In this document: piece after piece, positions 1 through 64,000 of the stretch
How the letters are laid out: each line of letters begins with the position of its first letter
Numbering within the stretch: position 1 is the stretch's first letter
Source: an uncultured virus (IMG/VR IMGVR_UViG_3300031612_000006)
Taxonomy: Duplodnaviria; Heunggongvirae; Uroviricota; Caudoviricetes; Crassvirales
DNA: 64,000 nt
Strand: one strand, 5' to 3'
IMG/VR virus record: IMGVR_UViG_3300031612_000006
Notes under the pieces: model-generated
Databases searched by the model: none
Seen by the model: only the letters and a program-made list of their open reading frames with translations
What the model was told of the DNA's origin: nothing
Program-made: the position numbers and the translations under genes

Positions 1-176
1 ACACTAAAACAGAGAACATATATGAATAATCTAGAGAAACTACTGATATTTATATCAGACGTGGAATTGATGGACGATATGACTGCCTCCTTAGAGAGGT
101 TAGTCGCTCGTTCTAATGGTAACAACTTAGTAGACGTAAGGTCTGTTAAGACAAAACTAAAGAACATCAAGAAATT

Positions 177-1559
177 ATGCCAAGAGAAACTTTAGACTCT
201 ATATTAGAGCCAGACGTACAAGATGTACAAGAAGAGCAAGCTGTAGCTCTAGTGATTGAGCCGTTTATGTTCGAGATGGACTACGGTTCAGACATAGAGG
301 TTGACCTGTCATCATTTGGTATATCCGAGATGTCAGAGGTATCACACCACGAAGAAAGAGGCGAGCTTAGGGATTATTTAGAAACCGAATATGAGATAGT
401 ATACTCAGAGAATGACGATTCAATGCATATAGAAGAATCGTTTGTATGTGCATCGTCAGATGGGTTATATCATATGGATAATTCTCAGACAGTTATAGAC
501 TCACATGGTGATGATGTGATGATACATGAAGATAACTATGAGACTGTGTACTGTGAGGATAACGACAACACGTACTTCGATACTTACGCAGCAGAGAGTA
601 ACGGTATAGAGTTCTGCTCAGGGTGTGAAGAAACAAGAGATGTCGAATGCCACGACTTCGAGGAATGTCAAGAAGATGGCAGCGTAGACTCATTCGATAA
701 TTCATCATCAGCACATAAAGGAACAGTGAACACCAAGCATTCTAGAGCTAGAGGGATAACCTCTACAACCTTTTCTAACATGAACGGTATGAGATACACG
801 TTCGGAGTAGAACTAGAAACATCAGGAGGTTATATTCCGAGTTGTGATGGAGATGATTTAAATGCATCAGCAGTAGAAGATGGTAGTATAAGCGGTAAGG
901 AGTATGTAACTGGAGTTCTTGTAGGAGATTCAGGGTTAAGTATGCTCAAGAAAGTTTGTGATACTGTACAAGAAAACTGTGAGATTAATTCTCAGTGTGG
1001 TATACATGTACATATAGGTGGAGCTAACTTTACTAGAAGGTTCACTATCATGGCTGTACACTTAGGGTTAATGCTTCAAGATGAGATATTCGAAATGATG
1101 CCTCCATCTAGGAAGACTAATACATATTGCAAGCCCATCCCTTCTAATCATAAGGAGATGAACTTCAATAATTACAAAGAACATTTAGCAGACTTGATTT
1201 ATTCTTCATGCACATTGGATAAGAATTATAACAAGAAAACCAGACTAGGTAGGTATCCCTCAAAGAGATACTCTTGGTTAAATATGGTTGGCTACAGCCA
1301 AGCTAATGGTCATAACACTATAGAGTTCAGAAATCATGGAGCGTCCATGAACTACGATAAGATTCGTAACTGGACTTTAATATGTATGGCTTTTGTAAAT
1401 TTCGTTGAGAATAATCAACGTAGAATCTGGGAGGCTAAAGACTTACCTGGAGGAATAACATTAAGCGAAGTATTAAACGAGAGCTTAGGTGATAACATAG
1501 GTGGACAGTTGTCTAGATATGTTAACAGTAGGAAAGATAAATTTAACGGGGCGATTTAG
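177..1559 (+). CDS. Putative amidoligase (COOH-NH2 ligase, Amidoligase_2-like) with acidic Cys-containing N-terminal region
   Basis: Motifs FGVELET, EDGSI..KEYVT, CGIHVHIG and TIEFRNH, typical of phage amidoligase enzymes. Confidence 0.8.
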   Translation: MPRETLDSILEPDVQDVQEEQAVALVIEPFMFEMDYGSDIEVDLSSFGISEMSEVSHHEERGELRDYLETEYEIVYSENDDSMHIEESFVCASSDGLYHMDNSQTVIDSHGDDVMIHEDNYETVYCEDNDNTYFDTYAAESNGIEFCSGCEETRDVECHDFEECQEDGSVDSFDNSSSAHKGTVNTKHSRARGITSTTFSNMNGMRYTFGVELETSGGYIPSCDGDDLNASAVEDGSISGKEYVTGVLVGDSGLSMLKKVCDTVQENCEINSQCGIHVHIGGANFTRRFTIMAVHLGLMLQDEIFEMMPPSRKTNTYCKPIPSNHKEMNFNNYKEHLADLIYSSCTLDKNYNKKTRLGRYPSKRYSWLNMVGYSQANGHNTIEFRNHGASMNYDKIRNWTLICMAFVNFVENNQRRIWEAKDLPGGITLSEVLNESLGDNIGGQLSRYVNSRKDKFNGAI

Positions 1560-1570
1560 CCCCTTTATTT
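1548..1570 (+). terminator. Rho-independent terminator candidate
   Basis: GGGGC-GATTTA-GCCCC followed by TTTATTT, overlapping the amidoligase stop codon. Confidence 0.55.
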
Positions 1571-1577
1571 ACAACAC

Positions 1578-1814
1578 ATGAATATACAAGAGAAATTACA
1601 AGAGACCGTAGACTACATAACAGAAAGAACTGAAGATGTAGGAAGTACAATACTATCAGTATGTAAAGATAGTCACTACGGTTGGGATAAAGACGAGTGG
1701 ACTCACAGAAACACTATCATCAACGCTCTAAAAACTAAAGGTTACAACGTAAGTCAGGAGACTAATCACGGAGTATTAGATATAACTATCTATAAGCACG
1801 TAGAGCTAGTGTAA
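1578..1814 (+). CDS. Hypothetical protein
   Basis: 78-aa ORF, co-oriented and tightly packed with neighbours. Confidence 0.65.
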   Translation: MNIQEKLQETVDYITERTEDVGSTILSVCKDSHYGWDKDEWTHRNTIINALKTKGYNVSQETNHGVLDITIYKHVELV

Positions 1815-1993
1815 TGGCAGAACCTAAGAAGTTCTCTCAACTATATGCAGAGTGGTTGCTAACAGAATGCGACGCACCTATAGATGAGATAGAATGGTTA
1901 CATAACAAGTTACCATTAGACGATAAGTTAGAGTTGAATATTCAATTTAAAGAAAAGTTTGGTTATGGGATACATGAAAGAACTAGCGATTAA
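1814..1993 (+). CDS. Small hypothetical protein (MAEPKKFSQLYAEWLLTECD..., 59 aa; not in the ORF track)
   Basis: ATG overlaps the upstream TAA (TAATG); read manually. Confidence 0.5.
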   Translation: MAEPKKFSQLYAEWLLTECDAPIDEIEWLHNKLPLDDKLELNIQFKEKFGYGIHERTSD

Positions 1994-2150
1994 AGAAGAA
2001 TCAATGCAAATTGAACTCTTTTACGAAGGCGCTAGAGATGAACAGTTGGAATTAGAGAGTAGAAAGCGAGAAGCTTATCAAGAATCTCTAAGAGAAGACT
2101 ATAGTTTTGAAGAGTATTTAGAACAAGAAAGAAAAACACACAAGAAATGA
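1959..2150 (+). CDS. Small acidic hypothetical protein (true start probably a downstream ATG)
   Basis: ORF whose stop overlaps the next start (ATGA). Confidence 0.5.
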   Translation: MVMGYMKELAIKEESMQIELFYEGARDEQLELESRKREAYQESLREDYSFEEYLEQERKTHKK

Positions 2151-3034
2151 ACGGTATAGAAAACAAGAAAGCAGACTTCCTATCAAAAGGAGGTCTGGAT
2201 TTCCTAGTAGATAAGGTAGACCTAGTTACTTCAGGTATTGAAGACTCAATAGGAACACCATATTATGCTACAGTAAGACAAGATACAATGTCAGTCCTAG
2301 GATGCGTCACAGATAGATACGTAGTTAAACAAAACCACGAACTACTAGACGTTATATTAGAGAAGATTGGTGATGAACGGTATGATTTAAGTCATTCTAA
2401 GTGCGGACAATTTAAAGGAGGAAAGAAAGTATTCTTCTTCATTAAGATAAACAAGCAAGTAGACTTTGGTCATGAGATGGCAGATACATATGTATATGCA
2501 GTATCATCTCACGATGGCTCAGCTAGGTTAGCATTTGGTATAACTACTAAGCTACACAGTTGTTCTAACATGTTTGGTTTGCTAATGGCTGATAAAGATA
2601 ATCAACACATCATGAAGCACACTAAAAGAATGGAAGGATTGGTCGAGCATAATAAGCTTGATGAATTAATACACCGTAACACCCAAGGTCTTAGTAAAGT
2701 TATGAGGACTTTAGCTACAGGAATACCTAACAAGGAATTTATACTAAAGATGCTAGACTTAGTAGGTAAGGTTGATGGACAACGAGTGATGTCAGAGACC
2801 GTAAGAAAGAGAGCTGAGTTGACTGACAGTATAAACAGTGAGATGAGCGCTAAAGGTGCGAGTTACTATGGTTTATTCAATGGAGTAACACACTATCTTA
2901 CACACAAGACGAAGGACAGCGGTACAGACGAATGGTTTGACTACAACCTTAACGGTAAAGGTTCAGAGATGGTATCCACAGCCCTTAAGATTAGTGTTAA
3001 TCAAATGAAACAAGACGGAGTATGGCTCAACTAA
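2147..3034 (+). CDS. DUF932-family protein (TIGR03299-like phage/plasmid protein)
   Basis: VLGCVTDRYVVKQN, GGKKVF, SSHDGS, CSNMF, H-T and YGLFNGVTHYLTH motifs. Confidence 0.75.
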   Translation: MNGIENKKADFLSKGGLDFLVDKVDLVTSGIEDSIGTPYYATVRQDTMSVLGCVTDRYVVKQNHELLDVILEKIGDERYDLSHSKCGQFKGGKKVFFFIKINKQVDFGHEMADTYVYAVSSHDGSARLAFGITTKLHSCSNMFGLLMADKDNQHIMKHTKRMEGLVEHNKLDELIHRNTQGLSKVMRTLATGIPNKEFILKMLDLVGKVDGQRVMSETVRKRAELTDSINSEMSAKGASYYGLFNGVTHYLTHKTKDSGTDEWFDYNLNGKGSEMVSTALKISVNQMKQDGVWLN

Positions 3035-3612
3035 AGATTGAGGCAGAGAAATTAATGAATTCTTTTCAAGAATCTAAGACAGGTGTATCCTTTGTTAGCT
3101 TCTTAGTACTAGAGTATCACACATCCTCAGACAATAGGATAAAGGGAGGGGACACTTTATCTGATTTCTATGGATTGATACATGAACAGTTAGTTGAAGT
3201 ATATTCTGAGCTAGAATTCTCAGGATACATAACGACAGACAAAGGTACTATAGAGGTAACTAAGAAAGCCACAGCTCTATTAGATAAACAAGTGAAGAGA
3301 AAGAATCCCGTAGAGATTACGAGATTGAAGGACGGATTTGAATCGTACTGGACTACATTAACTCACAAGATAGGTAAGAAGAAAGCATACTTAGTATGGA
3401 TGAAGCTTGCACCTAACAAAGAGTTGGTAGAACATATAGTCAAGTCTGTAATATCTCAGCTAGCCTACAAGAAAAGGATGGATGGCTTAGGTAAATTCGT
3501 TCCCGAACTACAACACCCAGAGAGATGGTTAGCCAACGAAAGATGGGAAGATGTAGTAGAGGAAGTAAGTGTAGTTAAGAAACAAACTAGACCGACAAGA
3601 GATGAAAGATAA
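3022..3612 (+). CDS. Putative phage replication initiator (replisome organiser, DnaD-like C-terminus)
   Basis: FESYW..KIGKKKAY..W..L and HPERWLANERWED motifs; directly upstream of the helicase. Confidence 0.65.
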   Translation: MAQLKIEAEKLMNSFQESKTGVSFVSFLVLEYHTSSDNRIKGGDTLSDFYGLIHEQLVEVYSELEFSGYITTDKGTIEVTKKATALLDKQVKRKNPVEITRLKDGFESYWTTLTHKIGKKKAYLVWMKLAPNKELVEHIVKSVISQLAYKKRMDGLGKFVPELQHPERWLANERWEDVVEEVSVVKKQTRPTRDER

Positions 3613-4924
3613 CCACGAAATAGAACAAGCCTTACTAAGCAAGCTAGTAAACAAACCCAAGGAGTACTATGATAATCATCAGACTCTCCGTGAGGGATTA
3701 TTCACTAGCAAGTACAACAAGGCTATCTATAGATGGATTGATGCAGAGTATCAAGAAGGAGGTAAGTTCGACCTGCTTAAATGTATTCAAGACATTAGTA
3801 AGTACAAAGAATTAAAGGGAGACACAGGGATTGACTATAATGTTATTATGGTTGTCAATGATGCTTTAGGGTATATGCATGAAGCTACTACCCTAATACA
3901 AGCCCTCACTAATTCGTTCAAGAAGTCTAGTGTTAAAGATTTGTGTCAAAACATTCTATCTAACATAGACGCTGTAGATGTAGACGATTCCGTAACCAAG
4001 ATAGAACAAGAATTAAATCAGCTAAGCACCAATGAAAATGGTGGTATAGTAGAGATGATTGACCACTTAAAAGGGGCAATCGCTATGATTGAAAAGAATT
4101 CACTATCATCTGGTCTATCGGGAGTACCAAGTGGCTTTAATAACATAGATAAGTTCACAGGTGGGTGGCAACCTCAAGATTTAATTATCGTAGGAGGTGC
4201 GTCATCCATGGGTAAGACCTCGTTTGCACTAGCATTGTCATTCAATGCTGCTTTATATGGTTTCAATAGTGTAGTGTTCTCTTATGAGATGTCAGTAAAT
4301 CAGCTTGTCTCAAGGCTTTTAAGTTGTGAGACAATGATTGATAACAGATACCTTATTAAGGGGACGCTTACGGCTGACGAATGGAGTAGCATACAAGCTG
4401 CTCAAGGGAAAATAGAGAAGATGCCTTTGTATATAGATGAATGTAGCGATACATCATTGAGATACTTGCTTAATCGAATTAGGCAGTATGTTATTACGAA
4501 GAACGCAAAGATTGTAATGATAGATTACTTGCAGTTAGTTAGTAACCCTATGAGTGGTAGGAGCAGAGAGCAAGAAGTATCTGTTATCACTAGGTCGCTA
4601 AAGAACATAGCTAAGGAACTAGACATTACAGTCATTGCGTTATCTCAACTTAGTAGAGGTGTAGAGAAGAACCCAGGCTCAAGACCTATGCTGTCTAATC
4701 TTAGGGAGAGTGGTGAGATTGAGCAAGCAGCAGATGCTGTAGTGTTCGTTTACCGCCCCGAATATTATGGACATACACATGATGAGGAAGGCAAAAGCAC
4801 AGAAGGAAAGGCAGAGATTATATTCGCTAAAGGAAGGAACATAGGTATAGGTAGCAAGTGGCTTAACTGGACTAGTTACTTAACCAAATTTAGTGAAGAA
4901 ATAGATGGCAATGATTTTTATTAA
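3602..4924 (+). CDS. dnaB: Replicative DNA helicase, DnaB family
   Basis: Walker A GGASSMGKT, FSYEMS, IDYLQL, ALSQLSR and LRESGEIEQAAD motifs. Confidence 0.95.
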   Translation: MKDNHEIEQALLSKLVNKPKEYYDNHQTLREGLFTSKYNKAIYRWIDAEYQEGGKFDLLKCIQDISKYKELKGDTGIDYNVIMVVNDALGYMHEATTLIQALTNSFKKSSVKDLCQNILSNIDAVDVDDSVTKIEQELNQLSTNENGGIVEMIDHLKGAIAMIEKNSLSSGLSGVPSGFNNIDKFTGGWQPQDLIIVGGASSMGKTSFALALSFNAALYGFNSVVFSYEMSVNQLVSRLLSCETMIDNRYLIKGTLTADEWSSIQAAQGKIEKMPLYIDECSDTSLRYLLNRIRQYVITKNAKIVMIDYLQLVSNPMSGRSREQEVSVITRSLKNIAKELDITVIALSQLSRGVEKNPGSRPMLSNLRESGEIEQAADAVVFVYRPEYYGHTHDEEGKSTEGKAEIIFAKGRNIGIGSKWLNWTSYLTKFSEEIDGNDFY

Positions 4925-4950
4925 CCACCTATATTTTGTATATTTACCAG

Positions 4951-5178
4951 ATGAAGACATCCAAGGATATAATAGACAAAGTTAGTGGTAGCCTACCTTA
5001 CAGCAAGAAAGTCATCCAAGACGTTGTAAGTAAAAGCTTTGAAGAAATAGCAGAAAGGATGGCTAATAAAGAAAAAGTCATGTTAAGAGGGTTTATGAAG
5101 TTTGTTTGCGCAGACGACAAAAAGACCAAAGTAATAGGCTTTGACGAGTACAAACATTTTAAAACAAAGGACGAATGA
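4951..5178 (+). CDS. HU/IHF-like DNA-binding protein (short)
   Basis: Helix-helix followed by EKVMLRGFMKF, the HU V.L.GFG.F signature; ATG at 4951 preferred over TTG at 4936. Confidence 0.7.
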   Translation: MKTSKDIIDKVSGSLPYSKKVIQDVVSKSFEEIAERMANKEKVMLRGFMKFVCADDKKTKVIGFDEYKHFKTKDE

Positions 5179-5810
5179 AACCAAACATCATGGTCGTAGG
5201 GAAGAGTGGCTCAGGAAAGAGTACCTCTCTTAGAAACTTAGACCCGAAAAGAACCGCAGTTATAAACACAGAAAGAAAGCAGCTACCTTTTAGAGGAGCC
5301 AAAGATTTTCAGAACGTTCCAGTAGCAGACCTCAACACATTCAATAAAACTTTAACACAAGCCTTAGCTTCAGAGAAGATTGATACTATAGTAATAGAAT
5401 CATTCACATCTCTTATCGAAATGATATACAGAGAGGCTGATATAAGGTTTAAAGGATTTGACGTATGGTCTTTCTACAACAAGGAGATTGATAGAATCTT
5501 AAACATAAGCAAGAACACCGATAAGTATATCATATATCTAGCTATAGACGCTGCATACGATAGCGGAGAGGGTGTTGAAGAGCGTTATGTTGCTGTAGAT
5601 GGTAATAGATGGAAGAAGAGAGTAGAGAAAGAATTCGTTCTATGTCTATTCACCGACAACCACCTAGCAGACGATGGTATTAAGCACAGATTTAGAACGC
5701 AATCTCTAGGTAAGGATTCTGCAAAGAGCCCAATGGAGATGTTCGATGAGCTACATATCGACAACGACCTGCAATATGTCATTGAGAAGTGTGAAGAGTA
5801 TTATAAATAA
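5175..5810 (+). CDS. Sak4-like/AAA_24 P-loop ATPase (ssDNA-annealing recombinase)
   Basis: GKSGSGKST Walker A, INTERK.LPF, IVIESFT and AKSPMEMF motifs. Confidence 0.8.
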   Translation: MKPNIMVVGKSGSGKSTSLRNLDPKRTAVINTERKQLPFRGAKDFQNVPVADLNTFNKTLTQALASEKIDTIVIESFTSLIEMIYREADIRFKGFDVWSFYNKEIDRILNISKNTDKYIIYLAIDAAYDSGEGVEERYVAVDGNRWKKRVEKEFVLCLFTDNHLADDGIKHRFRTQSLGKDSAKSPMEMFDELHIDNDLQYVIEKCEEYYK

Positions 5811-5832
5811 TTAACAACTAAAGTAAACAATT

Positions 5833-6396
5833 ATGTTTCCAGATTTAAAATCAACAGAAGTAAAAGAAGTAGCATCATACCTTCAAGAAGGTATACACGC
5901 TGTAAAGGTAGACGAGGTTAAAAGCTCTAACACCATAGAAGGGTACACAGGTACACCATTCGTAGAGTTTAAGGTATCCAATGAAAAAGGTACACAAACA
6001 CTAAGGTTCCAAGGAACTGATTCAACAACCTCAGCTATAGCAGCTAGAGTTCGTACAGAAATCTTTAAAGGCTTCTTAGTGAATGCAGGTGCTAAGTCAT
6101 TCGATAACCTAGCTGTGGCTTGTAAGGAAGCTGTAGGAAGCAGTATTAACGTTTGTCTATCTAGTAGAGAGTATTGGAACAACGACAAGGTTACAGGAGC
6201 TCCTATACTACGTAAGTCTATTGACTACAAGTTCTCAGGTAAATCAACTAAGGAATTAGTTATGAAGGACTCTTACAATAAGTCACTATCATCTGAAGAC
6301 TTGCTTGCATTTAAGGCAGCTAACGAAGCTCATATCATGGCTATGTCAGGAGAGACTACACAAGCTGGTCATCCTGCTGATAATACTCCATTTTAG
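5833..6396 (+). CDS. Putative single-stranded DNA-binding protein (DUF669-like)
   Basis: Follows the Sak4-like ATPase; beta-rich; C-terminal tail ...DNTPF like SSB tips. Confidence 0.6.
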   Translation: MFPDLKSTEVKEVASYLQEGIHAVKVDEVKSSNTIEGYTGTPFVEFKVSNEKGTQTLRFQGTDSTTSAIAARVRTEIFKGFLVNAGAKSFDNLAVACKEAVGSSINVCLSSREYWNNDKVTGAPILRKSIDYKFSGKSTKELVMKDSYNKSLSSEDLLAFKAANEAHIMAMSGETTQAGHPADNTPF

Positions 6397-6418
6397 TATT
6401 AACTACTAATATTCTTAG

Positions 6419-6444
6419 CGATAGGTTCCTTCGGGAGCTTATCG
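6419..6444 (+). terminator. Stable C(UUCG)G hairpin (terminator or RNA-processing site)
   Basis: CGATAGGTTC-CTTCGG-GAGCTTATCG after the SSB stop; weak U-tract. Confidence 0.5.
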
Positions 6445-6470
6445 TTGAGTAATATTTAAACACTACACAG

Positions 6471-6887
6471 ATGAGTGAGATATACATACACGGTAATGTT
6501 TCGTCTAGCAAGAATAGTAAGCAATGGACAGGCAAGTACCTGATTAACGGAAAGACTACAAGGGAGTACATCAAGAATACCAAGACTGAATACAGAGAAG
6601 GAAAGGAAACGTTCAAGGAATTAGTCAAAGGACTACCCTTGCCGTATCATATATCCTTTTACTTTATACGCAGTACCAGGAGAAAGTTCGATTACATCAA
6701 TCCAGCACAAACTGTTCAAGACCTTATGGTTAAGAATTTCTGGATAGAAGATGATGATATAACCAACATAGTGCCTTATTTCCATGGCTACGAGGTAGAC
6801 AAGGAGAAGGCAGGAGTAATAATTAAAGTACTAAAACCAGAAGAATATGAGCCGTTCCAAGGACACTCACCAAACAAGACTACTTAA
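6471..6887 (+). CDS. RusA-like Holliday junction resolvase
   Basis: GNVSSSKN, RRKFDYIN..QTVQDLM..WIEDDD pattern. Confidence 0.7.
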   Translation: MSEIYIHGNVSSSKNSKQWTGKYLINGKTTREYIKNTKTEYREGKETFKELVKGLPLPYHISFYFIRSTRRKFDYINPAQTVQDLMVKNFWIEDDDITNIVPYFHGYEVDKEKAGVIIKVLKPEEYEPFQGHSPNKTT

Positions 6888-7128
6888 ATACCTGAAAGAA
6901 TACGGTCACATAACGTCACTAGAAGCTATTAGAGATTTAGGAAACACTAGGCTGTCAGCTACTATATTCAACCTCAAAGAAGAGGGAGTCTTAATAGAAA
7001 CTGAGAGCACAACAGTACCTACAAGGTGGGGTACAACAACAACAGTAGCTAAATACACCTACAAAGGTAAGCTGGAGGATACAAACCAGATGTCTATAAA
7101 CGATGTCATAGATAAAGTCGAATGGTAA
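6847..7128 (+). CDS. Winged-HTH DNA-binding protein
   Basis: LLKYLKEYGHITSLEA..LG.TRLSATIFNLKEEG pattern. Confidence 0.7.
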   Translation: MSRSKDTHQTRLLKYLKEYGHITSLEAIRDLGNTRLSATIFNLKEEGVLIETESTTVPTRWGTTTTVAKYTYKGKLEDTNQMSINDVIDKVEW

Positions 7129-7907
7129 AAACAGAAAAACTAAGTGATGAATATATAGTTGATGATGAATCGTACTTTGCAGATTATAAGTACGTAACTA
7201 ACAGTATGCTGAAGAATATAAAGGGTAGTTCAGCACACAATTTAGAACACTATATAAATTCTACATTCCCTTCTTCCCTTGCTTTGGTTCTAGGTTCTGC
7301 ATTTCATTGCTACTTCTTAGAGCCTGATGAATTTCCTAATAGATATATATGGATGCCTAAGGTGGATAAAAGAACCAAGGTAGGTCAAGCTATATACAAG
7401 GAGTTCGTAGCTAACTCTGAAGGACTAGAACCTGTATGTGAATCATACAAGACTAAGTTTGAGGCTATGGAAACAAATCTAATGAGTCATCCAGTAGTAA
7501 GGAAGATTATGGATGGAGCTGAGACTGAGACTATACACTTCTGGAAGGACACGGGTACTAACCTACTGTGCAAAGGTAAAGTTGATATAGAGAAAGGTCA
7601 CCTGCTTGCAGACTTAAAGACTACCTCAGAATTAAAGGGTGCTAGTCCATGGAAGTTTCAGGAATTTAGAGATAAGTGGGGTGTCGAGCAACAAGGTGCA
7701 TTCTATTTAGATGGAACCAAGAAGCAAGATTTCTATTTCATTATGGTAGAACTTAAAGCCCCGCATAATGTGGGTGTGTATAAGTTAAGCCAAGACTCTA
7801 TAGATAAAGGACGAGCATCATACAGAAAACAATTAGAAGACTATAAGGTATACGTCAATGATGAGGTATGCACGTTTTACAATAACAACGAAGCATTAGA
7901 AGTGTAA
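7122..7907 (+). CDS. RecE/exonuclease VIII-like PD-(D/E)XK nuclease (DUF3799-like)
   Basis: GSAFHCYFLEP, DKRTK.G, CKGKVD, DLKTT and Q.AFY motifs. Confidence 0.85.
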   Translation: MVKTEKLSDEYIVDDESYFADYKYVTNSMLKNIKGSSAHNLEHYINSTFPSSLALVLGSAFHCYFLEPDEFPNRYIWMPKVDKRTKVGQAIYKEFVANSEGLEPVCESYKTKFEAMETNLMSHPVVRKIMDGAETETIHFWKDTGTNLLCKGKVDIEKGHLLADLKTTSELKGASPWKFQEFRDKWGVEQQGAFYLDGTKKQDFYFIMVELKAPHNVGVYKLSQDSIDKGRASYRKQLEDYKVYVNDEVCTFYNNNEALEV

Positions 7908-8329
7908 TGGCTGAAGAAACAACTGAATTAGTATTTGTTTATGGGACTCTCAAACGAGGGCTCCATAACAGCTACTTACTGGATAACGATGAGTTCGTAA
8001 CAACAGGAGAGACTAAAGAGAAGTATGTAATGACTGAGGACGGTATACCGTATGTGTCAGAGCTGATTCCTTACTCTACTATACAAGGAGAGATATTCAG
8101 GGTAACTAATACCTCAATGCATACATTAGATATGTTAGAGAGTCACCCAACCTGGTACGAAAGAAGACAAGTATTAATAGTAGCAGAGGATGGTGTTGAA
8201 CACAACTGCTGGTTATACTTTAACGACAAGACATTAGGTTCATTAATTAATATAGACGGAGATTATGGCTCAAAAGAATCAAGGAGAATTCCTATACAGC
8301 AGCAACAGGAAGGTGCGCCAGCAAATTGA
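7907..8329 (+). CDS. Gamma-glutamylcyclotransferase (AIG2-like)
   Basis: VFVYGTLKRG..N, GEIF.V and LDMLE.HP.WY.R motifs. Confidence 0.85.
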   Translation: MAEETTELVFVYGTLKRGLHNSYLLDNDEFVTTGETKEKYVMTEDGIPYVSELIPYSTIQGEIFRVTNTSMHTLDMLESHPTWYERRQVLIVAEDGVEHNCWLYFNDKTLGSLINIDGDYGSKESRRIPIQQQQEGAPAN

Positions 8330-8486
8330 TTTGCTACTACACCAAAACGCTGTAACACAAGCTAATCTTGGGAGCGAAAGCACCGAAGAAGAGAAAGAAG
8401 AAGCAAGAAAGAAAGATAAAGTAATCAAAGATAAGATTAGTGAGCTCGATGCAGAGTTTGCTGATTTTGTTTTCCCAGAGATATAG
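8265..8486 (+). CDS. Hypothetical protein
   Basis: 73-aa ORF in the operon. Confidence 0.55.
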   Translation: MAQKNQGEFLYSSNRKVRQQIDLLLHQNAVTQANLGSESTEEEKEEARKKDKVIKDKISELDAEFADFVFPEI

Positions 8487-8488
8487 AT

Positions 8489-9028
8489 ATGTCAGAAGAG
8501 AATAGAAGTCATTTAGAGTATTTGTTTGATGTTATAGGTAAGGCTATGAACTTAACCAAGGGAGAGATAATAATTCCTACAAGGAAAAGACAACAAGTCT
8601 TAGCCAGGAAGCTATTAGCTCACTACCTGCGGAAAGGTACGACTCTATCCCTCAGGGAGATAGGTGCAATCATAGGTAAAGACCATGCGACTGTAGTACA
8701 TTATCATAAATCTATTAGTGAGCTGGGTGATACTAGTCCTTATGTTAACGCCTTAATGTATTCAATAGATACAGGGATGGTGCATCCAGCACTTAACCTT
8801 AGAGGTAAGTTATCAGACTTAATTAAATACAAATCATCTAACGATAATAGAGTAGATGATGTCTATGATTTCCTATTCAAGAACATGGATAGTTTTAGCC
8901 CTGAGTATCAGTCCTATAACAATCATTCATTTCAAGACCAGGCAATACAACTACAGAAGGCTGAGATTATCGAGCTAAAACAGAGCGTAGAAAATATGAA
9001 GAGTATTATACGAGAAGCTATAGCATGA
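8489..9028 (+). CDS. Protein with DnaA C-terminal (domain IV)-like HTH
   Basis: RKRQQVLARKL..Y.LR..T.LSLREIG.IIGKDHATVVH matches the DnaA-box-binding signature. Confidence 0.75.
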   Translation: MSEENRSHLEYLFDVIGKAMNLTKGEIIIPTRKRQQVLARKLLAHYLRKGTTLSLREIGAIIGKDHATVVHYHKSISELGDTSPYVNALMYSIDTGMVHPALNLRGKLSDLIKYKSSNDNRVDDVYDFLFKNMDSFSPEYQSYNNHSFQDQAIQLQKAEIIELKQSVENMKSIIREAIA

Positions 9029-9297
9029 AAATGCAAATACATTTAAACGAATTAACGTACAAGGTAACTAGATACGCATCGCTTAAAGGTGAGATTAAAC
9101 TTCAGAAGAAGTTTGCTATAGTAAAGACGACTGAGATATGTATAGGCAGTAGCCTAGATGAAATCAACGACGTTAAATACAACCAGTATCTAAAAGAAAG
9201 ACTGAGCACTACAAACTCTAAGTCTTATGGTTGTATTATAGAATTCATTAGCGTTAATAGTAAACACTTTTGTGGATACACTAACGATAGATTTTAA
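9025..9297 (+). CDS. Hypothetical protein
   Basis: 90-aa ORF with ATGA overlap. Confidence 0.55.
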   Translation: MKMQIHLNELTYKVTRYASLKGEIKLQKKFAIVKTTEICIGSSLDEINDVKYNQYLKERLSTTNSKSYGCIIEFISVNSKHFCGYTNDRF

Positions 9298-9312
9298 TTT
9301 AAAACAAACACG

Positions 9313-9489
9313 ATGCCAAGAGCTAAACCAATATCAAAAGATAGTACAGTAAAGAATGTAACTAAGAGTGCATTCCAATTAATGATGGGTGATAATAGAA
9401 AGGGTGTGGTATCACATTCAAACAAGACATCACCAAGAAACTTCCGTCAACAAGGTGCTACCTTAAATGGTAGACAGTACGGACAATAG
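9313..9489 (+). CDS. Small basic hypothetical protein (MPRAKPISKD..., 58 aa; not in the ORF track)
   Basis: A-rich leader AAAACAAACACG before the ATG; read manually. Confidence 0.5.
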   Translation: MPRAKPISKDSTVKNVTKSAFQLMMGDNRKGVVSHSNKTSPRNFRQQGATLNGRQYGQ

Positions 9490-9570
9490 TAAAGAGAGCA
9501 AGCCACTTGAACGCTGCAAACTAAAGTCCTAGCTCCTAAACTTGCTTGAGTGAACGGAGCTAGGCAACAT

Positions 9571-9640
9571 CAGGGAGAAGCTTAATGGAGAAGCGATTGT
9601 GAAACACCAATAGAAGTAGGTTCGAGTCCTACCCCTTTGA
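9571..9640 (+). tRNA. Degenerate tRNA / tRNA-like RNA; anticodon not assignable (GAA/Phe possible)
   Basis: D arm GCTT-AATGGAG-AAGC; T arm GTAGG-TTCGAGT-CCTAC; imperfect acceptor CAGGGAG/CCCTTTG; 16-nt irregular anticodon arm; no encoded CCA. Confidence 0.55.
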
Positions 9641-9646
9641 CTAACA

Positions 9647-9789
9647 CAAGGATTGTCGCAGTTGGAGCTGCGAGCCCTCGTTGGGAGGGTACTACATAAA
9701 AGGCTCTGCTATTGATGCCCACGAAGTTCTGAACAAGGCTATACATAGATGCAGTTAGTAGTAAGGTGGTTCGATTCCATCATCCTTGA
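9647..9789 (+). ncRNA. tRNA-like RNA with 5-nt anticodon-position loop and ~75-nt variable arm
   Basis: Perfect acceptor CAAGGAT/ATCCTTG; D arm TCGC..GCGA; CCCTC-GTTGG-GAGGG; TACTAC/GTAGTA closing stem; T arm GGTGG-TTCGATT-CCATC. Confidence 0.6.
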
Positions 9790-9889
9790 CGATTACGAGA
9801 GGTGACTGCGTGAGTGTTACTAAAGGAATCTTGAAATGGATTTAAAAGTCAGCGTTGGGGAGGGCGGGATTCCTTCCCAACTATGGACT

Positions 9890-10076
9890 AACTAAAACAA
9901 GACTAAGATGGAACAACCAAAAAAAGAAGGAAGCTATGTGTGTAGAATGAGTAACAGTTATATCAAGATGTGTTACTACACAGGTACAGAATGGTTAGAT
10001 ATGTGGGAAACTACATTGAAAGGTGAAGTAATTAGATGGATGGAAATCCCTAACGAACTAAAACAAGACTAAGATG
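9890..10076 (+). repeat. 21-bp exact direct repeat AACTAAAACAAGACTAAGATG (9890-9910 and 10056-10076)
   Basis: Two identical copies, each ending in a start ATG; a degenerate third copy lies near 10267-10284. Confidence 0.85.
9908..10072 (+). CDS. Small DUF551-like protein (MEQPKKEGSYVCRM...VIRWMEIP, 54 aa; not in the ORF track)
   Basis: P.K.G.Y...W...V..WM.IP pattern; lies between the two repeats. Confidence 0.6.
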   Translation: MEQPKKEGSYVCRMSNSYIKMCYYTGTEWLDMWETTLKGEVIRWMEIPNELKQD

Positions 10077-10280
10077 AACAAAATGAATTACGCTCCTAGC
10101 GAATACAAACATGTTGCTAGCATTATGACTAGTAGTGTTAGGCATTGGTATATAAACATGAAGGGAGTTAGTAGAAGTAAGTTTGACACAGAAAGGAAAG
10201 CTGCTATTGCAGTAGACAAACTCCTAATAGGACGAGGTAAAGAACCCGTAAACATATTAACTAGAGCTAAACAAAGCTAA
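10074..10280 (+). CDS. Small AP2-like DNA-binding protein
   Basis: YKHV...W.I....FDTERKAAIAVDK...G...N pattern. Confidence 0.55.
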   Translation: MNKMNYAPSEYKHVASIMTSSVRHWYINMKGVSRSKFDTERKAAIAVDKLLIGRGKEPVNILTRAKQS

Positions 10281-10281
10281 G

Positions 10282-10500
10282 ATGGACGAAAGAGATATAG
10301 ACCACTACCTAGAAATAGGGTATTGGATACAAGTAAGCCCTCTAGCTAACGCAGGTTCAGGTTGGATATGCGGAGTATACAAACGAGGTAAGAAGACAGG
10401 TAACTGGATAACAGAATCCTCTAAACAATTTAATACACCTAACGAGTGTTACGATTGGGCTGAGTTAGAGATACATAATTTATTAACTAAAACTAAATGA
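10282..10500 (+). CDS. Hypothetical protein
   Basis: 72-aa ORF in a run of small genes. Confidence 0.6.
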   Translation: MDERDIDHYLEIGYWIQVSPLANAGSGWICGVYKRGKKTGNWITESSKQFNTPNECYDWAELEIHNLLTKTK

Positions 10501-10501
10501 T

Positions 10502-10711
10502 ATGCCCGACATCTCGATGTGCGAAGGCGGTATGTGTACATTAAAAGAAACATGCCATAGGTTCAAGGCTGAACCATGTGAATACGCACAATCATACTTC
10601 GGAAACCCACCATTCAAAGGTGTAGACGAAGACAATAACTCCAAGTGTGAATACTACTGGGAGCAAGAAAAACTAACCAATAAAAAAGAAGATGAAACAA
10701 GAAGAATTTAA
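10502..10711 (+). CDS. Small Cys-rich phage protein (DISMC.G..C..KE.C.RF...Q.YF)
   Basis: Conserved-looking Cys pattern common in phage hypothetical proteins. Confidence 0.65.
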   Translation: MPDISMCEGGMCTLKETCHRFKAEPCEYAQSYFGNPPFKGVDEDNNSKCEYYWEQEKLTNKKEDETRRI

Positions 10712-11021
10712 CGACAACATCACGAAAGTATTAAGTCAAATAGCAGAAGCCTTAGTGACCGCTAACAAGACTAGAGATATACTATATCAACTAATTCAAA
10801 TTGAAAGCTCTAGGGTAGATTTAATAGAAGATAAGTTAGAACTATTAGCAGAAGAGAGAGCTTCAGAATTAGAAGCTGAAGAAAAGAAGGGATGTGACGA
10901 TGTCGATGAATTCATTGCCATGCTACACGGAATGAATGAACCACCTGAAGAGTGTACAATGACTGTAAGTAAAGAAAATCTTATGGAGGATTTATTTGAA
11001 CTAATAAAGAAACTAAAATGA
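10692..11021 (+). CDS. Hypothetical coiled-coil protein
   Basis: 109-aa ORF. Confidence 0.6.
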   Translation: MKQEEFNDNITKVLSQIAEALVTANKTRDILYQLIQIESSRVDLIEDKLELLAEERASELEAEEKKGCDDVDEFIAMLHGMNEPPEECTMTVSKENLMEDLFELIKKLK

Positions 11022-11106
11022 CACAAACATTATTCGTATCAGCAGTAGCTGTATTCGTTGTCGTGTTTATTCTATACGACATGTCCGTTAACAAAACAAA
11101 AGGAAG

Positions 11107-11295
11107 ATGAACGACGAAGAGAAAAACCAAGCCAGCCTTATAAACACTCTTATAGATATGTATTCTAGTAATGACATAGACTTAAAGAGAGTTAAGAAGG
11201 AGCTTAGAAAGAAGTTCGATATATCTATTAGCCTTAATAAGCTAACCAAGATGAAAGAACTTCAAGATAAAAAGAGAGAGGAATCCAATGAGTAA
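11107..11295 (+). CDS. Hypothetical protein
   Basis: 62-aa ORF. Confidence 0.5.
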   Translation: MNDEEKNQASLINTLIDMYSSNDIDLKRVKKELRKKFDISISLNKLTKMKELQDKKREESNE

Positions 11296-11465
11296 TTGTT
11301 CTAAAAAGAAAAGAGATGAAGACAGGTCTGATAAAAAGTGTACTAGTAAAGTATGCGGAAAGAAATGTAAAGTCAATTCAAAGACTGATAAGGATGAAGC
11401 ACAAGATAAAGATAAGTCTTAGTGCCTTAAAGGTTAGAATTTCTAGAGTTAAAGAATGAATACTT

Positions 11466-11485
11466 AGAGGGGTTCACCCCCCTTT
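11466..11485 (+). terminator. Terminator candidate at the end of the early block
   Basis: AGAGGGG-TTCA-CCCCCC-TTT hairpin. Confidence 0.5.
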
Positions 11486-11557
11486 AAACCTCCTTTAACT
11501 CATGCACAGTAGTGATTTTTATTAGCTACCTTAGTAGTCTAATAATCATCCCTGCTA

Positions 11558-12025
11558 GTGTATTGGAATTTAATCAAGAACATAACGTCTATAGCGTTAA
11601 TCTTATTATGCTTTTATCTCTCTGAGTTAAATGTAATTAGCGGGGCTCTGTCAGAGTTTAGCTACCATTATTACGCTAACATACTCTGGGTCATACTGTT
11701 ATGGATACAAGCCCTGAGTTTAGCATTACAATACCGATACACAATAGAGGGGTGGGTATGTTCACTATCACTCCTATACATATCTTTATATAGTTTTGGA
11801 GAGTTCTTACACAACGAGGTAGCTGTGCTTTTCTTCTTGTCTTCTTGTGTTATTGCTTTTCGTTCTTCATATAAAACAGGAACAGGAATACTATTAGTAT
11901 CCCTGCCCTTCCTTTTTCTATGTGAAGGTTATGCTATGTTTGAGCTAACCTTTTGTCTACTGCTTAATATAATTATTCAACAGGAACGTTGTAGAAATAT
12001 TCGCTCTGTAATCCGTTGGTCTTAG
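11558..12025 (+). CDS. Multi-pass membrane protein
   Basis: About 5-6 hydrophobic segments; convergent with, and overlapping, the phosphoesterase gene end. Confidence 0.55.
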   Translation: MYWNLIKNITSIALILLCFYLSELNVISGALSEFSYHYYANILWVILLWIQALSLALQYRYTIEGWVCSLSLLYISLYSFGEFLHNEVAVLFFLSSCVIAFRSSYKTGTGILLVSLPFLFLCEGYAMFELTFCLLLNIIIQQERCRNIRSVIRWS

Positions 12026-13292
12026 ACCATACGAAAGCGTGAGCTCGCTTAATGTTTCCTATGTAATTCTTTTCATCGTGCCATTGGTCTGTCGCAGACA
12101 TAGAAGATAAGTGCCTAACGACCATTCCAGCCACTTCTTCAGCTTGTCCGACAGTTATTGTCTTAACACCGTGGAAATGCCCTCTATGGACCTCTACGTA
12201 CTTAACTGAGCTCCATACGTCTCTAAATCTAACAGGGATTATAGTTCCTAAGTCTTTAGCTTTGGTTTTATCACCATGGTCACACACAATAAGAGCATTC
12301 CCGTAGACAAATCCTTTCATTAAAGGTCTAGAGTTGTCTATAGTAACATGTGCATCCTCGTTGTAGTAAACCTCAAGTGCATCTCCTAAGTGTAACATAG
12401 AAGTTTCATCGTGGTTCCCTGGGATTATATTAACATGAACTGGTGCGAATCCTGAAAGGATATTAATAGCTTCCATAATAAGGATTCTACCATATCTGTA
12501 TGCAGAGTATGAATCAGTACAACCTAATTGAGGTGTACCTTTAGTTGTGGACATGAACGGTTTGTCTCCATCACTATTGAAGAAGTCATTTCCGACTGTA
12601 AATAGTATCTTATCTATATTAAACCCAGAAGAGCGAGACAAGAGACTATCAATAGCAGAAAGCAAACGGTCTTTGGCAATCTCAAGTGAGTACTCATCTC
12701 CATTAATACCCAACTTGTTAAGGTGAAGGTCATAAGCCGCAATCTCAAGTAAGAATCCTTCGTTATCGGAAGAAAGAAGAGGGAAAGACTTACTGCTAGA
12801 ACTAGTCCTAGCAAGCTTACCAATATCTTCTTTAATATCTTCACGTATTTGTTTTGCGTTTAATGTAAATGGCTTCAACTTGAACTTAGCCTTAGTCCTA
12901 TACATGGTGACAGTTATAGGTCTCTTCTTTTCATTAAAGCCTGTAACCTCATACGTACCAATATCGAACCAATCTATAGCCCAGGTATCTAAATCTACCT
13001 TGCAATTAGTTATAAGGTCATCTAATGACTTAACACGACTACTATCTTCCACCGAAATGGTTAAGCAATCTTGCTTCTCATTAGTTATAACTTTCTCATT
13101 TGGCATCTCTGCCGATGAGTGAGAGGCTGCTTGTATATCTTCGTTGAAGGCTGCCCTTAAGTTTCTGGCTTGCCCTCTTACAGCCTCGTATGAGGTGTTA
13201 AACATTGCAGCGGTCTCTGAGTAACCACCATTAAGTTTCTCTGGATTCTTGACTAGATAAGCACGTAGCTCATCATTCTTACTTTTTCCCAC
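11973..13292 (-). CDS. Calcineurin-like metallophosphoesterase with N-terminal HTH-like region
   Basis: DLH, GNDFFN, GNHD, HGD and GHFH metal-binding motifs. Confidence 0.85.
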   Translation of the reverse strand: MGKSKNDELRAYLVKNPEKLNGGYSETAAMFNTSYEAVRGQARNLRAAFNEDIQAASHSSAEMPNEKVITNEKQDCLTISVEDSSRVKSLDDLITNCKVDLDTWAIDWFDIGTYEVTGFNEKKRPITVTMYRTKAKFKLKPFTLNAKQIREDIKEDIGKLARTSSSSKSFPLLSSDNEGFLLEIAAYDLHLNKLGINGDEYSLEIAKDRLLSAIDSLLSRSSGFNIDKILFTVGNDFFNSDGDKPFMSTTKGTPQLGCTDSYSAYRYGRILIMEAINILSGFAPVHVNIIPGNHDETSMLHLGDALEVYYNEDAHVTIDNSRPLMKGFVYGNALIVCDHGDKTKAKDLGTIIPVRFRDVWSSVKYVEVHRGHFHGVKTITVGQAEEVAGMVVRHLSSMSATDQWHDEKNYIGNIKRAHAFVWSKTNGLQSEYFYNVPVE

Positions 13293-13557
13293 GATTTCTT
13301 GCTCTGTTTGTAGATTGCTTTTCCTTGACTAACTTACCTTTCTTGGTATGTGACATATCCTTACCGTCCTTATTTCCATAAGTACCAGCTTCACGATTCT
13401 TCTTATTCAACTTAGCTCTATAGCTTTTACGCTCGTCTGTTGAATGATACTTCTTATCGTAAGATTGTTTTTTTAACCTTGCTTCAGGGTTTGCAGCGTA
13501 GTATTTTGCACTTGCAGATTTACCAGCACTCTTGCCAGCTAATGAATTCCTAGCCAT
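13279..13557 (-). CDS. Small basic protein, HNH-like remnant
   Basis: R..LN..NR..G..G..DGKDMSH...NRARN pattern; K/R-rich. Confidence 0.55.
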   Translation of the reverse strand: MARNSLAGKSAGKSASAKYYAANPEARLKKQSYDKKYHSTDERKSYRAKLNKKNREAGTYGNKDGKDMSHTKKGKLVKEKQSTNRARNRGKK

Positions 13558-13559
13558 GA

Positions 13560-13703
13560 TTATTCGTTTGTTGGGTTAAACATAAAAGCTATGTATAAAA
13601 ACGGAATAAATAATTGAAACTCCTGATAAGGAGCTTCCTCTGTTGGTTCAAAACTTCTAACACCAAACATTATTCCTGTGTAAAAACCTAAGTCTATAAT
13701 CAT
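13560..13703 (-). CDS. Small hydrophobic protein (MIIDLGFYTGIMFGVRSF..., 47 aa; not in the ORF track)
   Basis: Fills the gap exactly, with a TAATG overlap; read manually. Confidence 0.5.
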   Translation of the reverse strand: MIIDLGFYTGIMFGVRSFEPTEEAPYQEFQLFIPFLYIAFMFNPTNE

Positions 13704-14092
13704 TACATGATATTTTTCTTGTTAACACCTATATCTTTCAGCCAAGCTCTAATCTTTAATCCAGAGGATTCGTCAAAGAACAATGACGAACACGCTATCT
13801 TAAGATTTTGGTTGTATAGTAAATGATACATAACTATATGCTCAAGGCTATCATACTGTTTCCATGTGGCGGTATCTGAAAGCTTACCATCTATTATACC
13901 ACCTATGTAAGCTACATGCTTATAGGTCTCATCTTTAGATGGGTGCTCTGACTTAGTCTTAAATTCAGACCTCTGCCCATTGAAATGTATTATATCGCAA
14001 GATACACTTAGTTTATACTCCCTTTTCTCAGGTACATAATCTTTCTCTGTACCTGTGGAATGTATTATTAAATAATCTATACCGTTTTCCAT
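13703..14092 (-). CDS. T7-lysozyme-like amidase fold protein, apparently catalytically degenerate
   Basis: IDYLIIHSTGT and HVAYIGG..SDTATWKQYDSL motifs; ATG at 14092 preferred. Confidence 0.6.
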   Translation of the reverse strand: MENGIDYLIIHSTGTEKDYVPEKREYKLSVSCDIIHFNGQRSEFKTKSEHPSKDETYKHVAYIGGIIDGKLSDTATWKQYDSLEHIVMYHLLYNQNLKIACSSLFFDESSGLKIRAWLKDIGVNKKNIM

Positions 14093-14340
14093 TATATAGT
14101 TTCTTTGCTCGTGCCTATGTATGATACTATGATTGGTAATACGGCTATGAACGCCATTAAGCAGTTCTGCCACGTTATACCAAATGAATTAACATCTACT
14201 ACCACAGCACCTACTAAGACACCAGCAATAGACCTTTTAGCGGACCACTTCTTCTGCTTCTGACCTTCCTTAAATACCTCTGATATTTTACCAAACGATT
14301 TAAAAATGTCTTTTATATTATTTAGCGGACTTCCCTTCAT
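14092..14340 (-). CDS. Putative holin / membrane protein
   Basis: Two hydrophobic helices after KWSAKR; lysis-cluster context. Confidence 0.55.
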   Translation of the reverse strand: MKGSPLNNIKDIFKSFGKISEVFKEGQKQKKWSAKRSIAGVLVGAVVVDVNSFGITWQNCLMAFIAVLPIIVSYIGTSKETI

Positions 14341-14515
14341 CTTTAGATGCTTTAGTGTAGTTAGGAATAATAGCGTCTAACAAGTTATCTAACCTACCAA
14401 ACAATCTATTGTCTTCAATAGAGGGAGTTAAGTTTACTATAACCTTTAATACAGTCATTAAAGCTACTATACCAGTAACTATTGCTGTTCCGTTTTCAAT
14501 AATGTAATCAAACAT
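14318..14515 (-). CDS. Small membrane protein (holin-like)
   Basis: One TM helix, then VNLTP..EDN. Confidence 0.55.
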   Translation of the reverse strand: MFDYIIENGTAIVTGIVALMTVLKVIVNLTPSIEDNRLFGRLDNLLDAIIPNYTKASKDEGKSAK

Positions 14516-14524
14516 ATCTTTTGT

Positions 14525-14929
14525 TTAAATGATTTCTAATGACATTCCTTCGATAGGAACGATTGATATTAATTTCTTTAACGTATTCCTTGATGATGTT
14601 ATATCTACCAACCCATCACCGTCAATATCAGCGTAAGATTTACCTACACCAATACATCCCTTTACATCCCTAACATAGTTAGCTACATGTATGAGTATAT
14701 AAGTTCTATCCTTAACGTCTTCCACTATAAGGTGGCTTCCGTAGGTGTCGCTCTCTCTATGATTTACGTGGTATTTTCCTGTAGGTATACAGCTGATGTC
14801 AGTTTTATTTCCCTTCCATGGTAATTCGAGAGTCTTGCATTCGAAGATTTTCTCTAATTCATCGTAAATAAAAAGGGTTCCTAGGGATTCTTGACCGTCA
14901 TCCCTGAGTCTAAGTAGTGTGGATTTCAT
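14525..14929 (-). CDS. DUF5675-family protein (putative endolysin/peptidase)
   Basis: TLELPWK.N..SCIP.GKY and ILIH.AN...D.KGCIGVG motifs. Confidence 0.75.
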   Translation of the reverse strand: MKSTLLRLRDDGQESLGTLFIYDELEKIFECKTLELPWKGNKTDISCIPTGKYHVNHRESDTYGSHLIVEDVKDRTYILIHVANYVRDVKGCIGVGKSYADIDGDGLVDITSSRNTLKKLISIVPIEGMSLEII

Positions 14930-14992
14930 ATAGCTTAACGTAATGTTATCGCTAATATAGTGATTATATCTTAGTAATCAGCACTTTATGAT

Positions 14993-15220
14993 TTATTCCT
15001 TTATCTTGTTAGCCGCAAGGAGTATTTCTATGTGCTGCAACCTTGCAGCTATATCAAGTAATAACCCTTTTAGCTCCGTATCTGACTGCTCTAAATGATA
15101 CACCCTAGACTTAAGTTTAGTCACTTCGTTGTTTAAATTAACCCATAACCCAAAAGCTGTAGCTAATAATACTCCTGATGTTATAACTAATTGTAATATG
15201 CTTACTGACATTTCGTTCAT
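14993..15220 (-). CDS. Membrane-anchored coiled-coil protein (lysis region)
   Basis: N-terminal TM helix followed by heptad repeats. Confidence 0.6.
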   Translation of the reverse strand: MNEMSVSILQLVITSGVLLATAFGLWVNLNNEVTKLKSRVYHLEQSDTELKGLLLDIAARLQHIEILLAANKIKE

Positions 15221-15244
15221 GGGTAGTTAATTAAATTCCTTATT

Positions 15245-15252
15245 CAAATATA
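15245..15252 (-). promoter_or_regulatory. Bacteroidota-type -7 promoter box (TATATTTG)
   Basis: Matches TAnnTTTG, ~25 nt upstream of the ATG at 15220. Confidence 0.6.
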
Positions 15253-15259
15253 CGAATTA

Positions 15260-15400
15260 TTATGAGCCACACGCCTCACAGTCAGGGTCGTCTATACTGC
15301 AGGCTTCAGGCTGTTCTTTACTTTCTAAACCACCTAACCAATCATCAAAACCAACGTTTAATTCGTCTTCTCCTTTAGCCTTCTTCTCTTCTTTATTCAT
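15260..15400 (-). CDS. 46-aa peptide ending ACSIDDPDCEACGS, resembling the ribonucleotide reductase alpha C-terminal tail (not in the ORF track)
   Basis: Manual translation MNKEEKKAKGEDELNVGFDDWLGGLESKEQPEACSIDDPDCEACGS*; start overlaps the end of the upstream gene. Confidence 0.7.
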   Translation of the reverse strand: MNKEEKKAKGEDELNVGFDDWLGGLESKEQPEACSIDDPDCEACGS

Positions 15401-16313
15401 TTATCTTAAGTTTACCGTGCATCCACGTTGTTATGTTAATATATAGATTACCTTCCTTTGGGTCTATGTTATAATTAATTGTATCAGTATTAACAGAGTT
15501 AACCAGGTTGTAGTCAGAAAGGGATTTGAAGGTATATTTATAATTACCTGCAGGAAGATTAAAACGGTTATGGTCGAATTTAATAGTGAAAGCATTATTA
15601 CCTTCCACTCTTCCCCAGAAAATGTAATCATTACCAGTAGGCTCTGTATAACCATCAATAGCATTTTCTATAATAGACAAGACGTTTGAGTTTTCTGCCA
15701 CCTCTAAGTTTGTAAATATATTCTGCAACCACGTTCTGTAATTAACACTTAAGTGTATTGGCATACCGTCTGCGGCTTCGTAATCCACTAGAGTATCCAT
15801 TAGTGTATCTAAGAAAACTAATTTATCTATTCCATAGTTAGACCTCTCTATTTCAGTATTTTTATTAGAGGACTTAGCTATAGCTTTAGCAACACCCATA
15901 ATTTTATACATATGTATAATGTCGTAATACTTATCGAAATCTCTTTGATTGGTTGGATTTGAATACAACCCAAGGTCATTAGGGTCTAAGTTTGCTGTAG
16001 GGTCAAGACTTTGATGGGCCATAGCTAAATCTAAGTCTGAGCTACATGCAGCCAACACAGGAGTGTCGTCTTCTGTTGTTACAACGAACAACATAACATC
16101 CTCGGCTCCTAACCACTCCCATTTATCTGCTGAAGAGACGCTATAGTTATTAGACAAGTATTCTTGATACTTTAAATGCGTATAACCGTCTCTAGTGAAC
16201 TCTAAAAGAGAGCCTGATTCATTTTTAATCTCAAGGTTTATAGAGAAATCATCACCTCTCTTTGCTGTTATGTCAACCTTCTTAGATTTATCTGCTGTGA
16301 TTTTAATAGCCAT
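15393..16313 (-). CDS. Tail-associated protein (BppU-N-like termini, paralog 1)
   Basis: DITAKRGDDF.I.L ... LPAGNYKY ... TWMHGKLKI. Confidence 0.6.
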   Translation of the reverse strand: MAIKITADKSKKVDITAKRGDDFSINLEIKNESGSLLEFTRDGYTHLKYQEYLSNNYSVSSADKWEWLGAEDVMLFVVTTEDDTPVLAACSSDLDLAMAHQSLDPTANLDPNDLGLYSNPTNQRDFDKYYDIIHMYKIMGVAKAIAKSSNKNTEIERSNYGIDKLVFLDTLMDTLVDYEAADGMPIHLSVNYRTWLQNIFTNLEVAENSNVLSIIENAIDGYTEPTGNDYIFWGRVEGNNAFTIKFDHNRFNLPAGNYKYTFKSLSDYNLVNSVNTDTINYNIDPKEGNLYINITTWMHGKLKINE

Positions 16314-16315
16314 AA

Positions 16316-16900
16316 TTAGTTTTTGTTTACTGTAAATTTACCCTCCATCCATGTTGATGAGTTTTTAAAATAACTATCAACTACACTAGTTGAGCCGTAA
16401 ATAGAACCACTTAATACATCCCTTAAGTCAGAAGCTATCTTAAGCTCGTAAGAATAAGAACCTTGAGGTAGGTTGAATGCGTGAGATTGAATAACCAACC
16501 TTATACCACCGTCTATTTGCCTTACATTGGCGACCTCATTAGACAAGCCACTTACACTATTTAAGTATCGTGGTATCATAGAGTTACCGTAACCAGTAAA
16601 CGTAAATAAATTTATATCACAACCTATTAAATTACTTATAGCTCTAGCTTTTTGTAACATATGTGAAGAAACAGTACCAGAACTGTAAGAACTTACTAAA
16701 TAGTAAGGCAACGAACCAGAATTCAATAACAACACAGGAGCTCCATCTACCCCATATACAATAAACATTAAGTGTTCGGTTGTGAAAAAGTTAAAATCAG
16801 TTCCATCTTCTTTAGTTACTCCTAGGTCTAATTGAAAAGTATCTCCTTCTCTTGCGCTTATATCCACGTTAGTAGTTAAGTCTATATTTATCTTAGCCAT
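16316..16900 (-). CDS. Tail-associated protein (BppU-N-like, paralog 2)
   Basis: DISAREGDTFQL ... LPQGSYSYEL ... TWMEGKFTV. Confidence 0.6.
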   Translation of the reverse strand: MAKINIDLTTNVDISAREGDTFQLDLGVTKEDGTDFNFFTTEHLMFIVYGVDGAPVLLLNSGSLPYYLVSSYSSGTVSSHMLQKARAISNLIGCDINLFTFTGYGNSMIPRYLNSVSGLSNEVANVRQIDGGIRLVIQSHAFNLPQGSYSYELKIASDLRDVLSGSIYGSTSVVDSYFKNSSTWMEGKFTVNKN

Positions 16901-16903
16901 ATC

Positions 16904-17311
16904 TTATCCTATTTTAACTATTCCTCTATCGTTCCAAAGCTCGCCTGAACCTCTAGCTGGGGCTTTTTTCGGTAGTCTATTACCGTTAAGTGTTCTCATA
17001 AATAAATCTACAGTAGCATCCGAACCATCACTACCGTTAGCTCCCCTAGCTCCCGTAGCTCCTGTACTTCCCGTGCCACCTGACTCACCCTTAGCTCCAT
17101 CCCCTACCTCTGAAGTTAAGTACCTGCGAAGTTCATCTATATCATCTTTCATTAATCCTATCTGATATATTAAACTTGCAATCATAGGTTCTTCGTTTGG
17201 GCTAGTAGCAATTCTATCCATGTGTCCAGCATCAAACTCATCCTTAAGTTTATCTTTATCGTCTCCTGTTTTGTCGTGTATTGATACAGACTGTTGGTTT
17301 CCTAATGGCAT
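16904..17311 (-). CDS. Short collagen-repeat fibre protein
   Basis: Gly-X-Y run GDGAKGESGGTGSTGATGARGANGSDG; C-terminal GELWND.G.VKI. Confidence 0.7.
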   Translation of the reverse strand: MPLGNQQSVSIHDKTGDDKDKLKDEFDAGHMDRIATSPNEEPMIASLIYQIGLMKDDIDELRRYLTSEVGDGAKGESGGTGSTGATGARGANGSDGSDATVDLFMRTLNGNRLPKKAPARGSGELWNDRGIVKIG

Positions 17312-17315
17312 AATC

Positions 17316-18638
17316 TTAAGTTGTTAAATTAAACACGCACTCTATAGTGACATTCACTCCCTCTGATATATTAGTTGGTGCTATTCTGATAGCCATAGCC
17401 TCACCCTTACTGAAGTTATTTGAAACTGAAGCCATACTAAATTCAACTGAAGTATTAGCATCACAGTCATGCGTGATAGCTCCCATTGCCGTACTAACAG
17501 AACTACCATTAGCTCCTTTATATAACTTTATCTCCGTACTACCAGAGTCTGCCTCAGTCCTAACCCATACTTTACTTACAGAACCATCATAAGGCCATAC
17601 AAATGAAGTATACTCAGGAGCAGATGTAGATGTGTTCTGTTCATTTAAACTACCGTTCAACGGTAAGTACCTTGAGTATGAGTAATTTAAGTAAGTACCA
17701 GAGTGTATGAAGTGAGTGGTAGTTGTTACGGTTGTAGCGGTTATTGTTGCGCTTCCTTGAGCAGATAAATCATCAGCACTTTCATCCCAAAATAGATGTG
17801 CTCCAGAAGTTGCTCCGTATATCTTTACGTCACTCCCATTTGTATTATACCCTACATTGAGTAGATTTAAGAACGAGGAAATATAAGCACCTCCAGCCCA
17901 ATTTATAACAGCACCACTTGCTAACCATAAATCTGACCAACCATTAGATGAAGTCCCTAACCCTATACCATTATCTGACGTGGGGTACACAGAATTACCA
18001 GCTATCGTTACTTCATCAGTATTATTTAGCTTAAGCTTAATGTTATTAGGAGTACCAAAATCTATACAGGTCTGTAAGTCTTCACCGATAACTAAATCTG
18101 TAGCAAGTATAGAGTTTATGTTTGTCTGCGCCGAAGCCATCGTAGTAGCATTCCCTAAGGATGTTACATCACCAGTTAGGTCGGCATTAGTTGTCACTGT
18201 ACCCGCGTTTCCTGTTATTGTTTCCTGCACCACATTAGATGTCTTAGCTGAGTTTAAATCAACCTCTGCCTGTATGGTTGTAGCGTCGTATACAGTGTCT
18301 GTGTAGTTGTCTGAATGTACAGTACCTTCACCGCTAATAGTAAGGTCAGGGCTATTAATTCCATCAGTACCATTAGTTCCGTTTGTACCATCCGTACCGT
18401 CAGACCCATCATTACCATTATTACCATCTACACCGTCCGTTCCGTTAGTCCCGTCTGCACCCGAACCACCTAAATCACCTTTACCGCCTTTATCACCTTT
18501 AGTCCCCGAAGAGCCTGTAGATTTAAAATGTATAGATGGGTCTAATGATGAGTCACGACCAATTACAGCCTTAGCTCGAACTCCAATCGAAACAGTAGGG
18601 TTCTTCGTGTCTATGGTTATTTTTATTTCTTTAGCCAT
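17316..18638 (-). CDS. Collagen-repeat tail fibre protein
   Basis: About 18 Gly-X-Y triplets near the N-terminus, then beta-rich fibre segments. Confidence 0.75.
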   Translation of the reverse strand: MAKEIKITIDTKNPTVSIGVRAKAVIGRDSSLDPSIHFKSTGSSGTKGDKGGKGDLGGSGADGTNGTDGVDGNNGNDGSDGTDGTNGTNGTDGINSPDLTISGEGTVHSDNYTDTVYDATTIQAEVDLNSAKTSNVVQETITGNAGTVTTNADLTGDVTSLGNATTMASAQTNINSILATDLVIGEDLQTCIDFGTPNNIKLKLNNTDEVTIAGNSVYPTSDNGIGLGTSSNGWSDLWLASGAVINWAGGAYISSFLNLLNVGYNTNGSDVKIYGATSGAHLFWDESADDLSAQGSATITATTVTTTTHFIHSGTYLNYSYSRYLPLNGSLNEQNTSTSAPEYTSFVWPYDGSVSKVWVRTEADSGSTEIKLYKGANGSSVSTAMGAITHDCDANTSVEFSMASVSNNFSKGEAMAIRIAPTNISEGVNVTIECVFNLTT

Positions 18639-18639
18639 G

Positions 18640-19308
18640 TTAGTCGTTTAGGTTAACCTCTTTAATGATGTAATTTTTCATGTACTTATAATCAGGGTAT
18701 TGATGAGACCCTATATGTAAGTAAGAGTCATTTAAATACATTTTAGACGAAAAGAAACCATATAAATCAGAAATTTGAAATCTATAAATCGTAGAACCAC
18801 CATCTTGACTTGCAGATAAAGTAACGTTATTCTTGTATATAGGTGCAGATAACTGAATCTTGTAGTTCTTATTGACTAAATCAACCAAAGCATTGAAAGG
18901 TTTGAAACCTCCAAGAGTATTAGCAGCACCATCAGTAAAGTAAATACTATACTCAACATCAACAGCTTGAACGATATTATACTTAGCAACGTAAGAATCC
19001 TTATAATCCTCTCTATCGTATGAGTAATACATACCATAACCTATCATTGAAGCCGTTCCCATAAGTACAGAGTGCATGAGCTCATAGTCTCTGTTTATAG
19101 CCCCGCCATTCCAATCTGTTTGTATAGACGAATCAGCAGCCCTAAATGTATCTATCAAAGCATCCCTCATACTCACAACAGCAGTATGTTCAGGTAATGA
19201 AGATATGATTTTAAGTATAGCATCTCTAGTTATTGAAACATACTTACCTTTCGAACCTTCAATAGATTCTAAGGGGTAATTCTTTACGTCTCTCTTTTTT
19301 GTAATCAT
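18640..19308 (-). CDS. Hypothetical protein (tail region)
   Basis: 222-aa ORF in the operon. Confidence 0.6.
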   Translation of the reverse strand: MITKKRDVKNYPLESIEGSKGKYVSITRDAILKIISSLPEHTAVVSMRDALIDTFRAADSSIQTDWNGGAINRDYELMHSVLMGTASMIGYGMYYSYDREDYKDSYVAKYNIVQAVDVEYSIYFTDGAANTLGGFKPFNALVDLVNKNYKIQLSAPIYKNNVTLSASQDGGSTIYRFQISDLYGFFSSKMYLNDSYLHIGSHQYPDYKYMKNYIIKEVNLND

Positions 19309-20396
19309 AAGTCCAGGAAGTTTATAGTGAACGCTGCGTTAGACTTAATCACATAACCAGCTCCAGGAATCAATGTAGAAAGCCTACCTGGATAGGTGCT
19401 ACCTGTAGAAACATCTATTATACTTGAGAATAAATGAAGCTTACCCTCGAATAAATAACCACGCTTTATATCTATAGCGGACTTACTTATAACGGGAAGA
19501 AAGCTAATCCCAGCTGGGATTGAATGAGAGTAAGGAGTAGCTACAGTAACTCCTGATATAGGTAGAACTACCACAGTCTTTTTACTGAAAGTTAACTGGT
19601 AAGCTTCGTAGTTAGATATAGTACTTAACGTAGAGTCATGTGGGTGTTCTTTGTAGTAAAAAGAACCTTGGCTATCGTTTACAGATACAAGGTTCGGCAA
19701 CGTACCGAACAATGAATCAGGGGTGGGTTGTAGAGTGGAATTCAAATAATTCATATCTATGTAAGTAGACATAATAAGACTACCAGCTTTTTTTGTTCTC
19801 AAAAGGATTTCCTGAGTTTCCTCATAAAGAATAACACCTCCAGCTTCTATAAACCCGAAGTGTATTGTACCTAAGGGTGCTATACTATTCTCATCAGAAT
19901 CAGATACAACTATACCACCAATATCAGTAGACTGCATCCTAACCATCTTAGAATAAACACTACTATTAGATAGATTAAAATTAGAGGAAGAACCACTAGA
20001 GCCATGTACAGCATAAACCTTATTGTTACTAGTGGTAAGGCTTGAGCTTATGTACCATTGAGGGTAAAAGACAACACCACTAACAGCTTTATTAGCTTGC
20101 ATATATTCCAACTCCAACTTAGAAGGGATAAACCAATCATTAAAGCCTTCACTATCACTACCTGCAACTGTATGTAATGCATCTCCTTGGTCTATATATT
20201 GAGTAAAATAAGGAGCGTTAGTAGCTCCAGAACCAAAGTTAACTAAATTATTAGATGCACTTATAGCAGATATAGAGCCATCTCTATTTGCGGCTTGATT
20301 GTATACTTCGTTTTCGGATACTATTAAAGCGTAGCCACCTACAGTGTTTACGTAAAATACTATACCTCCTAAGCTTCTATCTCCTACTGCTAACAT
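19305..20396 (-). CDS. DUF1566 (Lcl/C-type-lectin-like) domain tail protein
   Basis: GD..LGGIVFYV, G.G..N and GFNDWFIPSKLEL motifs. Confidence 0.7.
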   Translation of the reverse strand: MLAVGDRSLGGIVFYVNTVGGYALIVSENEVYNQAANRDGSISAISASNNLVNFGSGATNAPYFTQYIDQGDALHTVAGSDSEGFNDWFIPSKLELEYMQANKAVSGVVFYPQWYISSSLTTSNNKVYAVHGSSGSSSNFNLSNSSVYSKMVRMQSTDIGGIVVSDSDENSIAPLGTIHFGFIEAGGVILYEETQEILLRTKKAGSLIMSTYIDMNYLNSTLQPTPDSLFGTLPNLVSVNDSQGSFYYKEHPHDSTLSTISNYEAYQLTFSKKTVVVLPISGVTVATPYSHSIPAGISFLPVISKSAIDIKRGYLFEGKLHLFSSIIDVSTGSTYPGRLSTLIPGAGYVIKSNAAFTINFLDL

Positions 20397-20935
20397 TAGT
20401 TTAGTTTTCTTACTTTATTTCTAGACACTCCAAATATAGAACTAATGTTCCCATACTGAACACCACTCATTAAGGTAATTTGCTTATCAGAGCATTCTGC
20501 ATTAATATTTAAAGAGAAAGGGATTTTAGTAGTTCCATTTTCATCGTATTCTATAACCACCCTACCGCTAAAGCTACCTCTATTTATTAAGGTTTTACTA
20601 ATGTTAGGATTGAATTCAACTTGAAAGGTTATAGATGTACTTGGCTCTAAAGAAACAACCTGACCGACTTTAAAGTTCTTGTTAGATGCTTCATTCATGT
20701 TAACATGCTCAACAATAAAGTCTGTGCTGTATAATTGAGACGCTTCAGAGTAATCTGTAGCAGATTCATTTATAGTCAAAACTAAATCTGAGTCTATAGG
20801 AACACCACCTTCAAACACGTTCTGAATGTATATCTTATTAACAACAACTAACCCTCCAGTGTCGTTGTTAAACGTCAGAGGAAGGGTTAGATATTGTTGA
20901 CCGTAATCAGTATATTCTATACTTGAGATAGCCAT
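20396..20935 (-). CDS. Ig-like domain virion protein
   Basis: LEPSTSITFQVEFNP...G.FSG.V.I pattern of ASH/choice-of-anchor-D-like domains. Confidence 0.55.
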   Translation of the reverse strand: MAISSIEYTDYGQQYLTLPLTFNNDTGGLVVVNKIYIQNVFEGGVPIDSDLVLTINESATDYSEASQLYSTDFIVEHVNMNEASNKNFKVGQVVSLEPSTSITFQVEFNPNISKTLINRGSFSGRVVIEYDENGTTKIPFSLNINAECSDKQITLMSGVQYGNISSIFGVSRNKVRKLN

Positions 20936-20944
20936 GTTGTTATT

Positions 20945-23900
20945 TTATGCGTTAATAGTACCGAAGTTTATAGTTCCGTTAGTATTTAAATCGTTTTCAT
21001 CAGAATCACTTACCGTAATACCAGAAGCCGAATCAATATTAATTTTAATTAACTTTCTAGTCTTCCATAAAGGTCTATCACCGTAAGCTCTCATCACGTT
21101 AGAAGTACCGTTGTGGTATTTCTGCGTAGCAGCTACATCTCTATAATAGGATACTTCAAGAACTTGGTAGTAGTCACCAGCAACATCAGCGTTAGTTTCT
21201 TGATTGAAATTAACAGACATCCTATGTCCAGCTTGTTGATTGTGAGGACTAACAGAGCCTGGGTTTCTTGGAAGCATTCTGTTAGCGAAGTAAGATGCTG
21301 GAGATGAAGTTTCTGAATTAGGGTTCGTTATAGCATGGTCATGTCCGTAAGCCGCAGTGAGTGAATCACCAGTATGATAACCTTCAGCAGACCATGTTGG
21401 TACGTTAGAGCCATAAGGCCTTGAACTATAAACACCAGAAGGTAGGTAGTAAGGCTCAAACATTTCAACAGAACGAATAAGAACATCCTCTTCACCTTCG
21501 TTGAATGGGTAGACTATTAATTCGGTAGAGTAATTAGGGTTAAGGAAAGACTCAGAAGCTATGGCTGAATAGAACATAGGAGAGTTAGCCGCGCTTTCGT
21601 TTGGATAGCAATCTAAATCATAGTCAGAACTTTTAAATCTTTTACTGCTAATTTCTGCTCCAGCTAAAGTGATTCCAGACTCTTTAGGGTCGAAATTAAA
21701 TATATCTACTTTAGTACCTCCTGGGTTAGCCCCTTCCACTGAAGTAGCTGTGAATATATCATTTACAGCGGTAATAGCTGCAGGGTCGTGTGATTGCAAT
21801 CCAGCAAGTACAGCCGTACTGCTGTTGTCGTTTATGATGACAGAATCTCCTGCTTTTACATAAGTAGGAACAGTGTCTTTTATAGACCAAGATAAATCAG
21901 AACCATAAGGATTAGCTATCCTATCTCTTTCTTCTATGGTTGCTGTAGTTAGGTTGTGAACAAAAGAAGTATTCATCTCTCCAGACTTAAATTTAGGCTT
22001 ACCTAATAAGTACTGAACTCCAGAAATAGAATTTTGAGCAAAAACATCTAGTCCTTTATGATTAACTACAGTAAATGAGGTAGCAGTCGCAGGGTCTCCA
22101 ACATTTACTATCGCACCGAAATACAAGTTCTGAGCCACTCCTACATGAGGAAACTCTGGCGACATACTTTCAGCTAAACTAAAATCACGACTTATAAGAA
22201 CACCAGGAAGGTAAGTTGCTTGTGCGTTAGCACCCAAAGCATCGTGTGTGAATACGTTAGTACCCGAAGCCATGCTCATTATAGGAGTTCTTAACGTGTA
22301 TTCTTTATTTCCGTAATCAAATAAACCATCATTCATGTCAGCAGCAGTAGATGGAGTGCTATTACCTATAAACTCTAAGTTAGAAACTGAAGCTGGAGAA
22401 CAGGTAGAACCATTCCAACCAAATTGAAGAAGAGGTCTAGCTTGGTAATAACCTTTATTTAAAGAAAGCTCAACGTAAGGGGCTGCAAAAGAATGGAAGA
22501 ATGGTATTCTATCTGTACCAATATTAAGCTCTCCTATAGCTCCTGGTCTCCAACTAGTAATAGGAGCTTTAAATGAAACTGAAGATTTAACAAAACCTTC
22601 TAAGGAGTTAGTACCTACGTACTCCCCACCAGTCTCTCTTTCAAGACGAGCACTACCGATAGCAAGAGATGGATTTGACTCGATTGTAGATTCTATAGTG
22701 TAATCTAAGAATTGGTCAGCAACAGAAGGAACTGTAGTACCAGTAAGAGCTGTCCCATCTTTATTGATAGCATCTGCGGTGGTAGCTCTAGCTACAATGG
22801 AAGCTGTAGAGTATAAGTTAGGACCCTCGAATCCATTTCTTTCAACTTCATCATCTGTAGAAAGGCAATTTATCCTAACGTTATGGTATCCTATTAAGTT
22901 AGGGCTTGTACTGTAATTAGTTACAGCCGCTGTAGGAACTCCTGACGGAGATAAAACAGAAGAAGAATAAGCATCAAAACTAGTTACTACGTCAGTAGAA
23001 TGTTCATGAAATTTAGCTGCAGAGTAATTATTAGTACTAGGAGCTGTTACGGTTCTATTTATAGCTTGACTATTGTTTTCATACGAAGAACTAGGTGAAT
23101 ATGTAAATAAAGGATAAACAACATAAGGAATATCTACAGAAGTAGATTCTACCGTAGTACCACCAGAAGCAAGATACGATACAGCATGAGATGAAGATGA
23201 TACTTTAGTCGCATTTGAAACACTGAAGTCAACGAAAAGATAGTCATGTTTAGTCATATTCCCTCCTTGAGCTAAAGAAGAGGTTGCTGAGTGAGCAAAA
23301 CCAGTAGAAAACCCTTGAGTTTGTTCTTTAGATACATGAACAGACGAATCAGAGAAAGGAGTAGTAGATTGAGAGAATAAATCACCTTTAGATTCAGTAC
23401 TTAGTACTTGAAACTCACCAGGAACAACAGAATTATCTCTAATAGTTACTGAGCTTTCAGTAAACATACTAACACCAGCATCAAATGCTGCTTGTATAGT
23501 GGATTCTTTTTGATTGTTCACTAATTGGTGAGCGTGTTCAGAAAAATAATCAGAGAAAGCTTCAGTACCACCCACAAGACCCCCGATAACAGGAAGAGTC
23601 CCATCCTCTGCACTTGCAGTATTAAGTGAAGGCATTACATTGTCGTCAACATAAGATGTTGGCCATGATAATCCAGAATACAAATCATCCTGTATAGGCA
23701 TCATTCTAGAATATACAGTCGGAGCAGTACCCTCTGTAGCTATAGAGCTACCACCTACAAGTAATTCAAGCTCAAAAGCGTTAACACCAGTAACGGAAAG
23801 AGTTATAGCGTAATTATTTATAGTACTATCTATAGTGTTTACAGCGTTGTGAGATATGTTAAGCGTTTTAGTTTCAACAGCATCGAATATATCTAAAGTT

Positions 23901-24508
23901 ACATCACATTTAATTAAAAACGCAGCATAATGACCTGCAGGTATTTCGTTGTTCTCGGCTGCAATGTAGTCGTGAGAGTAAACAGGTATATAAGCTATAA
24001 TCCCAGTAGTCTCTGAGGCATCAAGCATTACAGTATTACCATCAACATCAATACCAATCTTAACGAAACATTCAGCTCCAGTGGCTGCGTCCATATAATC
24101 TTGACCCGCTTCTGTAACACCCAACACTTGAGTGTAAAGAGAGCTTGAATTATAAGAAGAATCAATAGTCCCCATGAAAGGAACGCTAGGAGTCCATGTA
24201 TCTAATGCAGTTTTCCTAAGAGGTGTAGCACAAAATAAACCATCTTGAGTTTCTGTTGTTCTAGAGTTTTCACCCTCAACATTACTACCGTCATCATTAT
24301 TAATAGATATGTTTTGAATATCTACATAAGAGCCACTACCTCCATCACTTTCGATTATAACTAGTGTATAAATAAACTCACGACCATCAGGTCCTATTAG
24401 TTTTTTGGTTAAATGATTAGCTTTCTGAAGAACCCCATCATTACCCACTGTTATCCTATCGAATAGGGTTGCTGCTGAATTTGATTCAATTAATGGATAT
24501 TTAGTCAT
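20945..24508 (-). CDS. Large S/T-rich tail/fibre protein with Ig-like segments
   Basis: 1187 aa, beta-rich composition, tail-module context. Confidence 0.65.
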   Translation of the reverse strand: MTKYPLIESNSAATLFDRITVGNDGVLQKANHLTKKLIGPDGREFIYTLVIIESDGGSGSYVDIQNISINNDDGSNVEGENSRTTETQDGLFCATPLRKTALDTWTPSVPFMGTIDSSYNSSSLYTQVLGVTEAGQDYMDAATGAECFVKIGIDVDGNTVMLDASETTGIIAYIPVYSHDYIAAENNEIPAGHYAAFLIKCDVTLDIFDAVETKTLNISHNAVNTIDSTINNYAITLSVTGVNAFELELLVGGSSIATEGTAPTVYSRMMPIQDDLYSGLSWPTSYVDDNVMPSLNTASAEDGTLPVIGGLVGGTEAFSDYFSEHAHQLVNNQKESTIQAAFDAGVSMFTESSVTIRDNSVVPGEFQVLSTESKGDLFSQSTTPFSDSSVHVSKEQTQGFSTGFAHSATSSLAQGGNMTKHDYLFVDFSVSNATKVSSSSHAVSYLASGGTTVESTSVDIPYVVYPLFTYSPSSSYENNSQAINRTVTAPSTNNYSAAKFHEHSTDVVTSFDAYSSSVLSPSGVPTAAVTNYSTSPNLIGYHNVRINCLSTDDEVERNGFEGPNLYSTASIVARATTADAINKDGTALTGTTVPSVADQFLDYTIESTIESNPSLAIGSARLERETGGEYVGTNSLEGFVKSSVSFKAPITSWRPGAIGELNIGTDRIPFFHSFAAPYVELSLNKGYYQARPLLQFGWNGSTCSPASVSNLEFIGNSTPSTAADMNDGLFDYGNKEYTLRTPIMSMASGTNVFTHDALGANAQATYLPGVLISRDFSLAESMSPEFPHVGVAQNLYFGAIVNVGDPATATSFTVVNHKGLDVFAQNSISGVQYLLGKPKFKSGEMNTSFVHNLTTATIEERDRIANPYGSDLSWSIKDTVPTYVKAGDSVIINDNSSTAVLAGLQSHDPAAITAVNDIFTATSVEGANPGGTKVDIFNFDPKESGITLAGAEISSKRFKSSDYDLDCYPNESAANSPMFYSAIASESFLNPNYSTELIVYPFNEGEEDVLIRSVEMFEPYYLPSGVYSSRPYGSNVPTWSAEGYHTGDSLTAAYGHDHAITNPNSETSSPASYFANRMLPRNPGSVSPHNQQAGHRMSVNFNQETNADVAGDYYQVLEVSYYRDVAATQKYHNGTSNVMRAYGDRPLWKTRKLIKINIDSASGITVSDSDENDLNTNGTINFGTINA

Positions 24509-24532
24509 TGTGTTTTTGTTTTTGTTGTTAGT

Positions 24533-25063
24533 TTATCCTATTGTGAAATATGTACTATCTGATTCAAACCAGATTCTTTTAACTCCTTCTATGTTAGGCA
24601 TGCAAAAGCCTATTGATTTAACCCAGCTACCGTTTGATTGTGGTGGGGTTATAGATATATTACTTCCGTTTATATACAACCCATCTCCATTACCCCAAGA
24701 ATTTAAAGACTCGCTAGATGTGTCTTCAAAATCCAAGTAACCTTTATGCATTAATATAAGAACGTTATTTATGTAGCTAACGAACACAAACAAGTTTTTG
24801 CTTGCATGAACTTCAGTTAGTGTGTCTGCCTTCGCTAAACCAGCTCCGTATATATTAGATTCAGTTACAGGTAAATCAACAAAGACAACAAGGTCTTTAG
24901 CTACTATACCAGCCTCAATAGTTGACTCACTAAATCCTGCGAATGAGTATTTAAGTTCCATCAAACTCTCAAGAGCTCCGTTTGGTAGGGAATTTAATCC
25001 TATACCAAAAGAGTTTATAGAGATAGTCTGAGACTGTGTTATTGGGTTTATTACTAGTGTCAT
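24533..25063 (-). CDS. Virion structural protein (tail-hub/cement-like)
   Basis: G.GLYI.G..I..TPP..GSWVK.IGFC pattern seen in phage structural proteins. Confidence 0.55.
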   Translation of the reverse strand: MTLVINPITQSQTISINSFGIGLNSLPNGALESLMELKYSFAGFSESTIEAGIVAKDLVVFVDLPVTESNIYGAGLAKADTLTEVHASKNLFVFVSYINNVLILMHKGYLDFEDTSSESLNSWGNGDGLYINGSNISITPPQSNGSWVKSIGFCMPNIEGVKRIWFESDSTYFTIG

Positions 25064-25632
25064 TGTTTTGTTACATCATCTACAACCGTAAACGTACCAT
25101 ATAACCAGGTAGTATACGAGGTTCCTAATTCAGTGTTGGCACTATCGTATGTAAGCTTTCTTCTTGACTGAAGGTCATAAACATAAACACCAGGGTCTAA
25201 GTTCATGTACTCAGCAGGTATTGAAATTGAAATTGTATCTCCCTCAACACCTAAGCTATTCTTAAACCATATACCAGCATTAGCTTCATTACTGTTTCCT
25301 GCAGCAATAACCCCTGTCTTATAACCAGACCAATGACCAGACTTAATTATGGTTGGTATAAGATTCGATATAGGGCTATCCTTCCAGTAGTATGAATACA
25401 CATTGAGGGATTCAAACTTAGAATTCTCCTTTTTTATAGTCATCTTACCTTGATACATAGTAACTAAACCATTGAAGTAATCGGCTGGAGCGCCCGTTTG
25501 GGTTCCAGATAAATTATAAGGCAAGTTAGAGTTAGCTGAATCAACAACCGCTAGCTTCATTTGGAAGCTATCGTTCTTCCTTGAAGTTATATTAAGCTCT
25601 ACAGCTATGTCTGTATTTAATTCTAAAGCCAT
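25060..25632 (-). CDS. Tail-associated protein (BppU-N-like, paralog 3)
   Basis: LNITSRKNDSFQM ... LDPGVYVYDLQ ... TWLYGTFTVVDDVT. Confidence 0.65.
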   Translation of the reverse strand: MALELNTDIAVELNITSRKNDSFQMKLAVVDSANSNLPYNLSGTQTGAPADYFNGLVTMYQGKMTIKKENSKFESLNVYSYYWKDSPISNLIPTIIKSGHWSGYKTGVIAAGNSNEANAGIWFKNSLGVEGDTISISIPAEYMNLDPGVYVYDLQSRRKLTYDSANTELGTSYTTWLYGTFTVVDDVTKQ

Positions 25633-25648
25633 TCAATTATGTTTTACA

Positions 25649-25656
25649 CAAATATA
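25649..25656 (-). promoter_or_regulatory. Bacteroidota-type -7 promoter box (TATATTTG)
   Basis: TAnnTTTG match in the intergenic gap upstream of the tail genes. Confidence 0.6.
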
Positions 25657-25692
25657 CACTTTATCTGTATGTTAATTTTTGATTTTAAATCT

Positions 25693-28600
25693 CTACCTTA
25701 GAGACCTTTTAGTCCCACTCTTGTTTTGAAGAGCGCCCCTCATAGGACTAGGTAATAGCTGAGCCAAGTTGGATACAAAGTTCTTATCTCCCTTATCTCC
25801 GTACTTACTCTTACGTTTGTACTCACTACCAACTCCTACTTTATATACTGCTTGACCTAGGTTCTTGAACGTATTAACTGCAGGAATGTTAGTCATGTAT
25901 GTAAGCTTAGGGATGTTAACTACTAATAACATATCTCCTAATAACTTCTCCATGAATTTAGCTGCTGGGTCTTCTTCTTCGTCATCAGAAGCCATACCAG
26001 CCATACCTAATAACATAGCAACTATAACTATACCATGAGTACCTCTCCATAAGCGCATAACAGCTTCCTTTTTGTGTTCGCCGTGCTCTTCACCGTAAGC
26101 TTCAAGTTCTTTTTTGAATGCTACTATATTCCACATCTTACCTTCTTCCTTCATTTTAGCAAGGAAGTCAGCTGCTGCAGGGAAAGAACCCATTCTCATT
26201 GTACCTAAATCATCAATATCTTCTTTACCGAATCTATCTCTTATGAATGTAGGGAACCATCTCTTAAATTGCATAGTCATGTTTGATAAAGCATAAAGCT
26301 GAATCATACGAGCGTCAGTCTCAGAATACCCACGACCTTGCACATTAACTACATCTCTTTCTAATTTAGCTAAATCAGATTGAGAGATAGGTTTAGCTCC
26401 GTCTTTAAGTACTAAATCACCTTCAGGACTCACTTCATAAGCATTCCATTGCTCTTCAGTTAGGTTACCTAAGAATGCTGCTTGTTGAATCCAGTTTTCA
26501 GCTAAAACCATAGGAGCAAATATTAAAGAACTTAAAGAACTACCTCCTGTACCTTCAGCAATTTCTTCTGCACGATAAGTTAGTATCCCAAATTCCTCAA
26601 TCATCTTACGAGCCTTAACTCTTATAGTGTCATCGTAAACTTTCTTGTCACTTAAGCCCCAGTATCTACCCTCACCTTTCAGTAATTTAGCTCCACCCAT
26701 TTGTCTGTAAGCATTGTACTTACCGATAGCGACGTTACCTATTGCTGCTGGAACGTTCAAACCTAAGGCTACATACATTGTCCAGTTAACAAAGAAGTTC
26801 GCTACATCAGCCTCTGATTCAAAATCACTAAAGGTTAATCCACGCTCTTTACTTATCAATCCTCTCTTAACAACTTTCTGTAAGTAGTTGATTGCTCTCT
26901 TATTCTTTCCAGCTCCAAGATTAGCGTGAGGGTCAAAATACTTGCCACCACCTAATTGAGCTATAGCAGCATCAACCTCTTGCTTCTTATCTTCGAATCC
27001 TGTAAACATTAACTCCTGAGCTTTAACTTCTGAAGCTTCAACATCTACAACTTTAAATTCTCTATCTTCTTTAGACCAGTGAAGGTGCTTGTAAACAGAA
27101 CCATCAAAGTAAGAGTTACCGTGTTGGAACATGAATAACGACACATAGTTTCTTAGAGCTTTATGTAAGTTTTCTGTAGCTAAGTAAGCTGAAGTAATAG
27201 AACGTTTATGATTAAATCTGTTCTTAGACTCTTCCGACTCTAAAGACATTAAATCATTAACCCTAGAACCTATACTAACATCTCTACCTAAAGCATCTTC
27301 ACCGCTAGCTAAATACTCTTTAGCTTTAGATTTGATTCTTTCAAGACCAACTATTCTTTCCATAGAAGTCTTTTGAATCTTAGCCTTACCATCTGTCCTT
27401 GTAATTACAGATGTACCATCTTCCAATATTTTAATAGTCTTAACGTCAGCACTACTCTCACTCATGTATATAGATTTCCAACTGAAGTAATCTAATGTCT
27501 CAGACTCTCCTGTAATAGGGTTGATGTCTGTAATCATTACATCAGAAATATCCTGGTCTCCCCTAAACATCTGGAAGTACATACCAAACAATCCTCTTTT
27601 CTGTAGAACTTCCCATCTAGAAGATGTAACAGAAGGAACGTAACTAGAACCTCTATCTTGAGCGTACAACTCTTTAGTTTGTATTAATCCTTTATAGAAT
27701 GAAGTGTATGTAACATACATCTCTAAATACTCTTTCTCTGCTTTATGTAAGCTAGTGTAGGCATCACCTTTTCTGTTTAGGTTTCCTGCTTCCGCACCTT
27801 TACCGAAGAATAATCCAGACTTAAGACTTATGTTTGAGCCATCTCTATAGCTAACCTCTCCGTTCTCGTCTACTATTTCTTTAAGTTCAACATCAACATC
27901 TATAAGGTTTTCAAATAACTTACCAGTGATGCTCTCAGAACCTAAGCCCATGTACTTCATCCACAGCTTCTTAGTCATACCCTCAACTCCATCACCAAAC
28001 TTCAACTCAAATAAGTTATTCAACTTAGAGTTCATTTCCTTAGTGATAAGGTTTACGTTTCTAGTGTATTTCATGTGAGTCATTTTCATGCTCTTATTGA
28101 TATACGCTATAGCAGGCTTACCTCTACCAAAGTCACCAGGTGAAAGCCACATAGATAAGTCAGAAATATCCTTACTCATTAAGTCTCCTTTGATAATCTC
28201 ATCCTTAAATGATTTACCTTGAGTAAACTCCCAGTCAGCTATCTGCTTGTTGGCTATGTTATTACCGAAGTGGTATTCTAAATATCTCCTAAGAGGATTC
28301 GCAGCCAACTCATCTAGCTTGAATGATTTAGATTTCTTAATCTTACCCTCAAACAATCCTAATTGAGCTGCTTCAGGTAAGTGGAAATCACCCATAGTTA
28401 ATTTGTCCATGTAGCTATTGTACATTTCTCTAACCTTATTGAATTTTTCGTCAAGTAATTCTTTCTCTCTTTCTTGGTATTCCTTTCCTTTAGATTTAAA
28501 CTCGTACTTAGCTTTCTCTAGGTTAAGTTTTTCCATCTTTTCAAATAGATTCTTAACCTCTGCAACAGAAGCTTTATACACTTCGAACTGATACTGTAAA

Positions 28601-31600
28601 GATTCTTTCTGCTCGTCAGTAAGAGCCTCGTAATCTATATCAGAAGGGAGTTTAGCTTTAACGAAGTCTTCTTGAGACATCTCCTCTCCTATATTGTACT
28701 GCTTATGCGTTCCTTCGAATTCGTATAAAGGAACCTTGTGGAATTTTGTAGTTGATATATGGTTAGGCTTTCTTTGAGAGTTAGTAGGAGAAGCGTTTTG
28801 AATTAAACCTTCCTTCTTAACTTTTCCTTTATACATTAAAGGACCGAATAAACTAATCATAGCAGCCTCAGGCATAGAGCTAAAGAACTGTATAGGGCTC
28901 TTAGTCATCGCTTCGTTCATTCCGAAGTGGTTATCACCTACAATAGAAACCTGATTAGCATCATTAGACCCAACATTCTTAGTTTCTATCTTAAATGCAC
29001 CCTTCTCGTCTAAAGACTCATCTTTACCGAACAAAGCCATGTATGAAAGAATAGCAACTCTTCTTGAGTTAATCTTCTTCTTCTCAACCTTCTCACCTCT
29101 ACGTTGAGCAACGAAGTTAGTGTTGTTAACCACAAACTTATTCATGTCGTTAGTGAACTCACTTACATTAACATCCTCTAATGATTTGAATGTTTCGTTT
29201 ATCTTTCCAGAAACCTCAGCACTAAAGAAGTTCAATAAAGAACCAGGCTTAGTACCCCATCCAGTGGAAACGAAATCATTTGCTACCATAAACTTCTGAA
29301 TGACAGAAGGTAGTTTAGAGAAGTCTTTCTGTATGATTCTAATCTGAGCTGTGAAATCTACCTCACCTCTAAGCTTATCTGCATTTAACTTAAACTTAAC
29401 CATAGGAACCCTTCTAGTATTCTCTTTAATGAAGGTGTCATTATTATCAAACTCTGGAGTTAATACAAACGCATTATGGTGAGTAGCTTCAACGTACTCT
29501 AAGAATTTATTATCGTTGTTATTGTTTTTATATTCAGATAAGAATTGACCGACAGCAACAGTCACAAGACCGTACTTCTCTTCTCTAGATAATTCTTTCC
29601 ACATCTCTCTAGTATACTTATCAGATAAACTGTGAGTACCTAAATCTGCTGTGTATATATTAACTAGTAAATCTGCGGCTACATCTACGTCAGAATGAAT
29701 AGCAGCTCTAACTAAATTTAAAGCCTTAACCATTCTTTCGTTAGCTTCTTCGTCTGTAGATAACTTATTCTTAGAGGTTCCTTTAAAGATACCTTTAACT
29801 GAAGTTCTAGACTTACCCTTTTTATCTTTATAGCTATTAACATCAGCAGCAAGTATACCATTAGAGGATTGTAATCCTTCATCAGTAAACCCACCAACTA
29901 AAGCTGTACCATAACCACCTGAGTAATAAGGGTCGTTCTCAAATCCTTCCTGTATAAGGGAGAAGTCAAGAGCTTTATTTCTTTTAAATAATTGATTGTT
30001 TTCACCAACCAAGTCAGCCATACCTTCGCCATCATCATTACTCTGATTGTCTAACGCTTTATTGGCAGCATGATGCTTAGTTAATGCTATGATAGGATTA
30101 GATGAGTGATGCTTATCTAAACCAACAAAGTGACTCATACTAAGTATGTCTCCATTGATTGTTTCCAATACATGATAAAGAGCTAGCGAAGTAACTCTAT
30201 CCATGTTATCTAAATCAAACGAAGGATAAATTGTATTTATCATTTCGCCTAAGTTTCCACGCTTAGCTATCTTAGAGTCCTCTCCTATAATTTCTTTAAG
30301 AGACTCCTTGAGTTCTTTATTTAAAGCTCCTCTGTTTTCCTCTGTCTTAGAGTAAACGAATTCAGAAGCCTCAGCCCATTTAGCACTCTTAAGGAATTGA
30401 GATATTTTAGCAGGAGGGAACCCCATCTTAATAAGTAATACGAATGTAGCGCCTGTATTGGCTACGAACTGAAACTTACTTCTGTTATTGTTCTTACCGT
30501 CATCTAGTATCAAGTTAAGCCAGTTAGCTAACTCATACCAAGTACCACCACCATCTTCTGATATGTTGTTGTTAATAGAAGATTCAGTCTGACCTTGTAT
30601 GGTAAGCTTTATTCTACGACCATTGAACATTAAGTCTGGGTTACCTTCAGCTAAGTAACTAAAGACTAGGTTCTGAGCAGCTATCAAGCCAATCATCTTC
30701 CCGTTTCCTTTAGTCTGACCAAACATCCTGTGAGCTCCTAACATAGACATATCGTTAGGTATATCGGAACTACCAGTCTTGTTGTTGTATAAAGCCATGT
30801 TAGTTTCCTCAGACACTGTACCGAACTCAAGCTCCTTAGTTAATGAGTTTTGAACTTCAGGCATTAAGAATAAGTCCATAATAGACTCAGTCAATTTGTT
30901 CTTAAGAACATCACCCTTACTCAACTCCTCACCTTCCTTAGCAACCTTAATGGTATTTAAGTGCAACATATCTCCATCTAAATCAGAGCCTATAATTGCA
31001 GACACTAAAGGATTGACAGCTATAGTGTTACCTGGTTTCGTTGATATTCCAGCTACACGAAGAACTATAGTAGAACCACTCGATGAAGCTGGAATTCTTG
31101 TAGCTAAGAACTTAATCTCATTACCAGACTTTATAGCCGCATCCACATCCTCTTGAGTTATTCCTAACTCATTAGCCATGTGTTGAGATATTAAAGCTTG
31201 AGCTGGAATAACGAAGTATTCAGTCTTCTCTGCATTCTTTCCTTTACGGTCTTTGTACTTAACCTTACGACTAGATACAGTCATAGGCTCTAAAGAATCT
31301 TTAGTCTGAACAATCTTGTTAGCAGAACCAACTTCATATCCAACAACTACATCTGACTCTTGAAGAGAAAGCGTACCTCCTGTTCTTATCTTATAAGCTA
31401 TACTCTGAATTTTAGAACTCAGTAGTTTAAGCATAGACACACGAAGAGAAGGAGTAGACATCTTACCGTCTTCTATTGCAGCTTGAACCTCTAATGGTGT
31501 TGAATCAGATTCAGAACTAGCCTTTATAATATCCTCTCTACTTAAATCCTTTAACTCGGAATTGTACTGGTGAGTTAATGCTTTAGTGAAGTTACTAATA

Positions 31601-34600
31601 ACCTTATCAGAGGCAGCGGAAACAGAAGGGTTGTTGTGACCTTTGAATACATTTATGTTAGCAATCATTTGCTTAGCAGCGGTAGCTGTCTTAGCACTCT
31701 TATCTAACTCTCCTTGTATACCAAAGAACCTACCGTCGTAACCATAAATATCATTCTCTTTATCGTAAGAATAAGAATTCATAGTACTGTTCATTTGAGC
31801 TGGAGTCATAGCTTTCAATTCAGCTATACTGAATTTATTTCTAGGAGTTCCTTCTACACCTTTCACTGCACCTTTCTTTACACCAGAGTGAGCGTAAGCA
31901 ATCACTGCGTGACCTCTTAACTTCTTCTTAGCATAATACTTCTCTCTAGCTTTTAATGCTCTGTAAATCTCCTTTAAAGGTCCTGTAACTTTATTGTTAA
32001 GAACTATCGTATGTCCTTTAGCGTAGAATGTATTAGATTCCTGACCATAGAAGCTTGATATTTTCTTGTTATCTACGTTCTTCCCGTAACCAACTAACTT
32101 ATAAGAACCCTTAACATCTACTATATCACCATGCTTAGCTGTTAATTTATCAGCCTCTTCTTGTGTTATGTATGACGCTGAATCCATAAGGTCAGCCTTA
32201 AGAGTTATCTCTCTAGTCTTAGGTACAACCTTAGTCGTTCCATCAGCTTGTTCTTCGCTAACATAATCTAATACCTGTATCTTGTGAGGCATATCGTTAG
32301 AACTTAACCCTTCGTCTTCAAATATTAATAACTCAACACGCTCTCCTGCGTAAGAAGAATCATGGTTAGCAATAAGACCTGTAGCTCTTTTGTTCTTCAT
32401 AGTAAAGTCAGCCTCTTCCATTATAGAAGAAGTGATGTCCTGTAAGTAGAACTTGTTTATGAAGTAATTTAAAGAAGCAAGCTCACCGACTTTAACGTCT
32501 AGCTCAGCACTTAAATCATCAGCCATTTCTCTGTGTCCGTCAAGAGTAGATAAGTCATAAGTAACTCCATCAATACTCAATTCAAACGCCTTCTTGCCTA
32601 GCAGGTTTAGCTCCCCTTTGCCCTCTCTAACGCTACCTTCATTAAGGGTAATCGCTATTGGGTGGGTGAGTCTAAGCTCAGCTATGACAGAAGGACTAGT
32701 AGTTAAGTGCATATCAAACACATCCTCAGGATTGTTGTGTCTGTCTATAATGTCTTTAGTTTTATTCTCGTGATACTGAACCAACTCCTTAAGCTTTTTA
32801 GCCGCTTCTCTTTTGCTCGTAATAGTCTGAGCTTGAGAGTAATACCTTCTAGTCTTGTCAGAGTAATCTCTAACTGGCTGTAGGTAGTATTTAGACTTAA
32901 CCTTAATAGCTCTATTAATCTCAGAAATATCACCCTTACTAACCGTTAGGTTATCTAAGTTAGCTCTATCTAATTGTTGATTAGCATCACCATCTATAGA
33001 GATATACTCTAACTCGTAAGTACCATTAGCTATCATTGCAGCGTAAGGGTTAGTTACTAAGTTTTTCTTTTCCCCGAAAGAGAATAAAGACAAGAAAGCC
33101 ATATCGTTAGCTTTCATGTAATCGTTAAGTGACTCTTTATTGTAAACCAAGAAGTACTTTCTGATGTTCTTATTGAGCATCTCTCCTTCTGGTGTTCTTA
33201 TGTTAGAGTTGTGCGAGTCGTCATCGCTAGCTAATTTAGCTTCAAGTAATCTCTTTGCGTGAGGCACAACTCCCTGAACGTCTTTGAATGAAGATGATAT
33301 ATCACCCTCTTTCATCTCGAACATAGTAATAGATTTCTTCTCCTTGTAAGAGAATTCACCCATATCTTTAGCTATGAACTGACCTTCTTTAATTTGTTTA
33401 ACTCTTACATGCTGAACGTTTCCGTTGTCATTAATAAAGAAGTCTCTAGTGTTTGAATCACCATCTTCTTCGTCAACGAAACCGTCAGTAAATTTAGCCT
33501 CATAAACAAGTGTATCCAAGTTCTCTATAGAGAATCCTAAGAACTCATCTTTAGATAACTTTAAGTGGCTAGACTTCACCATGTGTGGTACATACATGGA
33601 ATCAAGATTAGGTTTAGAGAACGATGCTTGGAATCTAGAAACAAACTCAGCTTCAAGTTCAACAAGTTTAGCGTCAGAGATATTAACGAACTCATCGTTA
33701 GCATCTTTATTCCACTTCTTAAATACAGGGATAAACACATTCTTTACAGCGTCCTTAGTCCAAGTCTCCATAGAGTTAGTACTATCGCTACTAGAGGCTG
33801 CTATTGATATAGAACCCCAGAACATCTCTTTAATCCTATCTCTACTAAAGTATGCTCTAGCAGATATTCTATTACCGTCCTCGTCGCTTAAGACTAATGA
33901 ATCAAGTTCAGCTACGGTTATATCTAATCCTTCTGGAAGTAAGTAGTTGTTTATCAAATTAACCACATGACCACCTGTAAGAGCATCATCTGTATATGAT
34001 AAGTGAAGCATAGCCCTAGACAGGTTAAGTCTTCTTTTGTACTCCTCGTTTACGGCTAAATCAGAATCAGAAACATCTCTACCTCTTATCTTCTTTTCCT
34101 GTACAGCTCTCATGTAACCAAGCCATTCTCCTTGAGTTCTTTCAGCTTTAGTAGTTTCCTCTTCAGTATATCCAACCTTAACTAAGGCTGCTCTTATCTT
34201 TCTTTTAAGACCACTAGTCATAACTGGAGCAAATCCATCACCAGAGATAAGGATACCTTTCTCTGTAGTCATAGAATTAAATTGTAATAGTATGTTTTGG
34301 TAGATATTACCACCAGACATATCAATCTCAGAAGCCATGAATATAAAGAAGTTACCCATAAGCATCTCCTTTTGTTGTGCTACAGTCCCGTTAGGCTTCT
34401 TCTGTCTAGCCTTAGCCATAGCTTTCTCTGCAGCTAATCTAAACATAGGCTCACTTCTATTAGCAGCCGCTAATTCCCGTATAGACTTCATTATGTTCTC
34501 CTTATTAATCAAGGATATATCATAAGAGCCATCACCTATGTACTTATCAGACTTCATGAAGGTTCTAAGAATAACATAGAACTTATCAGCCATAGCCATG

Positions 34601-37600
34601 TGCTTGTCTTGTATCTGATTAGCTAACCCATCTTCTTGAGTGTCAGCCTCTTGCTCTTCCTTAGAATTAAGCATCTCCTGAACTTGCTCAAGAGTAGCTC
34701 CATCATTAACCTTCTTGCTTACAGCACCAAGGAACATTTGCTCAACAAAGTTAGTGATAGCCTTATCGTTATTAAACATAACGTTGTAGACTTCATTATA
34801 TTCTTTAGTTCCTTTTACATAGTGAGCTAATATGTATTTAGCTAAGTCAACTTTAGATTTGTTGAATATCTTATTCATATGAAGCTCAGCTCTAAGCTCG
34901 TTCATAATAGTATCAACAGAACCATCTGCTGCTTTCTCGCTTAGTAAGTGAGGCATATCCTCATTAACGAACGTTCTAGCATCACTAATTATCTCTGGAG
35001 CTTGTTCTGAAACCATCTTATTGATGGTATCCATAATAGCTTCATCCCTATTCTCGTTCACCTTTCTAAGTGAAGGAGATGCTTTAGAGATTCCACCATA
35101 CTCAGCTTCATGTTTAGCCATAAGGGTTTTAACCTGAGCTAAAGATGCTTCTAAATCAAACTCATCAGTCTTCTTGTAGTCACCTTTAGAGGCAACCTCT
35201 AGAGACCATTCAGCCTCTTCCTTTGTAAACGCTTTAGATATTTTTTGCTTCCATGATTTAAGAGAGTTGTTATACTCCTCTCTTTTGGTCTCATCAGATA
35301 TAAACATATCCTTATTCTCAGCCCCATAGATACCCGCTAACTGCGTTAAAGCTTCATCTTGAATGATTGTCTGGCTATCAGAACTAAGCTCCTTAAATTG
35401 AGCCTTATCTAATAGGTCAGATGCGTACTTACTAAACTCTTGAGAGAGTTCTAGTGTAACCTTTTGGTTTACCGAGAACGCATAATCCTCAACGTTTGTC
35501 TCTATCTTCTCTTCAGACTGTAAGTTTAAAGACTTTAAAGCCTCTTCTTGTCTAACTATCCTAATCTCTCCTTTAGCTGAGGTAGGTACAGAGTATAATA
35601 AATTCTCTTGGTACTGTAGTTTAACCTTATTGTATATAGGTTGGTCTACTATTCTACTCATCATCTCCTGAACTTCAGGCAGATGACTATAAAGCTCTCT
35701 GAATATGTGGAAGTTCTCATGGAAGAACGTCTCATCAGTGGCGCTATTATCAAGGAATATACTTAGACCTGCAGCGTAACCGAAGTAGTTGATACCTTTT
35801 TTAGATAAATCAACTATAGAGTTTACAGAAACAAGACCATCTACAGCCTTTGATGATAAAAGGTCAACGAAAGCTCTTTCAGAACCAGAACCAACAACAA
35901 GGGCTCTACGTAATCTTCTTCTAATTAAAGCGTCCTCAACAAAGTCTATAACCTTAGCTATATGACCCTTATCGAAAACCTTATCAGCAACAACCTTAGC
36001 TGCGCTTTTAGCTAGTATAGCTGAAGCTCTAGCATTCTTCATGAATCTAATAGAGAACTGCTCTCCCTCTGGGGATGATTCACTTCTCATTAATTCAATT
36101 AGTTTTGCTTTGTCAGCTTTCTTGAATTTATGCAATCCCTTAATACCTAGAACTCTAGCTTTCTTTTTAAGCTTATTAAGACTCATCTTGTCGTAACCAT
36201 CATCAACGACAACAGGCTCTTCTTTAACCTCTTCTACTACTACTTCTTCTTCAGATTCCTCTTTAACTTCTTCTTCTTTAACTTCAGATGAAGCTTCCTC
36301 TTCAGCTTTAAGTTTAGCTTCTGCTTCTAACTGAATCTCAGCTTCTTTTGCTGCAGACTCAACAACCTTAGTTGCAACCTCTCCAGTGCTAGAGATATTA
36401 ATGTATTCAATCTTACCGTTCTCTAATGTTTTAGAGAAGTCAGTAGAGCCATCCTTGTTAGGGGTTTGTTGCTTATATCCTTTAGCTTTATCTTCACCTA
36501 CGTGTTCTGTAAATTTAATAAACACCTGAGACTTAGCGTAACCATCTTTCTGGTCTTTATAGTAGGATTCATTCTCACCAACTAAATCAGACTCCTCTTT
36601 AGTTAAAGATTCTCCATTATATTCTTTCTGTACTATTTTACTCAACGCTGGAGCAGTCTTCTGACTGAATTTATCTTTAGCAACCCTAGCATCAGCTACA
36701 GAGTAAACATCCCTAACAGCTTGAGCACTAGCGTCTACTATCTTCTTTTCTTCGTTTAAAGATTGATTCATAGCAACCTTTAATCCAGCTATCTCTTTAT
36801 CTCCCCATTCTTTAGTTTGAGCTTTAGAATCAACTAAGGTTTGAATCTCTTCAACCCTAGTCTCCATCTCTCCTCTTTTCTGAGCAAGACTCTTAGATGC
36901 TACGTTATTAAACCAAGCATGAGATACTAACGCAGACTTCTCTTTGTTGTTTAATTTATTAACTGGGTATTTAGCTACACTTTCATTAACCTCGCTTAAC
37001 GTTTGCTCATACATGGTTAACTGCTCTTGAGTAATGCTACCATTATCAAACTTAGCTTGGAAGAACTCCATAATCATCTCTGAGTCACCATGAGATACAG
37101 CATTCATTAAGATAGTTCTAGCAGCAGTATCCTTAGCCAACATATTAATTTGGCTAGTATTCATCTCTACTATATTATCCTTCTCTACCCAAACCATGTC
37201 ACCTTTAGAATCCTTCTCTTGTACTCTAGTCTTCTTATTTACAGCATATACGCCAGCCTCTATATCTTGATTGAATATATCTATCAACTGATGAGTCTCA
37301 GCCTTACTATCTAAAGACTGAGCTAATAAAGCTCGATTCTCTGTGGCAGTAGAAATCATATTACTAGCTCCAGACATAAGTAAACTAGTTGCAAACGAAA
37401 GAACCCTTGTCGGTACTTGTTCGTCAGCAGTAAAGAATTCTAAGTAAGAAGGGAATTCCTCTCCTTTAGCTTCAGCTATTCTTCTCTGTACAGTCCAATC
37501 TTGGAATACCTCTTGGAATTGTTCTACAACACCATCAGTAACACCGTTGGCTGCACCCATCCCTATAGATTTAAATGCAGTTCTAATAACTGACTCTATC

Positions 37601-38676
37601 TTAGGATTCTTAAGTAATTTAAGTGAAGCTTGAGCAGCAGTCGTACCAGCAACTTTACCTGCAGCAGCTCCAGCAACTTTACCTGCTCCAGTTTTAGAGA
37701 CTGCCGTAGCAGCACCTTTAGCTGTCTTCATTAAAGAAGCACCAACCTTAAGCTGTCCAGCAAATAATCCGTACTGAATAATATCAGCACCCATTGAAGC
37801 TAAGTTATCAGCAAACACTTGTCTACCTACGTGCTTAGCGTCTTTAATATCAACACCTTGTAGTATAGCTTCATTCATTGCTTGACCTGCAATAGCAGCT
37901 CCTTCAATCATGTTAGCCGTAGAACCAGCAGCTACAGTTGAAATACCCGTATGTATTAACTTAGAAGCGTTGTAAGCATTAGCTACATTACTAGACATAC
38001 CAACAGAACGACCACCAGCTGCAATAGCTTTAGCGGCTGTAGTAAACATCTTTCCTTTAGTAAGCATACTAGCACCTTTAGCAGCAGCAGAACCTGGAAT
38101 CATTAATGATAATGCAAAAGGTAGCATTCTAGCTACCCCTGTTTCCCAGAATGCAACGTCAGACAAATCATCCCACGTAATATCCTGTAAGTCTGTAAGA
38201 CCAGGGACGTCATCTCCGTAAGAATGTAGGTAATCTGCGAAATCATGGAATGTATCTGAAATAGGTTTATTAGTTTCAACACCAAATACTTGTCTAGAAA
38301 TCTCATTAGAAGGAGTCCCTCCTAAGAAATCAGCTATGTCACCAAAGCTATCTACCATATCTCCAACACCAACCATTAAAGACTTTCCAATCTTTTCTAT
38401 ATGACCCATGTCGTAATCAATACCAGGCATTCCAGCTTCAGGTATCTCAGGGAGTTGTTGTTGTTGTTGTTCTTGTTGATTCATAGAATCAGCAGTATGA
38501 CCCCACATGTCTGATTGCTCAGATTCTTGTGCTGCGGGGGCAGGTGCAGGTTCTCCAGGAATAGACATTCCAGACTGAACTTCAGCACCTTGGAAATCAT
38601 CATTCAAAGAGCTATCGTATTGGCTTGCGCCTTCTTGAGGTGTACCTACACCTGGGTTCCAAGTATTGTTTTCCAT
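25693..38676 (-). CDS. Giant virion-packaged two-barrel RNA polymerase polyprotein with zincin-like protease domain (crAss-like)
   Basis: 4327 aa; ATRIP...GSDLDGD catalytic motif (30970-30984); HENFH zincin motif (35707-35721); position after the ejection proteins, as in crAss-like phages. Confidence 0.85.
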   Translation of the reverse strand: MENNTWNPGVGTPQEGASQYDSSLNDDFQGAEVQSGMSIPGEPAPAPAAQESEQSDMWGHTADSMNQQEQQQQQLPEIPEAGMPGIDYDMGHIEKIGKSLMVGVGDMVDSFGDIADFLGGTPSNEISRQVFGVETNKPISDTFHDFADYLHSYGDDVPGLTDLQDITWDDLSDVAFWETGVARMLPFALSLMIPGSAAAKGASMLTKGKMFTTAAKAIAAGGRSVGMSSNVANAYNASKLIHTGISTVAAGSTANMIEGAAIAGQAMNEAILQGVDIKDAKHVGRQVFADNLASMGADIIQYGLFAGQLKVGASLMKTAKGAATAVSKTGAGKVAGAAAGKVAGTTAAQASLKLLKNPKIESVIRTAFKSIGMGAANGVTDGVVEQFQEVFQDWTVQRRIAEAKGEEFPSYLEFFTADEQVPTRVLSFATSLLMSGASNMISTATENRALLAQSLDSKAETHQLIDIFNQDIEAGVYAVNKKTRVQEKDSKGDMVWVEKDNIVEMNTSQINMLAKDTAARTILMNAVSHGDSEMIMEFFQAKFDNGSITQEQLTMYEQTLSEVNESVAKYPVNKLNNKEKSALVSHAWFNNVASKSLAQKRGEMETRVEEIQTLVDSKAQTKEWGDKEIAGLKVAMNQSLNEEKKIVDASAQAVRDVYSVADARVAKDKFSQKTAPALSKIVQKEYNGESLTKEESDLVGENESYYKDQKDGYAKSQVFIKFTEHVGEDKAKGYKQQTPNKDGSTDFSKTLENGKIEYINISSTGEVATKVVESAAKEAEIQLEAEAKLKAEEEASSEVKEEEVKEESEEEVVVEEVKEEPVVVDDGYDKMSLNKLKKKARVLGIKGLHKFKKADKAKLIELMRSESSPEGEQFSIRFMKNARASAILAKSAAKVVADKVFDKGHIAKVIDFVEDALIRRRLRRALVVGSGSERAFVDLLSSKAVDGLVSVNSIVDLSKKGINYFGYAAGLSIFLDNSATDETFFHENFHIFRELYSHLPEVQEMMSRIVDQPIYNKVKLQYQENLLYSVPTSAKGEIRIVRQEEALKSLNLQSEEKIETNVEDYAFSVNQKVTLELSQEFSKYASDLLDKAQFKELSSDSQTIIQDEALTQLAGIYGAENKDMFISDETKREEYNNSLKSWKQKISKAFTKEEAEWSLEVASKGDYKKTDEFDLEASLAQVKTLMAKHEAEYGGISKASPSLRKVNENRDEAIMDTINKMVSEQAPEIISDARTFVNEDMPHLLSEKAADGSVDTIMNELRAELHMNKIFNKSKVDLAKYILAHYVKGTKEYNEVYNVMFNNDKAITNFVEQMFLGAVSKKVNDGATLEQVQEMLNSKEEQEADTQEDGLANQIQDKHMAMADKFYVILRTFMKSDKYIGDGSYDISLINKENIMKSIRELAAANRSEPMFRLAAEKAMAKARQKKPNGTVAQQKEMLMGNFFIFMASEIDMSGGNIYQNILLQFNSMTTEKGILISGDGFAPVMTSGLKRKIRAALVKVGYTEEETTKAERTQGEWLGYMRAVQEKKIRGRDVSDSDLAVNEEYKRRLNLSRAMLHLSYTDDALTGGHVVNLINNYLLPEGLDITVAELDSLVLSDEDGNRISARAYFSRDRIKEMFWGSISIAASSSDSTNSMETWTKDAVKNVFIPVFKKWNKDANDEFVNISDAKLVELEAEFVSRFQASFSKPNLDSMYVPHMVKSSHLKLSKDEFLGFSIENLDTLVYEAKFTDGFVDEEDGDSNTRDFFINDNGNVQHVRVKQIKEGQFIAKDMGEFSYKEKKSITMFEMKEGDISSSFKDVQGVVPHAKRLLEAKLASDDDSHNSNIRTPEGEMLNKNIRKYFLVYNKESLNDYMKANDMAFLSLFSFGEKKNLVTNPYAAMIANGTYELEYISIDGDANQQLDRANLDNLTVSKGDISEINRAIKVKSKYYLQPVRDYSDKTRRYYSQAQTITSKREAAKKLKELVQYHENKTKDIIDRHNNPEDVFDMHLTTSPSVIAELRLTHPIAITLNEGSVREGKGELNLLGKKAFELSIDGVTYDLSTLDGHREMADDLSAELDVKVGELASLNYFINKFYLQDITSSIMEEADFTMKNKRATGLIANHDSSYAGERVELLIFEDEGLSSNDMPHKIQVLDYVSEEQADGTTKVVPKTREITLKADLMDSASYITQEEADKLTAKHGDIVDVKGSYKLVGYGKNVDNKKISSFYGQESNTFYAKGHTIVLNNKVTGPLKEIYRALKAREKYYAKKKLRGHAVIAYAHSGVKKGAVKGVEGTPRNKFSIAELKAMTPAQMNSTMNSYSYDKENDIYGYDGRFFGIQGELDKSAKTATAAKQMIANINVFKGHNNPSVSAASDKVISNFTKALTHQYNSELKDLSREDIIKASSESDSTPLEVQAAIEDGKMSTPSLRVSMLKLLSSKIQSIAYKIRTGGTLSLQESDVVVGYEVGSANKIVQTKDSLEPMTVSSRKVKYKDRKGKNAEKTEYFVIPAQALISQHMANELGITQEDVDAAIKSGNEIKFLATRIPASSSGSTIVLRVAGISTKPGNTIAVNPLVSAIIGSDLDGDMLHLNTIKVAKEGEELSKGDVLKNKLTESIMDLFLMPEVQNSLTKELEFGTVSEETNMALYNNKTGSSDIPNDMSMLGAHRMFGQTKGNGKMIGLIAAQNLVFSYLAEGNPDLMFNGRRIKLTIQGQTESSINNNISEDGGGTWYELANWLNLILDDGKNNNRSKFQFVANTGATFVLLIKMGFPPAKISQFLKSAKWAEASEFVYSKTEENRGALNKELKESLKEIIGEDSKIAKRGNLGEMINTIYPSFDLDNMDRVTSLALYHVLETINGDILSMSHFVGLDKHHSSNPIIALTKHHAANKALDNQSNDDGEGMADLVGENNQLFKRNKALDFSLIQEGFENDPYYSGGYGTALVGGFTDEGLQSSNGILAADVNSYKDKKGKSRTSVKGIFKGTSKNKLSTDEEANERMVKALNLVRAAIHSDVDVAADLLVNIYTADLGTHSLSDKYTREMWKELSREEKYGLVTVAVGQFLSEYKNNNNDNKFLEYVEATHHNAFVLTPEFDNNDTFIKENTRRVPMVKFKLNADKLRGEVDFTAQIRIIQKDFSKLPSVIQKFMVANDFVSTGWGTKPGSLLNFFSAEVSGKINETFKSLEDVNVSEFTNDMNKFVVNNTNFVAQRRGEKVEKKKINSRRVAILSYMALFGKDESLDEKGAFKIETKNVGSNDANQVSIVGDNHFGMNEAMTKSPIQFFSSMPEAAMISLFGPLMYKGKVKKEGLIQNASPTNSQRKPNHISTTKFHKVPLYEFEGTHKQYNIGEEMSQEDFVKAKLPSDIDYEALTDEQKESLQYQFEVYKASVAEVKNLFEKMEKLNLEKAKYEFKSKGKEYQEREKELLDEKFNKVREMYNSYMDKLTMGDFHLPEAAQLGLFEGKIKKSKSFKLDELAANPLRRYLEYHFGNNIANKQIADWEFTQGKSFKDEIIKGDLMSKDISDLSMWLSPGDFGRGKPAIAYINKSMKMTHMKYTRNVNLITKEMNSKLNNLFELKFGDGVEGMTKKLWMKYMGLGSESITGKLFENLIDVDVELKEIVDENGEVSYRDGSNISLKSGLFFGKGAEAGNLNRKGDAYTSLHKAEKEYLEMYVTYTSFYKGLIQTKELYAQDRGSSYVPSVTSSRWEVLQKRGLFGMYFQMFRGDQDISDVMITDINPITGESETLDYFSWKSIYMSESSADVKTIKILEDGTSVITRTDGKAKIQKTSMERIVGLERIKSKAKEYLASGEDALGRDVSIGSRVNDLMSLESEESKNRFNHKRSITSAYLATENLHKALRNYVSLFMFQHGNSYFDGSVYKHLHWSKEDREFKVVDVEASEVKAQELMFTGFEDKKQEVDAAIAQLGGGKYFDPHANLGAGKNKRAINYLQKVVKRGLISKERGLTFSDFESEADVANFFVNWTMYVALGLNVPAAIGNVAIGKYNAYRQMGGAKLLKGEGRYWGLSDKKVYDDTIRVKARKMIEEFGILTYRAEEIAEGTGGSSLSSLIFAPMVLAENWIQQAAFLGNLTEEQWNAYEVSPEGDLVLKDGAKPISQSDLAKLERDVVNVQGRGYSETDARMIQLYALSNMTMQFKRWFPTFIRDRFGKEDIDDLGTMRMGSFPAAADFLAKMKEEGKMWNIVAFKKELEAYGEEHGEHKKEAVMRLWRGTHGIVIVAMLLGMAGMASDDEEEDPAAKFMEKLLGDMLLVVNIPKLTYMTNIPAVNTFKNLGQAVYKVGVGSEYKRKSKYGDKGDKNFVSNLAQLLPSPMRGALQNKSGTKRSLR

Positions 38677-38680
38677 AACC

Positions 38681-40453
38681 TTATTTCTGATTGTAAGCTT
38701 TTTGAATTTGGTCTCTTAATTTGTCAACTTCTACTAAGTGCTGTATAGCTTGTTCTCTATCTACACCTTGACTTACTAAGCCATTAAGGTATAAATCAAA
38801 GAACGACTTAGAATCACCTCTAGTTAGAGCTTCGTGAATCTCAGGGGAAGCGTCAGGGTTAAATAACCTGTTAAGTTCTCCTATACTAGACTCTACATTA
38901 TCTCCACTACCAGATGCTAAAGCTAACAATAAACTTCTAGAAACAACATTACTTGGAGCTAACCCCATTTGCTTCATAGAGTATGATAACTGAGCGTCGT
39001 GATTTTGAAGCTGAGGTTTGATTGATTCAGCTTGAGCGCCAAACGATATAGGCTGAGTGGCAGCAACTGCCTGAGTCTCACCCATACCAGTCTCTGCTGT
39101 GTACCTTCCTAATGCGCTATCAATTCCTTTCTCCTTAGATAGGGTAGCCATTTTCGTAGGGTTCTCAGTGTCAACTTCAATGTAATATCTCTCTTTACCT
39201 GTAAACCAATCGTTATCTTGATATTCCTGCATAAGGACTTGCTCAACATCTTGAGAGTCCCCATCTAAATCTTCTGCTTTAACTAACCTATAACCACCTT
39301 CAGTCTTAACTTTATAACCTAAGTAGACGCCAGCTGGTTGTATAGAACCCATGTCGAAGTTAGCAGGAAGTAAAGCTCCTTCATCATCGTACATTCCTTG
39401 ACCATCAGCAGATACGTTATCAATATAAGTACCGCCTTCAAGGTCAGATATAGCGTTATCTCCGAATTGCATTTGAGCGAACATAAGTTCGTCTCCCTCG
39501 AATCCTCTACTACCTACGATGTCTGTATTCTCTGGTGAAGAGTTTGTACTAAACCTACCTGAATCAAAGTCAGATATAGATTTAGCATACTCATCAGAAC
39601 CTCCTTTAAGTATTTCCGTAGAAACAACCTTTCTCTTAGCTCTTCTGAATTGTTTAGTAATTCTAGAACCGTAAGACTTACCTTGGATAGGTCCATCTAT
39701 TCCACCACCACTACCACCTGAAAGTGCGTTAGCTTTAGTTCCACCAACATATCCAGCAGTGTAGTTAATCAACTGCTCTTCTGTTATGTTCTCAAACTCA
39801 CTTGCAGGTAAGTCGTATTCAATAAGATAATTACTTTTAAATACTCTATAATTATCGTCTGTATTCAAGAATGCCTCAGCCTTATTAGAAGAGCCTTCTA
39901 CGTCTGCTTTCTGAGGTTGAGCCCATTGTTGTAATTGCTTATTAGAGAAAGAATCAATATCTCCATTCATGAATGAATTAAAGTCTCTTCTAGTTTGATT
40001 AGAAATCAAGTGAGCATTCTTACCTTCTGCTCCTTCTAAGGATTCGTAGTAAGATTGAATTTCAGTTGTATTCCCTTTTATCCTTTTAGTTTCATCAGAG
40101 TTAGCGATGTTGTTATAGAAAGTCTGCATAACTTTTCTCCCTCCTGAGTTCATAAACTTAACAGGGTCGTTACCAGATTCTTCTAGTGCTTTCAAAAAAG
40201 TATCTTTCTCTTGGTCGTACAATCCTTGTACCACCTCTTTATCTTCATTCCTTACAGCTATTTGACTAGCTTGACTTTGAATATGTTGCATCCATTCAGC
40301 TAGCTTCTGCTCTTTAGCTTCTGCATCTGCCTGGGCTTGGTTATTCATTTGGACAATCTGCATAGTCTGACCTAACTCAGCTTGCTCTCTATCTCTTCTA
40401 GAACTAGGACCAGCCCAGCCCGATAGAGCACTATTTACTTTAGAATAATCCAT
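38681..40453 (-). CDS. Putative internal virion/ejection protein
   Basis: 590 aa, helical and Q-rich, next to the virion RNAP. Confidence 0.6.
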   Translation of the reverse strand: MDYSKVNSALSGWAGPSSRRDREQAELGQTMQIVQMNNQAQADAEAKEQKLAEWMQHIQSQASQIAVRNEDKEVVQGLYDQEKDTFLKALEESGNDPVKFMNSGGRKVMQTFYNNIANSDETKRIKGNTTEIQSYYESLEGAEGKNAHLISNQTRRDFNSFMNGDIDSFSNKQLQQWAQPQKADVEGSSNKAEAFLNTDDNYRVFKSNYLIEYDLPASEFENITEEQLINYTAGYVGGTKANALSGGSGGGIDGPIQGKSYGSRITKQFRRAKRKVVSTEILKGGSDEYAKSISDFDSGRFSTNSSPENTDIVGSRGFEGDELMFAQMQFGDNAISDLEGGTYIDNVSADGQGMYDDEGALLPANFDMGSIQPAGVYLGYKVKTEGGYRLVKAEDLDGDSQDVEQVLMQEYQDNDWFTGKERYYIEVDTENPTKMATLSKEKGIDSALGRYTAETGMGETQAVAATQPISFGAQAESIKPQLQNHDAQLSYSMKQMGLAPSNVVSRSLLLALASGSGDNVESSIGELNRLFNPDASPEIHEALTRGDSKSFFDLYLNGLVSQGVDREQAIQHLVEVDKLRDQIQKAYNQK

Positions 40454-43135
40454 TTACACGGTTTTGTTTAGTTGTTTTTGTCTAGCCGCCTCATCTTTAG
40501 CCGCCTTAATCTCTGCTGTAGTCTTTCCTTTACTATTATCTCCATTACCAAAATCGTAATCATAATCCTCAGGGTCAACTGTGTCACCACCGCCTCCAAT
40601 CTGCTTCTCTAAAGCTTCTCTCTTCGCTTTCTCAATTAACTCTCTGTTAGGATTCAAATACCAACTAGCATCACTTAATGCGTCAGAAACTAAATTAGAA
40701 CCAATACCAGCTAATGTTTGTCTATTGTTAGACATTGTAGTTTGTCTCATTTGCTCTACAGTCATATCTCTCTGTAACTTCATCTGACCAGCAGAGGAAG
40801 CTATTTGATTGAATTGACCTATATTTTGTCTGTGCAGCGCAGCGTCTGTAGCAGCTAATTGATTCAATCCTTTAATCCTGTTAGCATCAACCACACCTTG
40901 ACCAGCTAAGAACATTCCTCTCTGACCGCCCGATGCTCTAAGAACATTCTTCATAGCTCCAGCGTAGGCATCATTAAGACTATTCATTGCGGCGCTCTTC
41001 TCTGCTGAAGATAATCCAGACTTAGCTAATTGTCTTTGCTTGTCAACAGCCTCCATTATTAGTGGAGATATTTCAGGGACATCAATATCAGGGTCCTTTA
41101 AAGCTTTCGATAAAGATAAGACTCCTGCCGCAGCTTTCAACCCAGAAAGTACTTTTTCTGCGGTTTTCATTCTTTTAACCCTACGAGCGTCTTTGAATTC
41201 TGTCTCTGCTTTTTCTGCGGCTGCCTTTTCTTGAGCCTTTAATAGTTTGTCTGCAGCTGATTTAGTTAAGTTATCCTTTGATTCTTTTAGTAGTCCCTCT
41301 ATATCCTCTTCTTCATCATCATCTTCTTGGTCAGCGAATTCCATAGCCTCACTTCTAGCGACACCATCAGCCAAAGACTTGTCTCCTATAACTTTATCTT
41401 TCTCCCAAGCGTCTAACTTTAATAAAGTAGCTGGGTCGGTTCCTTCATCCCCTACTTTTGCGGCTTTCTGTTGAGCTACAGCTAATCTTGTTGCCACAGC
41501 GTCAAGACCGTCTGTAGCTATCTCTGTAGCTAAATCTGGGTCTGTTTCTGCTAACTCCGAGACTATCCTTTCGTTGTCTAAAATAACGCCTTCAACATCA
41601 ACGTTAGCAGAAACACCTCCTGTTGGGTTTATAGCTTTACTACCTTCTAATTCAAATTGCTCGTTAGCATCATTTATTAAAATCCTAGAATGGAATGATA
41701 AATCATCCGTCATATTCTGATAAGAAGTATCTCTACCTCCAGGATTAAGCGCTTCTAAGTTATTTTGGTACTCATCAGACTTAACGTGAAGAGTGTAAGC
41801 TTCAAGCCTGTCTCTAAGCTTACGTTTACCTTCGTTGGTGTTCATATCCAACCCTTCACTCATGGCTGTTACGATTTGCTTTCTCATTGCTACATTCGAG
41901 AAATCATCATCAACACCAAGCTTCTTACTTTGAAGTCCAGTAGCATTAAGTACTGTATCCATAATTCCAGGAGTACCCAATTTAGACCACTGAACTCTTT
42001 GAGCTTCAGCGAAGTCCGCTACTAAATCATTATCTGATTGGTCTAACTCTCCTGGGGTAGCTATGTCGTGAGTTTCTAAATGATTAACATTACTCTGACT
42101 TAGATTAGTTAATCTATTAGCTTCTCTTTCTTTAGCTTTCTTTTCTTTTTCTGCTTGCCTTAACTCTCTTTTGGTTTTAGCTTTCTTATTAACTTTATCT
42201 ACAGCATTTAATATAACGTCCTCTGGATTATCTGAGTTAGCCCAATCAACTAAACTAGAAACCCCAGTATCAACGTCATCCTGAGATACGCTATAATCCA
42301 CTTCAACTGAATCTTCCTCGTCATCCTCTATCTCTAATTCATCAAGAGTAACCTCTTCTGGGTCGATAGGGTTTCCATCTTCATCGAAGGTAGCTTGATA
42401 ACCAGCAACCTGAGCATCGTTAGCTACACGTAAATCTCTAAGTACTGTTTGATTAGATGTGGAGTCGTTCGTGAAAACCATAGAGTTAAGGTCAGCTTCA
42501 TCGTACTGGTCTTCATCCTCTCTATATAGGTTAAGTCTTTTAAGCCAACCCTTACCGTGCTCAGGGACAGTCCCAGAACCCATGTAAGACTTCTCTCTTT
42601 GATTACTATAGGCTGTATTTACTTCTTCAGCTCCCTTCTCTTCTATAGCTTTATTTAATGCAGTAATAGCTATTTCATTAGTTGAGAAATCTGTAGAAGC
42701 ATCAACCTCATAACCTAAGCCATTTAATACATTTGCTAATGTTTCATGAGTACCCCCACCACCTAAAGTGTAGTTTTGGTTAATCATAGCATCATAAATA
42801 TTTGAAGCTACATCCGCATCCGCTATATCATCAAGATTGTATTTAGTCCAGTATTGAGCCTTAAACGAAGCTTCAACTCCAGCCTTATCTACCTTACCAA
42901 ATTCCTTAGATAACTTATCGAATGACTTTTTAGTTTTAGGTACAGCTTTGCCGTTAGCTGACAACCAGTTACCGAAAGTCTGACCGTATCTAGTCGCAAC
43001 AAAAGTCTTTGAAAGAGCATCATTGCCCTCTACTTCTAAGTAATTACCTGTGTCTTTTTTATCTTTAGATACTCCACCTTCATTACCAGCACTTAATTTA
43101 TGCGCTTTACTGAAATCACCTTTACCGTTACTCAT
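40454..43135 (-). CDS. Ejection protein with N-terminal GH108 lysozyme domain
   Basis: NEGG..D..DTG, T.YG.T, YW, YD..IN and GWLKRL motifs; long helical C-terminus. Confidence 0.75.
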   Translation of the reverse strand: MSNGKGDFSKAHKLSAGNEGGVSKDKKDTGNYLEVEGNDALSKTFVATRYGQTFGNWLSANGKAVPKTKKSFDKLSKEFGKVDKAGVEASFKAQYWTKYNLDDIADADVASNIYDAMINQNYTLGGGGTHETLANVLNGLGYEVDASTDFSTNEIAITALNKAIEEKGAEEVNTAYSNQREKSYMGSGTVPEHGKGWLKRLNLYREDEDQYDEADLNSMVFTNDSTSNQTVLRDLRVANDAQVAGYQATFDEDGNPIDPEEVTLDELEIEDDEEDSVEVDYSVSQDDVDTGVSSLVDWANSDNPEDVILNAVDKVNKKAKTKRELRQAEKEKKAKEREANRLTNLSQSNVNHLETHDIATPGELDQSDNDLVADFAEAQRVQWSKLGTPGIMDTVLNATGLQSKKLGVDDDFSNVAMRKQIVTAMSEGLDMNTNEGKRKLRDRLEAYTLHVKSDEYQNNLEALNPGGRDTSYQNMTDDLSFHSRILINDANEQFELEGSKAINPTGGVSANVDVEGVILDNERIVSELAETDPDLATEIATDGLDAVATRLAVAQQKAAKVGDEGTDPATLLKLDAWEKDKVIGDKSLADGVARSEAMEFADQEDDDEEEDIEGLLKESKDNLTKSAADKLLKAQEKAAAEKAETEFKDARRVKRMKTAEKVLSGLKAAAGVLSLSKALKDPDIDVPEISPLIMEAVDKQRQLAKSGLSSAEKSAAMNSLNDAYAGAMKNVLRASGGQRGMFLAGQGVVDANRIKGLNQLAATDAALHRQNIGQFNQIASSAGQMKLQRDMTVEQMRQTTMSNNRQTLAGIGSNLVSDALSDASWYLNPNRELIEKAKREALEKQIGGGGDTVDPEDYDYDFGNGDNSKGKTTAEIKAAKDEAARQKQLNKTV

Positions 43136-43137
43136 AT

Positions 43138-44898
43138 CTATTTATGTTTCCAAGTTTTCATTTCGTTCTGAACTGCTTCTCCTGCTGCTTGGTATTTGCC
43201 ACCAGACAGTAATCCTTTAAGTTTACCCATGAATGGTTTATCAAATACACCTTCACCTCCAGTCAATTCCATTCCTGTGTCTTGACCGCTTTTATCAACA
43301 ACCTTTAAGGGGTTAGTTGAGTGAGAGTAAGCACCCTTAGTCATTCCTCCTGTTTCGTAATCACTTTCAGCAACATTATTACCAGCCATAATTTTCTTAC
43401 TATACTTATACCCATAGTAAACTTCCTTAGCAGCTATCTTAGCAGCTTCTTGAGCTGTATGACCATACTTTTGTACAATCTTATTTCCAAACTTACTACC
43501 TACCGCAAGCTGCCCATAAAGAGGGACAGCTGCTGCTGTATGAAACGCTAAGTTAGCTAAGTTATCTTTAACTCCTTGAGTGTCTCCTGATAAATAATCG
43601 GTTCCAGCTCTAGCTGTAGATATTCCCATGTTAACGAAATCAGCAGCAACTCCGATGCCTGGATATAATCCAGCGACAGTTAATGTGTCTTGGATTCCGT
43701 CAATAGTAACGCCTTGATTATTTCCTTCGCCTGTATTTCCAGAATTCCCTGAAGTATTAACTTCCTCTCCAGCAATCCTAGAATGACTATCGTTTATAGT
43801 TAACAACTCAGAGTAAGGGTCATACTCTCCTTCTGGAGCGTAATCTAGTATGAATTGCTTTACGCTCGAAGGTTTTTGTGATGTCTCTTTTTTAGGGTCT
43901 ACAGTTCCACCTTCTTTAAATGATTTTGAAGCACTAACCTCAGGCTTCATGTCTAACTGCATTGCTTGAGCATCTCGAACTGAGATACCTTCTTTTTCAG
44001 CCAACACAGTATCAGACTCGTCTCCGTAAACACCAAACTCATTGCCGTAGTTTCTCTTACCAGCCTTAGTCATTAAGGCTCTATAGTCATTTGAAGCGGT
44101 AGCTTTATTGTTAGGCGACTTCATATCTGATACAATATCATTAGCCACCATCTTAGCGTTATTCTTAGCGTCTCTCTTAGCTCCTCTTACAGCTTTAAAT
44201 TTCTGGAAAACATTACCATCACCAGACTTAGCTACATTGATGCTCTTATTTAAGTTCTCAGAATACTCGTCAGTTTTTCTGTACCCTTTAGCTAGGTTTT
44301 TTATGTTACCACCTTTAGCGTACTTATTTATAACTCCACCTTCTTTGTATCCTGCAAATTCCTCTTGGTCTTTCATGAAGGATTCATAACCTTCATTCTG
44401 CTGCTTTTTATTCTCAGCCTTTACAGCTTCCTTTTCTCCTTTATTTTTCTTAAGCATACCCACACCAGCACCAACAAGAGCTCCAACACCCGCACCAATA
44501 GGTCCAGCCATTGCACCCATAGCTGCGTACTTTAATGATTCTTGAGCTATATTTGCGTTGTCGTATTTATCGGGAGTTTTATCAAACTCTCCAACTAATT
44601 CAGAAGCGACTCCAGCAACGGAACCTACAATCCCAGCAGTACCTTCACTACCGAAGCTTGTACCCTTCCTTAGTGTAGACATATCAGACCTTTTACCTTC
44701 TAATCCAGCCTTTTCTAACTCTTTGTAATTACCTTTAAAAAGACCAGTTCCTTGCTCCCTAATTCTAGCAGCCTCTTCTTCATCTTTTAATTCTTGAGTA
44801 GTTTGCCCGCCACCCGAATATTTCTTAGTGTAACCACCCCCATAATAGAGGTCGTTAGCTAATTTGTTTTCTTGTTCTAAGTTTAGATATTTTATCAT
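43138..44898 (-). CDS. Putative internal cargo protein with glycine-zipper TM segments and a PT-TG-like segment
   Basis: GAMAGPIGAGVGALVGAGVG; AGLYPGIGVAADFVN; repeated [FY]xxGG; G..SH..NP...ELTGGE. Confidence 0.6.
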   Translation of the reverse strand: MIKYLNLEQENKLANDLYYGGGYTKKYSGGGQTTQELKDEEEAARIREQGTGLFKGNYKELEKAGLEGKRSDMSTLRKGTSFGSEGTAGIVGSVAGVASELVGEFDKTPDKYDNANIAQESLKYAAMGAMAGPIGAGVGALVGAGVGMLKKNKGEKEAVKAENKKQQNEGYESFMKDQEEFAGYKEGGVINKYAKGGNIKNLAKGYRKTDEYSENLNKSINVAKSGDGNVFQKFKAVRGAKRDAKNNAKMVANDIVSDMKSPNNKATASNDYRALMTKAGKRNYGNEFGVYGDESDTVLAEKEGISVRDAQAMQLDMKPEVSASKSFKEGGTVDPKKETSQKPSSVKQFILDYAPEGEYDPYSELLTINDSHSRIAGEEVNTSGNSGNTGEGNNQGVTIDGIQDTLTVAGLYPGIGVAADFVNMGISTARAGTDYLSGDTQGVKDNLANLAFHTAAAVPLYGQLAVGSKFGNKIVQKYGHTAQEAAKIAAKEVYYGYKYSKKIMAGNNVAESDYETGGMTKGAYSHSTNPLKVVDKSGQDTGMELTGGEGVFDKPFMGKLKGLLSGGKYQAAGEAVQNEMKTWKHK

Positions 44899-47800
44899 CT
44901 TGTAGCTCTGTTATGTATTAATGCACCAAACAATTCTATCTTACCTGTGTTGGTGCTTTTAGCTTGCACTATTAAATATTGTCCTGTCGCTTTTACTGTT
45001 CCTTCTGTATTAGTTATTGGAATAATATGCTTACCATTAGCCATTCTACTACCAGCTCCTGTTGTCGTGAATGGGGTATTGCTTACTGAATCCGTGAATG
45101 TAAAAGTAGTGAATTTTTCTTCGTTTTCATTTCCAGATAAATACATAACAAGTTTATCGAACTTCTTAGAGCTGTACACGTTTTCATTACAAACAAAGGT
45201 AACGTCTAAGCTGTTAGTGTTTTCTGTACCGTAATAACTAATACGACTTGAGTTAGAGTTTTCTCTCCAAAGGATGTTATTGTATTGAGCTGCTATATCG
45301 TTTGAGTTTCTACCGATTGTAATTAACTCTCCTGGCATATTAACAGCTAAAGCTACTATATCCTCCTTTTTAGTTACCATAACGTCATTAAGCTCGCTAT
45401 ACACTAAGTGAGCCTGAACCGTTTTATCGCTAGTGGTAACACATACCCCCACCTCGTCAAATATCTTATTGTGATATAAACAAATACCTCCAACAGAAAT
45501 ATCAAGAGGTTTGTCTGCGATAGATAAATCCCTTAAGCTATGGAATATATTTGAGTTCTGTGTTGTTATACCTAAATCCTGAACAGCAACACCTTGACCG
45601 TAAACCAACTTACAGAAAGAGGACATGTGACCATCATACCAATAAGCCGAAGTATTAGTAACGAGCATGTTATTAAAATGCTGACTACCATACATAGTGT
45701 CAATGTAATCACTCCTTTGTATTACCTGACCTGTTCCCGTGACTATGGTTACAGCTGCAGCGTCTGCGTTATCTGCAACTACCCTAGGGTTTACAGAAAG
45801 CTTAGATACTCCGTTTTGTTGTACGGCAAATAATTCATTTCTTAAATTAAAGATGCTATATATAGCTCCTTTGTTACTATCTAGTTCATGTATCTCACCT
45901 GAATCCCAAGTAGTAAATGCATCAAATAAATTACCCGCCAACTTCAAGTTAGAGGCTGCAACTAGGTTGCTATATCCATTTACATCTTTAAAGCTTGCTG
46001 GCTTCTGTAAGAAAGTTTTACTTGTATTCCTAGAGCCATACGTCTCATTAAGGAAGAAATTATCTTCCACGGAAGCTTGAGTATCATCGGTTGCCCCGAA
46101 GAACACCCCATCTCTTAAGTCTATATTTATACTTGACTCTACTGGGAATACTATCGCAGTAGCAGGGAAAGGTTTAGATGAAAAAGTAGTAGCACCCACA
46201 AACCACTTCTTTAAAGAGTGCATGTTAATGTAAGTGTCTCCACCAAATATAGAATCAACGTTATCAGCTGTCGGTGAGAATCTAACATGACCAGTGGAAA
46301 TGTATTGATTTGACTCGTAATTAGACTGAGAACTACCACCGTATTGTACGGCTGATACGTCTCTTTTTAGTTGAACATATAACTTAGAGGCAAAAGCAGC
46401 CTGGTGAGGTCTGTTAGTGTCTGCCCTGTTTAAAACAAAAGGACTGTAAGTATACATATCGGGTGTCCCTATTTCAAAAGCTGAATGCTTTATCTCGTCT
46501 CCAGAGTCTGGTCCTAAACTAAAAAATAGAGATGTTATACCGAATAAAGTAACAGCGTTGTCTGCATTTATTTCATTTGAATTGTATTTTTTATATGACG
46601 TCCCAGTGTAGCCTTCAGGGAATTGAGAAAACACATAACTACCATAATTGAATCTGCATCTATTTAAAAAGTTATGACCAGTTCTTCCTGTTCCATGGTC
46701 ATCAAACCCCATTCTAGCTTTATCTATAGACGCTCCTGGAGCTACTACAGCCCCATATTCTACCTCTTTAATGTCTTCACCTTTATCCACCTTTCTAACG
46801 TGTTCAATACTTGACTTGTATTGACTGTAGATTACTTTCTGGCTATATTGATAGCAGTTATTGTTAGTACTTGTGTTTGGATTGAATCTACCTGAAAGGA
46901 TGCTGCCTGTGCTATTAGAATCTAACCCGTTACCTATACCTTGTTTTAAATGCTTAAAGTCACCTTGATTAGTTACCGTATTATCGTAAGGGAAACTCTC
47001 GTCATTTAATTCCTGAGCTCCAGCATCAAACCTACCTACTACCTTTATTTTATCTCCACTTTTCTTTTCATACTGAAGCTTACCTAATACTATTTCTGGA
47101 GTATCTAAAGTGAAATCAGAATCAGATAAGCATTCATGGTCTTGTCTTCCAGAGTAAATATTACCATAGTGGTGACCGTTTTTATGTCTTAACGTACCAT
47201 TACCAGAATTGTTTGAGTGTATAATAGATTGATTTATAACACCAGAAGCTAAGACAGATTTATCTAATTGCTTTCTGTCTACCCTAACTATAGAATACCC
47301 CCCTATCTTGGCTCTTGTAGCTGCCGATAGTTTTACATTAAACTGAGGGTACAAAGCAAACCCTTTAACGTCATCTGTTGGTGTATCGAACGTTATAGTT
47401 GTCGCTGGTCCTGTAGAAGTAGCAGGTCTAGATAAAGTTACACTATGACCATCAGCCGCAACATCACTAACTGTAGTGTGTTGAGGTATGCCACTCCCTG
47501 AAACTACATCATGCAAATTAACTCCAATACCACCGTCTGTTTTAGTTATCACAGAACTAGACATAACAACACCCCAACTATAACTCCTCTTAGGTATATT
47601 ACCTGCGTGCTTAAATGTAGTTACGCCATCTTCATTAGCTGAAACTATATTACCCGAAGAGTCATTGCTAAAGTAATCCATTGTTCCGTCAGGCATTCTA
47701 ATATCACCTATAGGGTTGACAAAAGTAGGGTTACCTGCTTTGTCGTAAAATAATATACCAAACCTGTAAACCTCACCCCTCTGGTATCCCGTATAATCTT

Positions 47801-49649
47801 TAGTGAATAAAGGGTTCTTATAATTGTTATACCCACCTACTTGAGTTTGTTCTAAAAACCCGTAATGAGGTACTTTACCTACCGTTGTTTCTGCTTTATG
47901 GACGTTAGAATCATCGTTTAATGTTTCAGAGTTGTTGAAATATTGAACTTTACTTAAATCAAATGTTTTTGTAGCAAAAGTTACCCTTACGCCATCTTCA
48001 GAAGCATCAAACCCTACGGTCTCTGCTCCAGGAATTTTACCTGTATCTACAGCATTAATCCATCCATAATTACCATCCTCATACATCGTGTCTCTATGTA
48101 TGTCTGGATTTGAGGTTCCATTATACGTTGATGCAGAACCAGTTCCATCCATAGCGTACTTATAAGACTTTACTCTAAAATCTAAATCCACAGACTCTGC
48201 GTTGTTTTTTAGATTTGCAGCAAATAACCTATTATCTTTTATGGCTAAATCAGCGCACGTATCCCAACTAACATGACTCCTAAGTAGTTCTCCTACAGAT
48301 ATTGAAGTCGTAGTTTCATTTCCGTTATGAGTGTAACTAAATGATTCTGAGGTTATTACACTCTCAGATATTATATCTGCAATTATAGCTCCTTCAGCAG
48401 AAGTGTAAGTTATGTTTATGATTTGTATAGTACTATAAGACCCATCAATTCCGTTTACGGTTAATTGTACTGCATTTGATGAATTCGTACTTAAACTACC
48501 ACCAAGCGATTCGTGGTAATCCGTAAGTGGATTTGTCTTTAGTATTTGTATAGGGTTAGTTATCCCAGAAACCCTTGATGACTTACCATCTGTAGTAACC
48601 AACCTATAACAGTAAGAATGAGAACCACAACTAACGTTACCACCACTAACGATACCAACAACATCAGGAGCTTCTAATTGAGCAGCCTTGAATACGTTTA
48701 AATCGTTTGCAGATAAATTTGAGTAATAAGAAGGTGATTCTTTTAAGTTTAAAGTCCTAAGTGGTTGCACTCCATCTGTCCAGTAAATTCTATGGAAATG
48801 CTCATTTTCTTCAGAGACCTCCATTCTAATAGATGTCTTATCCACTAAACCTAAATTAGCCTGAAGCATTAGTGTTCGTGAATAAAGACTACCGTCCGTG
48901 TTTTGAGTGAATTTAAATATAGCATCATCTCCACCACCATTAGATGAGGTGGTTATAGCAATCATGTAATCAGAGAAATTAGCTAATGCAACAACATCGT
49001 AAATAACAGCAGGATAAGAAATTGCAGTATACCCATTAACAATCGCTAAAGGGAAGTAGTCATAAACAAAATCAGAATTTTCTACATAACCTATATACGC
49101 ACTAAAGCTTAATGTAATAGCTGTACTACCAGGACTACTGTATGTTACACTGTAAGAGTCGTCCTCGTTAGCAGAGAATGATATACTAGTAGCGTCAGAC
49201 ACAGACTCACTAGCTAAAGCCATTTGAACACACGCAACTACGAAAATTGAATCAGGTGTTATTCCAGATAAATCAACAACGTAACCTTCGAATAGACCAG
49301 CCCAAGAACCTAACGCTTCACCTACAACAAAAGAGAAGGTTTCTGTAACAAAACCATTATCACCACTTACAGTAAGCTGAAAGCCACTAAAGGTAGCTGA
49401 AGGTAGGTTAACTATATCAGAGTTTTCTAATATTGAAGAATCAGAGAAAGTTACTACTTGCTCGCTTATGTTTATAGTATCAAATACAGAGTTTCCTTCA
49501 GCGTTCTTTAAAACAAATGAATCATCCTCTCTACTTATAAGTCTAGCGTTTGTTGCTGATTTATAGTTTTCAGCAGGTATTATGTTAGCATCTAAATCGG
49601 ACATCATTCCCTTAGAGAATGAATTCGGTTTCTTAGGAGATTGAGCCAT
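44895..49649 (-). CDS. Tail stabilisation / muzzle protein (crAss-like)
   Basis: NSFSKGM.SD, RIYWTDG..PLR.LN, IKDNRLFAAN, GYQRGEVYRFGI.FY, FGGDTYI and YGSQH motifs. Confidence 0.8.
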   Translation of the reverse strand: MAQSPKKPNSFSKGMMSDLDANIIPAENYKSATNARLISREDDSFVLKNAEGNSVFDTINISEQVVTFSDSSILENSDIVNLPSATFSGFQLTVSGDNGFVTETFSFVVGEALGSWAGLFEGYVVDLSGITPDSIFVVACVQMALASESVSDATSISFSANEDDSYSVTYSSPGSTAITLSFSAYIGYVENSDFVYDYFPLAIVNGYTAISYPAVIYDVVALANFSDYMIAITTSSNGGGDDAIFKFTQNTDGSLYSRTLMLQANLGLVDKTSIRMEVSEENEHFHRIYWTDGVQPLRTLNLKESPSYYSNLSANDLNVFKAAQLEAPDVVGIVSGGNVSCGSHSYCYRLVTTDGKSSRVSGITNPIQILKTNPLTDYHESLGGSLSTNSSNAVQLTVNGIDGSYSTIQIINITYTSAEGAIIADIISESVITSESFSYTHNGNETTTSISVGELLRSHVSWDTCADLAIKDNRLFAANLKNNAESVDLDFRVKSYKYAMDGTGSASTYNGTSNPDIHRDTMYEDGNYGWINAVDTGKIPGAETVGFDASEDGVRVTFATKTFDLSKVQYFNNSETLNDDSNVHKAETTVGKVPHYGFLEQTQVGGYNNYKNPLFTKDYTGYQRGEVYRFGILFYDKAGNPTFVNPIGDIRMPDGTMDYFSNDSSGNIVSANEDGVTTFKHAGNIPKRSYSWGVVMSSSVITKTDGGIGVNLHDVVSGSGIPQHTTVSDVAADGHSVTLSRPATSTGPATTITFDTPTDDVKGFALYPQFNVKLSAATRAKIGGYSIVRVDRKQLDKSVLASGVINQSIIHSNNSGNGTLRHKNGHHYGNIYSGRQDHECLSDSDFTLDTPEIVLGKLQYEKKSGDKIKVVGRFDAGAQELNDESFPYDNTVTNQGDFKHLKQGIGNGLDSNSTGSILSGRFNPNTSTNNNCYQYSQKVIYSQYKSSIEHVRKVDKGEDIKEVEYGAVVAPGASIDKARMGFDDHGTGRTGHNFLNRCRFNYGSYVFSQFPEGYTGTSYKKYNSNEINADNAVTLFGITSLFFSLGPDSGDEIKHSAFEIGTPDMYTYSPFVLNRADTNRPHQAAFASKLYVQLKRDVSAVQYGGSSQSNYESNQYISTGHVRFSPTADNVDSIFGGDTYINMHSLKKWFVGATTFSSKPFPATAIVFPVESSINIDLRDGVFFGATDDTQASVEDNFFLNETYGSRNTSKTFLQKPASFKDVNGYSNLVAASNLKLAGNLFDAFTTWDSGEIHELDSNKGAIYSIFNLRNELFAVQQNGVSKLSVNPRVVADNADAAAVTIVTGTGQVIQRSDYIDTMYGSQHFNNMLVTNTSAYWYDGHMSSFCKLVYGQGVAVQDLGITTQNSNIFHSLRDLSIADKPLDISVGGICLYHNKIFDEVGVCVTTSDKTVQAHLVYSELNDVMVTKKEDIVALAVNMPGELITIGRNSNDIAAQYNNILWRENSNSSRISYYGTENTNSLDVTFVCNENVYSSKKFDKLVMYLSGNENEEKFTTFTFTDSVSNTPFTTTGAGSRMANGKHIIPITNTEGTVKATGQYLIVQAKSTNTGKIELFGALIHNRATR

Positions 49650-49651
49650 TG

Positions 49652-50233
49652 TTAAAACAATTTACGTTCGTTACTAATAGGTTTAAGCGTGTTCCAGTAT
49701 TTGCTTATAGCTCTCCACTGTTGCTTGGTAGGCATGTTATCCTTACCTCTAGCTTGAGCACACTGATAAGACCACTCCTTCTTAAGGTCTTGATATACAT
49801 ACCTAGGGAGTTTTTGGTTGTAGTAATCTTTAGCTTTATATTTGTACATTATATAACTAGCAATAGCGTCTTCGTGGTTACTATTAATAGTAGGGTAACC
49901 ATCGTTATCAGTGGAGATTGCATCGTAATGAATATCATACTTGCCATCAGCCACATCTGCATGCACGTAACCTCCTGATATGTAGAAGTTTACATTATCC
50001 CATCCTGGTATTTCTATTATGTTAAGTAAATCATCTGGAAGTAATGCTCTTTTATCTACTACAGATAACGATAAAATCTTTTTATCAAAAGTAGTGTACG
50101 AGCCTATTTTCTTTTCAGCCTCAAAAGCCCACTCCACGAAATGGTGGAAGTTGGCAGCAGCATCTTGTATACCTAAATTTCTTATAACTGCGGATACAAT
50201 TTGCTTAACACTTATCCTTGGTTGTCCTTTCAT
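49652..50233 (-). CDS. Tail ring / tubular protein
   Basis: EWAFEA..KIG, LP.DL and D.DGYP.I motifs; crAss-like synteny. Confidence 0.6.
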   Translation of the reverse strand: MKGQPRISVKQIVSAVIRNLGIQDAAANFHHFVEWAFEAEKKIGSYTTFDKKILSLSVVDKRALLPDDLLNIIEIPGWDNVNFYISGGYVHADVADGKYDIHYDAISTDNDGYPTINSNHEDAIASYIMYKYKAKDYYNQKLPRYVYQDLKKEWSYQCAQARGKDNMPTKQQWRAISKYWNTLKPISNERKLF

Positions 50234-50244
50234 CTTGACGTTAT

Positions 50245-50688
50245 TTAATTTTGTTTTATAGATTCCTTAAACCGCCTTAAAGGTAACACTTTATATTTGC
50301 CGTATTTGTAAGGTCTATCCCAAGCAACCTTAGTGTATTCGTCGTCTAAGATTGGTACTTTAACGTAGATAGGCTTATTAGCCTCATTACTACTCTTGTT
50401 ATCCAACCTAACATGGAAGGGTCTTTTGTGCGGTAATTTCTTTAGGTAAACCTTACCCAGCTTTCCAGGTAATTTAAACACCTCTTGCTCTTTAACTACG
50501 ACATTCAGAACCTCATCAAGGTAAGCTTCGAGTATAGAGTAGTACTCGCTATATTCTAGCATCCTAGTCCCTCTCTCGCTTTTAACCCTAATGCAATTCT
50601 TAGTGGAATTGTATATATCCTTAACGGTCACATACTTATCCTTATATTTCTTTATATTACTTAGGCTTACTAGTTGTCTGTTTTTCAT
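50245..50688 (-). CDS. IHF/HU-like protein of the crAss head-tail block
   Basis: Y.EY..I...L..V......FKLP.KLG.VY.KK pattern; conserved position. Confidence 0.6.
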   Translation of the reverse strand: MKNRQLVSLSNIKKYKDKYVTVKDIYNSTKNCIRVKSERGTRMLEYSEYYSILEAYLDEVLNVVVKEQEVFKLPGKLGKVYLKKLPHKRPFHVRLDNKSSNEANKPIYVKVPILDDEYTKVAWDRPYKYGKYKVLPLRRFKESIKQN

Positions 50689-51301
50689 CTACCTGATTGT
50701 TTGGACCCGCAGAAGTTATTGCAGATATTACACTAAACTCTATTTTTAAGATGTTCTGTACAAGAATAGAAATCAATTCATCAGGCATAGGATAAGGCGT
50801 TGTATTATCATCAACATAAGAACTAACTTCTGTTGGGTTTGAAAATATAGCATTAACCTCTAAAAGACCTCCAGAATAAATGGACTCACCTTCCCACACG
50901 TATAACTTCCTATCAGAGATGGTAGCTATTTTAGAGCTGGACTTCTTAATAAACCTAGATTCATTAACGAATGCTCTGTCGTGATGGTTTACGATTGGTA
51001 ATATAACGAATTCAGAGTCCGTACTGGAGTCTTCTTGTAAAGAGATACTTCGTATAGCCCTATCGTTATTAAAGCCCACAAACGGCTTTAAATCAACCCC
51101 ATTAGCCTTAGATATTATTTTATCCACTTGAAAGCTAGCGTTAGATGATTTCCTACCAGCATCAGTGTAACTTATAAGTAAGTTAGCTCTGTGGTAATGA
51201 ATCATAAACTTAATCTGTCTGAGCGATAAATCTGTATCGTCAGAACCTATACCGCCAGAAGCGACGTTACGTATGTTGTAAGCTATTTCGTTTAGAGTCA
51301 T
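50657..51301 (-). CDS. Tail ring (head-tail connector) protein
   Basis: MTLNEIAYNI..., QIKF.I..HRA.L, IFSNP and YPMP motifs. Confidence 0.65.
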   Translation of the reverse strand: MTLNEIAYNIRNVASGGIGSDDTDLSLRQIKFMIHYHRANLLISYTDAGRKSSNASFQVDKIISKANGVDLKPFVGFNNDRAIRSISLQEDSSTDSEFVILPIVNHHDRAFVNESRFIKKSSSKIATISDRKLYVWEGESIYSGGLLEVNAIFSNPTEVSSYVDDNTTPYPMPDELISILVQNILKIEFSVISAITSAGPNNQVDEKQTTSKPK

Positions 51302-51381
51302 AGTCTTTTAATGAAAGAGGGGCGAGGCAGGCAGAACCTACGTCACCCCTCAGTTGAGAAAGCAGGGAGCAAAAAGCATCT

Positions 51382-51999
51382 TTAACCTCGTCTATCCGTT
51401 ATCTCCGCTTGGAGGATTTGGAATCTTGGGTCTCCCAATGTAGCCAAGACTTTACGAGCAGCAATCTGACACACTTCTTCGTGTGTATGAAGGCTTAAAT
51501 CTTCTATATTCGTTGTGTACTTTAAATACTTAACAATCAAATTCTTAGTTCCTTCCCATCCTCTAAAGAATAAATAACCCATCTGCTCGTAAGCTATAGG
51601 GTATTCTTCATTGACTAGGTTGAACGGGTCGTTACTATAAGCTCCTAAATCTGACAACTGAATAATCTTAACAGAAGTATGAGGTTCTTCAGTGTAATGA
51701 ATAGCAAGCAACTTAGAATAAGGGTAGTCAAACTGAGTGTCAGGAGTTTGCCAATCAAGACTACCAGCTGACTCCATATCAACCTGAGGACTCTTAGTAC
51801 CAGCAATCAATTCAGACCTAACAAGCTTCTGTAGTTTATCTCTAGAATCTTGACTAGTCTCAAATGATAGATAATATTGTTGAGCAAACTCATCAACAGA
51901 CATTTCAACAAACCCATCTATATCAATATCTGATAAGTAGGCAGTATCCTCTCTGTCTATAATTAACCTTACTCTATTTCTAGCCTCTTCTATAGTCAT
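51382..51999 (-). CDS. Tail ring / adaptor protein
   Basis: ID...F, L..LV, DPF, L..HTHEE.C..A pattern; synteny. Confidence 0.6.
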   Translation of the reverse strand: MTIEEARNRVRLIIDREDTAYLSDIDIDGFVEMSVDEFAQQYYLSFETSQDSRDKLQKLVRSELIAGTKSPQVDMESAGSLDWQTPDTQFDYPYSKLLAIHYTEEPHTSVKIIQLSDLGAYSNDPFNLVNEEYPIAYEQMGYLFFRGWEGTKNLIVKYLKYTTNIEDLSLHTHEEVCQIAARKVLATLGDPRFQILQAEITDRRG

Positions 52000-52004
52000 T
52001 GTTG

Positions 52005-52679
52005 TTATTTTTTAGCAGCACCTTTAGACTTGGTTGGTTTAACTTCACCTCTGATTTCATGCTTCAATATAGCGTGAATATCTTTGTTAGCCTTCAACCA
52101 AACTAATACCTGTTCTTCGTTAGTACCAATAGCCTCTCTACCGTAGTAGAATGTATTGTTCTTAAATCCAATCTGACCGCCTTTCAATGCTTCAAGTATA
52201 AATACACGTAAATCCTTTTCAGGGTCAAACTGAGCACTCATAAATGATTCTGGATTCCTCTGAGCAACGCCAATAATCTTAGCTCTTAACACGTCAGTCT
52301 CCGCATTAAGGTTGTACCCTTTTAATCTAGCGAAATCTAATACATCTTTATCAGTCATCTTAGCGGCTTCAATAATAGCCCTTGCTGATTCTAAAGTATC
52401 TTTAGTATGCTTCTGTTCTTGAGCAGCTAAATCTGTTCTCTTCCATTCGCCTGTTAAGACAGATGGATTGTTTCTTAGGAACTCATCCATAATGACGTGA
52501 CCCTCATTGTTCATATCTAAAAGAACAACAGGACTAGTCCATTTTAATTGAGCATTAGTTCCATTAATGTCTTTGTAAATCTGGTTTTTACCAGTTTTAT
52601 CTTTGTAGTTAGAGAATGTATAAAACCCTAATCTTTTTGGTGAGTGAAATTCATATTTCACAAATGCATTTGCTTCCAT
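52005..52679 (-). CDS. Conserved protein downstream of the major capsid gene
   Basis: A..NP..F, IG.NEEQV..WLK pattern; crAss-like synteny. Confidence 0.6.
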   Translation of the reverse strand: MEANAFVKYEFHSPKRLGFYTFSNYKDKTGKNQIYKDINGTNAQLKWTSPVVLLDMNNEGHVIMDEFLRNNPSVLTGEWKRTDLAAQEQKHTKDTLESARAIIEAAKMTDKDVLDFARLKGYNLNAETDVLRAKIIGVAQRNPESFMSAQFDPEKDLRVFILEALKGGQIGFKNNTFYYGREAIGTNEEQVLVWLKANKDIHAILKHEIRGEVKPTKSKGAAKK

Positions 52680-52704
52680 AATTTGCTTTGCTTGCTTTGT
52701 TAGT

Positions 52705-52732
52705 AAAAAAGCACACCCCCGAAGGGATGCGC
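52705..52732 (-). terminator. Rho-independent terminator after the major capsid gene
   Basis: Minus strand GCGCATCCC-TTCG-GGGGTGTGC followed by TTTTTT. Confidence 0.7.
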
Positions 52733-52748
52733 TATTTAATTATAATCG

Positions 52749-54248
52749 TTATACCGTTAAACCAGTTGGCTTAAGGATACCACAAGATAGTGGGTTACGA
52801 ACGATGATACCAGATTGAGTCAACCAGTGAACTTCAAACTTATCATCACCTGATGCCGCCATCATTGATTTAGAATCGTAAGGATTAATCATACCAGGAA
52901 CGTATTTCTTAACGAAATTACGATTGATACCTTCAGCTCCTTTAGTAATCAATTCAACATTTGCTACACCTTGTGTAGAACCCATGTCTAAGAATACCAT
53001 TAAAGCAGATAATTTAAGCGAGTTAAATCCAGTACCAGTAATAGCCGCTGCAGAAGACGCAGTAGAAGTATAACCTGGAGCAGTTGCAATGTTCGGGTCA
53101 TCAAATACTGGGCAGTGAGCTACAGTAATTTTATTACCTAAAGCGAAGTAAGAGCTAAAGTTAGCACCCACTGAAACGTCTTGACCGAATTTATCAACTA
53201 AGATAGAAGAGTCAGAACCAGTAGAAACTAGTAAGTCTTTCATTGCTTTGTGGAATTGGATTTTCCCTTGAGTACCTGTAAATACAACATACTCATTACC
53301 TGTAGCGTTCTCAGCGTTTAGAGATAATTGACCGATAAAGTCAAGAATAACATCTTCAGATAAATCGAAATCTCCAGCAGAACCAGTAGCTTCATTGTAA
53401 GTCAATACGTTAGCATCAGCAATCTGAGCTAAGATACCATCACCAATAAGTGGAATTCCAGTAACAGGAGCTCCAGCACCAGAAACACCAGCACCTTCAG
53501 TATACTGAACGATAGATGTTCTACCGAACCAACGCATAACTTCTAAGTCATACATGAATTGAGCTTCAGTTTGTTGTTCTTTAGTGAAGAACCATAGACG
53601 GTGTCCATTATGTTCTACCCAAGTAACGTCAGTTAAATCACGAGCATCAATCACTAATTTCTTACGAGAAATTGTTAACCAGTTCTTACGTGTTTCAGGA
53701 TAAGAATATCCTTCACCAACATCAGCTCCGTCAGAACCTTCACCAAAAGCATTACCAATAACACCAACAATACCGCCACCAAGGACGTTAGCAGTAATAA
53801 CCGATAGAGCTTTACAGGTTAATACAACTAAACTTGAACCTGAAACACCAGCAGATGTAACATGTGCTTGAGAACCGTCAGCTAAACGAATAATATCGTT
53901 AGCGTTAATCATACAAGGATTGGCTGTAGTATCGTCGATACTCAACTCAAAAGCTCCACCTACAGGTATTTTGTCTGTAGAGAATCCAGCCTCTTCCGAA
54001 ATATCTAAATCAGCACCTTGTAATTGTTGAGCTCTATAACGACCCATCATCTTCCATTCGAAAGAATTATCACCTAATACTTTTTCACCAGCACCGAAGC
54101 CTAGTTTTTCTAATAAGTAAGTAGTTGTATAACGAGGATACAATTCTACTACTTTCTTTGCAATCTCTGGGTATTTAAGCAAGTTTGCTACCAGGGAGTT
54201 GTCTTCTGTGTTATGTTCTGCGCTATATTTAGCACCATAAATCTTCAT
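52749..54248 (-). CDS. Major capsid protein (crAss-like, HK97 fold)
   Basis: 499 aa; N.LTI.RK, VFTG..G..QF, ITV.HCP.FDD and GI.VRNP..CG motifs; follows portal and scaffold; strong codon bias. Confidence 0.85.
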   Translation of the reverse strand: MKIYGAKYSAEHNTEDNSLVANLLKYPEIAKKVVELYPRYTTTYLLEKLGFGAGEKVLGDNSFEWKMMGRYRAQQLQGADLDISEEAGFSTDKIPVGGAFELSIDDTTANPCMINANDIIRLADGSQAHVTSAGVSGSSLVVLTCKALSVITANVLGGGIVGVIGNAFGEGSDGADVGEGYSYPETRKNWLTISRKKLVIDARDLTDVTWVEHNGHRLWFFTKEQQTEAQFMYDLEVMRWFGRTSIVQYTEGAGVSGAGAPVTGIPLIGDGILAQIADANVLTYNEATGSAGDFDLSEDVILDFIGQLSLNAENATGNEYVVFTGTQGKIQFHKAMKDLLVSTGSDSSILVDKFGQDVSVGANFSSYFALGNKITVAHCPVFDDPNIATAPGYTSTASSAAAITGTGFNSLKLSALMVFLDMGSTQGVANVELITKGAEGINRNFVKKYVPGMINPYDSKSMMAASGDDKFEVHWLTQSGIIVRNPLSCGILKPTGLTV

Positions 54249-54288
54249 AATTTGTTTTTTTAGAAGTTATTAATAAATAGACTACAAC

Positions 54289-55326
54289 TTAATCAGATAA
54301 GAATTTGTTTGCACTAAATCCTTTAGCTGGAGTTTCATAATTATTAGATGAGCGATTACCTCTGTTAGGAGATGTTATGCCATCCAGAATTTTAGACTTC
54401 CCTTGTTCAACGCCTTGCGAACGAACCATCTTGAAAATCTTCTCTTTGTTTCGCCATAGAAAAGCAGCCTCCGCAACATTGGCATGAGACTCAAATATAT
54501 CTTGGGCGAAATCACCTTTAGTTATGTAACCGTAAAGTTGTTTCTTGTCTTTCTGTGATACCTTACCTCCGAAAAAGTCCTCTCTACCTTTGATGTAGCT
54601 TTGAAGTTCTTTTCTTGAATTATCAGCATTCTCAGTCTTTAACTTATCGTTGTCAGCTTGCTCAGTTCTTAATCTATCCTTTTCAGAATGGATGTGCTTA
54701 GTAAGTTGACTCCTAACTAGTGTTGCTTCTCTCTTAAGAAGCCCTGCATCTTCTAGTCTATCTACAGTGTCATCTATCTCCTCTTTATCATACTTAGCTG
54801 CTCTCATATCAGCGATAACTAAATCCTTATCAGATAGCTCTAAGTATGTATTAAGGTTATTAATAGTATCGTTATCAGCTACAGCTGGTTTGAAGGCTTC
54901 CTTCACTTTAGCTATAAAGTCTTCTTTACTAGATGCTTCTAGTCCAGCTTCCTTTCCTAGAGCTTCCCAGTTGAATTCAGCAGATTCATCTACCCCTTCA
55001 GCTTCTTCTTCTCTTGAATCATCCCAATCAGATTCTTCCTCTGCGGGCTCATTAGGCTCTTCAGTCTCTTCAGTCTCAGTTGCAGCCGCTGGCTCAACCT
55101 TTTCTTCAGTTTCTATTTCATCCCAAGAGAAGTCTCCTTCTTTTGATTCTTCAGCCGCTACTTCTGTAGCTTCGCTAGTACTTTCTGTTGCCGCTGCTTC
55201 CGTAGATTCTGTTGATTCTTCGGAAGCTCCAGCTTCACCTCCCAAGAAGGCAGACGCATCAAACGACTCCTCCTTAGCTTCCGTGTCCGAGATAATCTCT
55301 TCCACTAAATTACTTTCCTTTCCCAT
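54289..55326 (-). CDS. Scaffolding-like acidic protein
   Basis: Very E/A-rich N-half with coiled coil; between portal and capsid genes. Confidence 0.65.
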   Translation of the reverse strand: MGKESNLVEEIISDTEAKEESFDASAFLGGEAGASEESTESTEAAATESTSEATEVAAEESKEGDFSWDEIETEEKVEPAAATETEETEEPNEPAEEESDWDDSREEEAEGVDESAEFNWEALGKEAGLEASSKEDFIAKVKEAFKPAVADNDTINNLNTYLELSDKDLVIADMRAAKYDKEEIDDTVDRLEDAGLLKREATLVRSQLTKHIHSEKDRLRTEQADNDKLKTENADNSRKELQSYIKGREDFFGGKVSQKDKKQLYGYITKGDFAQDIFESHANVAEAAFLWRNKEKIFKMVRSQGVEQGKSKILDGITSPNRGNRSSNNYETPAKGFSANKFLSD

Positions 55327-55348
55327 TGTGCTTTGCTTTAAACTTTTA

Positions 55349-55356
55349 CAAATATA
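55349..55356 (-). promoter_or_regulatory. Bacteroidota-type -7 promoter box (TATATTTG)
   Basis: TAnnTTTG match upstream of the scaffold-capsid genes. Confidence 0.6.
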
Positions 55357-57612
55357 TTACTTTTTATCTTTATTTTTTTTGGACTCCATTTTCAAGGAGT
55401 GTTCGTTATCTACTTCTTTTTGTTGAGAGCCAAAGTCAGCCTTTATTTTCTCTAAGCTTAGTTTGTTTTTCTCTCTAGAGTCTTCAACATCTCTAGTGGC
55501 ATCAGATGCTATCTCTTGAGACGCTACTCTAGCTTCAGCATTAATCTTAGCAACAGTAATGTTACCTTCGATTTCCATCTGCTTCATCTCCATTTGAGTC
55601 TGAGCCTTAGCTTGTTCAGCTTCTGCTTGAGCTTGTTGCATTTCAGCTTGCTGACTCTGAGCTTGAGCTTGTTGCTCTTGCATTGCTTCTAGTCCTTTCT
55701 CTAATACGTGCTGAGCTTCAGTCATTGTATCTGATTTAAGAACCTTTAAAGCATCTAGTAAGCTAATAGAACCAGATTGTAATGCAGATTGAGACATTCC
55801 TTGAACTTGTTGTTTTAAAGAATCATCTCTACCAGAGTCTCCTAAGAATATACCATAATCATTTAAGGCTACATCAGGAAGTATGTTAAGGAACTTGTAT
55901 CCAGCATCACCAAATATGAATGCAGCACGCTTACCACCAGCCCAAGCTAGTTTCATTAAGTTAGCTAACCTCTCTAGTACTCTTTTCTTAACCTCATTAT
56001 GGGAGAAGAACCAGCCTGCGGTTGATATAGATGACTGAGTAACAGAACGTTGCACGTTACCTACGTACTCATACTGCTCAACAGCACCTTCTCTCTGAGG
56101 AGACACTCCTGAGATTTGTCCTGCAGTCTGCTCTAACATCATCTTAAGATTTATAAGTTGCTGTATAGAATTAGACATAGTAAAATCAACTTGTTGGAAT
56201 TGATTAAACGAAGCTGTATCCCCACCCTCATCACGAGTGTTGATAGGTATAATACCATCATTTTTAAGGTGATACATAACTTCTTGCATGTCCATACCTA
56301 AGTTTGTAGGCATTTGAGACACATCATATACTACAGCCTTACCACCAGCACGAGCCATAGTAAGTTCAATGTTGTACATAACAATATTATACAACATCTG
56401 TACGTGACGTAACGTATCAACTAGTGATGTTGGCTTACCTGTGGTGTGATTATAAACAACACCAACATAAGATAAGGAAGTAGAACCTGCATCATCAACA
56501 GAACGAACCTGATTAGGTCTTCTCCTGCAGTTAACCAGGACTTTTCCACCAATCTTAGTACCTTCCCATATATCATCAACGCATTTAGTTTCGATGTGGT
56601 CACCTTTTCTTTTTTTGTATCTATCACCTACCAACTTTTGAAACGGTTGGTCTGGATTGTATTTATTTTCAGAGATTTTAAACTTAAGTGACTTAATAGA
56701 CTTCCATTCAGCAGAGATTACTCTAATCTTAACACTTCTGTCGTCTTCTAGGTTCACCCAGTTGAACTTATCGTTCCATTTAGATATAGAATCAGGTGTA
56801 GCACCACGCATCTCTTCTAATTCACGAACATCTTCTTCGCTTAACTCGTCTCTGTACTCGTCAATCACTTCATTTACCGCTAACCATCTCTCTTCACCCG
56901 CCCATTGAGCGTTATCCAAGAAATCAGACTCTACAGACTTGTCATAAACAAAAGCTCTAGGGTCTACTCTACGAACATGTGGGTCACCGTCTTTAATGTA
57001 CACCTTATAAAACTCTTTAGCCGTAACTAGTAAGTCTCTCATCCCTTCTTGGAATATCTTCTTCATTCCGTGTTTGTGAATGAGGTAGTCCAATCCGTCA
57101 TGGATAGATTCTTCTATGATTTCCTTGTATTGGAACTTCATGAATAGGTCAATGTCGTCTGGTATAGGGAATTCTTTGTTGTCCATTTCTAACTCCATAC
57201 CAAACTCATCCTCAACTTGAGAATTAACTTCCTTAAGTAAGTCATTAGCAACTAAAGACACTTTAAACTGCTCCTTACGAAGGGCAGCCTCCATATTTAC
57301 AGCATATACACTCTTATCTATAGGTCTGCTAAGGTCTTCGTTACAAAGAAGGTCAACCTTATTCCTAGTGATAGGATGGTTAGCCATTGTAGCTGGTGCA
57401 GTAGATTTATACTGGTCAGTAACGTAGGCATAATCCTCTTCGTTAATCTCACCGTTGTATATTCTATAATTACTAGCGTCTCGTTCTGATTCACCAACAA
57501 CGCCACTTACATCCCCTTTCTCTAGGGATTTAACAATAGCATCAATGTTTTTTTCGCACCAAGATTCGTCTTTTTCGTTGTCTGGTATGAATTGTTTAGG
57601 GAAGTTGCTCAT
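55357..57612 (-). CDS. Portal protein
   Basis: 751 aa after TerL; P.Q......K...W, WEGTKIG and SGVSPQREG motifs; Q-rich C-terminal barrel. Confidence 0.85.
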   Translation of the reverse strand: MSNFPKQFIPDNEKDESWCEKNIDAIVKSLEKGDVSGVVGESERDASNYRIYNGEINEEDYAYVTDQYKSTAPATMANHPITRNKVDLLCNEDLSRPIDKSVYAVNMEAALRKEQFKVSLVANDLLKEVNSQVEDEFGMELEMDNKEFPIPDDIDLFMKFQYKEIIEESIHDGLDYLIHKHGMKKIFQEGMRDLLVTAKEFYKVYIKDGDPHVRRVDPRAFVYDKSVESDFLDNAQWAGEERWLAVNEVIDEYRDELSEEDVRELEEMRGATPDSISKWNDKFNWVNLEDDRSVKIRVISAEWKSIKSLKFKISENKYNPDQPFQKLVGDRYKKRKGDHIETKCVDDIWEGTKIGGKVLVNCRRRPNQVRSVDDAGSTSLSYVGVVYNHTTGKPTSLVDTLRHVQMLYNIVMYNIELTMARAGGKAVVYDVSQMPTNLGMDMQEVMYHLKNDGIIPINTRDEGGDTASFNQFQQVDFTMSNSIQQLINLKMMLEQTAGQISGVSPQREGAVEQYEYVGNVQRSVTQSSISTAGWFFSHNEVKKRVLERLANLMKLAWAGGKRAAFIFGDAGYKFLNILPDVALNDYGIFLGDSGRDDSLKQQVQGMSQSALQSGSISLLDALKVLKSDTMTEAQHVLEKGLEAMQEQQAQAQSQQAEMQQAQAEAEQAKAQTQMEMKQMEIEGNITVAKINAEARVASQEIASDATRDVEDSREKNKLSLEKIKADFGSQQKEVDNEHSLKMESKKNKDKK

Positions 57613-57616
57613 CTTT

Positions 57617-59416
57617 TTAAGATTTATATGGTACTAATCGTCCGTTTTCTCTTTTATAATATACAAAGCCTAAGCTTTTCTTTTCTACTGTCTCTGTTTT
57701 CACTTGTTTGTCGTGAAGGTCTATATCATGTATAAGGCACAATCCAAAAGCAATCGCCCTATCCGTGTTCCTTAAACCGTAACCTGCTAGTTCGTCTAGT
57801 AAGTCAATAAACCATATGTTGTCGCATTCCTCTTCGATGTACTGTTCCATGAATTGCTCCATCACAGCCTTAGTATGTTTATTCATTTGAATACCATACT
57901 TATTCTTATTGACCGTCTTCGGAGAGTGGGCGGTAGCTGGACGCTCTTTCAAGTATCCTTTACCCCCTGCTCTTTGGAAATAACCTATGACTCCAATACG
58001 AGTATACTCTATCAACATTTTGGCGTTGTAATATACAGCTAATTTTAGACATCCATCCCAGAACTCTTCTGCCGTGTCTGGACGCTCTGTATATTCAGCC
58101 ACAGGGTATCTGCTGGCGATGTCCATGTTAAAGAATCGTCTGAATATAATAGCACTACCTAAAGAATCCGTCGATGCTTGGTCTTGGTCATAACTATCAA
58201 TACCTCCAATATCCAACCCTTTAAGGTCGGTCTTAGGGTGAGATAGAATCTTGTAAGGACCATATTGGTCTAATACAAATTCAACCTCCATTGAGTCACC
58301 AACCCATTCGAGTCGTCCTTTTTGTATTTGATTTCTAAGAGCATCATCGCTAAGTATCGCACTCCTCTGAGCGTTTATTTTAGATACATTAAACCTTGAG
58401 TTCTTAGTTTGTAAGAAGGCTTCTTCGACGGATAGCGGATAATTCTGAAGCTCTAGATTGTAACCCTTCTGGTTACCTGCGGCATACAGTTGCTCCCTTC
58501 TTTCCTTTAAAGCGGCTGTAGCACCATCTACATCAGATACTCCCGTATCTTTGTCAAAGAAGCCATGATAACACATAGAAGCTGGAATAAATAGAGGAAT
58601 AAGATTAAACGCCTCAGCATTATAATACATCTCCATAAAATCCTTAGACGCAGCTTCAATATCTCCACCCGTTCCACCAATAATAGGTACACCATATTGG
58701 TCATCCCCATCCATGAAACAAGCTTTAGAAGACATATAAGCATTAAGGAGTTCCTTGAACTCACCAGCTTCTTCAAATACCATCACAGCAAGACGTTCAC
58801 CCTTATAAACTTCAGGGTTACTCATCGTTCGGCAGTGTATTACTGAATGAAATCCTCCAGTTCCCCACTTACCATCTTTAGCTTTTATTTTATACCCAGA
58901 CTTTAGAACATCATCACCCTCTTTTAATATTGAGTGCCTGAAGTTACTACTCTGATTGTTTAATCCTGACTTAACCTTATCAAAGAAAGAGGTCGCTGTA
59001 ACCTGTAAACCCGCAGCCACACCAACGTGGTTGTACGGATAAAAGGTGTACTCATGGGCTAGTATCCCTGAGTTCATATAACTAAAGCCTTTATCACGAG
59101 CTTTAATTACAATCATTCCTTTACCTTCTTTCTTGCATCTATCGAACAAATCAAAATAGATTTTATCCATGTCTCTATACCAGGGTGCGATAAGAGTCTT
59201 CCTTGAATTCCCTTTCTCTCCTGTAGAACCTAATATTTTATAATAGTTAAGATAGTAATAGTGCTTACCAGTAATAGCGTCTAAACCCTTAGGTTTAAAG
59301 CCTTCCTTACATCTTCTAATCTCTTCGTCCCAGAACTCTTTAAACGCAATACTATCGGGGCTAACATCAGGCGCACCTATATGTACGATTGGAGCGTACT
59401 TTTCTATCTTAGACAT
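57617..59416 (-). CDS. terL: Terminase large subunit
   Basis: ITG.HY.YLNY, KARDKGFSY Walker A, FEEAGEF Walker B, GGTGG, GIDSYD and DRAIAFG nuclease motifs. Confidence 0.9.
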   Translation of the reverse strand: MSKIEKYAPIVHIGAPDVSPDSIAFKEFWDEEIRRCKEGFKPKGLDAITGKHYYYLNYYKILGSTGEKGNSRKTLIAPWYRDMDKIYFDLFDRCKKEGKGMIVIKARDKGFSYMNSGILAHEYTFYPYNHVGVAAGLQVTATSFFDKVKSGLNNQSSNFRHSILKEGDDVLKSGYKIKAKDGKWGTGGFHSVIHCRTMSNPEVYKGERLAVMVFEEAGEFKELLNAYMSSKACFMDGDDQYGVPIIGGTGGDIEAASKDFMEMYYNAEAFNLIPLFIPASMCYHGFFDKDTGVSDVDGATAALKERREQLYAAGNQKGYNLELQNYPLSVEEAFLQTKNSRFNVSKINAQRSAILSDDALRNQIQKGRLEWVGDSMEVEFVLDQYGPYKILSHPKTDLKGLDIGGIDSYDQDQASTDSLGSAIIFRRFFNMDIASRYPVAEYTERPDTAEEFWDGCLKLAVYYNAKMLIEYTRIGVIGYFQRAGGKGYLKERPATAHSPKTVNKNKYGIQMNKHTKAVMEQFMEQYIEEECDNIWFIDLLDELAGYGLRNTDRAIAFGLCLIHDIDLHDKQVKTETVEKKSLGFVYYKRENGRLVPYKS

Positions 59417-59936
59417 TACTTTGCGCTTGAAGTGTTTCTAAGTAACTCAATTCTCTACTACCAGCAATAGTCTTCTTCTCTCCTCTACGTTCAATAGCAT
59501 CGAGTAACTTCTGTCTAGTGGCTAAAATCTTCTCCACGCCAATCATCACCTTCTGGATGTCGGCAGCGTTTTCTATGTTTATCTTAGTGGCGTTTAATAA
59601 AGAGGTATATTCATCAATCTTCTCGTTAAAAGCAGATAGTTGAGCTTCTAATGGGTCGAACTGAAGTTCATTGTACTTGATAATAGCAGACTCAATTTTT
59701 TTATTTTTAGTCTTATTCCACTCATAGTCTCCGTAAAGGTCTTTACCTACAACTTTCCCACGCTCTTCTTTTGTATAGTGTCTATAAGGGGAATCATAAT
59801 CCGCCATGTACGCAACAAACATAAGTGCTTTAAGTCCTAATTTCTTAACGGCAACTAGTTCTGCAAATTCGGGTATACCGTAAATGCCGTCGTCATTAAT
59901 CAATTCTCCTTGCTTACTTACTTTAAGTAGATACAT
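59409..59936 (-). CDS. Conserved protein upstream of TerL (possible small terminase subunit)
   Basis: Y.ADY.SPY...EER motif and coiled coil; overlaps the terL start. Confidence 0.55.
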   Translation of the reverse strand: MYLLKVSKQGELINDDGIYGIPEFAELVAVKKLGLKALMFVAYMADYDSPYRHYTKEERGKVVGKDLYGDYEWNKTKNKKIESAIIKYNELQFDPLEAQLSAFNEKIDEYTSLLNATKINIENAADIQKVMIGVEKILATRQKLLDAIERRGEKKTIAGSRELSYLETLQAQSNV

Positions 59937-60219
59937 GCTTTGTGAGTGTGGTTTTCATTACTAATATTCCATGGCTAATGTACGGCATCTGCTCGTATTC
60001 TTTGTCTCCATCTTCGTTCACGTACACAAAGTCCATTGAAGATACATTACCTCCAGCGAGCTTGTATTCATTACTTATAGGAGTAAAGCCAAGGTCTATG
60101 TATTCAGTCATATTATCCAGCTCACGGTCTTCACTCATCTGTTTAACAACAGACATACCTAATATTGTACCATCAGGCATTTCTTCAATCCAACCAAACT
60201 TAGTTTTTTGCTTTTTCAT
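59923..60219 (-). CDS. Hypothetical protein
   Basis: 98-aa ORF preceded by a TATCTTTG box. Confidence 0.55.
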   Translation of the reverse strand: MKKQKTKFGWIEEMPDGTILGMSVVKQMSEDRELDNMTEYIDLGFTPISNEYKLAGGNVSSMDFVYVNEDGDKEYEQMPYISHGILVMKTTLTKHVST

Positions 60220-60233
60220 ATACCCTTCGTTGT

Positions 60234-60241
60234 CAAAGATA
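60234..60241 (-). promoter_or_regulatory. Bacteroidota-type -7 promoter box (TATCTTTG)
   Basis: TAnnTTTG match upstream of the packaging genes. Confidence 0.55.
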
Positions 60242-60320
60242 GTTATTTTTTCAACAGGTACAATTTAAGTAAAAAAAAAGAGAGTCATAACAACTCTCCT
60301 TAGATAATTAAATACTAAAA

Positions 60321-60674
60321 CTATTCTTTCTGTTCTTCGAAATCATTCTTAGTACGTAACGTTTTAACTGCACTCTTAAATGATTTACCAATACTCCTAG
60401 CTCCTTTAGATTTACTAACCTTAGACGCTCTAGATTTAGAGGCAACCCTGTTGTTTGAGTTCCTTACCTTTAACCTCTTTGAAGGCTTTTTAGGTTCACC
60501 ATCCTTCGGCTTCGGTGTAGGTTTGGGTGTAGGTTTGGGCTTTGGCGTAGGCTTTGGCTTTGGTTTCGGTGTAGGTTTCGGTTTCGGCTTTGGTGTAGGT
60601 TTTTTCATAGGTGGTTTCTTTTTGGCTGGCGCTGCCTTACTGGCAGGAGCTTTAGATTTAGTTCCTTTTGACAT
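60321..60674 (-). CDS. Very basic Pro/Lys-rich protein with (PTPKPK)n repeat
   Basis: Tandem KP/TP repeat at about 60506-60605. Confidence 0.65.
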   Translation of the reverse strand: MSKGTKSKAPASKAAPAKKKPPMKKPTPKPKPKPTPKPKPKPTPKPKPTPKPTPKPKDGEPKKPSKRLKVRNSNNRVASKSRASKVSKSKGARSIGKSFKSAVKTLRTKNDFEEQKE

Positions 60675-60675
60675 C

Positions 60676-60840
60676 TTAGTCGTGTTGAATTATTCCACCA
60701 CCCTTGAAGATAATCTCTCCATTAGCGTCTAGTTTATCCTTAGGACCAGAGTTCTGAATCTTATCTATCTTCTTTCGGTTTCTCTTACTCTTACGTTTAT
60801 CCAAAGCCTTAGCTAGGAAATTCTTTTTCTTGTCGGGCAT
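60676..60840 (-). CDS. Small basic protein ending FKGGGIIQHD (54 aa; not in the ORF track)
   Basis: Manual translation MPDKKKNFLAKALDKRKSKRNRKKIDKIQNSGPKDKLDANGEIIFKGGGIIQHD*. Confidence 0.65.
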   Translation of the reverse strand: MPDKKKNFLAKALDKRKSKRNRKKIDKIQNSGPKDKLDANGEIIFKGGGIIQHD

Positions 60841-60851
60841 AGTATATTTAT

Positions 60852-61310
60852 TTAGTCGTGTTGAATGAATCCACCTTTAGAGTATCCTAAGGCACTTTTA
60901 GCTTTCTCGAACATAGAAGGAGGGGTTTTATTAACAGAACCACTACCAGCACTACCGCTTCTTACGGGGTCTTGAGTTCTATTAACTACCTTATCCATTA
61001 TAGCCTTACTAGACGCAGATGTAGTGGGCTTACCCTTCTTAATCCTACGCTTAACTGTATTGCTTGCTCTTTGAGATGGAGTGGTCTTAGTAACCTTATT
61101 AAGTACTTTATTTTTAACAGACTTAACCTTGTCTTTAATCTTCTTTTTTATGCTACCACCATCCTTAAATGAACTTCTAGTTACTGGAGTTCTCTTTGAT
61201 GGTTCTTCAACTGGACCTCTTCTGCTATTTATTATAGCTAGCTTTTGTGCTTCAGTATACTTAGGAACCGCTTTAGGCTTACGTTTTAACTTTCTTGTGT
61301 CTTTAGGCAT
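60852..61310 (-). CDS. Basic protein ending YSKGGFIQHD; first gene of the late strand
   Basis: 152 aa, K/R/S/T-rich; preceded by a TATCTTTG box. Confidence 0.65.
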   Translation of the reverse strand: MPKDTRKLKRKPKAVPKYTEAQKLAIINSRRGPVEEPSKRTPVTRSSFKDGGSIKKKIKDKVKSVKNKVLNKVTKTTPSQRASNTVKRRIKKGKPTTSASSKAIMDKVVNRTQDPVRSGSAGSGSVNKTPPSMFEKAKSALGYSKGGFIQHD

Positions 61311-61338
61311 AATACTCTTAGTTTTAAATTAATAAAAC

Positions 61339-61346
61339 CAAAGATA
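61339..61346 (-). promoter_or_regulatory. Bacteroidota-type -7 promoter box (TATCTTTG)
   Basis: TAnnTTTG match ~30 nt upstream of the ATG at 61310. Confidence 0.6.
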
Positions 61347-62317
61347 ACCTAAAATAATATTATTTATTTTCATAAAAAATTATATAGGTATGTTTTTACG
61401 GATGTCTTACCCTAACTACCCCGTACCTCATAGAAAACTTTGATGCCCCCCTCAATATTTCTAAAGGAACTGAACAAGTTCAGGTATTAAAGCTCTTATA
61501 TTCCCCATTTACTCCTATATTATACCTAATAGGAACTAACTTACGTCGAGTTTAATAGAAATGTGGGTGTAAGGGTGTGGAGGTGTTCCACTACATAGGT
61601 AACAACCTTATTAATCCACTATGTGCTCATAAAGAAGAGCAAGGAAGGTTGCGTAATAGATGTGAGTAAGCTTGTAACCTCTTACTCTCACTAGGATAAC
61701 AGCCATACTAATTAGGTTTAAGGGTTATGCTTAACGCCTTCGGCTTATCCTCTTATCTCTTAGGTATTAATCATCTGTTTCATTTAGATGTTTAGTATCA
61801 CTCGGTAGGGTCTTATCCACTATCCCACCAAAGGTACAATAAATAAATAACAATGTCAAGTCTTAGCTATGCTAATTCTCTCGATGTTCTTATTCATTTA
61901 GATGTTGAGTGGTGTTGGAGTGGATATGCCTTCGGCTTGTCCTCTTTGTTCTTTGCTTTATTCATTAAAGTATATTTCGCGTCTATACAAAGCGTTTGCT
62001 TAACAGCAAACAAAGGTTGAGGGCGTGAAAAGACACGCGTAAATTCGGGTGTGAGTGGGAGTGAAAGCCCACACATTATTATGCTTAAACTAATCCATTC
62101 TCTTTGGTAAGCTCTGTTGCAACAGAGAGCAGATATATCGTCTAAAGATATAGTAAGAGTTTTCGATTAGCTATTAGTAGGCCACACGATGTAAGTCCTA
62201 CTAATATTAAGCTTCACTATCACTTATAGTACAACACTTCGTGTTGACTTATATTACCATATATGCCTTCGGCTTCTCCTCTCCTTTATTTGCTATTATT
62301 AATTAAACCCTTTAATT

Positions 62318-62506
62318 ATGAAAAATACTACCGTTGAGATAGTACTAAGTAATCTTAGTCTAAAAGAACTTCGTTCTTTACACGCTAAATTAATGATTGA
62401 AAAGGATACTTCTATTGATAAAATAGAGTTGAAAGAGCTTATTATGCTCGTAGACCAATATATGTTCGATGCTTATATCGAAACCGTTGAACTACACCAA
62501 GGATAA
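62318..62506 (+). CDS. Hypothetical early protein
   Basis: 62-aa ORF downstream of repeat copy 3, followed by an AGCAACAG/CTGTTGCT hairpin. Confidence 0.55.
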   Translation: MKNTTVEIVLSNLSLKELRSLHAKLMIEKDTSIDKIELKELIMLVDQYMFDAYIETVELHQG

Positions 62507-62809
62507 TTAAAAGCAACAGGTAACTCTGTTGCTCTTAATTTTCACCATCATTACCGTGTACTACGTACACCAAGGCTCTCAGTCCTTGCTAACAACTCTG
62601 AGTAGAGGCTTGATGTCCTTGATTTATCAATCCATCACCCAGAGCTCCTAAACAAGAGCAACCATAAAAACTGTTTAGACCTACACATAATGTCGTTAAA
62701 CTTGTTGTAATTAAACGCTTGTAGTAGTAACCTTAGGCAGTATAGCCGACGCGTCTACTACAAGTGTTTCTTTTATTACTAACATTCATTAACTAAATAC
62801 CTTAAGCGT

Positions 62810-63085
62810 ATGAACAATCTTAAATCAGTCGAGACTAAAAGTCTCTCGTTATTGTCTAGCATTGCTAACGACAATAGAATGGCGTACCCTGTTGCTGTAA
62901 AAGTAACAGAATTAGGTGGAGAAAATAGAGTGGAGATAGTCCACGCCCACAACAAAAAGGAAATGCTAGATGTTATAGATGAAATAGCTCAAGCTATCCT
63001 AGAATCTGAATACGAATTAGATTTGAAAATCAGTCGCATCAACCGTTTATCGGCTAACAAATACGCAAGTATTTACTTAAATTAA
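62810..63085 (+). CDS. Hypothetical early protein
   Basis: 91-aa ORF. Confidence 0.6.
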   Translation: MNNLKSVETKSLSLLSSIANDNRMAYPVAVKVTELGGENRVEIVHAHNKKEMLDVIDEIAQAILESEYELDLKISRINRLSANKYASIYLN

Positions 63086-63399
63086 GCTTATGATTAATCT
63101 AATCGGAATGCTCGTGCTTATGTGTGCCTCAATAGGCATTATAGGAATCTTCACTGCTATCAGTGAGTGGAGAAGAGAAAGATTAAAAGTTAGAACTCCC
63201 TTAACGGGAACAATAGAAGAGTGTGAAAACCTAACTAGAGACCGAGAGTGCACCTAGTGTGTGCCTTCGGCTATCTCCTCTCTTCTCTTTGCTTAGAGAT
63301 AATCTCTTTGCGTTTTAATCTTCACTATCATTGCTACAGACAGCATAGTGAATATACTCCTTAAATCCTTAGGAGCGAAAAAAAGGAACCCCTTGCCTT

Positions 63400-64000
63400 A
63401 TGTTAGATTTCACTCTACCTACAGGACTTGCATTAGCTACACAAAAATCAGAACTTCGTTTAAGCTCTGCACACGCTAGTATTGATGCAAAAATTACTTC
63501 ATTCACCGATGGAGTAGCCCAAAAGCGAGTTGATGGCGTCTTCAAAGACTTCACTCAAGCACGCTTAACGCTTGTATTCGGCTCTTTAGAATCGGATAAT
63601 AATACTTATCGCTTTAATCTGCGTTTTCCAAACAAAACGATTAAAGACATTGCAACGGAGATTTACCTCTTCGACAATGTGCGTGCAAACCCGCCTAAGG
63701 CTTCTACCGTTCTCGGTAAGAAAATCCTTGAGATGACGGATAAGGACGGCGTGATTCTTTACAGCTCAATAAACGAGTTCGTGGAGAAATTCAAATTATC
63801 AGGTAGTACTTCTAAGCTATACTCAGCTTTGCGTGAGAACAAAATCTCTTGGGATTTATCAAAGTTTGCTGAATCTATCACAGATACAACACTCTCAGTT
63901 CAGACTTACTACAACGATAAAATGAAGGACTACACGATTTGCACAGTGGACTACAATCCCCGCAAATCTGCGTCCCAAACAACAAAGACTACAACCCGTG
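63400..64000 (+). CDS. Hypothetical early protein, truncated by the window edge (MLDFTLPTGLALATQK...)
   Basis: Open frame from ATG 63400 to the window end, read manually; downstream of repeat copy 4. Confidence 0.6.
   Translation, partial: MLDFTLPTGLALATQKSELRLSSAHASIDAKITSFTDGVAQKRVDGVFKDFTQARLTLVFGSLESDNNTYRFNLRFPNKTIKDIATEIYLFDNVRANPPKASTVLGKKILEMTDKDGVILYSSINEFVEKFKLSGSTSKLYSALRENKISWDLSKFAESITDTTLSVQTYYNDKMKDYTICTVDYNPRKSASQTTKTTTR

Follow-up and report, generated by a model that had tools for sequence, protein, structure and literature searches.

A small-protein family of marine phages and Flavobacteriales ending in a near-exact copy of the class Ia ribonucleotide reductase C-terminal tail

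Ribonucleotide reductase (RNR) is re-reduced by the C-terminal tail that it carries itself, and this step is usually regarded as happening within a molecule or within a dimer. The C-terminal cysteine pair of class I enzymes is described as reducing the active site and as being itself reduced by thioredoxin (PMC9669993). For E. coli, a preprint reports that the tail pair C754/C759 reduces C225/C462 and is re-reduced by the thioredoxin/thioredoxin reductase/NADPH system; in crystals, the last ~25 residues of the alpha subunit are disordered, and the question of how the tail enters the active site has resisted structural work for that reason (bioRxiv 10.1101/2021.07.31.454598). Sml1, which stands alongside the Spd1/Dif1/Hug1-type small RNR regulators of fungi, has little structure and few residues, and its proposed point of action is the regeneration of the R1 active site by the C-terminal CX2C region (Zhang et al. 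2007, as cited in PMC6382339). Synthetic peptides corresponding to the C-terminus of the beta subunit (herpesvirus or mouse R2) are described as short acidic/aromatic tail copies that bind alpha (PMC9221315), and for the C-termini of long class II RNRs a zinc finger is predicted, the cysteine pair lying at its far end (PMC9669993). A widespread natural protein made up of the NrdA tail would imply that this step can be served or blocked in trans, and that phages and oligotrophic marine bacteria make use of the possibility.

The gene described here lies in a window (the whole stretch of DNA analysed) of ~64 kb with roughly 38% GC. The window comes from a crAss-like phage, in which Pfam recognises the crAss major capsid protein, the muzzle, both ring proteins, a P22-like portal, DnaB and other replication genes. 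The gene occupies positions 15260..15400 on the minus strand and encodes a peptide of 46 amino acids (MNKEEKKAKGEDELNVGFDDWLGGLESKEQPEACSIDDPDCEACGS), with the stop codon at 15260-15262. The upstream gene, a 306-aa ORF at 15393..16313 in the tail-fibre region, reaches its stop codon (15393-15395) only after the ATG of the peptide gene (15398-15400), so that its last codons are shared. This 8-nt overlap (15393..15400, minus strand), read from the sequence and the ORF coordinates, is consistent with translational coupling of the two genes. The downstream ORF (14993..15220) begins 39 nt past the stop codon. Collagen-like tail-fibre proteins, a DUF5675 protein, small membrane proteins and an exonuclease make up the surroundings (Pfam/PHROG), which places the gene in a late structural/lysis operon, away from the replication genes.

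An initial annotation of this DNA had proposed a translationally coupled 46-aa ORF inside the late operon of a window that encodes no RNR body. The coordinates, the overlap and the structural Pfam neighbours agree with the first point. The second was borne out as well: Pfam scans of the ORFs of at least 100 aa and of 18 small ORFs in the window found neither PF02867 nor another RNR family, and none of the NrdA, NrdB and NrdJ queries matched the window by tblastn. The identical 46-aa peptide is present on 11 contigs of the protein collection, so gene callers elsewhere have called it; since the longest of these contigs measures 68,523 bp, the window spans most of the genome. Two syntenic relatives, 97% and 100% complete, share 50–80% amino-acid identity with the window over the exonuclease–lysis block, and the RNR large subunit is absent from both. 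The runs in which the stretch was found are all labelled as marine metagenomes, with no RNA run listed among them, and contigs of four marine DNA runs contain it.

Behind a start that varies across the family (residues 1 to about 17), the peptide is built of two modules. The first, residues 10–27 (15320..15373, minus strand), is delimited by the AF2 model and a family motif. AF2 with the family alignment predicts one helix at these positions (pLDDT 79–93 in those blocks; mean pLDDT 76.8), and its core, F18-D-D-W-L-G-G-L-E26, lies within the same coordinates and fits the motif [FW]-D-x-W-[LIV]-x-[DE]-[LM]-E at residues 18–26. Of 73 small representatives, 67 have the motif, as do 122 of 128 unique peptides. 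Helix hydrophobics at i, i+3, i+4 and i+7 fall on a single face, and the peptide as a whole is very acidic, with a pI of about 4.05 and a charge of about –9.5. The module is thus predicted to be an acidic amphipathic helix that is conserved in the family and absent from NrdA, and it is presumably a docking element. The second module, residues 30–46 (QPEACSIDDPDCEACGS; 15263..15313, minus strand), carries the three cysteines C34, C41 and C44 and corresponds to the redox-active C-terminal tail of class Ia NrdA. AF2 models it as coil, with the CxxC within the coil, and it is predicted to be disordered.

A tblastn alignment to SP-15 that spans residues 6–46 gave rise to the idea that the helix derives from an NrdA helix, 'F-x-A-W-K-x-G-L-K-T'. 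An HMM of 122 helix modules was run against 6,386 six-frame ORFs from 616 kb with ~80 NrdAs inside. Its best matches were unrelated short frames (E>=0.29) and the NrdA site was not picked; hhalign, too, aligned the tail only, and this origin was rejected. As for the beta subunit, the host NrdB tail ends ..GFTFDADF; the stretch is too short for a helix likeness to be more than speculation. The synthetic R2 peptides are man-made copies of beta, whereas the helix motif is internal to a natural peptide, and a likeness to FTFDADF is not demonstrable.

Judged by sequence comparison, the peptide ends in a genuine, near-exact copy of the tail that closes class Ia NrdA. The resemblance had been proposed in the initial annotation, and four independent searches (PDB, NCBIfam, tblastn and hhalign) all point to the NrdA C-terminus. 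When the peptide was searched against 50,697 GenBank phage records with tblastn, only four matches were returned (E 0.1–0.2), and each of them fell on the final residues of an annotated nrdA gene. Among all PDB sequences, a four-peptide profile found one match, residues 949–962 of 963 in 5im3_A (PQACSIDNPDCEAC, E 0.0047), a ribonucleoside-diphosphate reductase (P. aeruginosa-type NrdA). In NCBIfam, the window peptide hit a single family, NF005544 (RNR alpha), at model positions 946–964 of 965, with 13.6 bits against a cut-off of 965; the same C-terminus was matched by three of five relatives tested, and no NCBIfam family covers the whole peptide. In an hhalign comparison, alignments of 76 peptides and of 32 NrdA sequences matched with 96.7% probability (E 4.6e-10) over about 20 columns, the last of both alignments.

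Cellular enzymes extend this picture. Within the peptide, QPEACSIDDPDCEAC is identical (15/15) in SAR86 NrdA tails and ACSIDDPDCEACGS is identical (14/14) in the tail of a Microscillaceae NrdA. Scanning 185,579 species genomes for the tail pattern yielded more than 549 matching stretches, 80 of which were examined. Here, 76 were NrdAs, nearly all gammaproteobacterial and in frames of ~940–1,000 codons where complete; one was the Microscillaceae NrdA, ending ..GQACSIDDPDCEACGS, and three were stand-alone peptides. The gammaproteobacterial NrdAs in the scan end ..ACSIDDPDCEACQ or a close variant, and those of SAR86 end ..YDQPEACSIDDPDCEACQ. Eukaryote-like NrdA of ~800 aa was present in 25 of 61 sampled Flavobacteriales genomes, many of these proteins ending ..ACSIDNPD[DE]CEACGS.

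Comparing the peptide with the NrdA/R1 tails of 5im3 and of Bacteroidota and eukaryote-like enzymes thus reveals homology over the last ~20 residues, which are partly identical (PEACSIDDPDCEAC versus PQACSIDNPDCEAC). Both have three cysteines in a C-x6/7-C-x2-C arrangement and predicted disorder, and the G-S end is shared with Bacteroidota NrdA. The flexible C-terminal tail with a redox cysteine pair (CxxC in most class I enzymes) that characterises RNR large subunits is therefore present in the peptide. However, the family lacks the catalytic barrel, the ATP cone and the linker of NrdA. Its members are separate products of 29–103 aa with a helix of their own that NrdA lacks, and the 46-aa window peptide, which has no Pfam family at E<=0.1, has neither PF02867 nor the catalytic cysteines of the barrel.

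The peptide belongs to a large family of small proteins. A word-indexed protein search returned three small homologues of 40–47 aa and no longer ones, within a reach limited by the word index; the NrdA tails came from the genome scan. A profile search of 1.84 billion representatives (E<=1e-3) found 74 clusters, of which 73 are 29–103 aa long. The remaining cluster is a 1,957-aa repeat protein that matches the helix part only. All 73 small representatives carry C-x6/7-C-x2-C (x6 in 53, x7 in 20) at the extreme end, except P0023, which continues for 12 residues after the motif, and 67 end in C-x2-C-G-S. A first scan of IMG/VR found a relative encoded on 213 contigs; in 80 of 80 examined it was a stand-alone ORF (33–59 aa), the peptide sequences being of 52 kinds. 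When two divergent members served as seeds for another scan, 234 contigs were found, and the 80 examined comprised 68 stand-alone peptides and 12 full-length NrdAs. An NrdB match adjoins 11 of these 12 phage NrdAs, that of L302 being weak. By these sequence counts, hundreds of marine phages carry a gene of this type.

The pattern of substitution shows conservation of the gene by purifying selection. In 59 different nucleotide versions, two to five synonymous codons encode each of the invariant residues (Q, P, three C, D, D, E, G and S), the invariant Ser is encoded from both codon boxes, and all three stop codons are used at the same position. In 76 sequences, C41 and C44 never vary, and the conservation of C34 is 90% or more. 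Over the last 30 codons the pN/pS ratio is 0.26, with 0.137 in the 17 codons of the tail and, on the helix side, 0.47 in the 13 before them. The IMG/VR loci were retrieved by tail patterns, which inflates the apparent conservation of the tail, but the pattern-free profile search gives the same conserved columns. Conservation as a free-standing gene, which the initial annotation had proposed to test (dN/dS), is seen in 80/80 and 68/80 loci, together with the low pN/pS of the tail. Its core idea, that a phage encodes the RNR alpha tail as a free peptide, is supported and extends beyond this one phage; its interpretation as a whole, which named four possible functions and chose none of them, is partly supported. 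That first reading overlooked the second module with its acidic helix, the copies in cells and how large the family is.

These data bear on the reading in which the peptide is non-functional as such, either a decaying 3' end of a phage nrdA or the precursor of a RiPP with a leader and a Cys/Ser-rich core. The ORF is short, full-length phage NrdAs with the same tail do occur (12 of 80 second-scan loci), and the F-D-x-W-L-x-D-L motif superficially resembles RiPP leader-peptide boxes. However, selection is strong and the stop position is fixed over 59 nucleotide versions, the gene begins at its own start codon and in bacteria is closed by a terminator hairpin of its own, and NrdA-like sequence is absent upstream of the tail. 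Furthermore, no RiPP maturation enzymes occur among 62 neighbour clusters of the viral loci or in the chromosomal loci scanned (Pfam/PHROG). A remnant or RiPP origin is therefore largely refuted, and we regard it as very improbable; the peptide is, on the sequence record, a conserved gene.

The family has so far gone without a name. Pfam has no family for the peptide at E<=0.1, PHROG has none, and its ESM Atlas neighbours are unnamed clusters of 38–49 aa. Full-text searches found no paper containing the motif 'CEACGS', and none of the listed titles and abstracts was relevant to phage RNR-tail mimics or small phage RNR inhibitors. The peptide thus provides a clean case of a functional small ORF that is nameless in family libraries.

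Stand-alone copies occur in at least four unrelated phage neighbourhoods. In the largest group, the order is endolysin, holin, three small genes, the peptide gene, two genes, large terminase and portal. The crAss-like group, which includes the window, has the gene between tail-fibre and lysis genes. A third group shows the order DUF5675, HNH, endonuclease I and peptide gene, and the fourth places it in VRR-NUC/ParB/methylase regions. Within the 5–8 kb flanks of stand-alone copies, an RNR gene was found in three loci only (L072–L074). There, the peptide start overlaps the stop (..TAATG..) of a 625-aa class II RNR with the Pfam barrel and a B12-RNR insertion domain, and the pair is followed by a thioesterase, a thymidylate synthase and a T4-type glucosyltransferase, so that the locus is a nucleotide-metabolism cluster. 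The class II RNR of L073 has its own C-x4-C C-terminus (..CAGGAC..), and the peptide is therefore not its missing or severed tail. PF02867 is absent from nine of ten long phage carrier records searched over their full length, seven of those nine being 97–100% complete (CheckV); in the tenth, the gene is translationally coupled to a class II RNR. Any RNR target in these phages must thus be that of the host.

Such surroundings can also be read differently. The peptide could be a general thiol- or metal-binding peptide that serves virion or lysis disulfides, acts as a redox buffer or binds Zn/Fe, its likeness to NrdA stemming from a shared redoxin partner or from convergence. The gene does adjoin lysis and structural genes in the window and in the largest group, the peptide is strongly acidic, as noted above, and 14 of 77 small members have a head with four or more cysteines, suggestive of a zinc knuckle. 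These heads echo the predicted zinc finger and opposite-end cysteine pair of long class II RNRs, as those are described (PMC9669993), although the latter are part of the enzyme chain and the window peptide has no such head. With three cysteines only, it does not offer the four Cys/His in two CxxC-like pairs of a zinc ribbon or knuckle. Convergence is hard to reconcile with the hhalign E-value given above, over a match of 14–20 residues, or with 15/15 identity to NrdA tails. Neighbourhoods also vary by phage group, with no constant structural or lysis partner. A neighbour assigned to Pfam 'Thioredoxin' lies 1.5–3.2 kb from the gene in ten loci; considered as a phage-encoded redox partner, this protein of crAss-like relatives was rejected, having a signal peptide and no CxxC, and it speaks against the thiol/metal reading in the same way. 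Coupling to NrdJ and ThyA in one lineage points away from it as well, and we consider a general thiol or metal role rather improbable.

Cellular genomes carry the gene too. Of 301 Flavobacteriales species genomes searched with the profile, 65 had a match, which in 53 was the NrdA C-terminus only. The other 12 of the 301 have an additional strong match (E 1e-18 to 1e-20), a chromosomal copy with a frame of 51–78 codons encoding a peptide of 40–50 aa. These 12 genomes form two sequence groups and do not represent 12 independent events. The copies sit among housekeeping genes: four of the 12 lie between pyrG (CTP synthase) and holA (DNA polymerase III delta), a fifth lies beside holA, and the others adjoin TonB-dependent receptors, YceI, MsrB, TatC or SAH hydrolase. 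A hairpin and T-run follow each of the 12 genes. Carrier genomes are small (1.2–2.3 Mb) and belong to slow-growing Flavobacteriales. All 12 encode a class Ia NrdA with an intact tail (seen as a second profile match in 11 and found by Pfam in G003), compared with class Ia NrdA in 25 of 61 background genomes. The MsrB neighbour, found in two of the chromosomal loci, would suit a general thiol role, whereas the co-occurrence with NrdA in 12 of 12 genomes argues against it.

In 400 sampled Gammaproteobacteria, 122 had a match and no stand-alone copy of comparable score was found; the matches were nearly all NrdA C-termini, and a few fell in short frames that in part lie where a contig ends. On this distribution, the family belongs to marine Flavobacteriales and, in far greater diversity, to the phages presumed to infect them. 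Upstream of the chromosomal copies lies a direct repeat, GTT[ACG]ATAA[CGT], and nrdB is preceded by a similar element. Upstream of the chromosomal copies or of nrdB in three genomes, no NrdR box was found within four mismatches of the consensus, a result that carries no information because the control was also negative. Rfam gave no family in 18 loci of chromosomal copies and nrdB.

GrcA (YfiD) is a small stand-alone protein that duplicates the C-terminal module of pyruvate formate-lyase and can act in trans. The present family resembles it in concept only, as a stand-alone copy of the C-terminal functional module of a large radical enzyme, found as such in 80/80 and 68/80 examined viral loci and in 12 chromosomal loci. 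The enzyme, the sequence and the chemistry are different, a dithiol relay here as opposed to a glycyl radical. Moreover, replacement of a damaged part is not indicated, since the carrier Flavobacteriales keep intact NrdA tails and no 'replacement' is needed. Nor does the peptide resemble the redoxins themselves (thioredoxin, glutaredoxin, NrdH), as no Pfam family was found and AF2 predicts a helix with a coil tail where these have the thioredoxin fold, with CxxC at the N-end of a helix.

Among possible roles, the context favours a link to RNR and thioredoxin over a helper of the neighbouring tail or lysis proteins, because the gene occurs in at least four unrelated neighbourhoods, is coupled to a class II RNR in one lineage and is found in NrdA-bearing Flavobacteriales. 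The retained C-x2-C fits a redox substrate or shuttle, as far as sequence can tell. We tentatively propose a two-module small protein that acts in trans in the relay from thioredoxin to NrdA, preferably as a helper; this is our leading interpretation, held at somewhat short of an even chance. Host thioredoxin or glutaredoxin would reduce the tail of the peptide, the acidic helix would dock it, and the reduced peptide would reach the NrdA active site, so that the tail relay would be served in trans. The peptide would then be a diffusible 'spare tail' by which the host RNR is re-reduced faster or for longer, as would be, in one lineage, a class II RNR of the phage. An RNR-less phage would gain dNTPs for about 140 bp of coding, and some marine Flavobacteriales would use the same device. 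Redox activity, partners and, above all, the sign of the effect are what we infer here. The helper direction is preferred because all cysteines and the C-x2-C are kept, because RNR-less phages need the host enzyme and because the RNR-linked context is biosynthetic. The native tethered tail should, however, out-compete a free peptide unless the helix docks it. The late structural/lysis setting of the gene in the window, the C-x4-C end of the class II RNR in L073 and the intact NrdA tails of the carrier Flavobacteriales also count against the proposal.

A fuller version of the proposal is possible but on balance doubtful. It sees here a new type of auxiliary metabolic gene, encoding an 'enzyme part' and no whole enzyme: a helix-docked spare tail that would bring electrons from host thioredoxin or glutaredoxin to the active site of the class Ia RNR of the host, and of a class II enzyme where the phage has one, and would raise dNTPs when slow-growing marine Flavobacteriales are infected. 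In some of these it would be a native accessory, possibly co-regulated with nrdAB through a shared upstream element.

The opposite sign of effect has to be weighed against this. The peptide could act as a competitive inhibitor or decoy in the manner of Sml1, occupying the active-site entrance or titrating thioredoxin or glutaredoxin. It would thereby throttle the host RNR, divert reducing power or brake the cellular dNTP pool. Identity with the NrdA tail and conservation are the same for inhibitor and helper, so that the data fit almost as well, and every context observation fits the one as well as the other. Precedents exist: Sml1 is described as blocking R1 by competing at its C-terminal CX2C site (Zhang et al. 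2007, via PMC6382339), and synthetic beta-tail peptides as inhibiting RNR (PMC9221315). The additional docking helix, if it acts as modelled, would give a tight two-site binder. Slow-growing Flavobacteriales with small genomes could use a brake on dNTPs, and blocking the class I enzyme of the host would be affordable for a phage that brings a class II RNR along. On the other hand, phages without RNR (nine of ten long records) rely on host dNTPs or on recycling of host DNA, and the benefit of a block to them is not obvious. A pure blocker, moreover, need not conserve all three cysteines and the C-x2-C. The peptide shows no sequence relationship to Sml1-type proteins (no Pfam family at E<=0.1, no PHROG); Sml1 does not copy the tail, whereas the present family does and is bacterial and phage-borne. 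We therefore judge inhibition unlikely, while keeping it as a serious competitor to the helper reading.

Should the helper or the inhibitor reading be true, a 140-bp gene would join the ways in which phages manipulate host nucleotide supply, and would do so in phages that lack RNR. For RNR enzymology, the peptide would be a natural probe of tail entry into the active site and of redoxin recognition. It also hints at an undescribed tuning of DNA-precursor supply, in a family that is large, ecologically widespread and directly testable.

Two members, P0059 and P0074, end in ..CEACQ and were considered as a form adapted to gammaproteobacterial hosts. This was rejected, as the IMG/VR scan seeded with them gave other endings, namely stand-alone peptides in ..CGS or ..CSG (one in ..CGA), along with full-length NrdAs, and the 400 sampled Gammaproteobacteria lack a stand-alone copy. 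P0059 and P0074 may themselves be NrdA fragments.

PEP, the 46-aa peptide gene of the phage (window 15260..15400, minus strand), has chromosomal counterparts in 12 Flavobacteriales loci (L198-L209). Upstream of these chromosomal genes, a direct repeat, GTT[ACG]ATAA[CGT], occupies two fixed positions (-83..-93 and -127..-138, counted from the PEP start codon) with a spacing of ~44 bp in 10 of the 12 loci, and a single copy is present in the remaining two. The motif, which was defined post hoc from the same data as the counts, has 22 matches in the 3,120 bp upstream of PEP versus 3 in the 32,691 bp that make up the remainder of these loci. In three genomes (L171/L317, L314 and L181), nrdB is preceded at a distance of 160–194 bp by a similar element, TGTTAATAAC, followed by a G/A-rich run; one of these genomes has GTTCATAAC in its stead. 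The other nine genomes show TTGTTGAAAAC at the corresponding place. Judging by these similar upstream elements, PEP and nrdAB may be co-regulated, with the qualification that the post hoc motif sits within a terminator-like palindrome in two loci.

Among the phages, a 147-kb IMG/VR contig (L073) places PEP in a nucleotide-metabolism gene block (L073:6094-10799). Here, the start of PEP overlaps the stop of a class II RNR of 625 aa, which has its own ..CAGGAC.. end. PEP is followed by a 4HBT thioesterase, a thymidylate synthase, DUF6378 and lastly a T4 beta-glucosyltransferase-like protein, whose presence suggests a modified (glucosyl-hydroxymethyl) base pathway.

One PEP subfamily is distinguished by an N-terminal head with at least four additional cysteines arranged as CxC/CxxC pairs, so that the order along the chain is 4-Cys head, helix and redox tail. 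It comprises the proteins P0004, P0005, P0025, P0028, P0037, P0038, P0040, P0043, P0049, P0056, P0068, P0069, P0072 and P0075. In the marine sequencing runs X2, X3, X5 and X7, the ~40 nt coding for the PEP tail (window 15260-15301) draw additional contigs, at depths far above that of the phage itself (up to ~970 versus 6 in X5). Because the flanks of these high-depth contigs encode different PEP variants, e.g. ..EEGDQPEAC and ..DLEDGEQPEQ, multiple PEP-bearing populations occur together, some of them abundant.

At 1.5–3.2 kb from PEP, ten phage loci (L003, L008, L009, L027, L031, L045, L068, L070, L071 and L076) encode a thioredoxin-fold protein of ~122 aa (cluster 28) with an N-terminal signal-like peptide, in which the CxxC active site is absent. 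Apparently this is a thioredoxin-like protein that is secreted and redox-dead, and conserved among crAss-like and other marine phages.

Elsewhere in the window, the structural block contains a single ORF of 4,327 aa (25693-38676, minus strand), far above the usual size of crAss-like virion proteins, which matches no Pfam family except for one weak, sub-threshold hit to Pch2_N. A very basic 92-aa protein assigned to phrog_6437 is encoded at 13279-13557 (minus strand). Its DNA shares 74.6% identity over 114 nt with Prochlorococcus podovirus genes (P-SSP6, 9515-10a gp50), the only nucleotide-level match to GenBank phages from the 6-kb region searched. The early region pairs a predicted peptide ligase with a putative cyclotransferase, namely an amidoligase_2-domain protein (177-1559) and a gamma-glutamyl cyclotransferase-like (GGACT/AIG2) protein (7907-8329), both on the plus strand.

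Follow-up and report, generated by a model that had tools for sequence, protein, structure and literature searches.

The strand-switch region of the window (the whole stretch of DNA analysed here, 64,000 nucleotides of an uncultured marine virus of the Crassvirales) raises the question of how rightward early transcription is started in this phage, and whether a short hairpin repeat located there is the start signal. The original prediction held that four co-oriented copies of GCC-TTC-GGC-T, each followed by TCCTCT and a pyrimidine run (motif A), are N4-like promoters for a virion RNA polymerase. The repeat itself was confirmed: the 9-mer GCCTTCGGC has four exact matches in the window, all on the plus strand (61736, 61928, 62265, 63263), at a mean chance expectation of 0.11, and four copies were reached in 0/100 dinucleotide shuffles. 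The copies and the rightward genes next to them are as follows.

61736..61765, plus strand: motif A copy 1; GCC-TTC-GGC, T, TA, TCCTCT, C/T run, TTAGG
61928..61957, plus strand: motif A copy 2; hairpin, TCCTCT, TTTGC
62265..62294, plus strand: motif A copy 3; begins 18 nt past a terminator-like hairpin, 53 nt upstream of the 62318 ATG
63263..63293, plus strand: motif A copy 4; begins 6 nt past the stop codon that ends ORF 63090-63257, 137 nt upstream of the 63400 ATG
62318..62506, plus strand: first rightward ORF, 62 aa, no family match
63400..63999, plus strand: rightward ORF of more than 200 aa that runs off the window; relatives have homologs immediately to the right of the conserved block (61811..61862, described below)

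In all four copies, the 9-mer is followed by T, TCCTCT, a pyrimidine run and TT(T/A)G; the spacer between 9-mer and TCCTCT is 3 nt (4 nt in copy 4), and the 3' end reads TTTGC in copies 2-4 and TTAGG in copy 1. The 18-base pattern GCCTTCGGCTNNNCCTCT is exact in copies 1-3 and carries a 1-nt insertion in copy 4. Read on the minus strand, the core is GCC-GAA-GGC in 4/4 copies, as had been stated. The copies span about 1.5-1.6 kb at the head of the plus-strand gene block, and the proposed search of the rest of the genome yielded no additional copy of GCCTTCGGC in the remaining 61 kb; comparison with relatives suggests that only a few kb lie past base 64000. The predicted confinement to the early region holds, and so does the placement ahead of the first plus-strand genes for copies 1-3, which precede the first plus-strand ORF (62318), but not for copy 4, which lies between the third and fourth plus-strand ORFs. 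The copies lie where a transcription unit should begin, since copy 3 follows a terminator-like hairpin and precedes an ATG, copy 4 is intergenic, and copy 2 heads a gene-free stretch of 260 nt whose folding is much stronger than that of shuffles (z -3.16). Copy 1 is located left of a conserved leftward promoter block, and a syntenic copy was found in relatives. The motif A sites were invariant in four DNA sequencing runs with the same strain (small contigs); no RNA sequencing runs containing this DNA were among the runs found.

No host promoter box is present at motif A, as the original prediction had it: the elements of a Bacteroidota sigma-A promoter (TTG near -33, TAnnTTTG near -7) are missing, the nearest sequences being TTTATTTG and TCTCTTTG, and a host promoter reading of motif A was dropped for want of TAnnTTTG. 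This box was found at most 60 nt upstream of four minus-strand late gene starts, which bears out its predicted use on the late strand, and also at the conserved leftward promoter (61859); none was found upstream of the rightward ORFs. The TAnnTTTG promoters make a marine member of the Bacteroidota the likely host.

We tentatively interpret motif A as a phage-specific signal that starts early transcription in the rightward direction. The 9-mer on the template (minus) strand would form a C-GAA-G mini-hairpin in DNA, the enzyme would be positioned by the purine-rich stretch that follows on the template (AGAGGA...), and the reader would be the injected gp66-type two-barrel RNA polymerase, not the host sigma-A enzyme. 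With a template mini-hairpin and a gp66-type reader, both proposed, motif A would work like an N4 early promoter, outside that family. The start of transcription at motif A, the formation of the hairpin in vivo and the identity of the reading polymerase are what we infer from the DNA sequence.

25693..38676, minus strand: 4327-aa ORF, homolog of the phi14:2 gp66 catalytic RNA polymerase

The proposed reader was correctly recognised as a two-barrel RNA polymerase in the original prediction, judging by its homology to gp66: BLASTP aligned residues 2378-2596 of the 4327-aa ORF with residues 1183-1396 of gp66 (E = 6e-7) across the catalytic loop, with GSDLDGDMLH (residue 2565) opposite GSDFDIDKMY of gp66. 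The catalytic loop is DLDGD, and the literal DFDxD is absent; the gp66-like core falls within about residues 1800-3000. The ORF had no Pfam, PHROG or PDB sequence match, and 0/45 ORFs matched the T7-type polymerase family in Pfam. To our knowledge, a gp66-type RNA polymerase is carried by all crAss-like phages, and that of phi14:2 is packaged in the virion. The available part of the phi14:2 report describes single-stranded DNA as the template that gp66 transcribes and prefers in vitro, and its authors state there that no common motif lies upstream of early transcripts (bioRxiv 10.1101/2020.03.07.982082). No defined promoter for a gp66-type polymerase was found in the literature searched; motif A, if our reading is true, would be the first for this polymerase family.

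GNA loops with C-G closure form very stable DNA mini-hairpins (GCGAAGC melts at 76.5 °C), and CCGAAGG is the mini-hairpin of RSF1010 ssiA, the origin of phage G4 also using such hairpins, according to the available part of one source (PMC13037366). The defining features of the GCGNAGC class (GNA triloop, C-G closure, at least one further G-C pair) are all found in minus-strand GCCGAAGGC of the window and in GGCGAAGCC of L107, the closest relative with this region (TerL 93% identical); both share the C-GAA-G core on the minus strand, and a sheared G:A loop geometry would be expected. The known cases serve priming on single-stranded replicons, whereas motif A is present in four co-oriented copies in a double-stranded phage genome, and each copy is joined to a directional C/T box ahead of expression units. 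The stem is 3 bp in 4/4 window copies and the flanking bases do not pair; with ViennaRNA DNA parameters, the hairpin is worth about -1 to -2 kcal/mol (z -0.8 to -1.4), no better than shuffles. This weak computed fold may be explained by the generic nearest-neighbour model, which we assume to hold no special term for the GNA loop class. A UUCG tetraloop reading of motif A was dropped, as the register does not fit.

Hairpins of the wider C-TNC-G triloop class are in strand-specific excess in the early region (61311-64000), with eight on the plus strand against 0.51 expected (0/200 shuffles) and none in the opposite sense; in the late region and in bases 1-12025 they are at chance level. Longer-stemmed hairpins of this class are the following.

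62232..62246, plus strand: CAACAC-TTC-GTGTTG, 6-bp stem, C-TTC-G triloop, T-rich tail; terminator-like, conserved in L107 and L126
62363..62379, plus strand: AAAGAAC-TTC-GTTCTTT, 7-bp stem, C-TTC-G triloop; within ORF 62318-62506
62556..62570, plus strand: GTGTAC-TAC-GTACAC, 6-bp stem, C-TAC-G triloop; 6 nt past copy 2 of motif B (a second repeat, described below)

Compensatory changes in relatives, which the original prediction had proposed to look for, were found in L107: this relative carries GGCTTCGCC at 3/3 sites, with both sides of one stem pair changed, two of the three sites having been located via alignment on the neighbouring conserved block and not by hairpin search; the stem of L107 copy 3 is 4 bp. 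Across nine aligned copies, 27/27 core cells pair (a count that includes two L126 rows chosen because they are hairpins), the closing C-G is kept in 9/9, and the second stem pair is GC in five and CG in four, giving a covariation score of 0.403 (attained by 0/500 shuffles) vs 0.096. All copies changed together, so the compensating stem change represents one evolutionary event, and the same covariation pattern would be expected if a dimeric protein bound a palindromic duplex. The distance from hairpin to TCCTCT is 3-4 nt in 7/7 copies of the window and L107. Besides the stem swap of L107 (GCC/GGC to GGC/GCC), a change of the box from TCCTCT to TTCTCT was noted.

More distant relatives keep the box only. 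At 84% TerL identity or less, the C/T box is retained and the hairpin is absent; the box is repeated there together with TTAAnTAAC, 36-73 nt ahead of small rightward ORFs. The 9-mer is missing in 78/80 TerL-defined relatives, and the remaining two matches are in other contexts. IMG/VR scans with the window-form and the L107-form pattern returned 105 and at least 119 stretches, respectively; among the 80 matches listed in each case, every locus had a single match and none an array, which is what chance would give. A metagenome scan with a lineage-specific block returned one contig (L305), of the L179 type that lacks the hairpin; of two further lineage-specific anchors, one led back solely to the contig of L107 itself and the other to five loci on unrelated contigs with identical flanks. 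No close DNA relatives of the window were found in the phage collection, and a relative scan using the early ORF 63400-63999 gave none that was confirmed.

The N4 early promoters P1-P3 (Schitoviridae) are reported to be read by the injected virion RNA polymerase gp50 (PMC4496689), and their loops to be GGA or GAA (available parts of PMC4496689 and PMC13037366). Motif A resembles them in having few co-oriented copies at the early-gene head with no host promoter consensus, a template-strand hairpin with C-G closure and a 3-base loop of the G-purine-A type, and a template purine run between the hairpin and the presumed start, and in its occurrence with a giant phage-encoded virion polymerase (a candidate here, by gp66 homology). 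It differs in its stem (3 bp, vs 5-7 bp in N4) and in its candidate reader, a two-barrel gp66 homolog, whereas the N4 enzyme is a T7-like single-subunit polymerase. Moreover, close N4 relatives keep the hairpin, whereas the more distant relatives of this phage do not, and the N4 starts and the need for gyrase and SSB were shown by experiment, whereas the starts at motif A are putative. N4 transcription starts about 11 nt from the hairpin loop centre; such a geometry would put the start of motif A within its pyrimidine run, which counts against our reading. Phi14:2 is comparable in its homologous polymerase and its rightward early genes, with early gene-free stretches that are highly transcribed, but has none of these hairpins in 14.6 kb of early region; crAss001 shows no excess of the C-TNC-G hairpin class. 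The N4-like promoter of the original prediction receives partial support: its loop, its placement and a two-sided stem change are in its favour, and the short stem and the absence of the hairpin from more distant relatives are against it; the case is weakened by motif B, which occupies the same kind of slot, and by the lack of such hairpins in these two cultured model phages.

If the template mini-hairpin is indeed part of a promoter read by the injected two-barrel polymerase, the hairpin-promoter strategy of N4 would have been reinvented convergently by an unrelated enzyme, and folded single-stranded DNA would serve two injected polymerases, unrelated to each other, to tell phage from host DNA. 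The covarying-stem signal provides concrete oligonucleotide templates for testing gp66-type promoter recognition. That template C-GNA-G mini-hairpins are a working promoter part (or a start-stop punctuation code) for the injected two-barrel polymerase in some crAss-like lineages is possible, though doubtful.

A second repeated signal, motif B, competes with motif A for the early-start role. It has seven exact copies of TCACTATCA (0.78 expected; 0/100 shuffles), all on the plus strand; the copies in the strand-switch region are as follows.

62214..62222, plus strand: motif B copy (TCACTATCA), 10 nt upstream of the hairpin at 62232
62542..62550, plus strand: motif B copy 2, a variant (TCACCATCA), 9 nt past the terminator-like hairpin 62512-62533
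63322..63330, plus strand: motif B copy, after a hairpin with T-rich tail, 77 nt upstream of the 63400 ATG

The consensus is TTCACTATCA, in relatives often followed by ATGCRCGGTA. Across 81 relative loci, including the group with 62-70% TerL identity, CAC[TC]ATCA has 132 plus-strand vs 9 minus-strand matches, a count within which many CACCATCA matches are coding. Motif B is conserved across the whole clade, more widely than motif A, and is usually located a few bases past a terminator-like hairpin with T run; all three groups of rightward ORFs in the window have a copy ahead of them, and the order motif B, about 50-60 nt, motif A, ORF recurs in the window, L179 and L305. Copy number, strand bias, position and recurrent order all favour motif B as the promoter of the virion polymerase, with motif A as a second class, i.e. 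a delayed-early/middle promoter with another factor or a conserved 5' leader. We consider this unlikely, since replication genes contain three exact copies, in differing reading frames, and a further copy is antisense in the late region, and motif B therefore fits a middle-class or non-transcriptional signal. Furthermore, no motif B is found upstream of motif A copies 1 and 2 or their folded gene-free unit, and copy 4 of motif A precedes motif B, not the reverse. A likeness of motifs B and C to T7/SP6 promoters was also dropped, as there is no T7/SP6-type polymerase among the 45 ORFs.

Alternatively, hairpin and box could be separate modules, the template mini-hairpin being a stop or insulator at the DNA level and the C/T box alone the start, in a joint of the PeSL type; the polymerase would then cope poorly with a folded template. 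This is decidedly unlikely, although relatives have the C/T box without hairpin, and longer C-TTC-G hairpins (4-7 bp) are found in relatives directly ahead of motif B (L151, L132, L109) or downstream of genes. The 62232 hairpin with its T-rich tail, followed 18 nt later by motif A copy 3, has such a layout, and the reported transcription of single-stranded DNA by gp66 (bioRxiv 10.1101/2020.03.07.982082, available part) is also in favour. PeSL cassettes of T4-type phages, which pair a promoter with a stem-loop (PMC2839356, available part), offer a precedent: as in this phage, small early units are punctuated by a stem-loop beside a repeated start signal, and gene content around these joints varies between relatives. 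However, PeSL promoters are described there as strong and sigma-70-like and their stem-loops as RNA terminators, whereas motifs A and B lack a host consensus and the hairpins follow a DNA-type loop rule; neither motif holds a host-type promoter, and only the general layout is common. The fixed 3-4 nt spacing between hairpin and TCCTCT is as expected of one recognised unit, motif A copies 1 and 2 have no upstream rightward unit needing a stop, and, on the standard energy model, a stem of 3 bp would block a polymerase only weakly.

The surroundings of copies 1 and 2 bear on two further explanations.

61811..61862, minus strand: conserved block, found in 12 relatives
61774..61796, plus strand: direct repeat C1 (TTTCATTTAGATGTTTAGT), AT-rich, flanking the conserved block
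61888..61910, plus strand: direct repeat C2, AT-rich, flanking the conserved block

On the minus strand, the block reads TTGACA-N17-TACCTTTG, a putative host-type leftward promoter; it also contains TTATCCAC, which we take to resemble a DnaA box. Copies 1 and 2 bracket this block and its flanking repeats, as might a duplex site for a dimeric phage regulator reading GCC/GGC, i.e. an operator that controls the early units together with the leftward promoter beside it; with a symmetric protein, too, the two half-sites would have to change in step, and the copies within one genome do change in concert. An operator is nevertheless very unlikely, for a dimer would have to read very small half-sites, of 3 bp each and 3 bp apart, the C/T box, asymmetric and at a fixed distance, suggests a directional signal, and the strict TTC centre, the closing C-G pair and the excess, on the same strand, of unrelated C-TNC-G hairpins whose stems measure 6-7 bp are left unexplained.

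The DnaA-box-like TTATCCAC between copies 1 and 2, with AT-rich direct repeats on either side, might instead indicate a role of the mini-hairpins as signals for single-strand initiation (priming) or within an origin at the strand switch. The phage encodes a DnaA C-terminal HTH protein, a DnaB-type helicase and a replication-initiation or primosomal protein, and the minus strand holds CCGAAGG as does RSF1010 ssiA, the G4 origin being similar (PMC13037366, available part). This explanation is highly improbable: in place of a compact layout on both strands, four copies on one strand occupy intergenic slots before units over about 1.5 kb, the fixed-distance C/T box with TTTGC and the boxes of relatives 36-73 nt before ATGs fit expression signals better, and the GC-skew sign change is located past base 64000, away from motif A.

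An Rfam search gave only a chance miRNA match (E 0.91), and a tRNA scan gave no tRNA. The possibility, named with the original prediction, that the motif is an RNA terminator was not borne out, since a scan for stems of at least 5 pairs with a T run detected eight terminator-like sites in 61200-64000 and 0/4 motif A copies among them. That motif A acts in RNA, as a small 5' or 3' stem-loop with pyrimidine tract for stability, processing or translation control, is hardly credible even though it has the sense orientation in all rightward units, copy 3 would fall in the leader of ORF 62318 and the pyrimidine tracts are upstream of AT-rich leaders of ORFs without Shine-Dalgarno sequence, given that a 3-bp stem with UUC triloop is marginal in RNA, the register of the stable C(UUCG)G tetraloop is unavailable in the window and destroyed in L107, and the loop rule matches that of GNA triloops in DNA, formed by the opposite strand.

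Four copies of the 9-mer GCCTTCGGC are present in the 64-kb window, on the plus strand only, against a mean chance count of 0.11; four copies were reached in none of 100 dinucleotide shuffles. The four co-oriented copies of GCC-TTC-GGC with TCCTCT in the original prediction were thus recovered, and the repeat is real and non-random. When aligned, the copies share a unit (motif A) of the 9-mer, T, a spacer of 2-3 nt, TCCTCT, a pyrimidine run, and either TTTGC (copies 2-4) or TTAGG (copy 1), and the 5' flanks of the copies are dissimilar. Most likely, motif A is an early start signal specific to the phage, with a mini-hairpin on the template strand.

61736, 61928 and 62265, plus strand: motif A copies 1-3, in the 1 kb that separates the last leftward gene (start codon 61310) from the first rightward ORF (62318)
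63263, plus strand: motif A copy 4, 6 nt past the third rightward ORF's stop and 137 nt 5' of the fourth

Hence, the predicted position ahead of the first plus-strand genes holds for copies 1-3, and copy 4 is placed between two rightward ORFs.

The early region (61311-64000) contains eight C-TNC-G triloop hairpins with stems of at least 3 bp on the plus strand (0.51 expected by chance; eight reached in none of 200 shuffles), and the mirror form is absent (0.44 expected), the remaining triloop stems being at chance (52 vs. 50); both hairpin forms are at chance in the late region and in bases 1-12025. Motif A accounts for four of the eight, and the others are the following.

62232, plus strand: CAACAC-TTC-GTGTTG hairpin
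62363, plus strand: AAAGAAC-TTC-GTTCTTT hairpin, within an ORF
62556, plus strand: GTGTAC-TAC-GTACAC hairpin
63452, plus strand: 3-bp C-TNC-G hairpin, within an ORF

On the template strand all eight form C-GNA-G loops, a class of very stable DNA mini-hairpins; a melting temperature of 76.5 C is given for the GCGAAGC mini-hairpin in a passage of PMC13037366. An excess stability of the 3-bp hairpins was not found with the generic DNA model of ViennaRNA (z -0.8 to -1.4). In 45 relatives' loci, near-identical loci included, there are 43 such hairpins vs. 15 of the mirror form on the early sides (154 kb), and 52 vs. 37 on the late sides (385 kb). C-TTC-G hairpins of 3-5 bp with other stems (CGC, ATGGC, ACGCC, CCGC, CCGAC) were also seen in four relatives' loci, 5' of a C/T run or a few bases 5' of TTCACTATCA.

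L126: 6904 and 9414 (window orientation)
L151: 12727
L132: 12373
L109: 12877

The sole close relative with a contig that extends into the motif A region is L107 (terminase 93% identical), which was aligned via the adjoining conserved block, independently of motif A. It carries GGCTTCGCC at three sites, two of which correspond to copies 1 and 2, with TTCTCT and a C/T run 3' of each; in 3/3 copies, therefore, G-C replaces C-G as the second stem pair, with the loop and the closing C-G unchanged. In a covariation alignment of nine copies (four from the window, three from L107, and two from the relative L126, both of the latter from a hairpin scan), 27/27 core cells are paired, with GC 8 and CG 1 at the first pair, GC 5 and CG 4 at the second, and CG 9 at the closing pair. 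The covariation score of 0.403 (0.096 in shuffles) was reached by 0/500 shuffles, and sliding the partner gave no covariation; since copies within a genome changed together, the stem change is close to one single event. The hairpin is supported by a compensating change and by the strand-specific hairpin rule.

The compensatory change that had been suggested as a check was accordingly found in L107, and the 9-mer itself is absent from 78 of 80 terminase-defined relatives, the two matches (L125, L151) being in different contexts. Relatives at no more than 84% terminase identity contain a repeated C/T box plus TTAAnTAAC in place of the 9-mer (TCCTGYTATTTCTTCTC three times in L179; AATCCTTCC three times in L113; TGTTAGTTTTTCCTCT in L139 and L120), one box always left of the conserved block and the rest 36-73 nt 5' of small rightward ORFs. 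The C/T box, kept without the hairpin, is therefore the more ancient element, and the mini-hairpin was added in a lineage-specific manner.

The reader proposed for motif A is the product of the following ORF.

25693-38676, minus strand: 4327-aa ORF, homolog of the two-barrel RNA polymerase gp66 from phi14:2, a crAss-like phage

This ORF, about twice the size of gp66, has no sequence match in Pfam, PHROG or PDB and contains no literal DFDxD motif, but GSDLDGDMLH at residue 2565. Its residues 2378-2596 aligned by BLASTP with gp66 1183-1396 (E = 6e-7), DLDGD being matched to the catalytic DFDID, and the match continues in a second, collinear segment; this alignment across the catalytic loop confirms the ORF as a gp66-type polymerase homolog, as predicted. 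That the putative injected polymerase reads motif A is possible, and is put forward tentatively. The host TAnnTTTG box was found, as predicted, on the late strand, no more than 60 nt upstream of the starts of four leftward genes (25632, 55326, 60219, 61310) vs. 0/4 rightward ORFs.

Promoters of coliphage N4 have hairpins with GGA or GAA loops, which the template-strand C-GNA-G loop of motif A resembles, on stems of 5 bp according to passages of PMC13037366 and of 5-7 bp according to passages of PMC4496689, whereas the stem of motif A is 3 bp. Of the N4-like promoters predicted, the template-strand hairpin is therefore supported, and membership in the N4-type family fails on stem length and polymerase type; if motif A acts in the manner of an N4 promoter, it does so without belonging to that family. 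To our knowledge, phi14:2 is the sole crAss-like phage with early transcripts mapped. Its early region (14.6 kb) contains no hairpins of the C-TNC-G class, and its early transcripts are described as lacking a common upstream motif in passages of the preprint (bioRxiv 10.1101/2020.03.07.982082). A hairpin excess was not found at the early end of crAss001, and no published promoter definition for the gp66-type polymerase family was found in the literature searched, which included the preprint on phi14:2.

The main rival is a second repeated signal, motif B (TCACTATCA), with seven exact copies on the plus strand only (0.78 expected; reached by 0/100 shuffles), as the polymerase's promoter, motif A then being a second signal class; we regard this as unlikely.

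62214 and 63322, plus strand: motif B, early region; one-mismatch copy at 62542
1042, 4100 and 6283, plus strand: motif B in replication genes, in differing reading frames
11762 and 20149, plus strand: further exact copies, the latter antisense to late genes

Motif B is a candidate promoter or could be another polar signal; it is longer in relatives (TTCACTATCA-yn-ATGCRCGGTA), those at 62-70% terminase identity among them, and usually lies there a few bases 3' of a terminator-like hairpin with a T run. It is conserved across the whole clade. By analogy with N4, an injected enzyme would suit the small number of hairpin-bearing copies that head the block, and a later class the many dispersed copies of motif B.

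A further rival reads motif A as a stop-plus-start joint. In the window, both motifs occupy slots directly 3' of terminator-like hairpins.

62232-62246: hairpin, then motif A copy 3
62512-62533: hairpin, then motif B copy 2
about 63296-63320: hairpin and T tail, then motif B copy 3

The order motif B, about 50-60 nt, motif A, ORF recurs in the window and in the relatives L179 and L305, except for copy 4 of motif A, which precedes motif B.

Motif A might also be a regulator site, or a priming site or part of an origin. Copies 1 and 2 bracket a non-coding block conserved in 12 relatives, which is flanked by direct repeats.

61811-61862: conserved block, with TTGACA-N17-TACCTTTG on the minus strand
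61774-61796 and 61888-61910: direct repeats TTATTTATTTAGAYGTTTA (relatives' form), in the window and 12/12 aligned relatives

A role of these repeats as sites for a regulator or as AT-rich unwinding elements is conceivable. For an origin, the block holds TTATCCAC, which we take to be DnaA-box-like, and the phage encodes a DnaA-HTH protein; against it, the motif A copies are co-oriented, dispersed and placed ahead of expression units. On its minus strand the block has an excellent predicted promoter of host type that points leftward, with the first leftward gene about 500 nt downstream of it. A palindrome, TTGACAnTGTCAA, is present in the block of relatives.

An RNA element is the last rival considered for motif A. 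Apart from these readings, two gene-free early stretches fold far better than shuffles, 61950-62212 (z -3.16; antisense likewise, z -3.70) and 62551-62809 (z -3.44); neither has an Rfam match, the former shares CGCGTAAATTCGGG with L107, and both may represent early small RNAs, by analogy with those reported for phi14:2 intergenic regions. A 55-nt non-coding stretch (61388-61443, GGATGTCTTACCCTAACTACCCCGTACC...) shares about 90% identity with L107 and was not found in other relatives; its 17-base core also occurs in unrelated IMG/VR contigs. A 108-nt stretch (62667-62774) is matched with 15 differences by contigs of other organisms (four marine DNA runs), whose depth is above that of the phage itself, and is a conserved element common to more abundant relatives.

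The minus strand encodes the crassvirus muzzle protein, both tail ring proteins and the crassvirus capsid protein (Pfam), and PHROGs identified a portal protein and the terminase large subunit (57617-59416). The terminase is less than 60% identical to any in the phage collection (best rows about 28%, gut crassviruses); IMG/VR contains many relatives at 62-100% terminase identity, and the DNA runs containing the stretch come from marine metagenomes. Between 1 and 12 kb, the rightward genes include a DnaB-type helicase, a DnaA C-terminal HTH protein, a replication-initiation or primosomal protein, and an amidoligase. The amidoligase homolog of L179 is found about 4.5 kb to the right of the strand switch; the window therefore probably spans almost the entire genome (about 65-70 kb), and the plus-strand block would probably run from 61.7 kb across the window end to 12 kb.

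177-1559 and 7907-8329, plus strand: amidoligase (PF12224) and gamma-glutamyl cyclotransferase-like protein (PF06094), replication module
17316-18638, minus strand: 440-aa late protein with collagen triple-helix repeats

The pairing of the former two suggests peptide-tag or glutamyl chemistry, and the late protein is, from its repeats, probably a fibre.
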